Shown here: piece by piece, positions 1 through 64,000 of the stretch | Numbering within the stretch: position 1 is the stretch's first letter | Layout of the letters: every line of letters starts with the position of its first letter | Origin: Nageia nagi | Taxonomy: Eukaryota > Plantae > Pinophyta | Length of the DNA stretch: 64,000 bases | Assembly: GCA_050084985.1 (NCBI GenBank) | Contig: JBITNC010000001.1 | Location: 72,354,001-72,418,000 of the forward strand | Direction: 5' to 3' | Translations under genes and position numbers: made by a program | The notes under the pieces: generated by a model | Seen by the model: the letters and a program-made list of their open reading frames with translations, nothing else | Databases searched by the model: none | What the model was told of the DNA's origin: nothing

Positions 1-477
1 ACTTTTCCGTCAGTGAACTTCAAACCCATATCCGACCAAGTATCCTTTCTTTCTGCAAGGTGTTGTCCTTCACCTTTTACAGTATTGCCTTTACCCTTTC
101 TTTATGCTTTCATATCCAGATATGATCGTTAAGTACACACAAAAGTTCCAAACAAACTCTATACATTAAAGAATAAAACATCGTTGGTTAACAGACTACA
201 TACCTCTCATTCCATTCCATTGAGGTTGATTCCAAAGAGAGATACCACACTTTTTATTTATCTATCCCTATTCAGAAAACACACCTGGCAGACATACCTT
301 ACAACATCACAACATTGGGGTTGCTGGACAGGGTGTTTCAACAAAGAGCCCTGGAGGTACACAGTCCTTTTCAATCGAGGAATCGGTAACGCATTCCCAA
401 CTATGTTGCTTGGGATCTCCTAAGTTCTGTGTGCAATATTTAGAGTGTCCCACGTGGGAAAGAAAAGCATCCCAACA
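1..477 (+). mobile_element. 3' end of a TGTTG..CAACA giant element (copy E-1), inserted into copy E0
   Basis: Ends ...aaaagcatcccaaca at 477. It is the reverse complement of 24382-~24840, the 3' end of copy E3. Sequence after 477 switches abruptly to the reverse complement of E4's 3' region. Confidence 0.85.
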
Positions 478-3400
478 GATACCAAACTGATCACCACGAC
501 AAAACATTGTCTAAAGAGTTTATCCTTTTCAAACCAGTTAAAGGGATATCATCCAATTTATCCAACTTTGCAAACAAACAACTATTGTTCAAGTTGTTTT
601 AAAGAGGGGCGAGAACTGCGGCCGATTGATAACAATCAAATGGACATGGTGGAAGAATGTGGGAAAAACTAGAGTTTGGATGAAATTCCTAGTTTGATGT
701 CATAAAATAGGAAAGAAATTCATAATACCTCATTTAACATGCATGCTATGAACCAAGCAACTATCAAAGACTAGTTTCAAACACTTTAGAAAGGTAAAGC
801 AATGATATTTTCCCTAAAACTCGTGAGTTTTCAAAAGGAGGATGCTAAAGTGTCAAACCAACGATGATAATTCGTAAGAATCAATTCATGATATCACAAA
901 TGGATAAACAAGCTCGATCTTTGTCTTAACCACTTTGTATATAGCTTATAAACGAGTTATGTAGAAATACATCAATTTGCTCCTCTTTTACAAAAGTTTC
1001 ACTTTTCTTCAGAAAATGAGCTCACTCAAATGAGTCCGCATGCCTCTTATTTAATAGGCATTTTGGGGATTTTTCTAAAAAATCTAAAATTCTAATAAAA
1101 TGCTAAATTGAAATTATAATGTCGTTTAATGGGAGAAAAATACTCATCCCACTAAATATGCTTGAAAATAAACTATTTATAGAAATTGATGCCGTCTGGC
1201 ATGGATCTTGAGGCGTTTTGCATCAATTTTACAAAATTTGGAGCTTCAAATCATCATTTTGTATCCATTCATCAGTCTTTTGAGCTCCTTCCTTCTTTTA
1301 ATTTGGATTTGCCCTTGATGTGATCATCTGACAAAGTTTTAGGTAATTTTGAGAATATTTTCCGAAAAAGTGGACTTTTTGGTATATTTTTTGGGAAAAT
1401 GGAGGGGGGGTCGATTTTGGATTTTTTTAAAAATGTGGTTTAACCTCATGGATGGGTGAAGGATGGATTTATAAGGCATTTGGCAATTTTTGAGAGGATT
1501 TGGGGATTATGGGTGTTGGATTTGCTCATTTTCCTCTTGAGGGGTCATTTTGGAGGCTCCATAAGGTTTTGCACATTTGAATCTTTCTATTTTTTTCCTT
1601 TTTTTTTTCTCTTTTCAAGGGGAATAAGTAGAAAACATGCGCCTAGCCATGGAGGGGAGAGGTTTGGTTCAATTTGGGAGCTTGTAGAGGCAAAGTTGAA
1701 GGAGTTTGCATGCCCCTCAATACCCATGTCTTAGATTTTGCTTTTAGAAAAATTCAAATTTAGAAAAAAAGAACGTTTGCTTATTTGGAGATTTCTATTT
1801 TTTCCATTTTGGAGGACAAATTCATGGTTTGAGGGAGCTACACTCATGCATTTTGCAAATTTCAAAGACCAAATTGGTGTAGAATTGCATCATCTATGCT
1901 CTCATGCTCACAAATTTCAAATTTGATCAAATTTGGGGCTCTCTTTTCCTAGGCGTAGGTTTTCCATATTTTTCCAAGCTTGAGAAAAAATAGTAAAACT
2001 AGAAAACATGCGCCTACCTCCCATTTTTAAGATTTCGCTTATTTTTTGAAGTTTTCAAGGCCTATGCTCATGAATTTGCTTTGTCTTGATGCTCATGTCT
2101 TCAAATTGCAAATCTAAAATTTTGAGAAAATTTGGAGCATTCTCATTGGCTGCCGTCAACTCCTCGTTTCTATTTTTTCTCTTTAGGGAGGTGTTTTCTT
2201 GATTTGGAGGTGAAATACTTGACCAATTAGAGTGCTTCAAGGACCAATGTGATGTAGAATGCAATTGTGCACACTCCCATGCTTGAAATTTTGCATTTTG
2301 ACCAAATTTGGGCACCCTTTTTCCTAGGTGCAGGTTTTCCCATTTTTCTATTGCTTGGAAAAATTAGAAAACTTTGAAAATGTGCACCTAAGGGTGGAGG
2401 ATGGAGGTTTGATCTTTTGAGGGTACTTCCTTGAGCATATGCTTTATTTTCCATGCTCTACAACACCCATGTCTTGGATTTTGATTTGGAAAAATTCAAA
2501 TTTGGAAGAAAAAAGTTGGCATATTTGAAGTTTTCTATTATTTTTTCTCTTTTCAAGGGGAAAAAGTAGAAAACATGCGCCTAGCCACCCCTTGTGCAAT
2601 TTCACTTCATTTTGAAAATTTCCAAGCCTAAACCTTATTCTTTTTCCAAGACCTTCCAAAGGGTATTTGTAATGACCCTATTTTTAAGAATATCTTGCAT
2701 TTGGGATTTTCCACAAATCTTTTTTCCTACAAGTCAGATATGGTCGTTGCACCTTCAGAATTGGATAGAGCATCTCGTGGCATTTGTTTTAAGTGGTCAC
2801 ATGACCCCTTTTGGACAAGAAATGAAGGAGTTATGGCTACTTGAAGTTCGCCAGTCGGACCAGTCTTCCATATCGCGCCTACACACGAAAATCCACTTAA
2901 CATAGTGGATTTTTACTTAAAAGTGCAATGTTGAATTATAATAAACTTTTATGTTATTCTAATATTATTTTAAGTACTTTTATTTGTAATAAGGCCAATC
3001 AATGACTTAGATTAGCTTAGAGGGGTCAATGCAAGATTAGGGTTGGAGTCTATATAAGGAGATGCAACACTCCATTTTGGGTATGTTATGTGATATGAAA
3101 ATTGAATATTGAAACCCTAGAGTTTCCATGAGTTGAGATTGCAGGTCTTGCTCATTCCCATAGTGCATTGGAGGTGCATGGTTGGGGACTTGGCAACATT
3201 ATTGAAGTGTTATTGCCCTAAAATATCAAAAATACAAAAAGAGGCATCTGTGAGGGTTCGTGGCATTTCTTTTGTGGAGGGATTCACTCAGTTTGGAAAG
3301 TTTGTATCTGCATTTTTAGTTTCGTGAGGATTCCATTTGTCCATTCCAGCTTGTATTGGTTTGGAAATATTTAATATATATGATACTGGCTGATTTCTCC

Positions 3401-4173
3401 TCATACTAGTGTTATTTTATGAGCAATTTCTGAGTTATTTTATTGCTGCAATTTATTTCTGCATTTTTATATTGAGGGTTTGCTAGAAATAAAGAAATAA
3501 GAAATAAAAGGAACATCATAGTATTCTCATATTTTTCATTTAAACATGTATGAAAAATCTCATCTTTTCTATGTAAGCTCAATTCCACACTTCTTGGAGG
3601 CATTAAGACTTCAAAACCTTCATTAGGTTCCCTAGGGAGCTTCCTTGATCAAAATTGAGAAGTTCCAAGCCCAAATGTGCCTCATTTTGAATTGTCTATG
3701 ACCCTTTGTCACCAAACTTTGCATTAACCATGAATCCACACCTTGCTTTTTCCATTGGACGCATATCTTCATCATCTCCAAGGGCAAAGGAACTTATTTT
3801 CCCATTTTGCACTTGGCTTATATTTAAGACTATTTGAATCAATTCTCGGCCATTTTTAAGAGCAAAGGTACTAAATTTTCCATTTTGCACTTGGCCAATC
3901 TTCAAAAACTGTGCTCACTGCCTATGAACATCATCCCCTAGAGTTAGGAGTCTTGAAAGCTCCAAAATTTATAGTTTGGCACACTGAACTGCCTCACAAC
4001 ATCTTGTGAATAGCCTTTTTGCACCATCTTTAGTGGCATCATCCCTTTCAAAATACTCTCTATCATCTAAGTCGACTTCTTCTACTGTCTTTCTCAGAAG
4101 TGGGTCTTCAGATTTGCAAAATAACAGGGTCCTCAAAATCTTGTATTTTGGGGTATGTTGTGCAAGCACAACA
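478..4173 (-). mobile_element. ORF-less copy (E0) of the giant TGTTG..CAACA family, interrupted by a solo LTR
   Basis: Minus-strand 5' terminus tgttgtgcttgcacaacataccccaaaatacaagattttgaggaccc matches the E4 start at 39800. 3590-3745 matches the reverse complement of 40080-40230, and 478-1060 matches the reverse complement of 44400-45010. No homolog of the family ORF lies between these parts. Confidence 0.8.
2668..3520 (+). mobile_element. Solo LTR related to LTR family A
   Basis: tgtaatgaccc...gaacatcata (terminal CA mutated to TA), perfect TSD GTATT (2663-2667 and 3521-3525). The first ~550 bp match 37142 onward; the 3' part differs. Confidence 0.85.
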
Positions 4174-4357
4174 AGGAGTCCTATAACCTACTAGGTAGAA
4201 AACCTTTGTCGGCTTCTACGAGCAGCTTGGGTTTTACCACTTCCTTTATTACCCTTCCACATGAGTATAGTTTCTTTTCTTTGGCTTGCAGGATTGGAAC
4301 CCATGACCTCCTAAAGGGAGACCAAGAGACCTTACCACTACACCAACGTCTCACGAC
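4174..4357 (-). mobile_element. tRNA-derived SINE-like unit, copy 1
   Basis: Minus-strand A box TGGTGTAGTGG (4335-4345) and B-box-like GGTTCCAATCC (4291-4301), 33 bp apart, followed by a non-tRNA body. Cut by E0 at 4173. Confidence 0.65.
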
Positions 4358-5310
4358 TAAAATTTTAGGGTAAAGTTTCGTGGGTTTTATATCCATGTGC
4401 GTGTAATGGGGAGTCCTATAACATACTAGGTAGGAAACCTTGATCAGCCTCTACTAGCACCTCGGGTTTTACCACTTCCTTTATTAGCCCTCTATATGGG
4501 TATAGTTTTGTGATGTCACCTTTGGATAAAATGTAATTAATGATGGAATCTAATGGATTCCCTTTTGTATTATATTTTATTATTTTATTGTGCTTTAAGT
4601 TAATACTTTGAATAGAAGACTTAATGGGTCATTGGACCCCACTATGAGCCCCAAGTGGGACATCTCCCTCTCAAGGATAGATTAGGTGTTTTAATGTACC
4701 TGAAGATCCTGATCATGATTGTGGGAATCTCAAGGTCTATTTAGCACTTAGGCGGATGGATGAGCTTCTACCATTCAGTTGGTCACCAAGATCAGAGGAG
4801 GGCTCCTTCAATGGAGAGGATTCAGGTTTTGAGGGAGCAAGACTGTCTCATTCGTCCATCCAGTTTGAGGATATACGTTGTGCCCTAGTTGACTGCATTG
4901 AGGCCAACGTCCAACTTTGGGAGCTTGGTATTGTATCACTGTTCATTCTTTATCATACATACAACCAGTGGGCATTTGGATCTCATGTTATATTGTGTTA
5001 TTTTCCATTATTGCAATGTTGTGGTTTGATTATCTATTCTTGCATGTGTAAGCCAGATGTTGGCATTGTGAGCTTGTAATAATTGTTGTGGGTTGATCTT
5101 GGCTAGACGTTGGCACATTTGAGTTGTGAATGTATTGTTTGGATGCCCTAGACCAGACGTTAGGGTTTATTGACCTGAATTTGCTAGTTTGCACTTGAGA
5201 TTGTGTTTGGGATCATTACAAGTTTCCTCCCTTTGGCTTGTGGGATTGGAACCCATAACCTCCTAAAGGGAGACCAAAAGGGCCTTACCACTACACCAAT
5301 GCCTCACGAT
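4358..5310 (-). mobile_element. tRNA-derived SINE-like unit, copy 2 (tandem), split by a solo LTR
   Basis: 4409-4508 plus 5221-5310 repeat 4174-4357. A box at 5288-5298, B box at 5243-5253. Confidence 0.65.
4509..5220 (+). mobile_element. Solo LTR (712 bp)
   Basis: tgtgatgtc...gatcattaca termini with perfect TSD AGTTT. The SINE resumes exactly after it. Strand is uncertain. Confidence 0.85.
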
Positions 5311-6859
5311 GATTTAAATATGTATATCACTTTTATGTTATTTAAGCATTTCTGAGCTACTATGAAAATGTACTAATGGTGTCATGGTTTTACTAGAGAG
5401 ACTTTGTGAAAAACTCTATAGTTTTATTAATAGCAAATTATGTTAGATAATCAAAATCTGATTAAAACAATTTGCATGATGGACTATTATCATTAGCATA
5501 TTTAAGAATGTGGTGCGTAAGGTACAAACCCAATTTATTCCTTAAGCAGTTTTTTCAAGTGGGTTTTGATGTTGAGATGCACTTACACTTGTGGTGGCTG
5601 AAAGATTTACCAAGACTATAAGGTAACAACTATCTGTGCCAATTCTCTATATTGGAAAACATTAAATTATATCTTAAATGCATGATTGTTAATACATATG
5701 AAAGTGGATAGGTTTATCCTTCTTAGTGGTCAAAGAATAATATACTATATCAGATTATTTATAAGCATATTTGTTATTTATTGTATGTAGTGGTTTTGGA
5801 AATTGCTTAGAAACTCATAACAATAACCTAGTACGTATTTCTTAGCATTTCGATTGTTTGTAATGGATAACTAATATAAGTCTGCTTTTAGAGTGCATAT
5901 TTCTGTACATATAGCAAGGGAATTCCAAGCATCTGACTAAAATGTAATGTACGAAATGGGAATACATGGAAGACTGGTATTCACATGTAAATAACCGGAT
6001 TGATAATGGTGATTGTTGAGTCGTTGAGCTGCACCATACACTAATGTATGTGCCTGCACTTTTGGGATCTTCCGCTTTTTAATATACATATATATTCTAT
6101 TATGGGCCTTGCCCATGTACATGTTGGTGCTTCAGTCTATCACTTGCATGAGCGGGGATTGCCTTCTGTCACGTTTCGTACATGTGATATTCTATTTGAA
6201 TTTTATAATTCCATAGGTCAGCTGATTCCTATTAGTCTATGGACATACATGAGTCATCAAGAGAGTCTTTAAAATTTGGTTCTTGCTTGAGCTCTTTAAA
6301 TATTTTTTGTCCTTCATTTTGCGTGTAATGCATTCCTTGTGGCATTTTATATGAAATGTTAGTGTTACATGTAAAGTTGGAGATTTGATGCGATCTGCAC
6401 AAAGCACGAATCCATTTAAAATAGGGAAATGCTACCATAAATGACTAACCTAAGAAAACAGAAAATTTAAAAGAAAAACCAAGAAATGGGAATGACAATT
6501 CTGAGGAACTATATTTGACTTGTCTGATAATTTTCTTGTTTTTTGAATCACAATCACATTTTTCCATATTTAATTAATATTATTACCAGAAAGAGATCAT
6601 GTTCTGAATGTCTTGGGAGGCTGCTCTATTGGAGAGATATAGTGTTTGAGCTCTATTCACAGCTTACAAAAGTATGCTGTCGCTGCAGTTGATTCCGAAA
6701 TTCTCAACAGCTAGAATAATATTTGGAGGGATTGGAAATGATTTTGACAATTATGTCTAAAGATTTATATGGCCAAATAAGGCACAACATATTGATTGTT
6801 CTCCATTTCAACAATCACTAGGGGTTATGCCATCTTACATATTGTTCCTAACATTCTTT

Positions 6860-7180
6860 CAGTCCATTTGGGAGGTAAAGTTCTCCTTTAAGCTCAAAGT
6901 TTTGTTTTGGTTAATGCTGCGCTAAGTATTTGCAAATAAGACACATATGAAAAAAAACTTAACTACAAGATTCTTGGTATTTTGTATGTGGAAGGGAGGA
7001 GACAATTGGACATATCTTTTGAAGATGCGCTAATGCTAGAAAGTTTTGTTTAGAGAGTGGGCTGGAATTAGTTTTCTTTTAATTGTGTGTCTCTTTGTGA
7101 AGCTCTATTGTAAGAGAGGATGATTTGGAATAGCTGCAAAAACATACACAACACGTGTATGGGTGCATTGGCCTTTTAGA
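6860..7180 (+). mobile_element. Decayed L1-type LINE fragment (zf-RVT region)
   Basis: Broken translation IWEVKFSFKLKVLFWLMLR...C...EETIGHIF..C resembles the C-terminal zinc-finger region of plant LINE ORF2. Confidence 0.45.
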
Positions 7181-7480
7181 AGATGATATTCAGTATTGAA
7201 GATCCCCAAATTCTGTCTTTTGGGGGAAGCTTTAGTAGCTTTATTATGTTAGAACTTTCCTTCTTCATCAAGGATTTAGTGCTAACGGTGATATACCTAT
7301 TTCAGTTAATAAGAAGATACTTAGTGAATTGATGTGGTCCCTGCATATTGAAAGTTTTTCTACTTTTCATTTGTAAGAAGGCTTTTACTGACTTATTGAT
7401 CATTTGCTATTGACAATGTAATCTATTAGTATTTAAGTATCTCTCCCATCTCCAAGTTGGTTTTATTTGATTTTCTGTAG

Positions 7481-7755
7481 GAGATGTTGCCAGATTACAT
7501 TCAATTACGAGTTGCAGAATCCATTCTTTTTGTGGGCAAGGCAGTTAGAGTGCTCCGCAATCCAAGCCCATCTTTTAGAAGCCAGGAGGTTGGATCTCAT
7601 CAACAAGGTTCAAAGACTTCAAACAAACAGTCCAGTGTACAGGGGGCTTTCCTTTACAACAGGAGTCTTTTTTGCAAGTGAAGCCTCTACGTGATGTCGA
7701 GCTTCTTCCACAATCCGAAGCTGATAAAATTGCTGCAATGCTTGGAGAATTGAAG
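7481..7755 (+). CDS. GCP4: Gamma-tubulin complex component 4, internal exon (1-bp frameshift near 7642-7646)
   Basis: ttttctgtag| EMLPDYIQLRVAESILFVGKAVRVLRNPSP... then, in the shifted frame, ELLPQSEADKIAAMLGELK |gtacag. Matches plant GCP4 (DMLPDYIPMRLGESILFAGKAIRVLRNPSP...ELLPQSEADKIEAML). Confidence 0.92.
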
Positions 7756-8044
7756 GTACAGGTTTTGACTGGATGGTGCTAGTAGTTAAATGGCACTTAT
7801 GTTTATATCAAAGTATTGATGTGTTTTGAATCGAGTAATAAATGATATATTTCATTTTTTTGACGTAGCAGTTGATATTACTGAATTGATGAGATAATAC
7901 AAATCTCTTATGGAAACATTTTTTGGGTTTCAAATGCCTTTGTCAAGGTTATTTCTAGATGGGAGATGTATATCTGCCATTTGTGGAATTTGTCCCTCCT
8001 ACCAAAATTGCTTTCATAACGTTTAACTTACTGTTGATATGCAG

Positions 8045-8125
8045 AAGATGTCTGAATTCCACAAGAGGTCATTTGAATGTGCTGTTGATTCGATTCGTGC
8101 TATTGCAGCTACACATCTTTGGCAG
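8045..8125 (+). CDS. GCP4: GCP4 exon
   Basis: gcag|KMSEFHKRSFECAVDSIRAIAATHLWQ|gtttg. Confidence 0.95.
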
Positions 8126-8231
8126 GTTTGATAGAACAGAAATGTGAAAACCATAATATCATTTGGGAGGATATCTTATGATACTGATTGGACTTTTCAA
8201 TATTTTGGTTTCTTATGCTAGTTTCTTGTAG

Positions 8232-8315
8232 CTTGTTGTTGTACATGCAGACTTAAATGGTCACTTGAAAGCGCTTAAAGACTACTTTCTTTTGGCCAAA
8301 GGGGATTTCTTTCAG
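8232..8315 (+). CDS. GCP4: GCP4 exon, followed by a GC donor
   Basis: cttgtag|LVVVHADLNGHLKALKDYFLLAKGDFFQ|gcaagt; conserved GRIP-domain motif YFLLxxGDF. Confidence 0.95.
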
Positions 8316-8949
8316 GCAAGTTCTACAGATATGAATGTAACAGCGGACAGTTTGCTACTTGTTTATTAGACTAGAATGTGAGCATTAAAATATATGCATA
8401 ATACAATTATAGAGTAAACACAACTGAAAATGTTACTCTCAGTTAGTTGCAAGGGAAGTCATTACATGTACCCGACAGTCAACCAACTCAATCACTACAG
8501 CCATGAGTCTGCCCTTTGTTGTAGACATGCGCTTTTACATTTGTAGCTGCCATTAACCTTATATTGTGTTTTGGAGTTAGGATATGATTGGGCACATATA
8601 GTGTGCTGCATTACAAGGATAGATTTTTTTATTGAGGTCATCTCCCAGTTAGGGCTTTTCATTTGTTTCTAGTAAGTAAGATTAGTTGCTGTGGTTCCTA
8701 AGTTCTGAATTGGCTGTTTTTACATTTAAATGGTGGTTGTTGGGTGGCTCTTAGGATATCACAAGTCATTCTTGGTTTACATTGCTACAGCCTTTTGTTT
8801 TATTATTTTCCTTTCTACTAAAACTTTTTTACCATTTCCACTTATGACATTGTCATACACTGTGTAAGCTTTAAGATTTCAACATGCTAATAGGTGCTCA
8901 TAAACCCTACAAGTACTATAAATTGTGGGATAAAATATATCCACTGTTA

Positions 8950-9118
8950 TACCTTTTCCAGAGTCTCTTTGTCATTTTTCACATATCCTGAGCTCCAGTA
9001 TTTCCCGATCATGAGATGTCGTTCTCTTGGTCTTTCCTCTCGAACATGATTCTCTTCCAAAATTTGTGTGTCCCCAAAATTCGCTGGAATTTAGGGGTGT
9101 GTTGTGGAGGCCAAAACA
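8950..9118 (-). mobile_element. Truncated 5' terminus of a giant-family copy (E6), inserted in the RNase H region of Gypsy element B
   Basis: Minus strand tgttttggcctccacaacacacccctaaatt...attttggggac matches the family terminus and begins exactly where RNase H homology stops. Left boundary is approximate. Confidence 0.6.
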
Positions 9119-12066
9119 CTTAGACAAAGCATGCATGATAACAAGCATCCTTTTGTCATAAATAGAAATGTCTTTTCTATTGGAGTGAACTTCCTACTCT
9201 CAAATGCAATTGGCTGTCCCTTTTGCATAAGAACAACACCAATACCAAAACCAAAAGCATCACATTCAACCACAAATGGTTGTGTAAAATCAGGAGTCAC
9301 AAGAAAAAGACAAAAAATCATTACTTGCTTCAACTTCTGAAAAGCTTCTTGTGCAGCATTGCTCCATTAGAATGCTCATTTCATTGTCAAATCTGATAAA
9401 GGGGCTGCTAATTGAGAAAAACCCCTAGTGCACCTTCTGTAGTAACTGCATAAGCACAAAATCCTCTCAATCTTGTCAACATTGAGGGTATAGGACAATT
9501 TTGGATGGCTGAAATCTTTTGTTGATCAACTTGTACACCTTGGGTGTTGATTATGTGCCCTAAGTGCAAAATTTCAGTCATCTCAAACTCACTCTTGGAC
9601 GTTTTGGCATAGAATTTCTGCTATTCCAAAATTTCCAAAACTAAATCCAAATGCTGCAAATGTTCTTCCCATGAACTGTTGTAAACCAGAATGTCATAAA
9701 AAGAAACTAACACATAATCCTGCAACTGTTTTATGAAAACATGGCTCATCGCTAATTGGAATGTGGCAGGTGCATTTGTCAAACCAAATGGCATCACCAA
9801 AAACTCATAATGATCATAATGACATCTAAAGGCAATTTTGTGCACATCGTCATCTCTAACTTTGATTTGATAATAACCAAATCTCAAATCTATCTTTTAG
9901 AAGTAGATTGCACCATGGAGCTCATCTATAAGTTCATAAATGCTAGGGATAGGGTACCTATTTTTAATGGTCTTTGTATTAAGAATCCTATAGCCAATAC
10001 ATGGTTCCATCTTTTTTGTTGAATAATACAACAAAAGATGCAAAAGGACTAGAACTAGGATAAATGTGACCCATCTCTAGTAACTTCTTGATTGTTTTTT
10101 CAATTTCATCCTTGAACACACGTGGGTGCCTATATGGAGTGATCATAATAGGTTTTGTACCCTTCTCTAATTCTATGATATGTTCAAACTCTCTATTGGG
10201 TGGCAAACCCTTAGGCATATCACCAAACATTACACTATGCCTATCAAGGATGGATTTAATATCAAGATGATATGTAACATCATTTTTACTAGAAGAAGAG
10301 AAGATGACATACCTTTCACCATGAACATTTCTCCCCAAAGTATGTCCTTTTTGAGAATCCTCTCCATTGCATCACATTACGCTCATTAAATTTGAACTTG
10401 AACTCTAACAATTTGTAGTTAGTGCGAATCTCTCCCAGAGAGTACAACCATTGGACACCCCAAACTGCATGTGGAATCCCTCCCATATGGTAGATATAAA
10501 AAATCATCAGTAACCTCATAGTCACAAATGGTACCTTTCAATTGTTTGACCACTTGGTCACAAATTGAAATCTGTCCATTTGCATTGGCAACCTTAAAAC
10601 TATCAAAGTTCTTTGCTGTAAGCTTCTTTTTGGTCACAAAATCTGCATCAATGAAATTGAAAGTTGCCCCTCCATCAATCAACATAATAACATCATTTTC
10701 AGCCATTTTTCCTTTGACTTTGATGGTCATATACTTGGACACACCTGAAATAGTGGCCAAGGTATTATGTCCAACATCATCATTGTCTTGCGATGGCTGT
10801 GAAGATTGTTGTTCCATTATAAATTCTGCAAAATCAGCAGGCTCTAATTCTGTTTCAAACTCCTCATCAGGAAATAACTTCACCAAATGGAGCTGCCCTT
10901 TACCAAGGGAATTGTGACTGGGTTTCCAAGGTTTTTAACAAGAAAAACACAACCCTTTCTTCCTCAATTCCCTACGTGTAGCGTCATCCATTTTATTTGC
11001 AGGTGGCTGATTTCTTTGAGGCTAATTTCTTTTTGGATGATTACTTCCTTGCTGTCGATGTTGTTGGAATGGCACAAATGACCTAGATCTAGGTTGCTAT
11101 CCAAACCTAGATAGTGGAAATGTTTGGAATTAGCCAATGAGGCTTTTAAATTTAGAGCCTTCCTGATTGCATCTTGAACAGTGGTGGGCTCAAAGGCTCA
11201 AACAAACCCTCATCAAAGAGAAAATAACCCTTTGCTCCGAAATGTTAGGGACCATGCAACTTTATGAAATTCAACAATCTATGACTGCACTGTTCTTCTT
11301 TGCCTTGTAGCAGTAAGATCTTTGAAATACTTATCCCCATGCTTTCTCTCAAGCGATCCAAGATCCTGTTGGAAGCCTAATCCTTAGGGATTAAGGTTAA
11401 TCATTAGATTTAGGTGTTAAATGTGTAGGTGATAAAATTAGTTCATATTTCTATATTTGGTAGTTGAGGAGTTGTTTATTTTTAGAGATTCTCTTGAAGG
11501 ATTAAGTATCCTTCTCTTCTTTATATGCTTATCATTTCATAATGTAATTTGGGCTTTTGGAGTTAATTCTACAGATCCTTTTACTGAAATTAGGAAATAA
11601 ACGAATGAATCCATGGCCTTGTATGATAATGCCATGATGCTACCAGTCATATGCAACACCTCCAAGATGTAGGGTTGCAAATCGAACAACTTCCTCCTCA
11701 ACCATGGGGTTGAGACTAAAATAGGTCTGCAACTTCTATAGCCAAGCTCTAGGCGTGATACAATATCCTCCATCAAACATAGGGACTTGCATTCTAGTCA
11801 ACTTGTATTGTAGATCTCTCCTATCATCATATTTGTTTCCTCTTGGAAACCTATTTCTTCGGAGCCTTTTCCCTATATACTCCAAGTATTTGTCAAAGGT
11901 AACTATATTCTTGAAATTTTCTGGTTTTGCCTCATATTCTGCAACAAGGGCATCAAACTCATCAGTGGGTATATGCTGATCTGGATCTGAACCAGTGACA
12001 TGAGGCTGGATAAACATAGGATGGGGAGGCCTAAGAAGAGGTGAAGCATGGGCAATTGTAACCTTT
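9119..12066 (-). pseudogene. gag-pol pseudogene of element B (gag C-terminal part, protease, RT, RNase H N-terminus)
   Basis: ORF fragments 11736-12017, 10419-10886, 9988-10338, 9621-9887 and 9091-9333, with stops and frameshifts. Confidence 0.9.
11367..11573. mobile_element. Very short solo LTR (207 bp; TRIM- or Copia-like) inside gag of element B
   Basis: tgttggaag...ttctaca termini with perfect TSD GATCC (11362-11366 and 11574-11578). Confidence 0.8.
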
Positions 12067-12862
12067 TGTAATTCCCAAAAACGAAATTACAGAAATACAA
12101 GTATAGAAAAAATACAAAACTGAAATATTACTCAAAAGACACCTAGAAATGAGTAATAACCAGCCAAGAGAATATATTAAAATATTGCAAGACAATACAT
12201 GCGCTGGAATAACCAAGGGCATCCACAAAATAACATCAAAATGCAGATACAACACCCCCAAAATGCCACGAATCTTCTTGGGACTAGTTTTGTATTTTTG
12301 TGTTTTTAGGGCAATCACACCTTCAATGAAATTGCCAAAGATCCCCATCATGCACCTTCAATGCACTTTGGGGTGAGCAAGACCTTCAATCTTCACTCAA
12401 GGAAACTCAAGGGTTTCAGAATTCAATTTCAATAATATCAATAACATGCCCCAAATGGAGCGTTGCCATCTCCTTATATAGTCTCCAACCCTAATCTTGC
12501 ATTGACCCCTCTAAGCTAATCTAAACCATTGATTGGCTTTATTACAAATAAAAGTGCTTCAAATAACATTAGAATAACATAAAAGCTTATTATAATCCAA
12601 CATTGCACTTTTAAGTAGAAATCCACTAAGTAAAGTGGATTTTTGTGTGTGGGCGCGATATGGAAAACTGGTCCCATTGGCGAACTTGAAGTAGCCATAA
12701 CTCCTTCGTTTCTAGTCCAAAAGGGATTGTGTGACCACTTAAAACAAATGCCATGAGATGCTCTATCCAATTCTGAAAGTGAACAACCATATCTGACTTG
12801 TAGAAGAAGAGATTTGTGGAAAATCTCAAATACAAGATATTCTCAAAAATAGGGTCATTACA
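12067..12862 (-). repeat. 3' LTR of element A
   Basis: TG...CA termini; near-copy of 36311-37105; adjacent PPT. Confidence 0.9.
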
Positions 12863-13150
12863 AGTCCGCCCTTCTCAAATTGCTTGTCCTCAAGCAATCC
12901 CAACACCAACTCGACCCTGCTCAGCTGAAACAAATTTAAATCATCTATGATACAAGGATTCCAAACAATTTTACCAAAGAGAACTTTACAAAACTATCCC
13001 AAATCCGTCTCAAGCCTCCATATGCCTCAAAACTGAGTGAAGGTAAGTCTGATTTAACGCAGGCCAACCAAAACTAAATATGAAACATGTCTGATTTCTT
13101 CAATACAGTAGTTAATGAAGACTGTTGAAATCTTCCAAAAATATCTAAAA

Positions 13151-14236
13151 TCATTGCTTATTGTTTCCCATAGTTGTACTATGCATAAAAATGATAAAAT
13201 CAGCAGTAGTAGCGAATGTGTCAATGAAATAAGAACTAGATAATGGAATTACAGCAGTCAGGTTGTTACCATCTTCAAAGTCACGTATGAAGTCCAATAA
13301 CTTATGTACCAAGCAATGGAGGATATTGAACACTTCATCAAAAGCAATTTTCTTTACCAAAAACAACACACATAACTCCTTACATGTCCTTTCATACTGC
13401 CGTTTCAGAATTGAATTGAGTGTGCATATCAAAATCTGAAACTTATTGTTCAAATTATGTTTATGTCCAAAACAAATATAACCCAAGCTTACAAAGGCTG
13501 AAATTGCATTTCTCAAACTAGCCAAAACTGAAATAGTAACCTTCAAACCCAAATCAAAGTAATGATGTTTATGAAAGCAAGTCATACCTCTAAATGTGGC
13601 AAAGGTCCATATTGCATCTTCATCACCAAGTCCATCATGAATACATAACAAGTTTGATTTTCTTATAACAACAATAAAAACATGGTGTTTGTACTCCCAA
13701 AATGTAGGCAAATTGAGTGATTCTCCATTCCTCATAATTGCATCATGTAGGAGCATCAATAAATCATCAATAATGATGGTTGGGCTCTTGGAAAAGTGGC
13801 TGGAATAAGAGTGTAACATGTCTGGTTTGCTCTTTCCAACGGCCATAAATGCATTACACTTATCTAACCTCACGCTTTCATTATTTCCCATCATTGTGCC
13901 ATGCATGAATGAAAGATAACTAGCAAATATCTCAAGAAAATATTGACTAAAAATGAAATTTACAGCAGTAATATCACAGCCAATTACGCAATTTATTACC
14001 TTCCATATGACTTCCAAACCATGCCAAATATTAGTGACTTCATCATAAATGCTTTCCTTGGCCAAAAACATGTTGCATACCTTTACTAATACTTCTTCAT
14101 ACTGCTGTAGTAACTTTGAACTGAATGTGCACATCATGGATGAAGACTTACTCACCCTTTCATGCTCAAACCTACAACAACCATGACTATGTGCTTCCAT
14201 AACTGAAAATACACTTTCAAAACCAACCCAATGCAA
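13151..14236 (-). CDS. 361-aa ORF of unknown function inside element A, with degenerate internal repeats
   Basis: Longest ORF in the window. Internal repeats FMHGTMMGNNE/FMHSTTMGNNK and QQYEEVLVKVCNMFLAK/RQYERTCKELCVLFLVK. No recognisable domain. Confidence 0.25.
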   Translation of the reverse strand: MHWVGFESVFSVMEAHSHGCCRFEHERVSKSSSMMCTFSSKLLQQYEEVLVKVCNMFLAKESIYDEVTNIWHGLEVIWKVINCVIGCDITAVNFIFSQYFLEIFASYLSFMHGTMMGNNESVRLDKCNAFMAVGKSKPDMLHSYSSHFSKSPTIIIDDLLMLLHDAIMRNGESLNLPTFWEYKHHVFIVVIRKSNLLCIHDGLGDEDAIWTFATFRGMTCFHKHHYFDLGLKVTISVLASLRNAISAFVSLGYICFGHKHNLNNKFQILICTLNSILKRQYERTCKELCVLFLVKKIAFDEVFNILHCLVHKLLDFIRDFEDGNNLTAVIPLSSSYFIDTFATTADFIIFMHSTTMGNNKQ

Positions 14237-15799
14237 AAAGTATATAACTTAAAATTCTCTGCAAAATGAAAATAAATTACTTCCCCTAATATGTTGGCAT
14301 CACTACAAGACACCAGTTTCTGAAACTCATCATGTTTTCTATCAACAAGCTTGTTGGTATGTTTTTTTTTCCTCACCCAAAACATGCACAAGATTTGAGC
14401 AAACAACGTTACATGCTTTCGCTTGAAAGGACTAGTCACCCCAAGTGCTCACATGGAATATGATCTTGATGGCTCAGCAGTCAAAGATGCATGTTGTTAA
14501 CCATATACAAGGGAAATACACGCTGGAGATCCTTTCCACAAATGAGGAATGACTACAAATATGAACGAAAGCGAAGAAAAATCACAAATGCAAGGACAAA
14601 CAAGGGATGAATGCAAGGGAATGCGAGGAAAGGAAAAGAGTTATGAAGACATCACCAAGGATACAGTGTCTTGGTAGGTTATCTTTAGATTCATTAAGGT
14701 CGATGTACTCACTATCAAGCCGGGCAGCAAATAGCAAATATGCTCAAATCACTACCAGACGAGAGCAATGAGCTGTAGGGTCTTTGTGGAAGACTCAATG
14801 GAGGGATGTAAAAAGTGAAGGTGTGAGTGCAAAAACCTAATCGAATGAGATAAAGACAAGCTATAAGCCTTAGAATATATCCACTTGCGTGCAAACTATG
14901 CAAAGAAGAATCAAACTCTTTTACATGAATAATCAATATGCAGCTCAAAGAAAGAACCATTCAGATATGCATAATCCCACAAATGATATTCCTCACAATA
15001 TAACTTTATGATTTTATTCCTCTAGATAAACACATTCATAATGATTTTCAACAACGAAACATGCATAGAACCCCTTATGCAACAATCTTCTATGCAATGG
15101 AATTTGAATCTCATATTATGCAAAGGCTCAAAATGATTACACAAATAAACCAATAGCCTGAATCTTAAAAATGCAAGAACTCCAATATATGATGCTTTCA
15201 TTACATGCAAACGTCCAATGCAAAATTGTACCAAGATCATATGCATAAATTCCTCATGTCAAAAATCCCTCTTGTCAAAATCCCTTTCTAAATGGCTCGA
15301 ATGGGGTATAAATAGGCCACCAGAAGTGTTTCCCGAAAGGCATCAAATTGGATATGGTGTGCACACATGCAACACACATATCGATATAAAATCAAATTGT
15401 CATAGAAAACTATGCAAGTGGCACTTAAAGCTGACAAAATATAAATGCCATTGCCAAAATGTGTCTAATCTATATCTAATCATGCAACAGAGAATTAGAT
15501 ATGCAATAAATAGTTTGAAAAAGTTTGACATCTAAACCGACGGGAGCAAAACCTCATCCTTGCACCGATCAGGGCCATAAATGAGTTTGACAGATTTGAT
15601 CTGGCGGGAGCAAAACCTTGTCCCTACACTAGTCAAATCGAAGTAAAACAAAGTCTGACATAACAATATGCATTAAACAAAGAAAGGATACCGTACGTAA
15701 AGTCTGCGGGGGAATTAGACCTAGGCCAGATCTGATTTGATACAAGCGGAATTCCACTCCTCGCTGGTGAGATCGTAGGACTCAATAGTCTCCTCCAAG

Positions 15800-18700
15800 A
15801 ACGCCACAATCTTCTGCACACCTCTGAGGTCATGTCGATACTATTGCCATTCTATCGAAAGTATCCTTCAATTTTTGGACATAGCCTGCATTTGGTGTCT
15901 CCAGATGACCATCTGCCTCTCATGAATGATGGGATGTCTTGCCTTCAGCAAGTTGAGATCATCAAGTTCAAGGTGCTCATGAATTAGATTTTGGGCCTCT
16001 GCCAATACTGCCTCCTTCTTGACATTGTTATCCTCCCCATGAATCTTGAGTTGATAAAGATATTCACTCATTTGTTCCTCAACCTACTTTCTCAAGGGGA
16101 CTTGATTTTTAGGATTGCATTGCACTTTTCCAATGCGTGGTTTAACCAATCATGATGATAGGTGAACTTGTGGCAATAGACCAATTTCTTAGGGTTGTTG
16201 GCATAAATGTGTTGCAAATGGGAAACATTGGGAAGATAATTATCCAACGTGTTGAGGTGTGCTGAAATTTGTGTCTTGAGATCTTTGATTTCAACACCTT
16301 CAGCAAGGAGCTTGTAAATCTGTGAAGACAATCTCTCGATGGCCTCCATTACTTTGTTCTTAAGCTGCTGCTCCATTAGTTCCCATCCTTCATGGAAGGA
16401 AGTTTGCTTCTGTAGGTGCAAAGGGGTGGTGCTAATTTTCTGGAACTCCTTTATAATCTTCCTACTTGCCATGAGTTCCTTCTTCAACCTCTTCATCTCC
16501 TTTTTGGCTTCATAGCCTTCCTGTTCCATAACTGCAACATTCTAAGTAACAATGTGTTTCCTGGTTGTCAACCCTAGTTTCACTAGCATCTTGAAAGTCT
16601 CAATGACACAGTCCTCCGTTCTTTGAGGGTGCTTCTATTTCGAGTAGCAATGGCTGATGGAGATCTCCTTTCGAGAGGTGGAGACGAAAGTGTCCACCCT
16701 CCGAATCTTCTCTCCATATGAAAGTTCTTCCTCATCATTTCAAAATGTAGTCCTTGTCTTTGTCTTCATCATGAGCCGTACTCATGCCAAGGGCTTTAAG
16801 GCAAAGCATTCAGGTCAAGATCTCTATGTTTGGTTGCTGGCTGAGGGGGAAACCTTTGAACCAACAATCTTTCTTTATTAATCTTCTTGACCTCCTTCGC
16901 TAGGTGGTCTGAACTACGGCCATTTCCTTGCCTTGATGCTCTTCCTGCCTCCTCTTCTTTTTCTACTCCTTAGTCTCTCCTTTGTCTTCTTCATCTGCTC
17001 CATTACTGCCTATAGATAAGCTTTTGTTCCGGAGCTGGGGAGATCTCTCATGACTCCTCTTGGTAGAGGATTTATGCGAAGAAGGGACTTCTTCCTATGT
17101 TCGGCAAGAGAGGACTTGGATGCAACCACCTATCTAGTGCATTTCTTCTCAATTATCTGGACGTCATCATCATAGGTACCAATGTCCACTATCTCATCAT
17201 TCAGAATGGTTTCAATCTCGGTTTCATCAGGTTCTGAAGCACCTATAAGCTATGTTCCTCTTGCTTAGGCATATTGGCAACATTGTCAACATCATCTTCT
17301 TCTTCTTCTTCTCTTTCGCTATGGCTCTCCGATTCTTCTCCAGAATCTTCCACCATGCGGTCAGATCTTCCTCAGTTTCTTCATCGGAAGAAGAAGAGGA
17401 ACGTTTAGAGATAGAGCTAGAACTTGGTTGTAAAGGGGGAACTTTCTCTCGTGGATCAAGAGAATGGGTGGATTTGAAAGGAATTGCCTTGGTGGACGAA
17501 CCACTATCACAAGCTGCATTCACCACATCGTCCAGCACATCCGAAGGGAGAGCATGATATCAGCATCTCTGAGATCAACCTCTATTACTTTGCACTTGCT
17601 GGGACCTAGGATGGGCTACCTTGAGGCCTCTTGTCTTTTTTTTGCAGGAAGTAAGAGTGTCTTTCCTGGCGAGGACGTGGTGTAGTAGTAGCAGGAGACT
17701 TGATCCTTAGAGGGACCTCTTTAGATTTGGGCTTGGTAGTTCGAGGCCTTTGAGGAGGCTTTTCTGCTTGGAGGGGAGCTTTTTTCTTGTTCAAAAGAGC
17801 ATCTATGCATGCAATTTCCCCTTTATCATGCACATTTCTGTATTTCTCCTCATTTCCCAAAGGCTTGTGTGGAAACGCAATGGGCCTATGGAAAGCTGTC
17901 TCATAGAAATGTGCTATTATCCCCTTAGGATCATAGTTCTTAGCAGTATCTTCCTTGAAGAAGTTGTACTGCTGTAGCTCTTCCCTCATATGTGTTGCCT
18001 CCACCCACATCTGGCACACATATCTGGATATAGAAATAGGCATGTTTATAGTGGCATTTTTCTTCTTCCAGACCTTCTCCTTCAGGAACAAAAGTTGCCT
18101 GGCAAACTCCATGAGAATCATCCTGTCGTTGGCATATCTTGGCAGGAAGAGGGGTTGCTCTTCTGAGTCATAACCCTGATGTATGTAAAATCAACGTCCT
18201 GCAGAAAGAAATCTGCATGTACACTGATGGTTGAATAGCTGCATCAAAAATCCTCTTGACAACGGACTCCCCTTTGATATCTTTGTAGATATCATATTCT
18301 AGTAATCGATCCTCTCATAGAAGTACTGGAACTTGTTTTGGTACCATCACTTTTAGTATGCTCTCCACACAGGGATGTTCTTCTGCCCCAAGTATCTTTC
18401 GTCAGCAAACTCCTTGGATCTAGCTTTGCTATGCAACAATAGTACACAAGATACGAGTTCATATAGAATGTTTTTGACAAGCCGGAATAGGCCAACTAAT
18501 GGCACAGGGCATCACTGATTACCCTAGCCCATCGGATAGGTCTCCCGGAATTGATTGTTACAATGAAACTTGTGAACTCTCTCTTGTACTTAACATCATT
18601 TTCCTGACCAGTCACCCTCGACATAAGAGAGATCCAACTTTGCCACAATTGGCAAAAATTCTTCTCTTCATGCACTGATCAACCTCTGCCTTGAAGGTTT

Positions 18701-19240
18701 TGGTATTCTTCAAGAAGGTAGGGTCAAATGTAGTCCTTAGGCTGGGTTGTGGAGTCATGGAACTCCTCAAAATAAGCTAGTGTATAATCGTCCCCATACC
18801 TTTTCTAGCCAAATCTGCTTCAACTCCAGTAGGGGCAAAGTGCATGATCACACTGCCTTCTGTGTCCTGCAGGACCCTTTTGTCATACTCACACTTCTTG
18901 GCCAACTAACTGCACAAGTCAGGAAAAGGTATTGCAAATGGCATCATAGCGGCTTGAACAAATTGCATGCGTGGATAAGCTCCTTTGATAAGTCCTCTTT
19001 GCCGATGGAGGACGTGGAGGCTAGGGTTAGAATAGGGTCCAAGTTTCCCCAATCTGTATCACCAACGAAGATATATCTCCCCTTGAATTTGGCTTCAAGG
19101 AGCTCTTGCTTGTTTTTCCATTGAAATTCTATCAAACTTTCCTTCAGGATCTGGTCATCTAGCTTTTGGTCACATGCCTCTCGAACAACTGGCTTTGAAC
19201 CTTCTTGGCTTTAATGAAGGTGCTTGATGTTCGAAGCCAT
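15800..19240 (-). pseudogene. Family ORF of E1, decayed, ~1150 codons, function unknown
   Basis: Fragments IFVGDTDWGNLDP, FYMNSYLVYY, LPRYANDRMILMEFARQL, YDPKGIIAHFY and HKPLGNEEKYRN, then a Ser/Glu-rich linker and a coiled-coil-like C-terminus. TATAAATA on the minus strand at 19636-19643. End is approximate. Confidence 0.75.
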
Positions 19241-20159
19241 GTAGAAACATTACTTATCTCCTCCCCTTTTCAACTCCTGATGTTGACCAATTTGGGCGCA
19301 CAATTTTGGATGAGTGCAAAAGCACAACCTTAAAAGCATGGGATTGGGCCTAGGTCAATTAGTCAATCTCAGGACCCAATTCTTCACTCTAGATTTGGTT
19401 CGCATGGTTTTGAATGAGTGCTTTGGGCACAACTTTGAAAGTATGTGACTAGGTCTAGAGGCTAGACTGAAATGCCTTAGCCAAAAAGGCTAATTGGATA
19501 TACAACGTCCCCAAAACCTTCTTTCCTCCTTGGTCACACGTTTTGGAACGGATGCCTAAGTATGCATGAGAAATGGTGTGATTGGGAAAGGGCGTGATTT
19601 TGAAATGGATGATAGAAATGATCAAGGGGTGGGAGTATTTATAGATTCATGTATACGCCAGGTGCCACCTTTCAATTGATCCGTCTAGGGGTCAAATAGA
19701 GGGCCAAAAACAAGAGCGCATGTTTCTTGAAGGGTGCAAAAGGACGTGATGAAAATGAAGCGACTAGGTCTTTAAGCACTTAGCCAAATTCCAGACTAGA
19801 TTTGAAGTTTAACTCTTGGTTGCAACCTTTTGGAGGGGTGCTAAAAGCATGTGCCTCAATCCTTGTGCTAAGTCTTTAGCATGCTTCCCAATGCCTAAGA
19901 TCTCAAGAAAACTTCAAAAAATGCAAGTGGTCCTTGGTCATATGTCAGGAGGGAGTGCTTTCTCTTCTCTACTCCCACGCTTTGCCCAACAAGTTTGCAA
20001 ACAGAAAGAAGGGGCTGACTTCCCTTTTATAGCCCTCTGGATAGGATAGGTGTCACCATGGGATAGGCATGGAAGGAGGTCCAGTGCATGGGTTCCCACT
20101 TGTCAACCGACGAAATCCAACATTTAGCCAATTTTCCTTCCTTATTTTGGTTGCATGGT

Positions 20160-20770
20160 TCTGGACGAGTGCAAAAGGACTCCTAAAAACCTTGCGACAA
20201 GTCTTGAGCCCAAGAAAATGACTAAGTATCCTCCACCTCGGTCGCACCGTTTTAGACAAGTGCAAAATGACTCCACAAAAAGCATGCGACAACCTTAAAG
20301 CTCAAAAAAATGCTAAGTATGAAAGTTGCTCTGGTCGCATCGTTTTTGGTGAGTGCAAAAGGACTCACCCAAAAACATGCAACAACTCTGAAAAATACTA
20401 AGTATAGAAGTTGCCATCTTGGTCGCACCTTTTCCAAGGGGTGCAAAAGGACTCCAATGAAAACATGCAATGCTAAATGATGCAAAAAAATGCTAAGTGT
20501 GAGGTGTTCACCCCGTTCGCACCTTTTCTAGAGGGTGCTAAAGCACTCCCTCAAAAACATACAATAGGCTGAAAATAGTTTTTTCTTTTCATTTTTAACA
20601 AAAACAACACATGAAATGCAGATGGAATCTCTACAACATAGAGGCCTTTAGGATGCCTTCAACACACGAACATGCAAGTGATAAAAAATGGAGAAGGTTG
20701 GTTAGTCCCATAGTTTGAGAGGGGTGCTAAAGCACTCATTGAAACACATGCGACATGCTTGAAAATGCGT
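20160..20770. repeat. ~90-bp degenerate tandem array in E1, upstream of the ORF
   Basis: Units gtgcaaaaggactc...catgcgacaa...ctaagtat...ggtcgcacc at about 20169, 20260, 20353, 20441 and 20535, with an outlier at ~20724. Confidence 0.8.
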
Positions 20771-21874
20771 GTTTTGACTTCAGCTATCATGAAAATGCAA
20801 TTTAAACATGTTACGAAGACTAGACCGAAAGGTATGCATTCTCTTTGACAAATTTCTTTCATGCAATTCCCTCTTTGTTTCCTTTAGGGTTCTCAAAATG
20901 CAAAAAATTTTGGGGTGTTGTGCCTCATCCTCATCATGCCCAAAAGAAATAGTACATTGCTTTCATAAAAATCAGAATTCAACTAGTACCTTTGTGGAAT
21001 GTTTCCATGGCTGCCCAAGTTTTGAATTTATCTTCCTTTTCTCCCTACAACTGATCATAGCACCTTTACACATGAAATTTTCTGTTTTACCTTGCCCAAG
21101 TTGAGCAAAAGAACATATATGCTATTTGCAACTCATCATATTAGTCTCAACCCTTATTGCATCAAAAATCATGCAATGTACAGCCATATTTGTATAAATT
21201 GTAGCCATGCTAATTGTCATCAAAACAGTCCAAAGCATTTTGCAATGTAGAATACCAAGTATGAAGAAAGATCTACATGCCAATTAAACTCACCAATCAA
21301 ATCAGTTTTAGAAGTGTCTTCCAACTCCATCAATCTGAAAATGAAGTGATCATTTTCCCATTTGTAACTGTAACACATTCTCAAAATGAAATCAGAAATC
21401 ATCAAGAGAAAATTATGAACAAATGCATGCCAAGATTCTACAATAAGTGCAACCCATCTATCCCATTTGCCTTTTAAACCATACTCCAAATGTACACAAG
21501 TGTTCCAATCAAGTGTGGAATTAGTCCTTTTGCTGTTCCAAAACTTCATCAAATTTGCAACTGTAATCCTCTCAATTTTTGCAATCATGGTGCTTCTTTG
21601 TTGGCTGTTCCTGTTGTGCCTACACAACTCACCCCAAAATGTGGCAATTTTGGGGACCCTTTGCAACTTAGTATCGTCAAGCATCTAGCTGGAACCACCT
21701 CTCCTCACCTCCAATAGATTCGAAATCAAGCCGATCACCCACCCAGTCTCAATCATGCCATATTGAGTAGTCAAAACCCTCGAAAATGGCTAAGTATGGA
21801 GAGTTTAAGTCGAACTTGGGAAGTCCGAGTCATGAACAGACCAAGTACGCTGGATCAAGGCCACTCCCAAGTTT

Positions 21875-22838
21875 GTGCACATGCTCCAGAAAGACAAAAT
21901 CTTGCCTTTCTGGGATGTGCGCTCGGGCCAGGAGGGCATTTGGTTTCGAGTCAAGTCTGAAAACTCAAACTAGGTCACTCTTGGACCTAGCGCATGCCAT
22001 TTAAAAGACAAAATCCTGTCTTTCTAGGGCATGCACCAAGCTCAAGAAGACCTCCTAGATGAAATGAAGGCCACAAAGAGAGAAGTTAAAGCATATCAAG
22101 GTTGGCACATGCCTCCAAAAGACAACATCTTGTCTTTTTGGAGCACGTCGCCCAACTTGGAGACTACGAGGAAGGACTTGGTTCCTGGAAAGATGGAGTG
22201 CACTCACCCAAGGGGCTGGTGCATGCCTCAAAAAGACACAATCTTGTCTTTTAGAGCATGCGCCTAGCCCAGGAAGGTTCCAGGATGAGACAAAGTGAAA
22301 ATTTGGCTCAAGTATGAAGCCTTCGAAGTTCGGATCTCGCTCCAACATGACTAGAGGGGCTGGCGCATTCCTTAAAAGGAAAGATTCATGAATTTTGGGA
22401 GCATGTGCCAAGGTTGGCGAGACACCAGGATGGAGCAAGATTGAAAATTTGACAAAGTCTCGAGAGTAGGAGACCAAAACAAGATAAATCCAATCATCTG
22501 CAACCCAGCGCATGCCCCAAGAAGACAAGTTCATGACTTTCTGTACCATGCGCCCAGACTGCGGAAGCTGGAGAAGTTGGAGGGTGTTTCAAAAAGACAA
22601 AATCTTGTCTTTTCAAACCGTGCGCCAGGCTTTGGGGCATCCTTTCTAGTCAGTTGAGGAAAATGAACAAGTTGGACCCTAGGGAAGTGAGCATCAAGCA
22701 AGATCAAGTCTCAGGATGGATCTCCAAGGTCAAGTTGGATGAACAAGAGTGCAAGGAAGGCCAACGTGGGGAATACATCCACCCCCAAGGTTGGTGCATG
22801 CTCTAGAAAGACAAAATCCTGTCTTTTCTGAGCATAGG
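21875..22838 (+). repeat. Array of 8 palindromic ~50-bp repeats separated by dissimilar spacers (E2)
   Basis: Consensus ggcgcatgcctcaaaaagacaaaatcttgtcttttgggagcatgcgcc at about 21875, 21990, 22103, 22215, 22360, 22507, 22585 and 22790. Confidence 0.9.
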
Positions 22839-22992
22839 TTGGAAGACACCCTAAACCCCCCATGCTTGGTCTTGGTCGGCAGGAAGTGAAGTTTCATGAT
22901 GGCACACATCTCGAGGTCAGCCACTTGGATGGTTGGGATGTATTTTTCTCCATAACCTAGCCGACTAGGGTTTCAAGAAAGCCCACATCAGC

Positions 22993-23000
22993 TATAAATA
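22993..23000 (+). promoter_or_regulatory. TATA box upstream of the E2 ORF
   Basis: gcccacatcagcTATAAATA, identical in E5 (63403-63410), about 200 bp before the ATG. Confidence 0.6.
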
Positions 23001-24381
23001 CCAACTTGGGGACCTTATTTTCCCAAATTCAAATCACACTCTTCTACATTTGCGTCAAAATTGTAGAATTTTGAGTTTGAAATTTGCCTATTTGCTTGGG
23101 AAGGCTTGCGCAAGGGAACAAGGAGGGAGGTGTGGAGGTCACAGGCTTGCAGAAAAGCCAACACATCACCTTGAAAGGTCCTCGACACTTGCTAAAACAT
23201 CATGGCTAGTTCCCAAAGCAATTCGGCCAAGGATTGCGCGAGATCTGGAGTGCATCAGGCAAAGGTGTATCATCACTATATGCGAGCGAGGAGACTCCCT
23301 ATCCCAGGGGGCTAAGTTCTCCAAGAACAGGTTGTGCACTATCGGAGACACAGACTGGCAGAACGTGGATCCAATATAGATGAGAGAAAAGATCAAAAAC
23401 AAGCCATTTAGTGAGTTGAAACAGGATATTGTCTTCTTCTCTGGGCTCTCAAACTGTGCTTTTGTCCCATTCACAACCCATTCTAGAAGTTGGTCAACAT
23501 TGGAAGAAAGGTGAAAGGGTGCTCCGCGACATCAAGGGTGATGTCATCATGGACTTTGGCCTCGAAGGCATTAAGGCCGCATTTTTGTGGACTTCGGAGG
23601 GCAATTTTGAGTATATGGAGGAGCAATCGTTGGCATGATATCGAGACACCAATAGAGCAGCCGTAGCAATCAAGAGTTGGATGTTCGATGAGCACCATGG
23701 CTTGAAGGGTAACACGCTCATCAATGCCCCTTGCTCCCACTTCCATCTCTCCGTCGAATTAACGATCCTCATGTTGTCACGAGTTCTCGGGAAGGAGGAT
23801 GCGTCCAAGTTCTGGAAAGAGTTCTTTAGCTTCATCGTGGAGATAGCCAGGGGGAAGAAGATCAAATGGAGTAAGGTGTTGAGCGATAGCATCATGGACC
23901 AGCTATCATCAGTGGGAACCACACACAATTTTCACCTTAATTCTTACTTGATATACCTGTTGCTCCACAGCAAGCAAAGGCCTACTGCCTTAGGGGAGGC
24001 TGATTTGAACGAGAAGGGAACATATGCTATGTGGAAGTGCTACCCAAAGTGGAAGATCGAGAGGAGATGGGAGAATTTCGCAATGAACTATGATGGATGG
24101 GAATACGAAATCTACAAGGAGCTTAAAGGAGAGATCACTAATTACAGAATCTCCAAGTCATCTAGGATGCGTTGAGGAAACATGGAGACTTATTCGTCCA
24201 TCACCAACATTACTCCTACATTCGTCTCTACGGATCAACTGTGGAGCCATATTAACTACCTCGGTACGTGAGCAACAGGATGCTCCTGATGGAGATGATG
24301 AGGCAGTTGACCTACCTGCATGAGCATGTTTGGCAGAAGAAGTCAGTCACTTCCAATCTGCCAGTCATAGTAGGAGACAAT

Positions 24382-27300
24382 TGTTGGGATGCTTTTCTTT
24401 CATGTGCGGGACACTTTGAATATTGTGGGCGGAACTTAGGAGATCCCAAGCAACATAGTTTGGGAATGCGTGACCAATTCCCTTGGTTAAAAAGGATTGT
24501 GTACCTCCAAGGCTCTTGGCGAAACACCCTGCCCGACGAACCCAACGTCGTGACGTTGTAAGGTTTGTTCGCTTGGTGTGTTTTCTGAATAGGGATAGAT
24601 AAATAAAAAGGTGCGAAATCCCTCTTTGGAATCAGCCTCAATGGAATGGAATGAGAGGTTTGTAGTCTATTAACCAACAATGTTTTATTCTTTGATGTAT
24701 AGAGTTTGTTCGAAACTTTTGTGTGTGGATTTAACGATCAGATTTGGTATGAAAGCATAAAGCAAGCATAAAGAAAGCGTAAAGGCAATACTGTAAAAGT
24801 TGAAGGATGACACCTTGGAGAAAGAAGGGATACTGACGGGAAAGTGTCTAAGAGTTGATCTCTTTCGAATCGGTTAAAGACTCTTCATCCAATTCATCCA
24901 ACCTTACAAGCAAACGACTTAACGTTCGAATTGCTTCTGAAAGGAGCGGGAGGAACGTCAAATGGGTGGAAACGGAAGGTTTCAACATGAGTGGATCATG
25001 GTTTTGGATGAAAGACTTAAAAAGATGTCATAGAAGTAGAAATCTGACATAGAATACCCAATCAACTTGCGTGTTAAGGATTGAGCAACAAGCATAGGTA
25101 GGCTTCAAGCACTTTTAAAGTTTTTTAGAGATAACTTCCCTAAAGCTCATGAGTTTTCAAAGGAATAAAACAAAAGTACACAAACCCACTATGAGTGCCC
25201 TCAAAGAATCAATCAATAACACCAATGTGAAATGTTTGTAACTAAAGTCTTTGCTTTAACCACTTTGTATTAATTTGAAAAGAGTTGTGCAAGGATACAT
25301 CAATTTGCTACTCTCTTACAAAAGTTCTCTCTTCAAGTTTGAAGTGTTTTGCTTCAGAATGAAGTCCTTACAAAAATGAGACCCTTGGTCTCTTACTTGT
25401 AGATTTTGGAAATCCTAAAAATGACTTTTGAAACCCTATAAATGAGTTTCAAAACCCTAACCCTAATTGCAAATTAAAAGCTAATTACAAGCTGATTAAA
25501 AATGCTAAATAAAGATTACAATTGGACTTAGTGGAAATCCACTAACTTAGCCAAATATTTGGCTTACATATCAAAAACTTGCCACAATAGACCCCTTTCT
25601 ATTCTGGCAATTGTGGGAAGATAACTTGCTCGTTTGTGGTGATTTTGGTTTCAAAGTCATCTCCCATGAACGCTTCTACGTTCTTGATGGCATGGTGGAT
25701 TGTCCGGAGGGTTCCTTCATTTGATAGCAGGTTGTCTAGGATGGCCTTATTGGTTTTGACCATTTCTTTGCTCCAATCAGCCAATCTCATCCCTCCTATC
25801 ATCTGTTTTCTTATTTTCAGGTTGTGTGGATCCTCGGAACTATCTGCTCTATGACAGTGGCGTGGATCATTGTCATCACTGTCATATACTTCTTAATGTT
25901 GCTGTTTTCCTCAAACAAGGGTAGTTGGAATTCGTATTACCTTGCCTATTTACTGATGACAACTTTGAGCTGGGTTTTGGTGTATATGAAGTCGAAGGAC
26001 TTGGCTTTGATATAGAACAAGTAATTGTACAGTTGGAACCAATCTATGCAAAAATACAGTACGAAAGGATGATGGGTTGCCCTTCTCCGTAGGTCTAGCA
26101 TTGTAGACTACCCATTCTTCCATCTGATGGTTAATTGGTCTATTTTATCCGCCTGAGAATGTGACCCCTTCTCCTCAATATAAAAATTTACCATGCTTGA
26201 GTGGAGTGCTTTAATGGCCTCAATAAGGTTCTTGGTCCATCCTTGTTTCAGGGCATTGATTCCAGTATTTAAGTCAACCTGCTTTTCGATGTCTTGAATT
26301 GTCAAATTAGCATCCCAGACTTCGTTATCAAGCATTTCCTACCTCATCACTATCTTTTTCAGCTTCCGGTTCTCTAACTTTAATAACGTACCGGATTCCC
26401 TCAATGCCTGTGCATTTGTGATGATGTTGTGCTTCATTCCCAATGGGCTAACAATCTTTGTAGAGGCCTCTTCTCTCTCGATGGTGAGGGCAAACTTTCC
26501 GGTACTAGTTTTGTTTTTCCTTGAGTAAAGCTTGTCCTTGTAGGTGACTTTTTCTTATAGCGGTGATAAAAGTATCAATCTGCTGAAGTTCCTCATTTTC
26601 ATCTTTGGAATCTTCTCCTTCGCGAGGATGATTTGAACTCAAACTGGCCATCACTGCAGCCATGTCAAAGCGGGGTTCCTAAGGTTGTTTTTCGTAGGAA
26701 ACCATCTCTCCGTCTTTGATGATTTCGATGTCATGCTCTACTTGTTTTCTTTTTCTCCTCTGTCCTTCATTTTCTCCCTCATCCTCCTGATTTCCATCAT
26801 CTCCCCTGAAGATGATGCCATGGTCCTGGGTCTTGAAGTAACCTTCTGAGCTTATGTTGTTGTGGTCCTCCAAGATGGTGTGTTTGCGATGCCAGTTTTT
26901 GAGGAGCGGAATTTGGAGTATTTGTTCCTGTTGCTTGTACAATTATATCGACTGAGGGATTGCCTTCGTTAAGGATCTCTACTGAATGATCAGTGGTGAC
27001 CCGCTTAAAGGCAGTATATTTGTTTATCTCCATTTTGGTGTTGATGATTGCTACAAAATCCATCTCTTCATTGGTCTCTGATGAGTCACTTGGTCCATAT
27101 TTATCGGAATTGGATGATGATGTGCAGGGGTTTTGATTCAGGCGCATACCATTCCGATTCAAACCTTGCGGGAGATTTATCTTTTTTTGCAAGTGTTTGA
27201 ATGGTTGAGTGATCAGGCCTGCTCTTCTGAGGTCTAGGATTTCATTCCTCATACTCGTGATAGTTATTTCAATGGTTTGTCTGGGGATGCTATTGGTAGC

Positions 27301-30300
27301 ATACTGCCCATTCTGTCCTTGAGCCAGGGTTACCGAAGGGGATATTATGAGAATAACATACTTGTGGCTCGGGGGTACAATGATCCGTGCATTGGCTCTT
27401 AACCCGGTAGCTTCTTCGGCTTCATGCTGTTTTTGTTCTTTTTTCAGCTCCTTGTGAATTCGTTGAACGTGCAAGGTGTCTTGAATGTTCCTGTACCTCT
27501 CGATGCTACCAAGGGACTGGTGTGGGTATGATGAGCTCCAAGTCTTCTACAAGAATGCATCAATCATTGCATCGGGATCATAGTAATCTGTCAGCTACTT
27601 CTATCAGGAATTCATACAACTCCAGTGCTTGTTTGATCACTTCAATTTGTCGCTAGGTGGTGCATTCATAATTCCTGATGACAATAGGTGATTGGTAAGT
27701 GGTCGCCGCTTTCTTTACCTATATCTTGTCATGTACATTTAGCATCTTGGAAATTCCACAAGGATGATATGATCACTTGGATAATGGGTAGCCTGTAAGG
27801 GGCTTCGTTGGAGCCATAGACCCTGAGGTAGGTGACTTCTATGTCTTCGGCAAAGAAGTCCGCATGTCCCTTGATAGCGGTAGCAACCTCTTTGGATATT
27901 CTGTATATGTTGGCTCTGCCTAGGATTTCTTCGTAAATTTTGCCTTCAAAACGATCGGTTCATCATCGTCTAGTTTCTAGTATTCCATTTATTATGGCAT
28001 AAAAACCGAGGGTAATTTTCCCACACTAGATGTGTAGGGTTGTACGTATACTGGGTATTGTCAATTGAAGTTACCCTTTCCCTACCATGAGGGAGTAGGA
28101 AAACTAGGTAGGATTTCATATAGAATTTCTTGCTCCTCTAAATGTGTTTCAGTTGCTGAGCCAAGGAATCACTAATTACTTTGCTCCACCTAACACCTTT
28201 ACCACTACTGATTAGCTCTATAAACCCCGCAAATTCCGGCCAAAATTTGCTATCATCTTTCTGTTGTCACTTGGAAAGCATGGATATTAGTCTAGGAGAC
28301 TACTGGATAGAACTCTCCTTTATTTGGCGTTGCTAAGGCTCTCCTGTGAGATGCTTGCGGTCATTGGCCAACCAATGTCTGATCAAATAAACTGTAGGTT
28401 TCAAACCCTTGTAGAACTTCAAGGAGTCTTGCATGCTGTATGATAAGCCTTCACCTTTCCATGTGAATGCCCTTTCTATTCCTTCCTTAGAGAAGTCCAT
28501 GATTACCTCGTTTCTTCTATTAGGAGTCTCCGCTTTCAGATGTCGCAATGCTTTCCTAGCTTCGTAACATAGCTCAGGGAAGGGGGTTTCAAATGGCACC
28601 ATAGAAGCTGATAGTAATAAGGAAGTTTTCAAGGTGTCCTTCACTATCGAAAGTTGGATCCAATGTATGTATTTTCATTAGAGTTTTAATTGGATTGAGG
28701 GAGTTACAATTGTATCTCCGATCTCACTCATTGGTCAATGATTCTTGCGATGGGCATCACGGACTCTGACGTATGTTCAAGACTGATAAGACTGTCCATC
28801 GTGAGCCTTTTTTGCTTTCTGTCTTTGATATTCTAGCAACTAACGCCATCTTGTCCGGTCTAAGAGAACAACACAGTGTTAGAGGAGTCTTGGGAAGCTT
28901 GTGGCACTTTCAAGGCAAGCTAAGAGAATTTTTCAAAAATTGGATTTTGGGCATTTTTTTCTCTTGTGTGCCATCATCAAAAAATATCAAGGTTTGCAAT
29001 TTTCAAAGCCTTTGGGTGAGTTTAAGGTGACACAAAGGGAGCTGCCTCAAAGGGTAATGCCTTGGCAAAAATCTTGGATGATTGGAGAATTTTCAAGTTT
29101 TTCTCAAAAAAAGTTGACTTTTTCAATAGGAAAAAGTGGTGAAATTGTGCAAAATTGGCAAATGGTGCCGGAATCAAGTTCTAACAACTTGGATGGGGAA
29201 GGAATGGGGAAGGTGTTTCAAACTTTGAAACGGACTTCAGAAACAATTTTTGGAGTTTTCTGAAATTGTTTTGGATTTTTTTCAAGAAATGAGGATATTA
29301 AGCACTCAGATCTTGGATCTTATGAATTTTTTTGTTTTTTTAGCTGAAAATAAAAGTTGATCACATGGATAAAGGGTATCCAAAAAAGTGATCAAATTTG
29401 AAATTTGGAAAAAAAATAAATTTTCAAGTGTTTGAAGGTTTGAAAAATGAGTTTTTGTGAAAAAAATCCTCAAAACTTGGAGAAAATGGAGTTCATGTGG
29501 ATGGAGGATGCTTGGACTTCGAATTTGAATGGAGTTTGTGGAAGTGGCAAGATACTAAGTGTTTGAAAAATCCTCCAAGGTTGGAAAAATGTCTTCTTTT
29601 CTCACTTGGCGCTCAAATCTCAAAAATTTGGGCAGCATAAAGGTGCAAAAATGAGAGTGAGCAAAAAGGAGGGGGTATGCTTATATGTATAGGTCTAGGG
29701 GTGTCAAAAGTGCCACATGTCACTTCCTATCAACCTTGGAGTTTAACACTTGCACTTTGGACTATTCTCTCTCAAACCCAACATTGGAAATCATGAGAAA
29801 ACTTGGAAAAAAGTCAAAAGCTGCGCCTAGATGGGAAAGGAGCAGATTTGGTGCAATGGGGGAGGTCTTGGAAGCAAAATGATGGCCTTGGAATGCTCTA
29901 CAACCTCCATGCTTCAGATTTGGGTTTTGAATTTTGAGATTTTTGAAGGAAAATCCAAATTTTTTGAGTTTTCTCAGCCCTTAGATCCTTTTTGGATGCA
30001 AAAAGTGGTTTTTAGGAGTTTGTGTGAACCAAATTGCACAAATGATAGATCAAAATGGTGTAGAATCACACCATCTACCTTATAGAAATGAAAAATTGCA
30101 ATTTTGGGCCTTTTAGGGTTCAAGGGGGCTATGTGCAGTTTTAGGATGTTTTAGGCAAGTTTTGAAAAATGAAAAAAATGGGGGATAACTTGCAAAACCA
30201 CGCCTACCTTTTAGGGGGGGAAATTAGTTTTTGAGCAAATTTGCAAGAGGCAAAGATGCTTGCATTTGGATTTTGAACCCAACCTTTCTTTCCAATTTTG

Positions 30301-32321
30301 TTTTTGGGATTTTTGAAATTTCTTGGAAAATTTTGGAGCTCTCCTGATTGGCCGATCCAAATTTTGGGATTTTGAGAGAGTTGATCAACTTTTTTCGAAA
30401 AACTTAAAACATGAAAGAGATGCAAAGTTGGATTTCCCATACTCCTAGGATCAAAATTTTTGATTTTTGAGGAAACATGAGGGCTTGCAAGCTAGGGTAG
30501 GTTTAAGGGGCTTTGACATGTTTTTTGGAAATTTAGAAGATGGGGGAAACAAGCCAAAACTGACCGCCTAGCTTTTTGATGGGGTAAACTTGATTTTTTT
30601 GCAACATTGCAAGAGGAAATGTTGATCTCCTTTGAATTTTGCACCCTACATCACTTTTCTTTTTTTATTTAACCATTTTGGAAAATTTTGAGCCCTCTCA
30701 TTGGTCAATCGAAATTTGATGATTTGAGGAGGTAGATTTCATTTTCTTAGGAAAGTCAAATCATGAAACTTGTGTGGAATCCCATCTTATACCCTTGAAG
30801 GTCAAATTTTCAATTTTTTTCAAATTTGGGGCACAAGAAGGGTAGGCGCAGGTTTTAGGATGTTTGGGGTGTTTTGAAGATTTTAAAAAATGAGGAAAAC
30901 ACCTAAAACTAGCGCCTAGCTCTAGGAGGGTCAAAATTTGCTCAATTTCAAAAATTCCAGGAGGAAAGGTGCCTAATTTTTGATTTTCCACCCTACTTCA
31001 TTCTTAAATTTACATTTTTGACACTTTTGGGAATATTGGAAATCTTGGAGCATTTTCATTGGCTGCCTTTTTGCTCATTTTCCCATTTTTCTCATTTTCG
31101 ATGGAGCAAAACTCATCCAAATCGCGAACTTGAAAGACCAATTTGATGTAGAATTGTGATCCCCACGCTCCTGAGATCAAAAATTGCTATTTCGGATCAA
31201 TCTGGGCCTCCCAAAAGGTAGGCGCAGGTTTTGAGGGGAATAGGCTATTTTTTGAAATTTACTAAGTGAGGGAAAACTTGCAAAAGTCCCCCCTAACTTT
31301 TCGGAGGTCAAAAATCAATTTTTTTTGAAATTTCCAAGAGTAGAGTGGCCTTAATTTGTCATTTGGCACCACATCTCTCTCTCGGATTTTAATTCTGAGC
31401 ACTTTGGAAAAAACTCTATTTTCGGCTCAAATCGAAGCTTTTCAGAGGCCAAAACGCTCATTTCTTCATCTTGGCCCACAAGGGTGCTCAAACTTGTTTT
31501 CCTTATTCATTCCTGGCTATACTGTATATTCCTTACCTTCTTCGTCTTTTGCATTTCCGGCATTTTCGGGCTCTAAGTATGAATTTCGACCATTTTTGGC
31601 TTTTTCGAACATTTCCTATCTCGAACGGTGAAAAAAGGTTATTTTCAGCAGTTTCGGTATTTCAAGCTCAAAGTCTTTATTTTGGCCTTTCCAAACTCAA
31701 GATATGCAAAAAGCCTCATTTCTTGCCTTTCCGGGCATTTTCAAGCATTATGAGCTGAAACTTGCATTTTTGGTCATTTTCGAGTTTTTCGGGTTCAAAT
31801 CGTGCAAAAACGCACATTTTCAGCATAGTGACCACTTCCAAGCTCAAAATTGACCAAAATGCGCTTTTCCATGCTATTGACCATTTTCTGGCTCCCCGTG
31901 CTCAAAATTGACAAAAACATGCATTTTTGTCATCTTAACTGTATCCACTGCTTTTAGGCTCAAACTCGATGAAAAATGCACCTTTTGTCGTCTTGGCGCC
32001 TTTGTTGCTCAACTTTTCCAAAATGACACTTTTTTTGCCTTGATGGCCATTCGCTCAAAACTCCACTGTTTGGTTGCTGTCGCAATCCAAAACTTCGTCC
32101 TCTAAGATACTGCTCGAGACTAAGCCCTGACTTGGCCACTGGTTGAGTTGAATTGTTTCCATGACTTCGAGGCATGCTCGTGCATTGTTTGATCAATTCG
32201 CCATTTTGTGTATCCATATCGGTCATAAGTTGATCATGCCTAGACAATGTTGCTCATTGCTGTTTGAAAAAATTAGATCCTCAAAATGTTGCTACTTGGA
32301 GTGTGTTATGTGGGTGCAACA
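24382..32321 (-). mobile_element. Giant TG..CA element, copy E3 (7.9 kb), nested in the ORF of E2
   Basis: Minus strand starts tgttgcacccacataacacactccaag and ends aaaagcatcccaaca. TSD acaat/agaac (3 of 5 match), and excision restores the host reading frame exactly. Confidence 0.85.
25599..28849 (-). pseudogene. Family ORF of E3, decayed, ~1080 codons
   Basis: SMVPFETPFPELCYEA, VIMDFSKEGIERAFTW, HVQRIHKEL, KYVILIISP and WTKNLIEAIK; colinear with the E4 ORF. Confidence 0.8.
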
Positions 32322-35031
32322 AGAACCAGTGTAGAGTTGGGGCGGACCTGGCTTCCATGATAGATGAGTTGGGAAGGTACAAATTCGAGAAGATGCTGAC
32401 TGTTAATCACTATGACCCTGAGCACCGAATCCATGGCTTCTATATGGAGAGGAAGAGAGCCTATGAGCATAGGCCACTTAGAGATGAGGAGCCGTTTTGA
32501 AATGTCAGCATTGAAGTGGAAGTGAATTCGTGCCAAGATGCAAGAGGAGGCTCAGAAGCAACAATGGGAAGTAGAAGCATCAATTCATAAGAAGTTGTCC
32601 TGATCTCGGGGAAGGAGACCACAAGAATCTACCTCTAGGGTCACCCAGTTTCCACTAACGATTGAGGAACCCATTGGGCAAAATGCGTCCATGCATGGGA
32701 AGGTTCCCGTTGAGCAGGTAGCACAATAGGTAAGGAAGACATTTGATGAACATGATGTGAGGGAATTGGAGCATGTGGCCACCAACAAGGAACTGAGATG
32801 TGCGAGAAACCAGAGACCCGATTCGTCTCCACCCAAAGGCCAGCGAGGACAATAGTGTCACGTCCGTCTTAGACCATTCCATGATGAGGGTCAAAGTCCT
32901 CAAGCGATTTATATGAAGACCATGGCACTCCTCATGAAGAACAAGAAGATGGACAGCGAGATGATGATCGACAGAGTATGCTTGAAGAGGGGGAGTATGA
33001 GAGCATTCCGAAAGATGAGTTAGATGAAGGGCCAGGAGATGAGCATGCAGCTAGTACTATTCTTGAAAGAGACATACCGGATGCATAGGGTGAGGAAGAA
33101 CCGTCATTGGAGATCTTGAAGGAAGTCCATAACCACGCGACTTCAGTACCTTCAACATCTGAAAGGAAAGACCAAGATCCTACCTCGAAGTCAATACCAA
33201 GAAGAGCCCAACTGAAGAGAGGGTCTCAGTCCAGATTGTCAACAACACTCGAGGAGATTGCGGGGCAGAATGAAAGATCTTTTAAGAAGATCCAAGCAAC
33301 ACCGTCACCATCACCGAAGCAGTGGGGTGTAGACATGGACGAGTGCCTCAATGTCTTCAACATGGACATGGGGGATTGATAATTTGACAACTTAATAGAA
33401 ACTTTGCTGTGCCGAATTTCTCTTAAGTGTTAAAAGTGGTGTATGTGGATGCTATTGTGATTATGTACTTGTTCATGTTGGAATAGTGGATGTGAATGAA
33501 TGTTAGATAGTGCTATCTATGTTTATTCTATCATTGCTTGATATTAGTTCAATTGACTTGGTGCATCTCCTAAACTTCATTGAGGTCTATGAGAGCTTGC
33601 TTGCTTATCTTAAGAAGTAGTTGATTGGTATCTCGTGGATGATCTTTCACTATTTGCAGTATTTGGTTGGTAGTCTTGGGATGTCTCACTAACATTGTTC
33701 GTTGTCGGAACTTCATCCCGTTCCTTTTGTCTTACCTCGATCCCATCCTATCTCATTGCCCTAGCTTCACGCTCCATCTACTCAGCTATTCGTGTTGTTG
33801 GCTGGTGGATTGGATAGTGGGTGCCTAGAACCTGCATTGAACCCAAGTGAGTTGGCTTCCAAGAGTCTTTACCAATCCCGTGAGCTTGTATGCCCACTCT
33901 CACATCCTGTCCCTACAGTCTTTCCACCATCTTTTCTTTCTTTATTTTCTTTTATTTTACACTCTCTTTTCGCAATTTTCCCACCCCCAATTTTCCCTTT
34001 TCAGCATTCAAGAAACAACCTTGATAAAGCCCAGACGCAAAACTCAAAGTCCCTTGAATTCACACATGATATTGATGTTGGTGGCAGCTCTAAACATCTC
34101 AACCGTCTCCTGGGTTATCCTTACATAGTCCACGAAGCCAACCTTTGCGGTAACTACTCCCCATAGCGGGAGGGAGTAATGTCCCTCTACCTGAGGTGTT
34201 GGCGTTTCTCCCACTACTTTCGGGTAGGAAAGAAAAACACCCCAACTGTTCCAACTGTCTAAAAGGCTGAAAATATCATGTGAACATGTATGATGGCAAA
34301 TGTACCAATTGTCCTCATTTTCTTTTGCAATTTTTCTGATTTTTAAATCAGATTTATTGGCTACAAAAAAGTTGGAATTTTGCACCATTCTATCCACATA
34401 TAAGACTTCAAAAGTCCACTCCAAATACCAAAACTGAATCAGCAATTTGTAAATCCATCAAAGCCACAAAAAGAAGTGAAAAGATGCCACGTATGGCTAT
34501 GAAAAAGTATCTCCTTTTGCAATGTTCCATGTGAGAAGTGTTCTACACCACCTACCATGCATCCACATGAGAAAAATCAACATTTTATTTGAAGGAACCA
34601 TGGCTGTAGTAATTTTACCTTTACATAGCAGAATATATGAAATGTCAAGTGATTGTCCTCCTCCCATGAGATGAGTATGAAACATGTACCATGGCTGAAT
34701 ATGCTTGTGCTTCTCTCCTCCAAAAGAACTCTTACCATATATGAAAAGAATTCTTGGATCCCATGCATTTAAAGGTTGATCACAATTCTCAAGTGCAATT
34801 GATCTTTCCCTCACAAAACTCTTCACACAAGGAAAGCTAAGGCCATTATGATCACAATTATTTAAGGGCTTAATTTGGAGTTCTAACCCATATCTCTCCA
34901 AACTTTCACAAACTGAAAATTCTTCAACACCCATTTGTATCTTTCCCATAAAGTATGCAAAAAACAAATCTGAAACATTCTCTAACTCTTTTCCCAAATC
35001 ATGAGCATCATGTTTCTCATTGAATTCATTC

Positions 35032-35544
35032 TCAACATGTGTAGGTATAAATGTACAAAAGAAAGTATTTTGGTTCTCTTTTTTGATATACCGTAAGTGG
35101 GAGATGAGCATCTCTATCACGAATCTCTTGAGTGAAATCAATCATGCTAGATGAACCATGCTCCATTGCTAAAATGTCTTCAATACCTACATTTTCTTCA
35201 AAATTTTCTGTTTGGCCCTTTTCCTCTTTTTCAATGGTAGGAACAACTTCAAAATTTTTTGCACAATTCTCCTCAATCTCTTCTTTTTGATGGAAAATTT
35301 CAGCTTTCTTTGCTTTTCCCAAAGTTGATAAACCATCTTGACCATTAAAGATGGAAATGGTCATTTTCTGTTGCAATTGTCTTTTTTCCCTCTTAGGTTC
35401 ATTGGTTCCATTTTGTTGCATGCTTGCCCTTTTTAATGTCACTATCTCTTGCCTATTTGCTTCCTCTAATGTCACCATTTTTTGCATCAAAGCAGTCATT
35501 GCATCCAACTTCTGCTCATTCTCTTTTCTCCTGAATAGTTCCAT
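35032..35544 (-). pseudogene. gag-like N-terminal ORF of element A
   Basis: First substantial ORF after the PBS. Coiled-coil start followed by KMTISIFNG, resembling the gag K-x-T/x-x-P-x-FDG motif; gag similarity is then lost. Confidence 0.45.
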
Positions 35545-36310
35545 GGTCCACTCTTAGCAAACATCAACCTTCAAAACCCTATTTGTGCAATTCCTGAAAA
35601 ATAGGTCATAAATCATAGGAAATTCTAGATTTCATATCAACAAAAATTTCAACATCTTTTTCTGAAGGTGGCAATGAGAAGTAGAGCTTAATGTGTTTTC
35701 AAATTTACCCTACAAATACCTCCAACTGACTAAAACTTCAAAAACGTCACCTTCCTATTTTTCCTTTGAAAAACCCTTCTAGAAGCTTAAAACGGCATGC
35801 AAAGCGCTCAAAAATGCTCCTAAGGGTCGGGTACTTGACTTAGCATATTGAATCTGATTCTAAGAGTCCAAAATCCACCCTAAATGACCTCCTCAAAATA
35901 GGGTTTCCTGATATGGATGAATTTGAGGTTTCTTTTTCTACAACCAATCAAATCACAAAAAAACCCTAAATCTGAAATTTCTGAAATCTTACCCAAAATT
36001 TTTTCTAAAATCATAGATTTGCAATTTGGCCAAAACGTATCCAAATTTGCAATTTTTAATTTTAAAAAAAAATCCCTAAAAATCTGCGATCCCTAAAAAT
36101 CCGCGATTTTCACTGGGGCATAAATTTTCACCACAGAAAAACACATTTCAACATGAATTTGAAATACCCACAAAATTTTTTTGAAAGCCCTAATTTTTTT
36201 GAAAACCTTAATTCTGAAAAACTCTAAAATTGAGATACCCACAACTGCCAAAACTTAGAAAAAAATAGACACTAACGATAGGCTGGCAAGATTCCAGCTC
36301 TGATACCACT

Positions 36311-37105
36311 TGTAATGTCCCAAAAATGGAATTACAAAAATACAAGTATAGAAAAAATACAGAACTGAAATATTACTCAAAAGACACCCAAGAATGAGTA
36401 ATAACTAGCCAAGAGAATATATTAAAAATATTGCAAGACAATACATGCGCTGGAATAACCAAGGGCATCCACAAAATAACATCAAAATGCAGATATAACA
36501 CCTCCAAAATGCCACGAATCTCCTTGGGACTATTTTTGTGTTTTTAGGGCAATCACACCTTCAATGAAATTGCCAAAGATCCCAACCATGCACCTTCAAT
36601 GCACTTTGGGGTGAGCAAGACCTTCAATCTTCACTCAAGGAAACTCAAGGGTTTCGGATTTCAATTTCAATAATATCAATAACATACCCAAAATGGAGCG
36701 TTGCATCTCCTTATATAGACTCCATCCCTAATCTTGCATTGACCCCTGTAAGCTAATTTAAGCCATTGATTGGCTTTATTACAAATAAAAGTACTTAAAA
36801 TAACATTAGAATAACATAAAAGCTTATTATATTCCAACATTGCATTTTTAAGTAGAAATCCACTAAGTTAAGTGGATTTTTGTGTGTGGGCACGATATGG
36901 AAAACTGGTCCCACTGGTGAACTTGAAGTAGCCATAACTCCTTCGTTTCTTATCCAAAAGGGATCATGTGACCACTTAAAACAAATGCCATGAGATGCTC
37001 TATCCAATTCTGAAAGTGCAACAACCATATTTGACTTGTAGAAGAAGAGATTTGTGGAAAATCCCAAATACAAGATATTCTCAAAAATAAAATAAGGTCA
37101 TTACA
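36311..37105 (-). repeat. 5' LTR of element A
   Basis: TG...CA termini; followed on the minus strand by PBS TGGTATCAGAGC. Confidence 0.9.
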
Positions 37106-37141
37106 CCCTGGGAGAACTTACCTCTTAAGCTGAATTGTCAC

Positions 37142-37932
37142 TGTAATGACCCTATTTTTTAGAATATCTTGTATTTGGGATTTTCCACAAATCTCTTCTT
37201 GTACAAGTCAAATGTGGCCGTTGCACCTTCAAAATTGGATAGAGCATCTCGTGGCATTTGTTTTAAGTGGTCACACGACCTCTTTTGGACTAGAAACGAA
37301 GGAGTTATGGCTACTCGAAGTTCGTCAGTGGGATCAATTTTCCATATCGCGCCCACACACGAAAATTCACTTAACTTAGTGGATTTCTACTTAAAAGTGC
37401 AACGTTGGATTATAATAAGCTTTTATATTATTCTAATGTTATTTTAAGTACTTTTATTTGTAATAAAGCCAATCAATGGCTTAGATTAGCTTAGAGGGGT
37501 CAATGCAAGATTAGGGTTGGAGTCTATATAAGGAGATGCAACGCTCCATTTTGGGGATGTTATTGATATTATTGAAATTGAAATATTGAAACCCTAGAGT
37601 TTCCTTGAGTGAAGATTGAAGGTCTTGCTCACCCCAAAGTGCATTGAAGGTGCATGGTTGGGATCTTTGGCAATTTCATTGAAGGTGTGATTGCCCTAAA
37701 AACACAAAAATAGTCCCAAGGAGATTCATGGCATTTTGAAGGTGTTATATCTGCATTTTGATGTTATTTTGTGGATGCCCTTGGTTATTCCAGCGTATGT
37801 ATTGTCTTGCAATATTTTAATATATTCTCTTGGCTGGTTATTACTCATTTTTTGGGTGTCTTTTGAGTAATATTTTAGTTCTATATTTTTTCTATACTTG
37901 TATTTCTGTAATTTCGTTTTTGGGACATTACA
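37142..37932 (+). mobile_element. Solo LTR of family A (791 bp), inverted relative to the adjacent 5' LTR
   Basis: tgtaatgaccc...gggacattaca with perfect TSD GTCAC (37137-37141 and 37933-37937), inside gag of element B. Confidence 0.93.
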
Positions 37933-38269
37933 GTCACCTTGTGTGGCATGGGATGTTGAAGCTTGTTGTGCATGGGAACATGTTGAGGAGCCATGAGAGC
38001 CAAATGACGGATCATTTATTCCATCAGTGTAGTCATTATTGACCAGTAAAAATACCTGCAATGTTATCCTCAAATGCATTTCTTCTCCTTTCATCATCTT
38101 CAATTATTTTACTTTCTTCTTCCTAATAGTCATCACCTTTGTTTCCCATATCTCCAACCAGATTTGAACTTTGCGATGATTGGTAGGGCATGATCTATTT
38201 CTCCGTAGGTTATATTAATGGTGTATTAACTGTCTTCATAGGTTGATTGAAAACCAGCTTTGATACCAT

Positions 38270-39312
38270 TGTAAGATCTCTAACTAGAAAATCCATAAAT
38301 TTTACAAATAGAAATCAGTATTACTTAGATATTTTTTACCATAAATTCTCAAAATTGCCAGATCAATCTCCACAAATTTTATTAAAATATTTTGAAAGTA
38401 GCATCACAATCTAGGGCACTCAAGGTATATAAAAATTGCTCCAACAGTATAAAGTAATATGTCTAGAAATGGGCACTCCACTTTAAGAGGCAAATCAAGT
38501 CTGAAAAGCACACAATAGGCCTCCAAAACTGGGCACTCCACGCAAGAGGCCAAACCTAATCTGAACACAGACATATCTGGTCTCAAATCTGAAAACACAC
38601 TGATATGGTCTGAAATCTGTCTACAAGCTCTAAAATATGTCCAAGGAGATGATCGCTCCTCCCTAAAATGCTCGATCTTCAGATTGATGCTCAAACTTAT
38701 CTAGAAATCTCTCTTCTTCAACAATAAAGCACAAATGTAAACCTTGGATGGATTTACCATAGAAAATACAAGCTTGTTCTTCCTTAAGCTTACCACCAAG
38801 AGGTTGGCCTTCCTCTAGGGTTCTCACTCCAATAGGTTTTCAAACTACAGAAGGAATAGAGATTGCTGCTCCAACAATGTTCTCCCAAAATATTAGTTGT
38901 AAAATTATCAAAAGCCCCTTACAAATGAAACCATTTCTCACTTATCTAGACAAATAACCCTTGTTGGTGATGAGATCTCAGCCACAAGATGCCAAGATCA
39001 ATTACAAAGGCCAAATGGCAGTTACAAAATCTCCATCTAGGAAGACTTAGTTTGACTTTAGTAACTCCTAAATATGCTAAGATCAGTTACAAAAGCTAAA
39101 TGGCAATTACAAATGCATTAAGACATTAAATAATGCCTTATCTTTATGACCACACATTCCTAAAAACAAACGAAAACACACCTAACCTACCTATGCACTA
39201 CCAAACACTTTATTTTCACCAAAACACCACGAACTACTGGAAAAGGGTGGACATCACTCTCCAAGAGGCATATTTGCATTATTTAAGCACCAAAATTGAA
39301 AGAGACATTACA
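38270..39312 (-). repeat. 5' LTR of element B
   Basis: Minus strand tgtaatgtctc...gagatcttaca, immediately followed by the PBS. Confidence 0.75.
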
Positions 39313-39799
39313 CATCCCAAATGATATATTAGAATGTTTCAGGGAATTTATTTGGAAGAGACTTCGTTTTCACTACTTGAAGAGGTAAACATCCCACATC
39401 TTGTCCTGTTCAATGTAGCCATTCACAACTGTCTGGTATATTGTAGGGACAGACTCTTGGATGCCAACAAACTCTTATGATCAGTGGGGATGTTCGTTTG
39501 TCATGTTCCTTTTGATAACATTCTTCTGTCCTTATATTTCTGCACCTTTGAAATGAATTATCAGATAATTAAATCATACTATATCCTGGAATATATCATA
39601 TCTCTTTTAAGTAATTTCATGTAGTATATTCTGAGGCCTTGTGTGCAGTGCTCTACAGAAGCACCTGAAATCACATTGAAACAACACCTTTTTTTGTAAG
39701 CAAAACAACATGAATAAGTATTAAATAAAAAGTAATAATACAAAGGTTGCCAACACAGGTTTGTCTACTATGTTAGAAAGCTTGGTGAGCAAAACATCC

Positions 39800-42700
39800 T
39801 ATTGTTCCCGCATAACACACCCCCAAAAATACAAGATTTTGGGTACCGAATTTTTGCAAATATGGGAATCCAAGTTATACCAAGTTCATGAAATGAACTA
39901 GCTAGGATGACTTGAGGGTTGATTCTTAGCAGTCTTAAGGGATGATATAATGGAATGGTACATGGCGGTTATCTGCTGGGATTCCTTGGGAGATTCAAAG
40001 TATTCAGTCAACAGTTTCTTTGAGACCACGACTAGTTCAGGATGATCAAGTGATGAAGATATACACGTAGTGAGAAATGTAAAGTGTGGATTCATTGTGA
40101 ATTCAAAGTTTGGGGACAAAGGTTGTAGACAATTCAAAATGAGACACATTTAAGCTTGGAACCTCTCAGTTTGGATCAAAGATGCTCCCTAGAGGACTAA
40201 GTGAAGAATTTGGGGTCTTAATGCCTTCAAGAGGAATGGAGTTGTGCTTACATTGAAAAGACAGTTTCTCATACAAGTTTGATGGAAAATGTGTAGATAC
40301 CCTCAAGAGAAGCTTGGGAAAAGAATAACATTCAAACTTGTAACTTTTCAATTTCCTCCAAAGTTGCTCATTCCCTCTCCGGGGGCAGTTTTTTGTGGTT
40401 TACTCATTCAAAGAGAGAAAACATGTGCCTAGCAAGACCATGCACACAAGAAATCTCAAAATTGCAAGTTGACCGATCAAAATTGTGGCATGTGGGTATG
40501 GTTGGAAGTCATGAAATGAGCATTTTTGCTCTTGAGAATTTCGAAAATACATTAAAATCACCTCATGGAGACATAGGTGCAGATTTTAGGAGTTTAACCC
40601 CCCTAAAAAGAAATAATGTGCGCCTAGATTGTTTGTGCACTTGTTTTTGAGGTTTACCAAATTGAAAAACTAAAACTTGGGTGTTGTAGAGCTAGGGAAA
40701 TCATGCAATTTTGGTCAAGCAAGCACATAAGAATGGTCAAAATTGTGCCCAAGAAGACTAGGTGCACATTTTCTAGTTTATCTCATTTCAAGCAAAGGAA
40801 AAACTTGCACCTTACAAAAGATGGGTCAAATCTTTGTCAAGATTGCAAATTGAAGGCATGATGAGGTGCACAATCCAATTCCATACGAGATTGATCTTGG
40901 AATCATTCAAAAGACCAAGTTTAACCCCTCCAAATCATGGCGCACATTTCTAGGCTATAGGGGTGGTAATGCTTTGAATTTCATGAGTTTTGTGGAATTA
41001 ACATCACATTTCTAGGCTATAAGGTTGTTAATTCCACACGAGATTGATCTTGGAATCATTCAAAACCCCTCCAAATTTGAAGCACTCCATCTCTAGCAAC
41101 CATGAGTTTTGCTTGGAAATGATGATAAATGTGCCCAAGTTTCAAAATATCCCAAAGTTTGCTTTTGAAAGACCTCCCCCTTTGAGTTGCTAATGCTTCC
41201 ACTGCTTCAATTTTCCTCAAAAATGCTTAAAACTTCACAATACTGACATCCTTGATGGCACACTTGGAATTAATTCTTAAAAATTCCAAAATTCTAGAAA
41301 ATTTCTTTTTTTCCTAGAAAGTTCACAAAAGCTTCACAAAGACCCTCTAATGGTATGTTATTCATATGATAGGGTTACTATGACATTTGTCGTTAGGAAT
41401 ATCAAAGAGAGGAAACAAGCGAGACTAAAGATGAAAAGCCCCATTGAGTTTGAGAAGATGGCGAAACTCTACAAGCTATTGCAAAATTTCAAGATCACTT
41501 AAGTGAGATTGGAGACATTCAGTTCTCCAACATTGATCCGGTGCAACATTGATGAAGATTCAATTGATGAACCAAGTTCACTATCTCAAGACAGTTTGCA
41601 ACAATCTCTTTTGGTGGAACCATCAATGATACCATATGCCTCCCCTCTTCCAAGACTTTGTTATGAAGTGGGTCAATATTGCAACTACGCCACAAGAATC
41701 CTTTTTGATAGAGGTGGCAACAAAATTATGGACTTCACATAAGCAAATATTGGAAACGCTTTCGCTTGGACAAGTGAAGGCATATCATACAAAGTACAAG
41801 AATATTTGAAATTCTATAAAGATTTGAAGCCTCCAAGTGACTTAATCAAATATTGGCTGGCAGATGATTGCAAAAACCTCATGGGAAAAGCCTTGACTTA
41901 GCCTAAGAGGGGATATTTGTATCACACAGTGTCAAAGATCATAAGTATGCTATCAAGGGTGATTGGACAAAAGGATGAGTCGATGTTTTGACTAGAGTTC
42001 GTAGGATTCATTGATCAAATCAGTTAGGGCAAGGGCATACATTGGAGTAAAGTCATTAGTGCTTGCTTGGCTTCAAAATTAACCAACGTTAGGGTAGACA
42101 AGAAGTTCTATATGAACTCTTACTTGGTGTTCTTACTCATTGATGGTAAAGAAAGAAGAACCACCATTGCCAATACTAAATTCTTGTATGATCCTCTACA
42201 TCCTATTGGGAAAGCTACCAATGATTTTTGGTGCAAAATAGATGGATTGAAGACAACTTGAAGATGATGAATGGAAGCTTTGAGTGCCGAATTTATGATG
42301 AGATCAAAGGCATAAGGAAGATGTTCAAGATATTAGATCAAGCTATCGCAGCTCTCAAGGGAAATGTAGACTTTTACTTGCAGGACCCAAACCTCACTTA
42401 CATCAGGGTATATGGTTCGAAGGAAGCTTCGTGGAAGCGACCCCATTTTGCCAGTGATCGACTCATCCTCGTGGAATTCTCAAGGCACTTGGTGAATGTA
42501 CATGATAAGGTATTGGCTAAGAAGGCTTCTTCTACATATCAATTATTGATTATCATGAGAGGATATGAATGTACGGGTTGGTATCAAATTCCATTGATGA
42601 GACGCAAATTAGTACTTAATCATTTTGAAACGAAAGTGGTAGCAAATCAATATGATCCAAATGGGATGATTGATGCCTTTTCCAGAAAAACTTGGCAGTC

Positions 42701-45388
42701 AACTTACCCACATAAGTCCCTTGATGACATTGAGAGATATAGAAATATCCGTGATCATGTAAAGATTCAAAGGATACATAGAGAATTAACTTAAGAGAAA
42801 AAGTAAATACAAGAAGCTAGGGAGAGTAGCAGGCACTAATCGCCAACACCAATTGAAAGGTCCCCAAAGCATGCATATGTCATTCCGGTTATATCACCCA
42901 CAATAGCTTTGGCATAGATGCGAAACATACAATATGGTACTATGAGTGTTCTTGAGCAAACTATCAATACTATTGAGTGTCAAATGCTATCAACAACTTA
43001 AGAGAGGCTAGCTTGATTTCATGCCCACTTGTTCATCTTTAAAAAGTGGTGAGTCATCCAAGTGGTTCAAGGCAAAACGTTGCACATCATCTTTCGAGTC
43101 CCTCGAGTTCATCTTCCAGTTCAACTTCGAGCAAATATGGCACAGATACCAATGCAACTAGTTCAGATGGTGAAATAATTTTTGATGCAACTATAAATAC
43201 TAATATTGATATAGATCAAGATTATATGTCCGATAGGGTGGAAATTGAAGACGCAAGAAATTTTTTTATTGAAGATAATTCCATGATTGGTATAGCTATA
43301 CAAGAAGCTGCAAAACCTTCAGCTTCAAAACCCACTACACCTAAGAGAGCATCTAAAGGACCTCCACATGCAAAGAAGACTCCTGCAACAATTCGGCAAG
43401 GTAGTTTTAGACCAAGAGGGATAACATATTCATCGGGAGGAGATGAAGGAAACAAAGAAGAAGGAGAGAATGACAAGAAACACAAAAAGAGAAGGCAAAT
43501 AGAGCATGGTAGCAACAGTAACAAAGATAGAGAGATGGCTACTTGTAAAGAGCTTCAAAAGGAGTCACGTTTTGATATAACTGACTGTAGTTTTGGCAAA
43601 TCTGAGGGAGAATGACCCTTTTTAAGGAGAATAATTTGAAGATGAAAATGATGAACTTCAACAAATTGACACCCTTACCACTACAATAGACAAAGTCAAC
43701 CACAAGGATACACTCTACTTTGGAAAGACCAAGGTCGACATTGGTAATTTTGCTCACTACTGAAGTTGAAGAAACGCCTACTAAAATAATTGGTCCATTA
43801 GGAATGGAACATACACTTGTCACTATTGCTAAAGCATTGAGAGAGTTGGGAACCCAAAAGAATGTACAAATCAAGGAATTGAAGAAAAAAGTGGCTAGCC
43901 AGGAAAAAGGTCAAATAAGTGGAATTAGCTCACCTTACTGTTGAAGACATTAGGAAGCAAGCAAATTTAAACACTAGAATTTCTGCAGTAAAAAGAAAGT
44001 GGACCAAGAGCTTGGTTGATGCTATCAAGAAACTTTTCTTGAATATAGCAAACTTCATTGAAGAAAATGGTTCACTGACTCACTCAGGATGAAAGGCATG
44101 AAAATTTGATCAATAGGTGGAGAGAAATTTTCTCTATCATGCATGATCTAAGGAGAAGGGCGTCTCTCAAACTAGCTACTCTCAATTATTGTTATGATTG
44201 GTTTCACCTATATGATCATATACATTATATCAAGGTCAAAACTCATGATTTTATAGTCAATTTTATTTTAGCATTTTTTGCTATATCTAGCCAAGTTTTA
44301 GCTAACTTAGTGGAATACCACTAAGTCGGAATGTAATCTCAATTAGCATTCAATTAACAATTAATTAGCTTTTGATTTTGCAATTAGGGATTAGGGTTCC
44401 AAAATTTCTATAAATATGGGGCATGGGGTCTCATTATTGTAGGAGCTCAATTCTTGAGAAAAGAAATTTTTTGTAAAGTGAGAGCAAACTTGTAAATTTT
44501 TGCACAACTCCTTTTACAATCAATACAAAGTGGTTGAGTTAAAGATCAATGTTGATCATACAATTTTGGTATTATGAGTTGAATCTTGAAGGGCTTTCTT
44601 AGTTGGTTTGTACACTATGGCATCCTTCCTTTCAAAACTTTCGAGTTTTAGGGACAATATGATTGCATTATTTTACTAAGTGTTTGAAACTGATCTTTGA
44701 TAGTTGCTTAATTCATACCATGCAAGTTAGGCAAGGTATTCTAAATCTGTTTTCACTTTTATGATATGAAACTAGAATTTTCATCCAAACTAAGTTCTTC
44801 CCACATGTTCTTCCAACGCGTTCATTTGATTGATTTGGTCTGTTCATGCAAGTATTAACAGTCAGCTCTACTTCAACCTCCTCTTTGAAACAACTCGAAC
44901 TATAGTTGTTTGTTTGCAAAGTTGGATGACTTGGATGAAACTTTCTTGACTGATCCGAAAGGTACGAACTGTTAAGACAATGCTTTGTTGTGTTGATTAG
45001 TTTGGTATCTGACCAAGTATTCTGTTTCTTTCTCAAAATGTAGTTTCTCAATTAACTGTATTGCCTTTAAGCTTTCTTTTAGGCTTTCAAAAAATCAAGA
45101 CAACTTCTAAATTTGTACACAAGTGTTACAGATAAAATCTATATATAATATGTTGGTTAACAGTTACTATCTCTAAACATTCCATTCGAGCTGATTCCTG
45201 AAGAGAAAGACTTCAAAAGATAAGAAAGACTTGCATAGCATTCATTTGTTTGTTTTGCAGATTTCTCAGAAACCTTGGGGTAATCAGTCTTTACAAGCGG
45301 GGAATAAGTGATGCATTTTCACCTAAGATGCTGGGCAGTTTTCACCTCCGGTGATTTAGAGTTATGAGGGGAGTAATTCTTCCCAACA
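39800..45388 (+). mobile_element. Giant TG..CA element, copy E4 (5.6 kb), with ORF
   Basis: t(a)ttgttcccgcataacacacccccaaaa...ttcttcccaaca with perfect TSD CATCC (39795-39799 and 45389-45393). No internal direct repeat, PBS or PPT. LTR-like TATA (ctataaata) at ~44408. Confidence 0.9.
41380..44255 (+). pseudogene. Family ORF of E4, decayed, C-terminus deleted
   Basis: SPLPRLCYEVG, KIMDFT, KFYMNSYLVFLL, TYIRVYGSKE, SDRLILVEFSRHL, YDPNGMIDAF and HKSLDDIERYRN, then a Ser-rich linker. Confidence 0.82.
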
Positions 45389-46482
45389 CATCCCTAACCT
45401 GAGATTGTACAATTGGGTTTTACAGATGTTGATTAATTATTTTCAATTCTTCATAGTATAAGTTATTGATTTCTTACATCCCAGAGTTCTAGCTTTTCAT
45501 GTAAGGCATTGGGTTTTTCATGGTGGTTGATCTGTACACCAGGAGGTCCAGTGGACAATAAGGAAGAAAAATAGTGGCAAAAGAAACATAGGAATTGGAA
45601 TGCACAGAAGTGTACAAATGGATGGTCGCATAGTACAGCATGCACAAATGGATCTTATTTCATTATTCACAAATGTAGTGTATTTTTACACACGTTCTGC
45701 TGACTTCATTAAATACATGTTGAACATCTACCTAGCTTGGAGGCAGGTGGATAGGTACAAAGGTAGATGAATAATTAAAAAATAGATGTTGAGGATAAGT
45801 GCCTGTCAAAAGGTTTAAATGTTCAACCCTTATTAATAAATGAGGGTAGGTAACCTTGTAAATCACAAGTAGGTCCACCGGATCACTGGTTAATCTTTTG
45901 TGAAGATGATGTCTGGTGATGATAATATTCTGCTAAGTAAAGGAGGATCCTGTGCTTGCTATATGTGCCAAGCCTTGTACAGCCATCTGGAACTATTTTT
46001 AATTCGTCTTATTATGCAGACTTGGGAAAGAATTAAACATTCAATGATATCGAAGATGAGCTAGAGACGAATGATGCTAGTGCATTATTCCACATTATAA
46101 ATTTAGTTTAAGAAGGCATGGAAATTGGACAAGAACTGACTTTGTAATAGAATATTGTTCTTATTAATATTTTTTCCCCACTTATGATGGTTTACGAGGC
46201 ATCCCACCATGTAAACTCGATTCTATTCATTAATATTCTGTTTGATATGTTAGTTATGGAATGCAAATCTGAAGTTTATTACATTGGGCATTTGAGAGTT
46301 CACTATTAAAATAACATACTAGATCATGTTCCTATTATTATATTCTGTTTTATACAAACCCTCTTTTAAGTGCTTTGTGCTATATTTCTTTAGAAGGATC
46401 AAGCAAATTTTGTCTATGCAATGTTGTATTTTTTTAGTTTCATTTAAATGCAAGACATTAAAAGGATTTGATTATCTTGTAG

Positions 46483-46569
46483 TGTTTTCTTGAGGAGAGT
46501 CGTTCTTTGATGCGTTTGCCGCCTCGTCCATCAACTGCTGAGGCAGACCTCAAAGTTCCCTTTCAACAG
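46483..46569 (+). CDS. GCP4: GCP4 exon
   Basis: cttgtag|CFLEESRSLMRLPPRPSTAEADLKVPFQQ|gtacc; continues GDFFQ from the exon ending at 8315. Confidence 0.95.
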
Positions 46570-47059
46570 GTACCTTAGATTATTTCACTATTATGATCTT
46601 TTGTATATGATTGTTTTGTGTTGTTTTGAGTAAGCTTTTACGACTTCTTTTTTCCTTCTGCTTAAACTTGTTAACTGTCAGGTAATCTATGGCTGGATTA
46701 ACTAAGATGTTTTGTTCTGTGAATTGTGATATATGGAGCTTATCTCTCTTTCTTGTTCTAGTAACAAGTGCCTGTATATATTCATGTAAACCGTAAAAAT
46801 GACACATTTCTGCTTGGTTGTGTTGTGGATTAATGTTCAACTTTATACAATAACCTACATATATTGTTGGTTCAGAAAATGAGCGGAAAATTGTTGATCA
46901 GTTAACAAGTTATCCTTTAATTGGATTAAAGTAAATGATTCATGGAGTATATTAGTTTGCAGATGCATGTGACCTTAGGTAGATTCCATTTACTGAAAAT
47001 TTATGCAGAAAAATTAGATATAGAACTATAGACACAGAAAAAGATAGCAATATATTGAA

Positions 47060-47240
47060 ATATGTACAATCTATGGAATGTGAATAGATTAATGGCTAAA
47101 TGTAGTGTAGAGATCTATCAACTAGTGTTATGCAAACATAAAAGAGGGGAAACAGAGTAAACTTATCTAGAATTCGGTGATTGAAGACAGGCTAACGAAT
47201 AACTTGTGTTCTTGGAGGACAAATCTTGTTATTCTTAAAT
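47060..47240. repeat. Old dispersed repeat, second copy at ~52080-52260
   Basis: Shared ctatggaatg...taaatgtagt(g/a)tagagatcta...tgcaaa...ttgtgttc(t/a)tggagg. Confidence 0.5.
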
Positions 47241-49189
47241 GAATGGATGACATATCTGTGTTTTGTTGTGCTGGGCTTAAATTGGCTTTCAAAGTTCGGT
47301 TTGGGTCAATTTGGGTTAGGGACCAGATCACCTACGTTCTGGGGCTGAGTTACCAAAAGGCTCACATTCTGGAAAGCGATATCCAGAACACCCATGTTCT
47401 GGGCCTAGTACCGTTATGGGATGCAATGACTTTAGGTAGATGTATTTTCAATCTTTGGCCTGGTTCAGACAATCTCCTTGGAAGGTTTTGCTGCAGTACC
47501 TATGCATATGGCTCAAGGAAAAGCTTGGAAGAATGTTGAACAACTTTGCAAAAGACATTAACATTAGACCATTTCTTGTAAATATCTAGAATGTTTCTGT
47601 ATTTTTGTAATTTTTTGCCGCTATGTTTAATGAGCTTTTGCTCTTTGCTTTATATAGACTTGGAGAAGTCTAATTTTGAATTCACCTTGGTGAGAGAACT
47701 TAAGCCGACATGTACATGAGATAATGTACGATTCAAAGTATTACATAAGTTGATTTCTAAAAATGGCCAAAGTGGATCCAAAATTGACAGTTTACACAAA
47801 TCAAATAAACACTTAAATAAATACATTTTAAATAACAAAAAAATAAATTTAAATGTTTCGAAAAACATATAGTTAGAGAAATGTCTCTGCACTAAGTTTT
47901 ACTTAGTTCATGATAGTATCATAACTATAAGACTTTTATGTCCATCAAGATTCAACAGTGAGTTACTGTTTTCTCTTACATCACTTATACAAAGGCACAA
48001 TAAATATAAGAGAAAAACATAAACTTGTAAATGATAGTACAATTTTAAGTGTATTGTAAAATTTAGACACTCTTTAAGATGCTTGAAGTACTTCATGGTA
48101 GCCGATGTATGTTTAACTGGAACTGCTGGGATGAATGAAATGACCTTACTTTATCCCGTAACTCGTTATGCCAGGAAGTTTGAACAAATGTACCTATGCT
48201 AACTGTTTAATTTTGCTTTCAAAATTTATAGCAAGTGATTGAAAATGCCTTGATGCCAAATATGTTTTTCAAAATTACATCAAAATTTTGTTGATATTCT
48301 CAATTCCTACTATATGCTTTTTATTGAAATGGAGTTTACAGCAATTACATTAGGCGGTTGTGTGTCTAGTATGTTATGTTAATCCTTTTCTGTTCCTAAT
48401 AGCATCCATCTACCTTGCCATTATTTGTGAGATTCATCCTGGCTTCATGTTCTAAAGGGGCTAGAGCAATTCATTTGGAGTAAAAGGGAAATTTTCCATA
48501 TCTAATTCTAGAGGAAGTCAAAGTCGCATCTATGATGTTTTGTGCCTGAAATTAATGGAGGCCACACAAAAATAGCAAAAACATTTGGTGAAATTCATTT
48601 TTAAATGGTACCAATGAAGATGATCATTCAAAACAAAGCTTCTTGTAGAGAATATAGTGAAGTTGCACTTGACACTAGTCATGTCATAGCTTCATATTTG
48701 ATATTGCATCTCAAAGACAAACGAATTGAGTGAGACCTAAAAAGATCTGTATAGAAGATTAAAATTCACTATGCACTTAGTTTGGCTTGAGTTATCAATA
48801 AGGTGTCCTAGGAAATTATGAAGTATTGAATCCCATTGTAATTTGAACTGCATGGCATGAAAAGTGTATTGATGCATTTATAGTTGTTCTCTATTTAGAT
48901 CATTCGCTGTTGTTGCCTTTGAAATGCAGGAGAAATCTTTTTGCCAGTTTGCTTACAATTTGATATAGTACTGAAAAATATATTTTTTGATGTTTGATAT
49001 ATCCCTGAAAAGAAAGTTGGAGGCATAAGTCGCATGGACAAAGTTTATAGCAAGCTTGAGACATGAAAGGTAGCCCAAATCTTTTGATGGTGGGTGGGCA
49101 TTTTCTTATGTTGTGAATGCATAGTTAGACATAATTACGAAACATTATGAGTCTGTCATGTAGTGATTGCTTTTTTTCTTTTTCTTTTT

Positions 49190-49545
49190 TCGAGTTGCAT
49201 TAGCCAAGGATGAGCAAGAAAATTGCATATTTGGGAATATTCTGAAGTTTTACCTAGTTTTGATTAGGTTTTCATTAGTTTATCAAAAACTAGCAACTTG
49301 GTGAAACATTGCGGAATCTCTCTCCCCCTCTCTCTCTTTATATATATGTGTGTGTGTGTTTTTTTTTCTGTTCTTTTTTTACCTTTCCTCTATATGTAAC
49401 TTCATTTGTTGTGATTGAAGTTTTTTATTGAGTTGCATTAGCCAAATATAAGCGAGAGACATCACATATTCTGGAATATTCTTGAATGTTACCTAGGTTT
49501 TGATGAATTTTTGGCTAGTTTTGAAAAAGTCAGCAAGTTCAATTA
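49190..49545. repeat. Diverged local duplication (~240-bp period) with a CT/TA/TG microsatellite
   Basis: gagttgcattagccaa...ggaatattct...ttacctag at ~49192 and ~49430. Confidence 0.55.
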
Positions 49546-50125
49546 GTTTTTAAAAAACTTCTATGTTCTCTTTCTTGAGTTTTTGAAATGTGTTGATCTC
49601 AATTATTGGGGAAGTCCAAATTTCACATCTTATTTCATTTAGCTGACTTGAAGTTGATAAGTTTGTTTGAATTAATTGATCTTCGACACTCTCTTAGTCT
49701 TCTTTTGTGAGGAAACTGCAGACTTATTTCTATAACCTTAATGGGGCCATCCAGTGTCATAAAATAATTGAAGGACATTTGTTTTTCTCTTACCTATCTA
49801 CCATTTGTATTAAAATTTCTTATTAAGATATAGAAGAATATCTTTTCTGTTTTTTTAGATGTCATGTGGCATATCCTGAAAATTTTCCTGTGAAGAAGAT
49901 CAAGAACTTTTTTTGAACTTTGGATCAAATCTCAGTTTACTCGTTCGTGTAAACATTAAGTTTACTGAGTTGTTATTAATCTTTTAAACTATGTTTCTGT
50001 AATTACATATTCAATAATGACAATATCCTTGATATCTAAAATTTTTATATATAGTTTGGGATTCCTTGTAATATCTTGTTGGTTCCAATGCCTCTTTCAA
50101 ATGTTCTAACACAATGTTCATACAG

Positions 50126-50181
50126 GCTGCAATCAAAACTATTGGAGATGATGATAAATACTTTTCAAGGGTTTCATTGAG
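50126..50181 (+). CDS. GCP4: GCP4 exon
   Basis: tacag|AAIKTIGDDDKYFSRVSL-R|gtttg. Confidence 0.93.
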
Positions 50182-50350
50182 GTTTGAACATAATTAAATT
50201 CTGATGTGGTTCAAGAGCACATAATATCCTTCTTGTTCCTTCTGTTTAACAATGATCAGAAATATGTGCTAGTTATTTGCTAGCCTTTTTGGCAATATTT
50301 AATCTGATGGAGGACCAGCTTCAGTCTAAAGCTTTGAGATGTTCTTGCAG

Positions 50351-50545
50351 GATGCCTGCCTTGGAAACCTCTCAAGGAGACACGTCAAAACTGAGAGCCG
50401 TTGGTGATAGAAGTTCTGGGACCTTGTCCAATATATATGGAAGTTCTTCAGCGAGTTCATTGTTGGATGGTTGGGATGGTATTGCAATAGAATACAGTGT
50501 TGATTGGCCCCTGCAGCTTCTTTTTACACGAGAAGTTCTTGCCAA
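50351..50545 (+). CDS. GCP4: GCP4 exon
   Basis: ttgcag|MPALE...LLDGWDGIAIEYSVDWPLQLLFTREVLA-K|gtaag. Confidence 0.95.
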
Positions 50546-50701
50546 GTAAGATTATCTTTTCTGCTTATAATTATACTTGATTTTTACTTGTCTGATTAGT
50601 TCTGATTATTGTGGGATGAGCTGCTTTGAGGTACTGCTGTTTCATTTATGGGTTCAACAAACACTTTCATGGCACATCTAAATTGGGAAACTATTCTGCA
50701 G

Positions 50702-50927
50702 GTATTGTAAAATATTTCAGTATATGTTCCGTCTTAAACGTATTCAACTTGAACTGGAAAAGTCATGGGCGGAAGCAATGCAACAAGATCATGCAGATTC
50801 TTCACGTCAACGTAAAGATCGTACAAATAGCCTTATTGCCAAACAACGCCGACAACAGCGCATGCCAATGTGGCGAGTTCGACAGCATATGACTTATTTG
50901 ATTACTAATTTACAGTTCTATATACAG
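50702..50927 (+). CDS. GCP4: GCP4 exon
   Basis: ctgcag|YCKIFQYMFRLKRIQLELEKSW...MWRVRQHMTYLITNLQFYIQ|gtaag. Confidence 0.96.
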
Positions 50928-53191
50928 GTAAGTTTATTTTCACAATTTTTGTAACTTGCATATTCCCAGTCCTAAAAACTGAGTCACGTTTTGTGGAAAG
51001 GGGAAATTTGCTGGAAAGGTCCTTTTAAATTAACTAAATTTTATGTATCGAATGTAGGTTTATAGCTTTTCTGGTATTTCCTTGATTTCATGCTTTCATA
51101 TTACTTCCTGTATGTTCCTGACCCTACTTCTATTCTTAGCTCTTGATTTTTTTATTTTTCCTTTTATTTGTTGCTTCAAGGCTGGCATTTGTCACCATGA
51201 GTTAGCCTTTTTGTGTTTATGGTTAGCATTTATTTTTGAACTATGTGGTCTTAAGATCTGAAATCTAGAAGCAATCTGAAGAACCAGATCTCAAATTTCT
51301 GATTCTACTGTGATATATCAGACATCAATCCATAGAAGAAATAAGGACATGGGCATTAAAGAAATAGGAAACCTTTTAATGTGCAAAAATGGACAGTATT
51401 AATTTGAACAAGGAATTTAATTAATATGGGAACTATATACAATGATATCTGAAAAGAGACTTGAGATTTTGACAAATTGTTTCTTACAATTGAACATGTC
51501 CTTGTAGAATGACTCATGAAGAGACACTGTTGGGTTATGAAGTAGTTCATCTTTCAATAGGTACTGGAAATTGACATCATTCTTTTAACTGTTTCTGTTT
51601 GTTTAGCATTGATGCAGAAGACGATATTAGTTGACAGTTTTGGCAGTTTTAATGGGTCAACTTGATGGGCTCATATTCTTTGATATTTGTCAAATTCTTA
51701 AAATTGCATCCATTTTAAAAACCAGCAGGTTGTTGGCCAGTTAACTAGAGGGATGGTTTCCTTAAATTTATAAATACAAATTGATCATCATGGATTTTGG
51801 CATCTCAGTTTGCAGGACCATTCAACGTCCACATGGATTATTTACTTCTCTCCTTTGGTAGCAATTTGAATCATTCGACACTTCAAATTCCTGGACAAAG
51901 GAAATGAAATATAAGATTGAAGTATTGTGAGATAATTAAGAATATGACTATCTAGACTGCATCATATCATTCAATGCTTATAACATGGAGAGACTAATTA
52001 TTGATTTTCTCTTTGTGCAAGGTTTGGCACTGGCAATGTAGACAGGAAAATAACAATGTATTAAGATACATACAATTAATTGTGTCTATGGAATGAAGAT
52101 AAAGTAATAGCTAATTTCTAAATGTAGTATAGAGATCTAGCAATTAGGGTTTTGCAAATTGACAAGAGGACATACATTGAACTTACTTGGATGATGGGGG
52201 ATTAGAAGCTTTCTGGTGGACAATTTGTGTTCATGGAGGGCAAACCCTAGTTGTAGCCAATTTGGATAACTCTAAAGATAATTTAAGAAATAATAATCTT
52301 GAAGATGATCTTAAAAATGATAATTTTGAAAAGAATTTTTCTTAGATGATGCTCGGAGTGATATGTGGACATTCTGGAATGACATGGTTCAACCACTAGG
52401 GTTACTGAGGCCAAGGACTAGAGTTTTCACGTTTTAGGCCTATAGTGTTAGAGTGTTGGGCATTTTGGGTCTAGGTGTTAGTAAATACACATGGATTGGC
52501 TCATAACACTCTTTTTAAGTTCTCTTGCATCAAAATTGTGCTTGTGTAACTTTCATTCACTTATTTTTTTAAAAATTTGTTTAATGTTGTGGTCTGCTTC
52601 TGGGAGGTGGTGGAAATGGGTGTTGCACTCTCCATTACTGAGTATTCTCCATGGAGTGAGGCCTTCCATATTTCCTTGGCTTAAGGGGGCTGAGATGTTG
52701 GCATACAAATCTTTTAGTTTTTTCCACTGGTCACCAACCATGGGGTCATGATTTGGTTTTATATTATCCATTCATTTTATGATTTCTTTTCCAGTAAAAT
52801 ATGATATATTCTCAATTTCTCAGATCCCTTGAATTCCACCACATATATTGCCAAAACAAACTAGTTGATCCTTTGCCTTCCTGCATGCCTAATCGTTTTG
52901 TCATAATATACGGGTAAGATGGCATGACCCATCCTGTCTTGTTTCTTATCTTTCAACTTCTCCTAAGAATTGCCTATCTTATTGAAAGTATCTCTGGATA
53001 TTAGCCTATTATACTTTTCTACGAGTAAGTTATCTAGTAATTCTGGAACACTTAAGTTTTCAACTGGTTTTCAACATGCCTGGTGACATCTATACGAAAG
53101 CTATATTTTTTTATTTCCAAAGAAATGAATTTATTACACTTTTTGTGAAGATAAAATAGCCTGTTGAAATCAGCTAGTTTGATAATGGCAG

Positions 53192-53280
53192 GTTGATGTG
53201 ATTGAATCCCAATGGAACCTTTTGCAAGAGCGTGTTGAAGCATCTAAAGATTTTACTGAGCTTGCTAGATATCATCAAGA
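53192..53280 (+). CDS. GCP4: GCP4 exon (last one seen in the window)
   Basis: ggcag|VDVIESQWNLLQERVEASKDFTELARYHQ-E|gtgag. Confidence 0.95.
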
Positions 53281-53667
53281 GTGAGCACAACCTTTTTCCT
53301 CTTATTATGCTTGCAGTTTTGTTTCTTTTTGTTTTAATGATCATTGACAACTATTACAAAAAACAATGACACTAGACTAAAATGTGCTGACAATGAATCA
53401 TCTAGCAGATGCAAAGGCAAAGCCTATTAGAAATTGGGAAAAGTAGATATGTATTCATATTAATTTTTTATTCGAGTCTAATCTATTTATGACACAATCT
53501 TGATGGTTGAATAATGTTTTTGTGAGCTATTCAAGTCTAATGGTTTTGTGAGCTTCATTTTTGTATGCTTTTGTGAATTGTTCAGAAGTTGATTCTTTTT
53601 TTTGTTAACGAATCACTCTTTGGGTTCCTTTGCCCTCCTCTTTGCTTGCTTGCTTGACTGTCTGAAT

Positions 53668-53781
53668 CATTGTTTACAAATTTGGCAAATAAACGCCAAA
53701 TTTGGCAAATTTTCCTACCAGCTGAAATTTCCTCAAAAAAATGCCAAGTAAACCATTTTTTCTTACAAAATACAATATATG

Positions 53782-53836
<55 letters not shown>

Positions 53837-54246
53837 ATATACCTATATACGTATATGTATATACGTATATATACATATACGTATATATGTATACATATAT
53901 ACATTTATATTAAATTCACCAAGTTAACTGGTCAAACCATGAAATTTGACGAATTTGGCATATCTCCCATATTTGGTGAATTTAATGTATATACGTCGAA
54001 AAAACAGTGAAAAAACAAATACAACACAAATTTGCTAAAAGACAGCACCAACACATGTTTTTTTGTCTTTTTTAATGTACCATGTATTTTTGTGGAATTT
54101 GCCTTTTTTTCCTGCATTTTTTCTGTTTTTTATCTGACTTTGCTGTTTTTTGTGCCATGAAGTTTTCCCTTTTTTTCCAAACTTTTTGGTGAATTTTAAA
54201 TTTGGCCCTGGGCTGTATTTTCAAAAAACTGTATTTTTAAACTGTG
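53668..54246. mobile_element. Probable hAT-type MITE containing a (TA)n microsatellite
   Basis: Imperfect TIRs cattgtttacaaa / tttttaaactgtg. The 8-bp flanks gtctgaat/atttgaac differ only by transitions. Subterminal aatttggc and ttggtgaa motifs. Confidence 0.45.
53775..53905. repeat. Imperfect (TA)n microsatellite
   Basis: Seen directly in the sequence. Confidence 0.95.
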
Positions 54247-54843
54247 ATTTGAACTATAGATTTTGTCATTAATTCTCTTATATGGGCTTTTCTTTTTTAA
54301 TCTGACATAACTTTATCTGTCTTTTTAACTGGTCATTAATTATTTTGTAATGGCTAATTTATTATGAGATCCAAGGAAGGTGTTGTTGCTTGTTCAGGGA
54401 TTACATAAATTTGATGCAAATACTTCCAAAGATTCAACTTTTTTTTCTCTCCTTGAGCATTCCTTGGACCATGAGGATTCTTTATTGCATCCATTTATTG
54501 ATGGTCTTACCTTTTGCCATTTCAATTCAATTGTTTCCTTAAATAATGCTAGTTGTGAAAAGTAAAAAACTCATGATATGGTAATTGATGAGGAATCTTC
54601 TATATGTAATGATGTTGTTGAAGATCCTTTCATAAAAGGTGAAAGATATATTCATTTGAAGGTCCTTTTCATAGTTGGAAATAGATATACAATGGATGCT
54701 TATTTCCAGCAAGATATCTCTCTTTCTTTCCTTGATAAGAATTTGTTTTCAGGCATAAAGTATTTTCTTATGTTATTTGGAGGTCACTTGTTGAAGAACA
54801 TGATGGAAGAGATGAGATTATTTTTATAAGCATATTGGTACAT

Positions 54844-55756
54844 TGTAATTTCCCATGTTTCAATCTTCCATGTGTATATATGTGTGGTGTGGTGTGTGGT
54901 TTGCATTTTTAAGCTTTGTGGCTAAGTGTGGTATTTTATTTAAAAGAAAATGATAAAATAGGAAAGAGGGAGTTGTAAGGGACTGTGTTAGGAGACATTT
55001 TAATTTTTATTTGCAAAATAAACTTAATTCATAATGGATGCCTTGGGAATAGTCGACGAAGAATTAGAACAAGATGCTATAAAAGGGGGCTAGGCATCTC
55101 ATTTGGGTATGCATTTGTTATTTGGTATTTATGATTTGGAGAATCTGAGTGATTCTAAGAGACAAGGTTGATCCTCGCTTGTCTCTTTTGCATGATTTGA
55201 CCTGATCCGTCTCATCAAAAGAGCTCAATTTGATAGACAAGGTTGGCCCTTGCTATTGAATTGAATCCAAGGGTTACTCCCTTGGTTATTTAGTTGGCAA
55301 ATCCACCCTAGGGTTTGCACTTGAACATTATTGAATTACTTTGTTGGGCAGATATCTGAAGAAATCAGCTATTGAGAGCCTTGGCCATAGGGTTTACTAC
55401 CAATCTAGTGACATTTCAGCAGATTCTGGGTGACCAGAGACAGATTTTGTATCAGGAAAGATTATTGGCAGCTGATTATTAATATTTTTCAGCCGTATAT
55501 TATACGGCCAGCTTGAAAGACTGTATGGTACAGATCTGATAATTTATGAGTTGATCCATTTGATGTAAATGTCTTATTTTCAGATCTAATACGAATCAGA
55601 ATTTATTGGCCGCCTTTGTCAGATCTACTGTGATTATGCAAATTTATGCATAGATTTATCAGATCAGAATTTTATTTGAGTGTGTCATAATTTTGTTGTG
55701 CAAAGATTTCAATATTTTGCTAAAGTTTGGTAGAATTATAGATCAAGATCATCATA
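54844..55756 (+). mobile_element. Solo LTR (~913 bp)
   Basis: tgtaatttccc...gatcatcata (CA mutated to TA); TSD tacat/tacac; TATA gctataaaagggg at ~55077. Confidence 0.65.
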
Positions 55757-57149
55757 TACACATTAAGGGATAAACATCAATTATATGTCATGGAAAGAAT
55801 ATAGAACTCTTGATACTTCTATTACATGGGAGAATTAGACTAATAGGTATGTAGTTCTTGGTGCAAGCACTACATTTAACAATTATTTTGAGTCTTTAGT
55901 TCAGCATGGGAAAGGAGTATCAAATTATTCTCAAACTATTAATGTATAGGATGAGGTTTGTAAGACTACTCTTGCTTACAATTTCAAGCATAAAAAGGTT
56001 ATGAGAATGTTCTTCATGATGTGGTTAATTTCATCAAGCATAACATTTTTTTTCATGTTAAGGTTGAATATGTAATTCATGAGGATTTGTGTGATGGGAC
56101 ACTTGGTTGTATTACTTCTATGATCAAGGATAATACTAGTTAGGATATGTTTTCTTTTCATGTTGAGGTGGATGATATGGTTATGGATCCTCTCTTTTGA
56201 AAGAAAAGAAAGGAAAAGAAAATATATTAATGTTTGTGGTGACCAAAAGCAGTCAATGCGATCATGAGGTGCATATTTATAAAGCAGCATGTGGGACTCT
56301 AGATGGTCTTCACCAAAAACAAACTAAGAAGAACAATACAAAAATACAATAAAAGGGATAAGCCCTAAAAAGGAGTAACAGCCAAACAATAAAACAAAAT
56401 AATCAAGATTAGTCGAGGGGGAGGATTCTTATCTAAACAACTCGATTGGGCTCCCCTTGGGCTATGTTAATAGTGGCCACATCAATGTTGCTAGAGCTAA
56501 AGAAAGATGTGATCTGCTTAGACCGCAAACGAATAGGTTGTGGACAAAATCATTCTCTGGTGCATCGGATAGGTAGAGTCCTCTCTCATCTTCCTACGAG
56601 TTCCTTCCACCATGAAAGCTTGAAAGAATGAAGTAATTAGGGGATCACCTATTGGGTGTTGGGCATCAAATAAGAGACGTTTCCTGAGAAGGTACACTTC
56701 CTTGAGATGAGTGCCACACAACAATGGTCCGAGAATTGAAATAAGGTTGAGATCATGATAAGGGAGTCTCGTAAAAGGTAGTTGTATCATCGTTGAATCT
56801 CATACTAGACCGAGCACTTGAAGATGAAATGGTCCTCAATCTCTGACTCTAGCGAGCATAGTCAACAAACACTGTGCCAAAGGTGGGGGGTGATGGTCAT
56901 TGACTATTGGTCTTGGGAAAAAGATGGTGGTGTAAGGTTGAGAAGATGGCACAACTTGGATCTCATCCCCATAATGAAAAGGGGTACTAGAATCATTATT
57001 GTTACTCTACAAGCTGAAGTTTGACGAAGAGAATAAGCACCTTTGGTCTCTGACTCTTGGTGCATACACTATTCACTCTGTATACAGAGTCTTTTTAAGA
57101 CTTGTTTCAACTAAATTCCCTCCAGTAGTGTGGTAACGCATATGGAACC

Positions 57150-58056
57150 TAAGAGCCTAGCCCAAAGCTTGCTTCTTATGGGTAGCTAAGCATGACAAAA
57201 CCCTATTTGGCGAGCAACTTCACAAAAGAGGGTGGTTAGATATTCTTTAATGTGTTTTGTGTGGTGAGTTACTAGAAAGAGGTTCACATCTCCTAATCCA
57301 TTGTCCCTCCACTCTTAGTATGTGAGGGAGGCTTCTCTCTTTGTTCTCGATTCTCAAGGTTATTCCTCAGTCTAGTGTTAGGCTTTTGAATTCTTGACAC
57401 CATCTATTTTCATCAAAAGTTCCAATTATCCTTTAGAACACAACCCTCCCCATTATTACTTGGAATATCTGGCTCAGGAAAAGCCATCGCATATTTCGGA
57501 AAAAAAGAGTTTTTTAGAAGACAAGGTTTGGGACAAAGTCGGGATCCAATTGGCCAATATTTGAGAAGCCTTTTCCCAATCAACTTTGCATCTTGATAGG
57601 AAATCATCAACATTGGATTTTGGTAGCCCCTCTAGAAAGCATGGGAGCACAAAACTCAAACCCCTTATGCTTCAAACTAGAGCAATATTACTCCCACTAC
57701 ATCACCCCAATCTATTGCAGTTGGACACAATTACTTGTCCTAATCCTTCAATCCAATGGTCTTGTGATTATTAGCACTCGTATCTTTCAACTAAGCCTCT
57801 AATTTGTTCGCATCATCAGCTTGCGTATCTGCCTACCGTTCTTTGCTTGTTCTAGTTGATCCAATCGATTTGGCTTACAAAGTCTCCAATCTATCCTTTT
57901 TGCATCTCCCTTTGTTGGTCAGATTCACTTTTTGAAGATTCCTTTGTTGACGCTATCTTTTTTTACTCTTGTTGTTTCTAGATCTACTGTATATATAACA
58001 CACCATGTAAATACTCTTTAGGTAATCTAATATTTTTAAACTACCAAAAAAAAAAG
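57150..58056 (+). mobile_element. 3' end of an L1-type LINE with A-tail
   Basis: KACFLWVAKHDK...LHKRG...CVLCGELLERGSHLLIHCP...ITWNIWLRKSHRIF (zf-RVT-like), ending in an A run at ~58046-58055. Confidence 0.7.
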
Positions 58057-59993
58057 ATATGGTTATAGATCCTCATATTTACACTTTTGATGATGGTGTC
58101 CTTGTTGAATATGTGGTTTCCTATGCGGTATCTTGTCATGGTGTGCTTTATTTACTTGGTTAGTTTTGTTATGAATCATTTGAAGATTTGAGAGGAGTGT
58201 TTTTACTTGATCCTAGTATTTTCTTAGGTTATAGATTTGGTCCCTTTTGGATAGGAATCTTTTGTTTTATGCATTTCCTAGTAGATTTTTGAAGATTATG
58301 GGATATAGTTACTTCCCCAGCAGATGGAATATATTTTTATGTAGATTATACTTCAGAAACAAAAAATCATCACTTATGCACCTCTCATTACATTTTGAAA
58401 TGCTAGCATGTTTGGGTTATTCATGATTAACCACTATATTGTCTATTGTTGGGTTGCTAGAAACTTCTCATCAAAGCAACATTATATATCTATGAGAAGT
58501 AAAAGATTGAAGATTACGAGTAGGGATCAACTATTCGAAAAGTGCAACAAAAGCATGGCAAATAAATACATATTGAAGGACTTAAAGGAATTGGGCAAGA
58601 TCTAGGAAATTGGAATAATTTGGAAGAATGTCAAAAATACCATGCAAGAAGAGAATGTGTTGTGGGAACCTTGGGCAAACTCAAGGATTTTGGAAAGTGG
58701 ATAGGGTGTGGCAAGCTATCTAAAAGCATGTGTGAGATCAAAGGCACAATATAGAAGCATAAAGACTTAGGAAAATGTTCTAGCTCTAAGGACAAAACTT
58801 TTTGAAGAATGAAAGCATGTTATGACTCCTTATCTGGCCTATATTTTTTCAGTTTATGTGCAATGGTGCCATTATTAGAAATAGTATCATGTAAACAAGA
58901 GCACATGTAATACTTTATCACCGTTTGAAAATTATATATCTTAATTACCTATTACAAATATTGGGAGGCTTTGCCTTCTATAAGAAGTTTTGGAGAATAT
59001 GAGATCTTGAATTGGCTTTTGGAGACTATCTCTGAAGAGGCCAACATCTTTTGACTTCTATTGATCGATATTTTAGATTTGACTATTTTGAGTTTTTCTT
59101 CAATGGGCATTACATGTGGGTTCATTATAATATATTTTTTTGTTACGATGAAGGATATATGTAGTAATGGAAAATCTTCAAATCTATCCATTTATTCCAT
59201 GGAGTTTGTGAAGCATATTGAGAATACTCATGAGGAGCCCCCTAACGTTATTGATTCATGTGAATCATATCTTTATTCAACATTTTGCATCATATGTGGA
59301 TTGTTAAGATGCATCTTATGAGGATTGTCATGTTTCTTACGATGTTATACAACTTTCAATTTATGTAGTGGAGGAATATGATATTTTGAGTGAGGATGTT
59401 AATGGTGATACTTTGGTAGAGTTATCTTTTGGTAATACTTTGTTAGAGTTATATATTGGTGACCTACATTTTGTTCCTTCTATTAGAGGAGGGTATCCTG
59501 AAGATTCTTCTTCCATCTTTGAGGTAGACTATTGTATTGGATTCTTTCTTACATCATGTGGATATTGACATTCTTGATTCTTTCATTGATTGTGTGAAAA
59601 GCATGGAATTTGATCTTCTTACATGTGTTTAAAGGGGGATTTCTCATTGGCCCTTTCTAAATATCACTCCTAAGATGAGCTTGATAGGATTTCTCTTGCT
59701 CGAAGTGATGTTCTTGTTGGAGATCGTGACAATCATATTGAGAGCTATTATTCTTCCAAGTTTTCTATGGCTACTTTGATCTCATTTTTAGGATTTGAAT
59801 TTCAATGAATACAACTAATGAAGATAATCATCACATTGATATATGGTTCTCCTCAACCACTTAGTAGCTATGATTTTTCGTTTGACCTTGGCAAAACTTG
59901 TGAGACTACTTTGTAGTTTTTCAAAGTTTCCATTAGGGGGAATGTTGGTCATCATGCCACCTTCTTGGACTTTAAGAAAACCATTGAGGGGAG

Positions 59994-60408
59994 TGTTAGA
60001 AATAAAGGTTTACTAAATGTACATGTGTGTGTATGTAGGAGTTGCATCATCATAAAAAAAAACACATTCTTTTTACCTATGAAGGTTGAGTGGGATATAT
60101 TTATACCATCAACCTTGTCATGGATTGGAATAAAGCATTTTTGTATATTTAAAAGTAAAATAGCACTCCACGTTTACAACCTACCATATCTAATGTTTGA
60201 TATCTTATTCTATCAAGTATTGTATCTCCTTTTATTATTATTTCTTCAATCTTTATTATTTCTCGTGAGGCTTTACCTTGAATGTTTTTGTGGGTACCTT
60301 GTAAAATCCTACCAATGTCTTATAGACAACGAGGGAGAAAGTACTAAAGCTTCTAGAATAGCCCAACTATGTCAGAAACCAATAGTCCTCTCATACCCAT
60401 ACTTAACA
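59994..60408 (+). mobile_element. Probable Copia-type 3' LTR of a highly decayed element
   Basis: PPT-like ttgaggggag immediately before tgttagaa...cttaaca. No partner LTR found. Confidence 0.4.
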
Positions 60409-60980
60409 ATTGGAAGTTTTCTTGAACAATGCATGGGGTAAATCTATTCTTTGAAAATTGAGTTTTTGCATCGTTGATTCAACTTTTCATCTAGATTCAG
60501 CTACACCAAGGTATGTTTTTCCTATTGTTTTTCGTTTTCATTTTTCCACTTCTTTTCTTGCTATTTTTTATAGTTTTATTATGTTTTCTGTTGGATTAAT
60601 TTTCAATTCATGCTCATTGCTTGTGCTGTATTGTTTGGTTTTTGCTTTCTTTGGATTCTTGTAGCTGTGGTTGAGTTCATCAAGCCAAAGGTTGGAACCT
60701 ATTTGGGCTCATCGCAAACCTGGTCCAAAATAGGGCCAAACCATATGCAATTATCATGGTAAATGATTAGTGGAAGTTGTATAGGATGAAGTTTCATCTT
60801 GCTAAAGTGATTGTACATGATGAGACTTTGCACCCGAGTGGATATTGATGTGCAAGAAAATGCTGGCCTACTTGGAGGAGTATCAACACAAAAAGAAGAA
60901 AAGAAAATGATTCACACTAAAATGGCCAAACCTGCATATTATCCACCTCCACCTCTAGGTTATCGTTCTACCTATGAAGA

Positions 60981-61964
60981 TGTAATGTGCCTTTCTAGGG
61001 TTTATCTAAATTCTCACTTAATTCCACATCCATTCACAAATTAGGGCATCAAAGTAAATGCTCATTAACATCCAAATGTGTGCTCAAAATTGGAATATAA
61101 CAACAGTAGCCAAATCTGATATAAAGCTCTTATAACATGTGAATATGACCAAAACTAGGGCACAAATCAGAATTGTAATATAACAGATATATAGCTCCAA
61201 AGTACTCTAATTCGCATACATTCCCATGCACAATGAAGATAGTAGCATAGCAAAAATATATAGGAACATTCATTCACATTCGAGATGCAATATGAGAGCC
61301 AATATCATCAATAATCAACCAAGAATAAGTGTAGGGCTGTAACAAGTTTTAGGGAAATTCCCAAGACTCCAAAATGATCAAACTAGACTCCACAAGGCTG
61401 ATGCAAGTCCCAAGGAGGTTCCAATCTTAGCGCAAGTCTCAAGATGACTCCCAATGGCTGTCGCAAGCTCCAAATGGTAGGAATAATAGGCGCAAGCTCT
61501 CCAAGAGGTGTATAAGTGTAGATGAGCCAATTCTAAGCTAGGGAGCAGCCCTAAGCCCTAGAAGATAGAGAAGGGAAGCATCCCTAAGCTCCAATGATCC
61601 AAGATTGAATGCACAAGATGATGTATTCAAATGACCAAATAACTTGCCTTATAGCATTCCAAACTTGTCAATATGCCCTAAAAGGTAGCTGACTAGGAGA
61701 GGGGGAATAATAAATTAATAAATGGCCTTAAACCTCCCTAATAAGGTCGACTTGGATGTGGGGGCATAATTCATCTCAATGGCCCTTTTTCATAGCTCAA
61801 ATAAATATATAATTTGCCCTTTTTGAGCGCTTGCCTTAAAGGCACAAATATAGATATCATAAATACATAATTTGACAAATAAATCATTCCTATTCTAAGT
61901 CCTAAAGATCACAATGAATAAGCATGAGGGGAGATGTTTAGATGTCTGAAACTGGGACACTACA
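60981..61964 (-). mobile_element. 3' LTR of a chromovirus-type Gypsy element that continues beyond the window
   Basis: Minus strand tgtagtgtccc...cacattaca, preceded by the pol-tail/PPT cttgagggacacaatttgagagagtagact (61965-61995), like element A's PPT region. Confidence 0.75.
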
Positions 61965-62289
61965 AGTCTACTCTCTCAAATTGTGTCCCTCAAGCACTTC
62001 TAAATGCATCTGTTGTGCCTTACACAACTCGCCCCCTAAATTTTGCAATTTCGAGGACCCTCGACAATCTGGAGCCTTGAATGTCAAGTCAAAACCATTT
62101 CCCCTTGTCTCCAGTAAATCCATAACCTGAAATTGAAGTGTAATCGCCTATCCAGCCCTAGCCATCTCAAAGCGTATAGTAAAACCTCATAAATTAACTA
62201 AGTCTGGCTGAGTGTAGATCAAGGTCTAAGTGGTATAGGGAAGTCCAAGTCAAGATTCAAGCTGAAACGAACGGACCCAGGCTCCTCCT

Positions 62290-63250
62290 AGGCTTGGCGC
62301 ATGCTCCAAGAAGACAAGATTGTCTTTTTGGGACGTGCGCCCAGCCTGGAAGGAAGCCTGGCTTCGAAATTAAGTTCCAAAACGCAAACTGGGCCACTCC
62401 TTGAACCAACGCATGTCATGAAAAGACAAAATCTTGTCTTTCTGGGGCATGCGCAAGTACAAGAAGGATCCATGAAATCAAGCCCGAAAAAGGACAAGTT
62501 AGTGCATGAGAAGACTGGCATAGGCCTCAAAAAGACAAAATCTTGTCTTTTGGGAGCATGCACCCAAGCTCGAAGGTTGCCCGAGAAGACTTGGAGCCTA
62601 GAAAGAAGAAATACACTCACCTAAGGGGTTGGCACATGCCTCGAAAAGACACAATCTTGTCTTTTTGGAGCATGTGCCTAGCCTAGGAAGCCCCCCAAAT
62701 GGGACGAAATGGAGAATTTGGTAAGGCATGTTTTGAAGCTTGGAGCACACTCCAGCATAGCCAAAGTGGCTAGTGCATGCCTCCAAAAGACAAAAACATG
62801 ACTTTTTGGAGCATGCGCCAAGCCTGGGAAAGCATCAGGCGGAGCAAGTATGGGAAAATGATAGTCCAGGGATCAGGAGGCCAAAACAAGGCAAATATGG
62901 CCATTTGCAACCCAACACATGCCACAAGATGACAAGATTGTGACTTTTGGGAGCATGTGCCTAGACTGGGAAGTTGGAGAAGTTGGATGGAGTTTCAAAA
63001 AGACAAGATCCTGTCTTTTGAAACCATGCCCCAGGCTTGGGAAGGACCCTGGGTCAAGTCAGGAGGAGAAAATGAGCAAGTCGAACCCCAGAGAATTAAG
63101 CACCAAGCAAAATCAAGGTCAGGACGGTGCTTAGGGTCAAGTTGGATGAGTAGGAACACAAGGAGGGCCAATGTTGGGAATGCAACCACCCCAAGGGCTG
63201 GGCATGCCTCAAAAAGATGAAACTTTGTCTTTTGGGAGCATGCACCAAGA
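62290..63250 (+). repeat. Array of 8 palindromic repeats with spacers (E5)
   Basis: Units at about 62297, 62410, 62517, 62630, 62772, 62914, 62991 and 63197, with the same consensus as in E2. Confidence 0.9.
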
Positions 63251-63622
63251 CAAAAAACCTCAGAATCCCAACGATTGGTCCCGGACGGTCAGGAATAAGG
63301 TTTCAAGATGGCACACATCTTGAGGTCGACCACTTCAATGGTTGGGATGTGTTTTCCTCCAAAACTTAGCCAAACTAGGGTTTTAAAAATGCCCACATCA
63401 GCTATAAATATTAACTTGGGGACCTCATTTTCCCAAATTCAAATCACACTCTCTTCTACACTTGCACTGAAATTGCAGATTTTTGAGTTTCAAATCCATC
63501 CATTTGCTTGGGGAGGCTTGCGCAAGAGATATAGGATGATAGGAGGAAGACGTGGGGGTCATAGGCTTGCCAAAAAAAAGCAACACATCACCTCGAAGGG
63601 TCCCGTCATTTGTTAGGGCATC

Positions 63623-64000
63623 ATGACTAGTTCCAAAAGCAATTTGGCCAAGGAGTATGCACGAGATCTGGAATACATCAAGCAAGAATGCCTCATCACC
63701 ATATGCGAGCGACAAGACCCTTACCCAGGGGGCTAAATTCTCCAAAAATGGGTTGGCCACTATCAAGGACACAGACTGGCAGAAGGTGGATCCGATGCAG
63801 ATGAGGGAGAAGATTAGGAACAAACCCATCACAAGTTGAAACAAGACATCGTCTTCTTCTCGAGGCTCTCAACTTGTACATTCATCCCATTCATAGCTCC
63901 TTTCCCAGAGTTGTGCTTGGAAGTTGGCCAGCATTGGAAGATGGGTGAGAGTGCTCCGAGACATGAAGGGCAACATCATCATGGACTTCAGCCTCGAAGG
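63623..64000 (+). pseudogene. Start of the family ORF in E5
   Basis: MTSSKSN...GAKFSKNGLATIKDTDWQKVDPMQMREKI...APFPELCLEVGQHW...IIMDFS, with frameshifts. Confidence 0.8.

Follow-up and report, generated by a model that had tools for sequence, protein, structure and literature searches.

The window analysed here, a 64,000-nt stretch of repeat-rich plant DNA from Nageia nagi (GC 30-47%, with decayed Gypsy pieces), contains five copies of a gene (E1 to E5), and these copies are a decayed accessory gene of a retrotransposon, once under purifying selection. The product is predicted, with good confidence, to have the VANC/PMD fold over its first ~300 residues, and the units that bear the ORF are probably solo LTRs, the gene lying inside the LTR itself. 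The best overall explanation that we can offer, namely that an LTR-borne gene of this fold acts on its own LTR against host silencing, has roughly an even chance of being right as a whole.

The gene and its copies

Conserved blocks recur collinearly at the five places, not every block in every copy, as a previous sequence-only reading had proposed (frames were checked), and they are followed by the low-complexity, Ser-rich linker and variable C-terminus that it had also described; stops and frameshifts break all five copies (Table 1). A domain profile, A4, was built from locus L001 and pieces of E1 to E4, which therefore match it by construction. A4 did not include E5, pieces two and three of E2, the initial half of E1 or the loci L022 and L023. 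Most of these sequences match the profile with E values between 1e-5 and 1e-36 (profile mapping), two short N-terminal pieces reach only 0.003-0.005, and the best match in a reversed-window control had E = 2.3. It had been overlooked that both ends of the reported span, 23202-33379, belong to a single gene, E2, split by a nested 7.9 kb insertion that bears E3: profile positions 309-381 map up to 24381 and positions 381-454 from 32324 onwards, and contigs of other copies cross this junction without the insertion.

Table 1. Coordinates of the units, their ORFs, conserved domains and repeat arrays in the window
Feature	Position	Strand	Remarks
E0a	1..477	+	3' end of a further E3-type unit; 84% identity to 24382-24834
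Unit E0b	478..4173	-	E3/E4 relative with same start and repeat array, ORF absent; starts TGTTG
Unit E1	14352..20936	-	6.6 kb; TGATG start, CCAACA end; flanks differ, target duplication not seen
E1 array	20144..20575	-	~92-bp period, G(A/G)GTGC(A/T)AAA motif
E1 ORF (broken)	15720..19250	-	domain, linker, coiled-coil-like part 16092-16541
E1 domain	19123-17792	-	blocks (~19120-17790) and profile A4
Unit E2	21612..34247	+	4.69 kb minus nested E3; TGTTG start, CCCCAACT end; target duplication GTTCC on both sides; likely solo LTR
E2 array	21890..22826	+	~114-bp period; 20-bp palindrome AAAGACA-N6-TGTCTTT, 5 exact, 7 with <=2 mismatches; candidate binding sites
E2 TATA-like box CTATAAATA	22992..23000	+	210 nt 5' of E2 ATG; putative promoter element
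E2 ORF part 1	23202..24381	+	start of conserved domain; stops, frameshifts
E2 ORF part 2	32324..33379	+	domain end, acidic/Ser-rich linker, short C-terminus
E2 domain	23323-24381, then 32324-32542	+	profile A4
Unit E3	24382..32321	-	7.94 kb, TGTTG...CAACA, inside E2 ORF; flanks ACAAT/AGAAC, 3/5 letters alike
E3 degenerate array	29800..31410	-	~360-bp period, GCGCCTA-type motif, upstream of ORF
E3 ORF (broken)	25600..28849	-	domain and linker, then a coiled-coil-like C-terminal part; approximate left end, set by L001
E3 domain	28731-27436	-	blocks and profile A4
Unit E4	39800..45388	+	5.59 kb; starts TATTG, ends CCAACA; flanked by the target duplication CATCC
E4 ORF (broken)	41428..44200	+	domain, linker, C-terminal part homologous to E3
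E4 domain	41428-42800	+	blocks and profile A4
Unit E5	62011..64000	+	truncated by window end; TGTTG start; TATA-like box 63402; ATG 63623
E5 palindromes	62422-63018	+	5 exact
E5 domain	63821-63949	+	match to profile A4; ORF from 63623, copy truncated by window end

The block-wise conservation had been read as a trace of purifying selection, and dN/dS, calculated as had then been suggested, lies well below 1 where it can be measured. It was 0.29 (0.19-0.41), 0.24 (0.15-0.33), 0.26 (0.13-0.40) and 0.35 (0.16-0.67) in the four of nine domain comparisons with unsaturated dS; pS was about twice pN in the remaining five. Together with a value of 0.36 for the C-terminal part, the range of 0.24-0.35 in the domain shows that the ORF was formerly under purifying selection.

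Units that contain the gene

The units share one layout, in which a TGTTG-type start is followed by a repeat array, a TATA-like box, the ORF, 0.9-1.4 kb of non-coding DNA and a CAACA-type end. That the gene lies within such LTR-type units, close to motifs specific to each family, had escaped the sequence-only reading. The box preceding the ORF was found by pattern in E1, E2 and E5; in E4 and E0b a TATA-like box lies within the terminal non-coding part (in E4 at 44408, 981 nt from the unit end). Neither gag-pol nor an inner terminal repeat was present when these were looked for in the units. The empty-site joint of E2 (21604 to 34246) was found in three of four sequencing runs, and contigs breaking at the CA terminus of E3 (24382), with unlike flanks, numbered 19, 9, 6 and 4 in the four runs; the unit boundaries are thus real and the family is multi-copy. 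Locus L019 tracks E3 at 83% identity yet skips the ORF and is, like E0b, an ORF-less version. At the left edge of the window (1-1192) E0a (plus strand, up to 477) meets E0b (minus strand, starting at 478), and the junction falls very nearly at the homologous position; the terminal ~450 bp therefore look inverted relative to the rest, either by inversion or by insertion into a sister copy.

Several other repeats lie near the units. Two ~800-bp LTRs of another family (36311-37932) stand head to head, 36 bp apart and 92% alike; the left one is accompanied by a PBS of the tRNA-Met type (36312, minus strand) and the right one is solo, with the duplication GTCAC. This 800-bp LTR family is also represented by a decayed Gypsy element at 9988-12863 on the minus strand (LTR 12863-12061, gag-like and RT-like sequence, and a protease with a Pfam E value of 3e-4), and a degenerate copy of that LTR is inserted in E0b at 2668-3467. 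A 365-codon open frame at 13151-14248 (minus strand) has an internal duplication of ~700 bp and no Pfam match; the frames at 21220-21684 and 34497-35141 look related to it, and both lie at the sides of E2, the empty site of which is present in multiple copies. An (AT)n-type microsatellite is found at 53775-53910, and a TGTA...TACA segment of ~625 bp directly before E5 (61340-61965) may be another solo LTR.

Evidence that the units are LTRs

The termini of the complete units are those of solo LTRs, TG/CA in E1 and E3, TG/CT in E2 and TA/CA in E4, and a perfect target-site duplication of the expected 4-6 bp is seen in two of the four (E2 and E4), the flanks of E3 agreeing in part and E1 having none. 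Of the 25 metagenome loci picked out by searching for the shared 3' end, 8 were kept; the other 17 were chance matches, having no similarity to the window or unrelated upstream DNA. In locus L013 the shared LTR end is followed, 6 nt after the CA, by a PBS-like TGGCGCTAGAAGGAGGG, which we take to be of the tRNA-Asn type, and then by a frame with RVT_1. Gag and protease are absent after this PBS and another element interrupts the RT, and the available part of the LTR contains no ORF. The interrupting element, at L013:5208-1, is a second Gypsy with LTR, gag, RT, RNase H and integrase.

The last ~700 nt of E2 align to the PBS-linked LTR of the L013 family with a score of 210 (shuffle maximum, 44), its first 62 nt are 84% alike and the repeats match too. 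The ends of E3 and E4 resemble that family weakly or not significantly, and the L013 TATA region was not significantly similar to the pre-ORF region of E2 (score 35, shuffle 40). The L013 family is further represented by an insertion of ~1.8 kb between GATCC flanks, at the start of L001 and the end of L011 (overlap 95% alike). The positions L001:5002 and L011:1585 show one ORF-less LTR insertion, at an identical site in an E3-type ORF, from both sides; members of this LTR group often insert into one another, L023 being a further case.

Intact relatives of the protein have 981-1011 aa and lie on contigs of 12-33 kb. Among them are two pairs of ORFs, the members of each pair on contigs of one length (23,536 for one pair, 23,518 for the other) and all starting at the N-terminus; in a set of 12 proteins the two members of each pair are each other's nearest neighbours, with 3 private residues in one pair and 0 in the other. 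Such pairs would be expected from the two LTRs of a single element; they are known from their proteins alone and belong to a lineage distant from that of the window. Scans of viral contigs and prokaryote genomes for the ORF-bearing unit gave nothing, a viral-contig candidate (L026) being a chance match.

Repeat arrays and candidate target motifs

The arrays 5' of the gene carry family-specific motifs and diverge along with it. The palindrome AAAGACA-N6-TG(T/A)CTTT is present in 10 copies in E2 and E5 and in none elsewhere in the window (0.01 expected), and the ORF-less LTR family has a sister palindrome, AAAGTCA-N6-TGACTTT. E3, E4 and E0 share the GCGCCTA-type motif and E1 has a different one; no recurring perfect palindrome was found in the E1 unit or in the E3/E4/E0 motif. 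The short motifs bound by VANC proteins are reported to accumulate in tandem and to vary from family to family (PMC5735166), and by analogy this suggests that the arrays are candidate targets of the protein of their own family. The parallel is suggestive and not proof, since Tat elements are described as often having tandem arrays (PMC6317226).

Predicted fold and lineage of the product

The sequence-only reading of the product as a retrotransposon accessory ORF, neither gag nor catalytic transposase, stands: no copy or intact relative examined gave a Pfam match to gag, protease, RT, RNase H or integrase. Of the relatives it had named, plant mobile domain holds at the level of fold; membership by sequence is not supported, for it or for Transposase_32 or ATHILA, as none of the 110 aligned members has such a Pfam match. 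PMD (PF10536), Transposase_32 (PF20167), Transposase_28 (PF04195) and ATHILA (PF03078) gave no match at the curated Pfam cut-off, and DUF1985/DUF287 were absent from the Pfam matches for the 110 members (25 of 35 families listed) and for 6 long proteins. The predicted fold matches VANC21 over ~240 residues at 9% identity (PDB 9LNK), and a structural resemblance between VANC/DUF1985 and PMD proteins has been reported; residues 300-480 of the domain were modelled poorly. Foldseek searches of PDB and BFVD gave nothing at E<=0.001, an absence that does not argue for another fold, and sequence profiles of PDB gave 0 matches. Atlas scores of 0.79 and 0.77, the second to an ATHILA-carrying cluster, are leads only, and P0042 had none. 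Relatives were found by a profile search, whereas single copies used as queries in word-index protein searches gave no match.

A gymnosperm Tat-like Gypsy lineage, with TatII the likeliest, is the probable source. TatII is described as a gymnosperm lineage with 5/4-bp TSDs, an Asp/Asn PBS, eORF-5'F in 23% and eORF-3'F in 26%, with no CDD domain listed for these eORFs (PMC6317226); the near-equal shares are what an LTR-borne ORF would produce. Named relatives among the 29 proteins looked up come only from Taxus chinensis and Cryptomeria, both gymnosperms.

Proposed mechanism and rival explanations

In the proposed explanation, the units would be LTRs left after LTR-LTR recombination, and the full element would then carry the gene twice. 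The ORF would be transcribed from the TATA-like box after the repeat array; its N-terminal domain would read the motif of its own family, on the E2/E5 palindrome probably as a dimer, and the coiled-coil-like C-terminal part would serve self-association. Binding would lift or block DNA-methylation silencing at the LTR promoter, the relief would raise expression of the gene and of the element in a positive feedback, and ORF-less LTRs could use the protein in trans. Recombination between the LTRs would leave the full cassette as a solo LTR, which would then decay. That the protein binds its own LTR and counters silencing is, in our judgement, evenly poised. The wider proposal, that conifer Tat-like elements carry a self-contained anti-silencing LTR cassette (site array, promoter and a ~1000-aa VANC-fold protein co-evolving with the motif), is put forward tentatively, with the chances somewhat against it.

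A protein with the same location and fold could do another job, as a trans-activator or repressor of the LTR, a chromatin tether or a nuclear-import factor for the integration complex, leaving silencing marks unaffected; this is less likely. In its favour, Grande, Retand and PvRetro13 have antisense accessory ORFs, described as nuclear and with SMC-like or Transposase_28 domains, that have been proposed to act in import or regulation (PMC7264820), PMD-fold host proteins reportedly act in silencing or against Polycomb (10.1101/2024.09.27.615353), the basic clusters carried by the linker fit another nuclear job and the insertion of units into each other (E3 in E2; L001, L011) would fit heterochromatin targeting. 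However, the motif arrays beside the gene diverge with it as VANC targets do, and the sole structural match of the predicted fold is a solved DNA-bound anti-silencer, VANC21. It is rather improbable that the units are non-autonomous elements complete in themselves, bounded by short TG/CA ends, mobilised as a whole in trans by an integrase or transposase and carrying a VANC-like gene as cargo. VANC itself travels on DNA transposons, the units are longer than most known plant LTRs, for which lengths up to about 5 kb are given (PMC6317226), and neither a PBS nor a PPT was found next to an ORF-bearing unit (no PBS at nine 3' ends, five from the window and four from E3-type loci, and no PPT at seven starts); L013 was the only one of eight locus ends with a PBS. 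Sequence shared beyond the E3 end was not found either (agreement 0.43-0.53 in read contigs), and a PBS there could be missed because contigs break at branch points. Against the cargo reading, L013 has a PBS and RT behind an LTR whose family shows homology to E2 at either end, the inverted ends measure only 5-6 bp, the ORF pairs lie on equally sized 23.5 kb contigs, and other solo LTRs with duplications occur in the window (37142-37932, GTCAC), so that solo formation is common there.

Two further readings bear on the protein itself. An env-like or cell-to-cell movement protein, the former among the suggestions of the earlier reading, would recall Athila and SIRE, in which the 3' accessory ORFs on the sense strand are termed env-like (PMC7264820), and the weak Atlas lead of 0.77; we regard it as extremely unlikely, as no hydrophobic or transmembrane segment is present in five proteins, the highest 19-residue Kyte-Doolittle means being 0.95-1.38 (the lack of a transmembrane stretch had been noted before), no viral model in BFVD matched and the best match of the predicted fold is a DNA-binding protein. 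An unrecognised gag, or a catalytic transposase or recombinase that moves the unit itself, would explain why every unit holds one ORF only, between TG/CA ends with a 5-bp duplication. It is very improbable in view of the lack of Pfam matches, of the lack of a DDE, capsid or recombinase fold among the structural matches listed, and of the ORF-less units (E0b, L019 and the L013 family) that have the same ends, although for residues 300-480 this reading is barely tested because that half was modelled poorly.

Significance and comparison with known systems

If the anti-silencing explanation is true, a VANC-type arms-race system would exist in an LTR retrotransposon and in gymnosperms, and mobile elements very distant from those of the eudicot VANCs would carry the VANC fold. 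Its cassette would survive solo-LTR formation, the main removal route of the host, and could switch on, in trans, members of the family that lack the ORF. It might also be part of the reason for the build-up of retrotransposons in conifer giga-genomes. The function of the extra ORFs of plant retrotransposons is described as an open question (PMC7264820, PMC6317226), and it is directly testable here because the family has a predicted fold, a candidate motif and intact relatives. Common detection limits are given as an LTR of 6 kb and a spacing of 20 kb (PMC6317226) or 15 kb (PMC13477047). Elements of this kind, with LTRs of 5-8 kb and lengths of ~23 kb, are at or beyond these limits; they are probably under-called and the ORFs in them probably annotated as hypothetical host genes, for example the Taxus KI387 models. 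A mannosyltransferase model of Cryptomeria, XP_057824563.1 (P0076), opens with ~70 residues of the domain, by mis-annotation or exonisation.

Extra ORFs of Tat-like elements and TE proteins with the PMD/VANC fold are already known. Apparently new, as far as the literature was searched, is a gymnosperm family without Pfam match and with a VANC-like predicted fold, apparently LTR-encoded and beside family-specific motifs; the search found no protein gene inside a plant LTR and, beyond the PMD link, no VANC-fold retrotransposon ORF. Retroviral genes in the LTR, present at both ends of the element, are sag of MMTV and nef of HIV (overlapping U3); these are unrelated proteins, with far shorter ORFs and LTRs and in animal hosts.

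MAIN, MAIL1 and MAIL2 (PMD-C) likely share the fold superfamily with this family and reportedly work via motifs in promoters, including a palindromic one (10.1101/2024.09.27.615353), but they are host genes, mostly of angiosperms, that counteract Polycomb and have no sequence match here. OTA Gypsy elements carry extra ORFs (Ogre with PMD-A, Retand with Transposase_28, ATHILA ORF-1, eORF-5'F/3'F of TatII) that combine, as here, a helical domain, a linker and a coiled coil near tandem repeats, and PMD shares the VANC fold by report, the fold being predicted in our case. The family studied here has no Pfam match, and the eORFs that have been described lie in the internal region (PMC7264820, PMC6317226), in contrast to the apparent location within the LTR. 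The closest likeness is to VANC21 and VANC6 of the Arabidopsis VANDAL Mutator-like elements, in the predicted fold (~240 residues, PDB 9LNK), in being an accessory, non-catalytic TE protein with a conserved core and variable parts, and in the reported tandem arrays of family-specific motifs in the non-coding DNA of the element and coiled-coil region (VANC21 being predicted to dimerize). VANC differs in residing on a MuDR element, whereas the unit described here lacks a transposase and has LTR-type ends; in being described as dicot-specific, the present hosts being gymnosperms; in DUF1985, for which there is no Pfam match here, at 9% identity; and in its motif, an asymmetric word of 8-9 bp as opposed to a candidate 20-bp palindrome. 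By prediction, then, the family works like VANC, yet with no DUF1985 match and outside MuDR it is not a VANC member.

Follow-up and report, generated by a model that had tools for sequence, protein, structure and literature searches.

How do plant repeats come to carry, beside a long reading frame, inverted motif pairs whose sequence and spacing vary among subfamilies, and what reads these pairs? The window (the whole stretch of DNA analysed, 64,000 nucleotides) contains six related plant repeats of 4.7 to 7.9 kb, E0 to E5, which are likely solo LTRs of one retrotransposon superfamily. We propose, with a probability of roughly 0.4, that the palindromic units near the 5' end of these likely solo LTRs form a U3 enhancer, composed of two-fold symmetric sites for dimeric host transcription factors. 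The elements and their parts are as follows.

24382..32321, minus strand: E3, 7.9 kb, likely solo LTR with internal ORF; conserved ends, flanks matching at three of five bases
29780..31300, minus strand: E3 array with five units of 350-375 bp, of which four are clear and one is decayed, each with a palindromic core
30843-30918: best inverted pair of E3
25602..28850 (ends approximate), minus strand: E3 ORF, ~1,000 codons, with stops and frameshifts
24382..25590, minus strand: part of E3 behind the ORF, likely comprising the LTR promoter, R and U5
21612..34247, plus strand: E2, ~4.7 kb of its own sequence plus the inserted E3; perfect 5-bp target duplication
21868..22845, plus strand: E2 array, 8 palindromic ~50 bp units of class G3; TATA box next at 22993
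23190..24381, plus strand: 5' part of the E2 ORF, resuming at ~32322-33380
39800..45388, plus strand: E4, 5.6 kb, perfect 5-bp target duplication; array ~40380-40816 (class G1), broken ORF ~41380-44290, TATA box 44409
477..4173, minus strand: E0, gene-less, class G1; array ~1600-2590
14352..20936, minus strand: E1, 6.6 kb, without target duplication; array ~19290-20760 with nine full units of class G2, TATA box at 19643, broken ORF ~19240-15750
62011..64000, plus strand: E5, 5' part only, extending beyond the window; array ~62290-63250 (8 G3 units), TATA box 63403, ORF start ~63620
1..477, plus strand: 3' end of another copy resembling E3, sitting in E0; 84% identical to the E3 end

The retroelement context assumed in the initial annotation is borne out by the ends of these repeats. 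Alignments of nine 5' ends and nine 3' ends revealed conserved TG...CA termini, with single-base decay at three of the aligned ends and a degenerate 5' end in E1, and among the four complete copies 5-bp target duplications are perfect in E2 and E4, partial in E3 and lacking in E1. The E3 terminus at 24382 recurs as a sharp end with unlike flanks in 40 contigs from 4 runs, and one contig of run X2 joins both flanks of E2 without E2. E3 is inserted into the E2 ORF, which picks up again past E3 and whose C-terminus is deleted; E0 is interrupted twice, by another repeat at ~2667-3500 and by the family member ending at 477. Nesting of family members within one another was frequent. The post-ORF part of E3 shows 84% identity to the further copy L004 and is kin to E4, E0 and the fragment 1-477. 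Self-comparison revealed no internal LTR pair in E2 to E4, and no full-length element was found among the copies L001 to L006. A primer-binding-site-like sequence starting with TGG, which may correspond to tRNA-Asn, lies 5 bases past the gene-less copy L006. This distance falls within the 0-5 base rule described in the cited source (PMC6317226). No other of the nine aligned 3' ends has a primer site, and the E3-type junction contigs share no common one. Altogether, the L006 sequence, the conserved ends and the target duplications point to likely solo LTRs whose U3 holds the array; as gag-pol was attached to no copy examined, we infer the lineage and the LTR status of the gene-bearing copies. 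A short 1.2-kb LTR, beginning at the purine run that follows the E3 and L004 ORFs, was rejected since E4 has no such run and the target duplications enclose the whole unit.

The inverted pairs of E3, E0 and E4 lie where the initial annotation had placed them, and the motif-pair units of E1, E2 and E5 are likewise present. All are the outer arms of palindromic units of ~45-75 bp, arranged in tandem in E0 to E5; the 350-375 bp units of E3 have a mutual similarity of 58-70%. Unit profiles detect one another inside three classes, namely, G1 (E0, E3, E4 and L005), G2 (E1), and G3 (E2, E5, L001-L003, the L004 insert and the L006 LTR), with weak links between G2 and G3 (E 0.04-0.13) and weaker ones between G1 and G3 (E 0.4-0.7). 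The proposed grammar shared without visible alignment holds for a short core common to the subfamilies, but the pairs belong to whole units that align within subfamilies, and E0 units align to E3 units above all 30 shuffles. The proposed subfamily-specific spacing holds for E0 (CG-to-CG distance of 57-58 bp) and E3 (67-68 bp), whereas the distances in G3 (41-43 bp) and in E1 and E4 (44-46 bp) place three of the five spacing classes within 41-46 bp, these values excluding eight out-of-register pairings (43, 44, 55, 59, 60, 60 and 71, plus 51 in E1). One pairing of 62 was also obtained in E4. In E1 units, conserved blocks are separated by spacers that are variable and unpaired but constant in length. 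A unit-profile scan found units only in the 5' array, and gene-less LTRs, which are nested in two clades, retain their arrays.

Enrichment of the motif over background was confirmed for part of the arrays. The half-site matrix was trained without the tested group and compared with 200 dinucleotide shuffles per array, a friendly test since the training sites were chosen by eye from the initially annotated motif; at the lower threshold, half-sites were enriched in 7 of 10 arrays (at most 2/200 shuffles reaching the count), the exceptions being E3 (76/200), L005 (129/200) and the L004 insert (13/200). Inverted pairs, with a count of 0 in the 32,053 bp of the window that served as background, were enriched in four of the ten arrays (E0, E1, E5 and L001), marginal in E4 (10/200) and not enriched in E3 (41/200), and none were detected in the four remaining arrays.

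The initial annotation missed that the array and the ORF likely lie inside one LTR. In five of the six elements (all except E0), a decayed ~1,000-codon ORF is located between the array and R/U5, directly behind the array as previously suggested, and dN/dS values of 0.09-0.26 indicate past purifying selection, 8 of the 17 pairs being saturated or misframed and without value. An exact TATA box separates array and ORF in E1, E2, E5 and L001. Together with L003, whose box is a near match, this makes five of the seven gene-bearing copies in the scan; E3 and E4 have no exact match ahead of the ORF. The protein combines a globular N-terminal half, an acidic low-complexity middle and a helical C-terminus; an env-like membrane protein was rejected, given that only one window was hydrophobic, with a borderline value of 1.79 (residue 875). 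Pfam gave no match for the ORF pieces, including any transposase or integrase domain, nor for 28 of the 424 relatives found by profile search, one of which has 1,010 residues; a word search yielded no relative of 824-2350 residues. Searches of PDB sequences and scans of viral contigs and prokaryote genomes with the protein gave no match. DNA-pattern scans returned 0, 0, 1 and 1 matches, the two hits (L007 and L008) being dropped as chance matches in phage contigs. Since both structure models were poor (pLDDT 43 and 47), fold searches are uninformative either way, and the best VIA match obtained with such a low-confidence query was an unrelated helical protein (Z 5.1, rmsd 5.9, 117 aligned). 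One Atlas query gave weak leads to PF20167 and PF03078, at 0.81, and a second gave no usable match.

We propose a model in which the palindromic unit would have arisen once and would then have been duplicated and respaced in each subfamily. In gene-less LTRs, the array would drive the element promoter 0.3-0.5 kb downstream, and in gene-bearing LTRs the TATA box of the accessory ORF. This ORF would have entered U3 before the split of the three clades and been lost at least twice, while recombination between LTRs would have left solo copies that later decayed under methylation.

An ORF directly behind the array and under selection fits self-regulation equally well as a host-factor enhancer. By analogy with VANC on VANDAL arrays, the LTR-borne protein might bind the palindromes in dimeric or oligomeric form and activate or de-silence its own LTR and gene-less relatives, a possible if somewhat unlikely arrangement. 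Besides the selection on the ORF and the weak Atlas leads, it is favored by the outline of the protein, resembling VANC and an Athila protein, both predicted to multimerise via coiled coils (PMC13547354), and by a description of VANC as structurally like the plant mobile domain (PMD) and of the MAIL2 motif as palindromic (10.1101/2024.09.27.615353). Moreover, the inner sites differ symmetrically between subfamilies (columns 28/40), and spacings of 44-46, 57-58 and 67-68 bp step by about one helical turn, albeit in few classes and with G3 outside the series. The second Atlas query lends it no help, and no Pfam, PDB-sequence or fold match was obtained, a result of little weight given the poor models. 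It is weakened by CpG, which is no better retained in arrays (observed/expected 0.11-0.41) than in the corresponding ORFs of these six copies (0.32-0.55), the core CG of the units being often decayed. In addition, VANC sites are reported also from introns and intergenic parts (PMC5735166), in contrast to units confined here to the 5' array. The motifs differ between families as in a VANC-like system, and neutral divergence predicts this too. In the tree comparison suggested by the initial annotation, the motif classes match the clades of the ORF and of R/U5; however, both array and ORF belong to one inherited unit, so that this agreement is expected from linkage and cannot show the proposed co-evolution. 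A self-activating cassette, in which a ~1,000-residue VANC/PMD-like protein would bind subfamily-specific arrays upstream of its own promoter and solo LTRs would be complete regulators acting in trans on gene-less relatives, appears unlikely.

The palindromes could instead matter as RNA or single-stranded DNA hairpins, involved in replication, packaging or as a small-RNA source, or be by-products of template switching rather than protein-read DNA sites, which we consider quite unlikely. Eleven of 13 units, preselected as inverted repeats, surpass almost all of their shuffled versions in folding (z between -2.6 and -8.4), pairing and covariation in G3 score slightly above shuffles (4/500 and 5/500), and Sirevirus palindromes are described as forming hairpins and siRNA hotspots (PMC4728375). 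Nevertheless, convincing hairpin covariation was absent from the E1 and G3 units: two-sided pair changes are at chance in G3 (340/500), E1 lies below its own shuffles, and a covariation excess as small as this can arise from related sequences without structure. Mismatches conserved at fixed positions in E1 and L006 units also speak against a paired stem. As for the gene-bearing copies, each might move as one unit whose ends look like those of a retroelement, or might derive from a full element by deletion. With no primer site behind any gene-bearing copy, no full-length element seen and frequent nesting among family members, this deserves mention, but it is improbable: their termini share homology with the ends of L006, the copy that has the primer site and that matches the gene-bearing L003 at 75% identity in the part behind the array; the ORF carries no transposase or integrase domain; and to produce the identical layout in three deep clades, double deletions would have had to occur repeatedly.

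The role of extra ORFs and tandem arrays in plant retrotransposons is presented as an open question in the cited accounts (PMC7264820, PMC11963269). In each of the three deep subfamilies described here, one likely LTR combines an ORF that was under selection with a palindrome class of its own, and the gene-less relatives retaining the array make it straightforward to compare binding across subfamilies. Pipelines that seek ORFs in the interval between two LTRs would miss a gene in a plant LTR, and such a gene would survive the formation of solo LTRs. If host factors alone bind, as in our preferred reading, the arrays would be an ordinary Sirevirus-like enhancer, and the layout would be the remaining novelty.

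Among retroviruses, MMTV sag and foamy virus tas/bel are genes in or overlapping U3, and foamy virus Tas activates its own promoters. As in these, a coding region is carried in the LTR, but they are animal retroviruses with much shorter ORFs. The VANDAL/VANC system also joins an accessory protein to short motifs, amplified in tandem, that vary from one related family to another; VANC, from Mutator DNA transposons, is described as binding 8-9 bp motifs across non-coding parts, with both binding and demethylation demonstrated (PMC5735166). In contrast, our motifs are candidate binding sites in the form of inverted pairs with a CG core, in elements unlike Mutator-like DNA transposons in their 5-bp duplication, LTR-like ends and lack of a transposase domain. 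The PMD modules MAIN, MAIL1 and MAIL2 similarly tie a transposon-related domain to a palindromic promoter motif opposing silencing (10.1101/2024.09.27.615353), but those described are host genes, and PF10536 was not matched here. OTA Gypsy elements (Athila, TatII, Ogre and Retand) share the 5-bp target duplication, very long LTRs and family-specific tandem arrays near an accessory ORF (PMC6317226, PMC7264820, PMC11963269); as in Athila and TatII, the ORF here is in sense orientation and located towards the 3' end of the genomic RNA, and our weak Atlas leads point to Athila ORF-1. However, these descriptions place the extra ORFs in the internal region, with LTRs of up to ~5 kb, whereas here the ORF lies within an end-to-end unit of up to 7.9 kb, with no pol for placement. 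The direct precedent for palindromic U3 arrays, overlooked in the initial annotation, is the LTR of Sireviruses (Ty1/copia SIRE), described as carrying arrays of a few palindromic units in its cis-regulatory part, their structure being kept while the sequence varies among families and loci (PMC4728375). Nothing marks our elements as SIRE, and unlike in Sireviruses a ~1,000-codon ORF stands between array and R/U5; with palindromic U3 arrays already known, it is the large gene within a plant LTR that is the unusual part.

The inverted GGCGCA...TGCGCC motif pairs quoted by the initial annotation were found where it had placed them, and they form the arms of tandemly repeated palindromic units near the 5' end of each element of a family with six members in the window (E0 to E5). 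Unit profiles define three classes, G1 to G3, as follows:

E0, 477..4173 (-), gene-less: 2 full units plus partial ones, G1
E1, 14352..20936 (-): 9 full units, G2
E2, 21612..34247 (+): 8 units, G3
E3, 24382..32321 (-): 4 clear units, G1
E4, 39800..45388 (+): 2 full units plus partial ones, G1
E5, 62011..64000 (+), running off the window end: 8 units, G3

Among six related loci from a metagenome scan (L001 to L006), L005 belongs to G1, and L001 to L003, an insert in L004 and the putative LTR of L006 belong to G3. When training sets excluded the tested group, 7 of 10 arrays showed enrichment of half-sites and 4 of 10 enrichment of inverted pairs, against 0 pairs in a background of 32,053 bp; E3, the locus of the original finding, showed no enrichment in this cross-group test. 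Links between classes were weak in the unit-profile comparison, which limits the grammar said to be shared across subfamilies to a short half-site that contains CG and occurs in inverted pairs. Half-site spacing, with out-of-register pairings set aside, is 41-43 in G3, 44-46 in E1 and E4, 57-58 in E0 and 67-68 in E3. A short hairpin immediately inside the 5' end (21630-21665 in E2) is kept in 9 of 9 5' ends; it shows a weak match to the interior of the G3 unit and may be the source of the array unit. Upstream of its palindrome array, E3 carries a second, degenerate array unlike the first (31550-31980, period ~58-88 bp), in a region of higher CpG o/e (0.76 for 31310-32320).

The elements share one order: a conserved TG-starting end with the short hairpin, the array, a TATA box, the ORF (a decayed frame of ~1,000 codons), a second promoter-like region and a conserved CA end. 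Target duplications of 5 bp are perfect in E2 and E4 and match at 3 of 5 bases in E3; none was found at the ends of E1. The E2 ORF is interrupted by E3, the E2 flanks are joined without E2 in one contig, and 40 contigs from four DNA runs stop where E3 ends, their flanks differing from one another. E2 and E3 are matched by thousands of contigs in each of four DNA runs, and their families are thus abundant. L006 contains a gene-less copy of 3.95 kb that shares these ends and has a G3 array, and 5 bases past its 3' end lies a 17-base sequence starting TGG, which fits the primer-site rule of PMC6317226. This sequence is putatively complementary to tRNA-Asn, which serves certain Athila and TatII elements as primer. 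Altogether, the conserved ends, the target duplications and the L006 sequence suggest that the elements are likely LTRs, with the copies in the window as solo LTRs and the arrays as repeats of U3; we consider it very probable that the element ends are LTR ends and, a step lower, probable that the ORF lies inside the LTR. The weak point is that the primer-site-like sequence is present at 1 of 9 3' ends, that of a gene-less copy and of no gene-bearing one, and that gag-pol was not seen with any gene-bearing copy; that the elements are not LTRs is nevertheless a quite improbable reading. Self-comparison detected no internal LTR pair in any element.

Family members are frequently nested, perhaps because they are abundant or because insertion is targeted: E3 lies within the E2 ORF, E0 contains a copy, and E3-like as well as E1-like copies contain inserts; in junction contigs, one E3-type end falls inside a G3 unit. 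In E3 and L004, the ORF stop is closely followed by a purine-rich run and then by a TG-starting stretch that resembles the element's own end; this may mark where an older, shorter LTR once began.

Window 24382 and 477; L004 1687; L006 4270 and 15004: nesting sites
Window about 25585-25605 (-); L004 4755-4776: purine-rich run and TG stretch, absent from E4

In L003 the ORF occupies a single frame, 971 codons long and interrupted by 3 stops. Its dN/dS was 0.09-0.26 across 8 N-terminal pairs and 0.40 for one middle-region pair, 8 of the 17 pairs tried giving no value. A profile search with an E limit of 0.001 returned 424 relatives, including one unbroken 1,010-residue protein; no ORF piece, and none of the 28 relatives scanned out of these 424, passed the Pfam cut-off. 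One Atlas query gave leads at 0.81 to PF20167 and Athila ORF-1, and another gave none. Fold searches with two structure models (pLDDT 43 and 47) returned no informative match; the predicted arrangement of helices and a hairpin in the second resembles the PMD/DUF1985 layout, as a lead only. Gene-less copies are nested in G1 (E0) and in G3 (the L006 LTR and the L004 insert), hence the ancestral LTR likely carried the ORF, which would later have been lost at least twice while the arrays stayed.

We favor, at a probability of about 0.42, the reading of the palindrome array as a U3 enhancer recognized by host factors. Its close rival, a tentative one, is that the ORF protein binds its own array as VANC does. 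ORF clades, post-ORF clades and unit classes do agree (G1 and G3 are supported and G2 rows lack resolution in the ORF tree; long branches meet in the post-ORF tree), but such agreement is expected for linked sequences and is no evidence of co-evolution. It appears unlikely that the palindromes are hairpins or a by-product: 11 of 13 units fold as hairpins, as must any units picked for being inverted repeats, and 33 G3 units show marginal covariation at best, 9 E1 units none. The E1 units consist of conserved blocks, and the spacers between these are unpaired and variable but constant in length, a pattern that suits putative double-stranded binding sites. CpG retention is no greater in arrays than in ORFs, which is what one would expect of old methylated copies.

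The window is plant DNA, and its repeats likely lie in introns of a gamma-tubulin complex component gene (exons 7484-8318), the exons sitting among long repeat-filled stretches; this layout suggests a gymnosperm host. Other features are:

7484-7756 and 8235-8318: gamma-tubulin complex protein exons, weak domain matches (E 5e-4 and 5e-5)
12066-12862, 36310-37105, 37142-37932 and 2667-3500: unrelated ~800 bp LTR family, 87-93% alike, orientation and duplications read by eye
9100-12086 (-): decayed Gypsy gag-protease-RT region, protease matching RVP_2
4269-4356 and 5221-5309: short repeat pair, 88% identical, tRNA-derived (SINE-like) by eye
13151-14248 (-): 365-codon open frame without Pfam match, inside the element that the 800 bp LTRs flank

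The ~800 bp copy at 36310 has primer-site-like sequence alongside, and E1, E2 and E3 fall between this copy and that at 12066.

The literature searched, in which subscription papers are sparsely covered, yielded a single foamy virus paper and no plant case of an ORF inside an LTR, and the portions available of PMC12859917 (a meeting report) and PMC13477047 (on a conifer genome) show none. As far as the accessible parts of the following sources go, tandem motifs are bound by VANC (PMC5735166), whose structure is related to that of PMD (PMC13547354, 10.1101/2024.09.27.615353). OTA elements, whose LTRs reach about 5 kb, often have additional ORFs and tandem arrays, described in their internal region, whereas the window ORF likely lies within the LTR (PMC6317226, PMC7264820, PMC11963269). 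Sirevirus LTRs carry palindrome arrays in their cis-region (PMC4728375).

Follow-up and report, generated by a model that had tools for sequence, protein, structure and literature searches.

What kind of element leaves units of 5–8 kb that have the ends of an integrase-inserted retrotransposon and one large ORF, but neither gag nor pol? The question is raised by a 64-kb window, meaning the whole stretch of DNA that was analysed, ∼49% of which consists of such units and their stubs. Our preferred reading, with a probability of roughly 0.55, is that they are solo LTRs of Tat/Ogre-type gypsy elements whose LTR has absorbed an accessory gene for an anti-silencing protein of the VANC/PMD fold. Taken by itself, an origin as solo LTRs is probable, and membership in Tat/Ogre is suggested.

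Units, target sites and subfamilies

Five of the eight units lie inside a single intron. Translation recovers exons of one GCP4-like gene on both sides of it, and Pfam gamma-tubulin complex (GCP N- and C-terminal) domains fall at 7.5 kb and 50.3–50.9 kb. The giant size of the intron, taken with the gymnosperm relatives of the family protein named below, suggests that this plant DNA comes from a gymnosperm. The intron and the units are:

8316..46482, + strand: GC-AG intron of the gamma-tubulin complex gene, 38.2 kb
39800..45388, + strand: focal unit, subfamily C, 5,589 bp, TATTG..CAACA
21612..34247, + strand: host unit, subfamily A, perfect GTTCC target-site duplication (TSD), end CAACT
24382..32321, − strand: nested unit, subfamily C, 7,940 bp, TGTTG..CAACA
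14352..20936, − strand: subfamily B unit, 6,585 bp, TGATG..CAACA, without a TSD (1/5)
478..4173, − strand: ORF-less subfamily C unit, interrupted by the unit at 1–477 and by a piece of gypsy LTR
1..477, + strand: subfamily C, the 3' end of a unit that sits within the unit 478–4173
9055..9118, − strand: 5' terminal stub, a match of ∼64 bp, inserted where an unrelated gypsy pol encodes RNase H
62011..64000, + strand: 5' part of a subfamily A unit, with palindrome array, TATA and the start of the ORF relic

Both perfect TSDs claimed in an earlier note on this DNA are present, CATCC at 39795–39799 and 45389–45393 around the focal unit and GTTCC around the host unit. TG..CA ends with a TSD of 4–6 bp, as in a solo LTR, are thus found, but the 5-bp TSD extends to the family only in part: units with TG..CA-type ends match at 5/5 bp in two cases, at 3/5 in the nested unit (ACAAT/AGAAC) and at 1/5 in the subfamily B unit, whose end, formerly placed at 14492, is set at 14352 by its match to metagenome locus L003. 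The ends TGTTG..CAACA describe the nested unit, but not the start of the focal unit (TATTG), the end of the host unit (CAACT) or the start of the subfamily B unit (TGATG). Excising the nested unit puts the flanking ORF relics back in register, as the earlier note had stated, and leaves a host unit of ∼4.7 kb, from which ∼1.4 kb of locus L005 is missing. The 3' end of the nested unit has a sharp boundary in skim contigs and is 84% identical to the 3' end at 1–477. In skim run X1, contigs extend over the focal unit and depth drops to zero in both flanks. The gypsy LTR piece within the unit 478–4173 is 600 bp long (2667–3268) and unrelated, and the stub ending at 9118, formerly drawn as a fragment from ∼8950, is similar to the family over ∼64 bp only.

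A separate gypsy family with 800-bp LTRs is represented by pol at 9.1–10.9 kb, a gag-like relic at 34.5–35.5 kb and a Met PBS at 36308. Because the units are inserted into its copies, this family is ruled out as their parent.

The units form three subfamilies: A (units 21612 and 62011 and metagenome loci L001–L005), B (unit 20936 and part of L003) and C (units 39800, 24382, 478 and 1). DNA identity is 62–84% within subfamilies, whereas almost nothing but the termini is shared between them; the proteins of the ORF relics are 35–55% alike across subfamilies, and the 5' non-coding part, ORF and 3' part are co-inherited in each. The five metagenome loci were the relatives among 244 pattern matches. 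There was no relative among 94 pattern matches in viral contigs, where the terminal motif had 0 matches, or among 395 matches in prokaryote genomes, and nine further terminal-motif matches (L006–L014) lie on bacterial contigs and were taken as chance.

Terminal structure

The two ends of the focal unit represent those of the family:

39800..39848, + strand: conserved 5' terminus (10 termini aligned, nine folded)
45360..45388, + strand: 3' terminus, with a purine tract 8–10 nt inside the end and then CCCAACA

The 5' terminus consists of TGTTG(TG), a variable loop and CACAAC(A/T), which together make a hairpin-like arm, followed by CACCCC-AAAA and ATTTTG(G/A)GGACCC. In five of the nine folded termini, the first 24 bases pair into a hairpin (about −5 kcal/mol) whose loop varies. 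The shared motif is present at 7/7 5' ends in the window, as first described, and at three more in metagenome loci, but its spacer varies in length, and the literal pattern with a one-base spacer has only two matches at three mismatches. The eight 3' termini align over ∼130 bases and finish with the purine tract and (C)CCAACA.

The earlier claims that the units lack an internal direct repeat and have no PBS or PPT next to their ends both held. Direct repeats between head and tail did not exceed shuffles in 4/4 units (scores of 32–39 against shuffled maxima of 37–45), whereas an LTR pair used as a positive control scored 1381; inverted similarity was also at shuffle level (28–38), with no TIRs. 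Neither a PBS nor a PPT adjoins any of 18 termini (12 from the window, six from the five metagenome loci) in either orientation. Read in both directions, the 8 bases beside each terminus contain no TGG, which the control gypsy LTR does have. The search for tRNA genes found none. At the 3' end of L005 the adjoining sequence is a 12/15 purine stretch, PPT-like in reverse orientation; with 18 flanks such a stretch does not exceed chance, and we did not score it as a PPT. TGGTATC at 45003 was dismissed as a Met PBS because it lies 380 bp inside the focal unit with no preceding CA.

These data bear on the possibility that the units are old LARD-like non-autonomous retroelements or deletion derivatives, in which the ORF is internal and the flanking LTR pair is either very short or too diverged to be recognised. 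Tat lineages normally have their extra ORFs and repeat arrays internally, the 3' purine tract might be taken for a PPT, and the 5' arm of 18–21 nt (TGTTG..CAACA) for a minute repeat. However, the bases that follow the purine tract do not start with TG, no PBS follows the 5' arm, and head and tail are dissimilar in all four units even though copies of the same age are 62–84% identical to each other. We did not find the paired LTRs with PBS and PPT inside that mark LARDs and TRIMs, and we consider this explanation improbable.

The decayed ORF and its predicted fold

Relics of the ORF are found in the full units:

41436..44255, + strand: decayed ORF of the focal unit, ∼940 codons with stops and frameshifts (profile E down to 4.6e-66)
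23257..24381, + strand: N-terminal part of the subfamily A relic, 71% identical to P0001, resuming past the nested unit at 32327
∼28731–25985, − strand: relic of the nested unit, subfamily C
∼19150–15750, − strand: subfamily B relic, in the unit 14352–20936

The description of one large ORF per unit applies to these relics but not to the unit 478–4173, which has lost the ORF within subfamily C, and every copy is broken, with a longest open stretch of 190–249 aa. dN/dS between copies is 0.06–0.20 in six of nine pairs and saturated in the other three, with frames taken from the best tblastx segments and so biased toward coding-like alignments. Differences between copies are mostly synonymous, and the ORF was therefore maintained, under past purifying selection, in the lineages that produced them. 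As claimed at the outset, RT, integrase and DDE matches are lacking inside the units: among the 150 stop-free stretches analysed, of 174 with at least 58 aa, neither RT, RNase H nor integrase turned up, and neither did gag or a transposase, whereas the 96 analysed of 136 outside the units gave RVT_1, RNase H and protease.

The product, previously called unknown, probably has a VANC/PMD fold, as judged from structure prediction. In the focal ORF, the N-terminal part is predicted to adopt this fold and is followed by a charged linker and a helical C-terminal part, where a coiled coil was judged from composition only. Atlas leads and a fold match to VANC21 of VANDAL21 (PDB 9LNK) point to the VANC/DUF1985/PMD clan. 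This match, the only structural one, spans the whole domain of the predicted fold at an identity of 7–8%; Foldseek against the PDB and viral models and sequence searches of the PDB returned no match. A sequence match to the clan exceeded the Pfam cut-off in 0/27 and 0/87 members, the best PMD score (E 0.023) not being significant. The predicted fold links the ORF to the PMD–coiled-coil accessory ORFs of Tat/Ogre elements; the relation between the PMD and VANC folds and the presence of PMD ORFs in Tat/Ogre are already published.

Since VANC21 belongs to VANDAL21, the units might instead be non-TIR Mutator-like (VANDAL-like) transposons that retain only a VANC-type gene and its target arrays and depend on a MULE transposase in trans; a gene with motif arrays in non-coding DNA is indeed the VANDAL layout. 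MULEs, however, generate TSDs of ∼9 bp. The units have 5-bp TSDs and TG..CA ends, there is no match to a MuDR transposase and no transposase relic inside them, and VANC is reported to be dicot-specific, and the VANC fold also occurs on gypsy elements. We regard this origin as very improbable.

Candidate promoters and palindrome arrays

Candidate promoters and arrays lie on either side of the ORF or upstream of it:

22992..23000, + strand: CTATAAATA preceded by a telo-box, ahead of the subfamily A ORF; candidate promoter of the gene itself
44385..44440, + strand: telo-box and CTATAAATA (at 44408), candidate downstream promoter, 981 bp from the 3' end
21890..22830, no strand: palindrome array of unit 21612, seven copies at a spacing of 114 or multiples
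62422–63235: palindrome array of unit 62011, six full copies at a 114-bp spacing or multiples

In subfamily A, a telo-box and CTATAAA precede the ORF at 1330–1420 bp from the 5' end (TATA at 63402 in unit 62011), and the site of unit 21612 has an equivalent in L001 and L003. Subfamily B has CTATAAATA ahead of the ORF (TATA at 19644 in the unit 14352–20936), and the patterns used found no telo-box or TATA before the ORF in subfamily C. In each of the three subfamilies another TATA-like site lies 870–980 bp from the 3' end; two C units have it in forward orientation, whereas in A and B it is read from the other strand (15315 in the unit 14352–20936). Judged by motif, the units therefore contain a candidate TATA-type promoter, as a solo LTR should. 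Because the direction of the second site varies with subfamily, the strand of the LTR could run either way, with the gene lying either in U3 or, antisense, within a long R/U5. The earlier note had proposed either a whole LTR with a self-promoted gene in U3 or a single unit moved in trans; the anatomy fits a whole LTR-like unit with a self-promoted gene, in U3 or elsewhere, and no observation here contradicts either proposal.

The subfamily A palindromes are ∼40 bp long with the core AAAGACAA-N4-TTGTCTTT. Their half-sites occur 8–12 times per 1.4 kb against 0.1–0.2 expected, and the palindromes are absent from the 5' regions of B and C. Subfamily B has CTTTTGCAY five times against 0.1 expected and enrichment in C is weaker, all array motifs having been picked after inspection. 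We consider the subfamily A palindromes candidate binding sites for the family protein.

A close functional analogy is VANC in VANDAL21 (PMC5735166; PDB 9LNK), with which the units share the predicted fold and the position of a TE protein beside family-specific short-motif arrays in non-coding DNA. VANDALs, unlike the units, encode a transposase, belong to the Mutator-like DNA transposons and have been reported from dicots; the motifs of the units are long palindromes, and protein identity is again 7–8%. By this analogy, the function would resemble a VANDAL-style gene-plus-target cassette in an integrase-inserted unit. Retand and Grande (PMC7264820, PMC11963269) likewise combine an accessory gene that has its own promoter with family-specific arrays and a proposed nuclear DNA-binding role, but their ORF is internal, between pol and the 3'LTR, it encodes Transposase_28, the LTRs are 315–1,194 bp and the elements are known only from angiosperms. 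The first source places additional ORFs in the internal region (PMC7264820).

Solo LTRs or units that were never paired

An origin as solo LTRs is favoured because it calls for no novel chemistry and agrees with the link to accessory ORFs. MMTV sag and HIV nef are likewise genes inside a terminal repeat that survive in a solo LTR, but they are short ORFs of vertebrate retroviruses with an unrelated function. The full-length parent would have the order unit–PBS–gag–pol–PPT–unit and exceed 15 kb. It would be copied by RT and inserted by integrase; its two long LTRs would then recombine so that only one LTR is left, and the solo copy would retain the complete promoter–gene–target cassette until decay. 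The VANC/PMD-fold product would bind the unit's own palindrome arrays and so prevent silencing, perhaps through an effect on methylation or on Polycomb silencing, a role that we predict tentatively, at a little under even odds.

Gymnosperm TatIII and Ogre elements (PMC4408406, PMC6317226) resemble the units in their 5-bp TSD, TG..CA ends, multi-kilobase LTR scale and single accessory ORF of the predicted PMD clan with a helical C-terminal part and repeat arrays nearby. In these elements the LTRs enclose the ORF, which is antisense and 3' in TatIII and may be 5' or 3' in Ogre, whereas that of the units lies between the termini of a single unit without gag/pol, PBS or PPT and lacks a significant Pfam PMD sequence match. 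The Tat/Ogre PBS is complementary to tRNA-Arg, His, Asp or Asn, and none of the 18 termini has one.

A unit flanking PBS–gag–pol–PPT was seen at 0/18 termini and in 0/12 skim flanks, a small sample and a weak skim test, and no family-linked pol turned up. The missing parent, earlier called striking, is less so because five units share one intron and the literature gives solo:intact ratios of 2.8–5.5 for gymnosperms outside Pinaceae (Cupressus 2.8, 10.64898/2026.07.23.736688; Ginkgo 4.3 and Taxus wallichiana 5.5, PMC9364684); for Pinaceae, values are ∼0.13–0.25 (PMC5751070). If every unit free at both ends (four) and every single end (ten) is taken as one draw, no pair would be seen with a probability of 0.0002 at a ratio of 1, 0.04–0.07 at 4.3–5.5 and 0.2 at 10; the window, however, had been selected for showing the pattern and consists largely of a single intron. 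The ratio is expected to be higher for long LTRs, for old copies and within introns. In spruce, a conifer study reports no such correlation.

The main competing explanation is that the units were never paired, each being a promoter–gene–target cassette that has integrase-type ends and relies on the enzymes of another element for copying and insertion in trans. That 18/18 termini lack PBS and PPT is consistent with this, six of them coming from metagenome loci not chosen for the pattern, as are the occurrence of all three subfamilies as single units, the conserved 5' hairpin arm and 3' purine tract, the promoters on either side of the ORF and the existence of the ORF-less derivative at 478–4173. 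The six independent ends are nevertheless unremarkable by themselves (P 0.35–0.42 at ratios of 4.3–5.5), and the window is a selected, largely intronic one. The skim test has little force as well: 12/45 contigs exit the 3' end into dissimilar flanks, but junctions with a shared PBS would merge into one contig, depth is 70 at the terminus against 906 just inside, and one contig of 2,403 nt extends 2.3 kb beyond the unit end. An agreement simulation excludes at least 4/10 contigs sharing one flank; we give it little weight because contigs do not count copies. We know of no route that copies a unit without a repeat, PBS, PPT or transposase, and we judge this explanation unlikely. Its fuller version, a parentless class of gymnosperm cassettes that encode only a VANC-like anti-silencing protein, carry their own target palindromes and spread in trans as protein- and motif-matched subfamilies, is more doubtful still. 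Ginger and GingerRoot (PMC6839031) are also single units with TG..CA or TA..TA ends and integrase-like insertion, but they encode a DDE enzyme and have 4 or 6 bp TSDs and, in GingerRoot, TIRs of 100–150 bp; the units have no DDE ORF and no TIRs, and were not identified with them.

If the solo-LTR reading is correct, the LTR itself is a self-contained promoter–gene–target cassette, and solo-LTR formation, which normally ends the coding life of an element, would leave a working anti-silencing gene in many copies, here within a host intron. The literature searched, mainly open-access papers and without Repbase and the REXdb element files, contained no plant retrotransposon with an ORF inside the LTR, no report of the family and no precedent for an ORF within one TSD-flanked unit together with palindrome arrays; REXdb or the VANC21 structure paper (PMID 41260640) may already include it. 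Although they fill about half of the window, the units elude LTR finders because there is no pair and domain-based annotation because there is no Pfam match. On the solo-LTR reading, a concrete function would be assigned to the accessory ORFs of PMD type in plant gypsy elements, which have long lacked an explanation. VANC-like systems, reported from DNA transposons of dicots, would then extend to retroelements of gymnosperms, where the named motif is a candidate target. Named relatives of the family protein come from Taxus chinensis and Cryptomeria (2/10 clusters with names).

Host gene and gypsy remnants

The window is crossed by a gamma-tubulin complex gene, GCP4-like (7480-53280, +), whose intron at 8316-46482 extends over 38.2 kb and begins with a GC rather than a GT donor. 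Remnants of gypsy elements are also present, at the following window positions:

36310-37105 and 37142-37932: two gypsy LTRs, 800 bp each, arranged head-to-head across a 36-bp gap
36308 (-): Met PBS adjoining one of these two LTRs (LTR, then PBS)
12066-12862 and 2667-3268: copies of the head-to-head LTRs, 88-93% alike
9094-10934 (-): decayed gypsy protease-RT-RNase H

The last of these is truncated within RNase H at 9118 by a 5' terminal fragment of the TG..CA-ended repeat family.

Neighbors of family units

Three units in the window are inserted within or adjoining other family members; in metagenome locus L003, likewise, the 3' end of a subfamily B sequence and the 5' end of a subfamily A one stand in tandem (2821-2849), with ~30 bp between them. 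Directly past the 3' end of the window's subfamily B unit lies a stop-free frame of 365 codons (13151-14248, -), which has no match in Pfam and may be the opposite strand of a TE gene that has decayed. The short repeats at window 4175-5309 (~99 bp, 86% alike), found also in metagenome locus L001 (2696-3156), are another small repeat family.

Relatives in other sequences

In metagenome locus L002, a family 5' end neighbors a LINE-like endonuclease and RT relic (2680-4952, +) in the opposite orientation. The L004 contig contains 100%-identical inverted pieces of its own sequence (1-2200) and is therefore probably a chimera, produced during amplification or assembly; its 3' terminus alone was taken into the analysis. 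In Cryptomeria, the first ~70 residues of an annotated mannosyltransferase isoform (P0103, XP_057824563.1) are family TE protein, reflecting either exonisation or a gene-model artefact.
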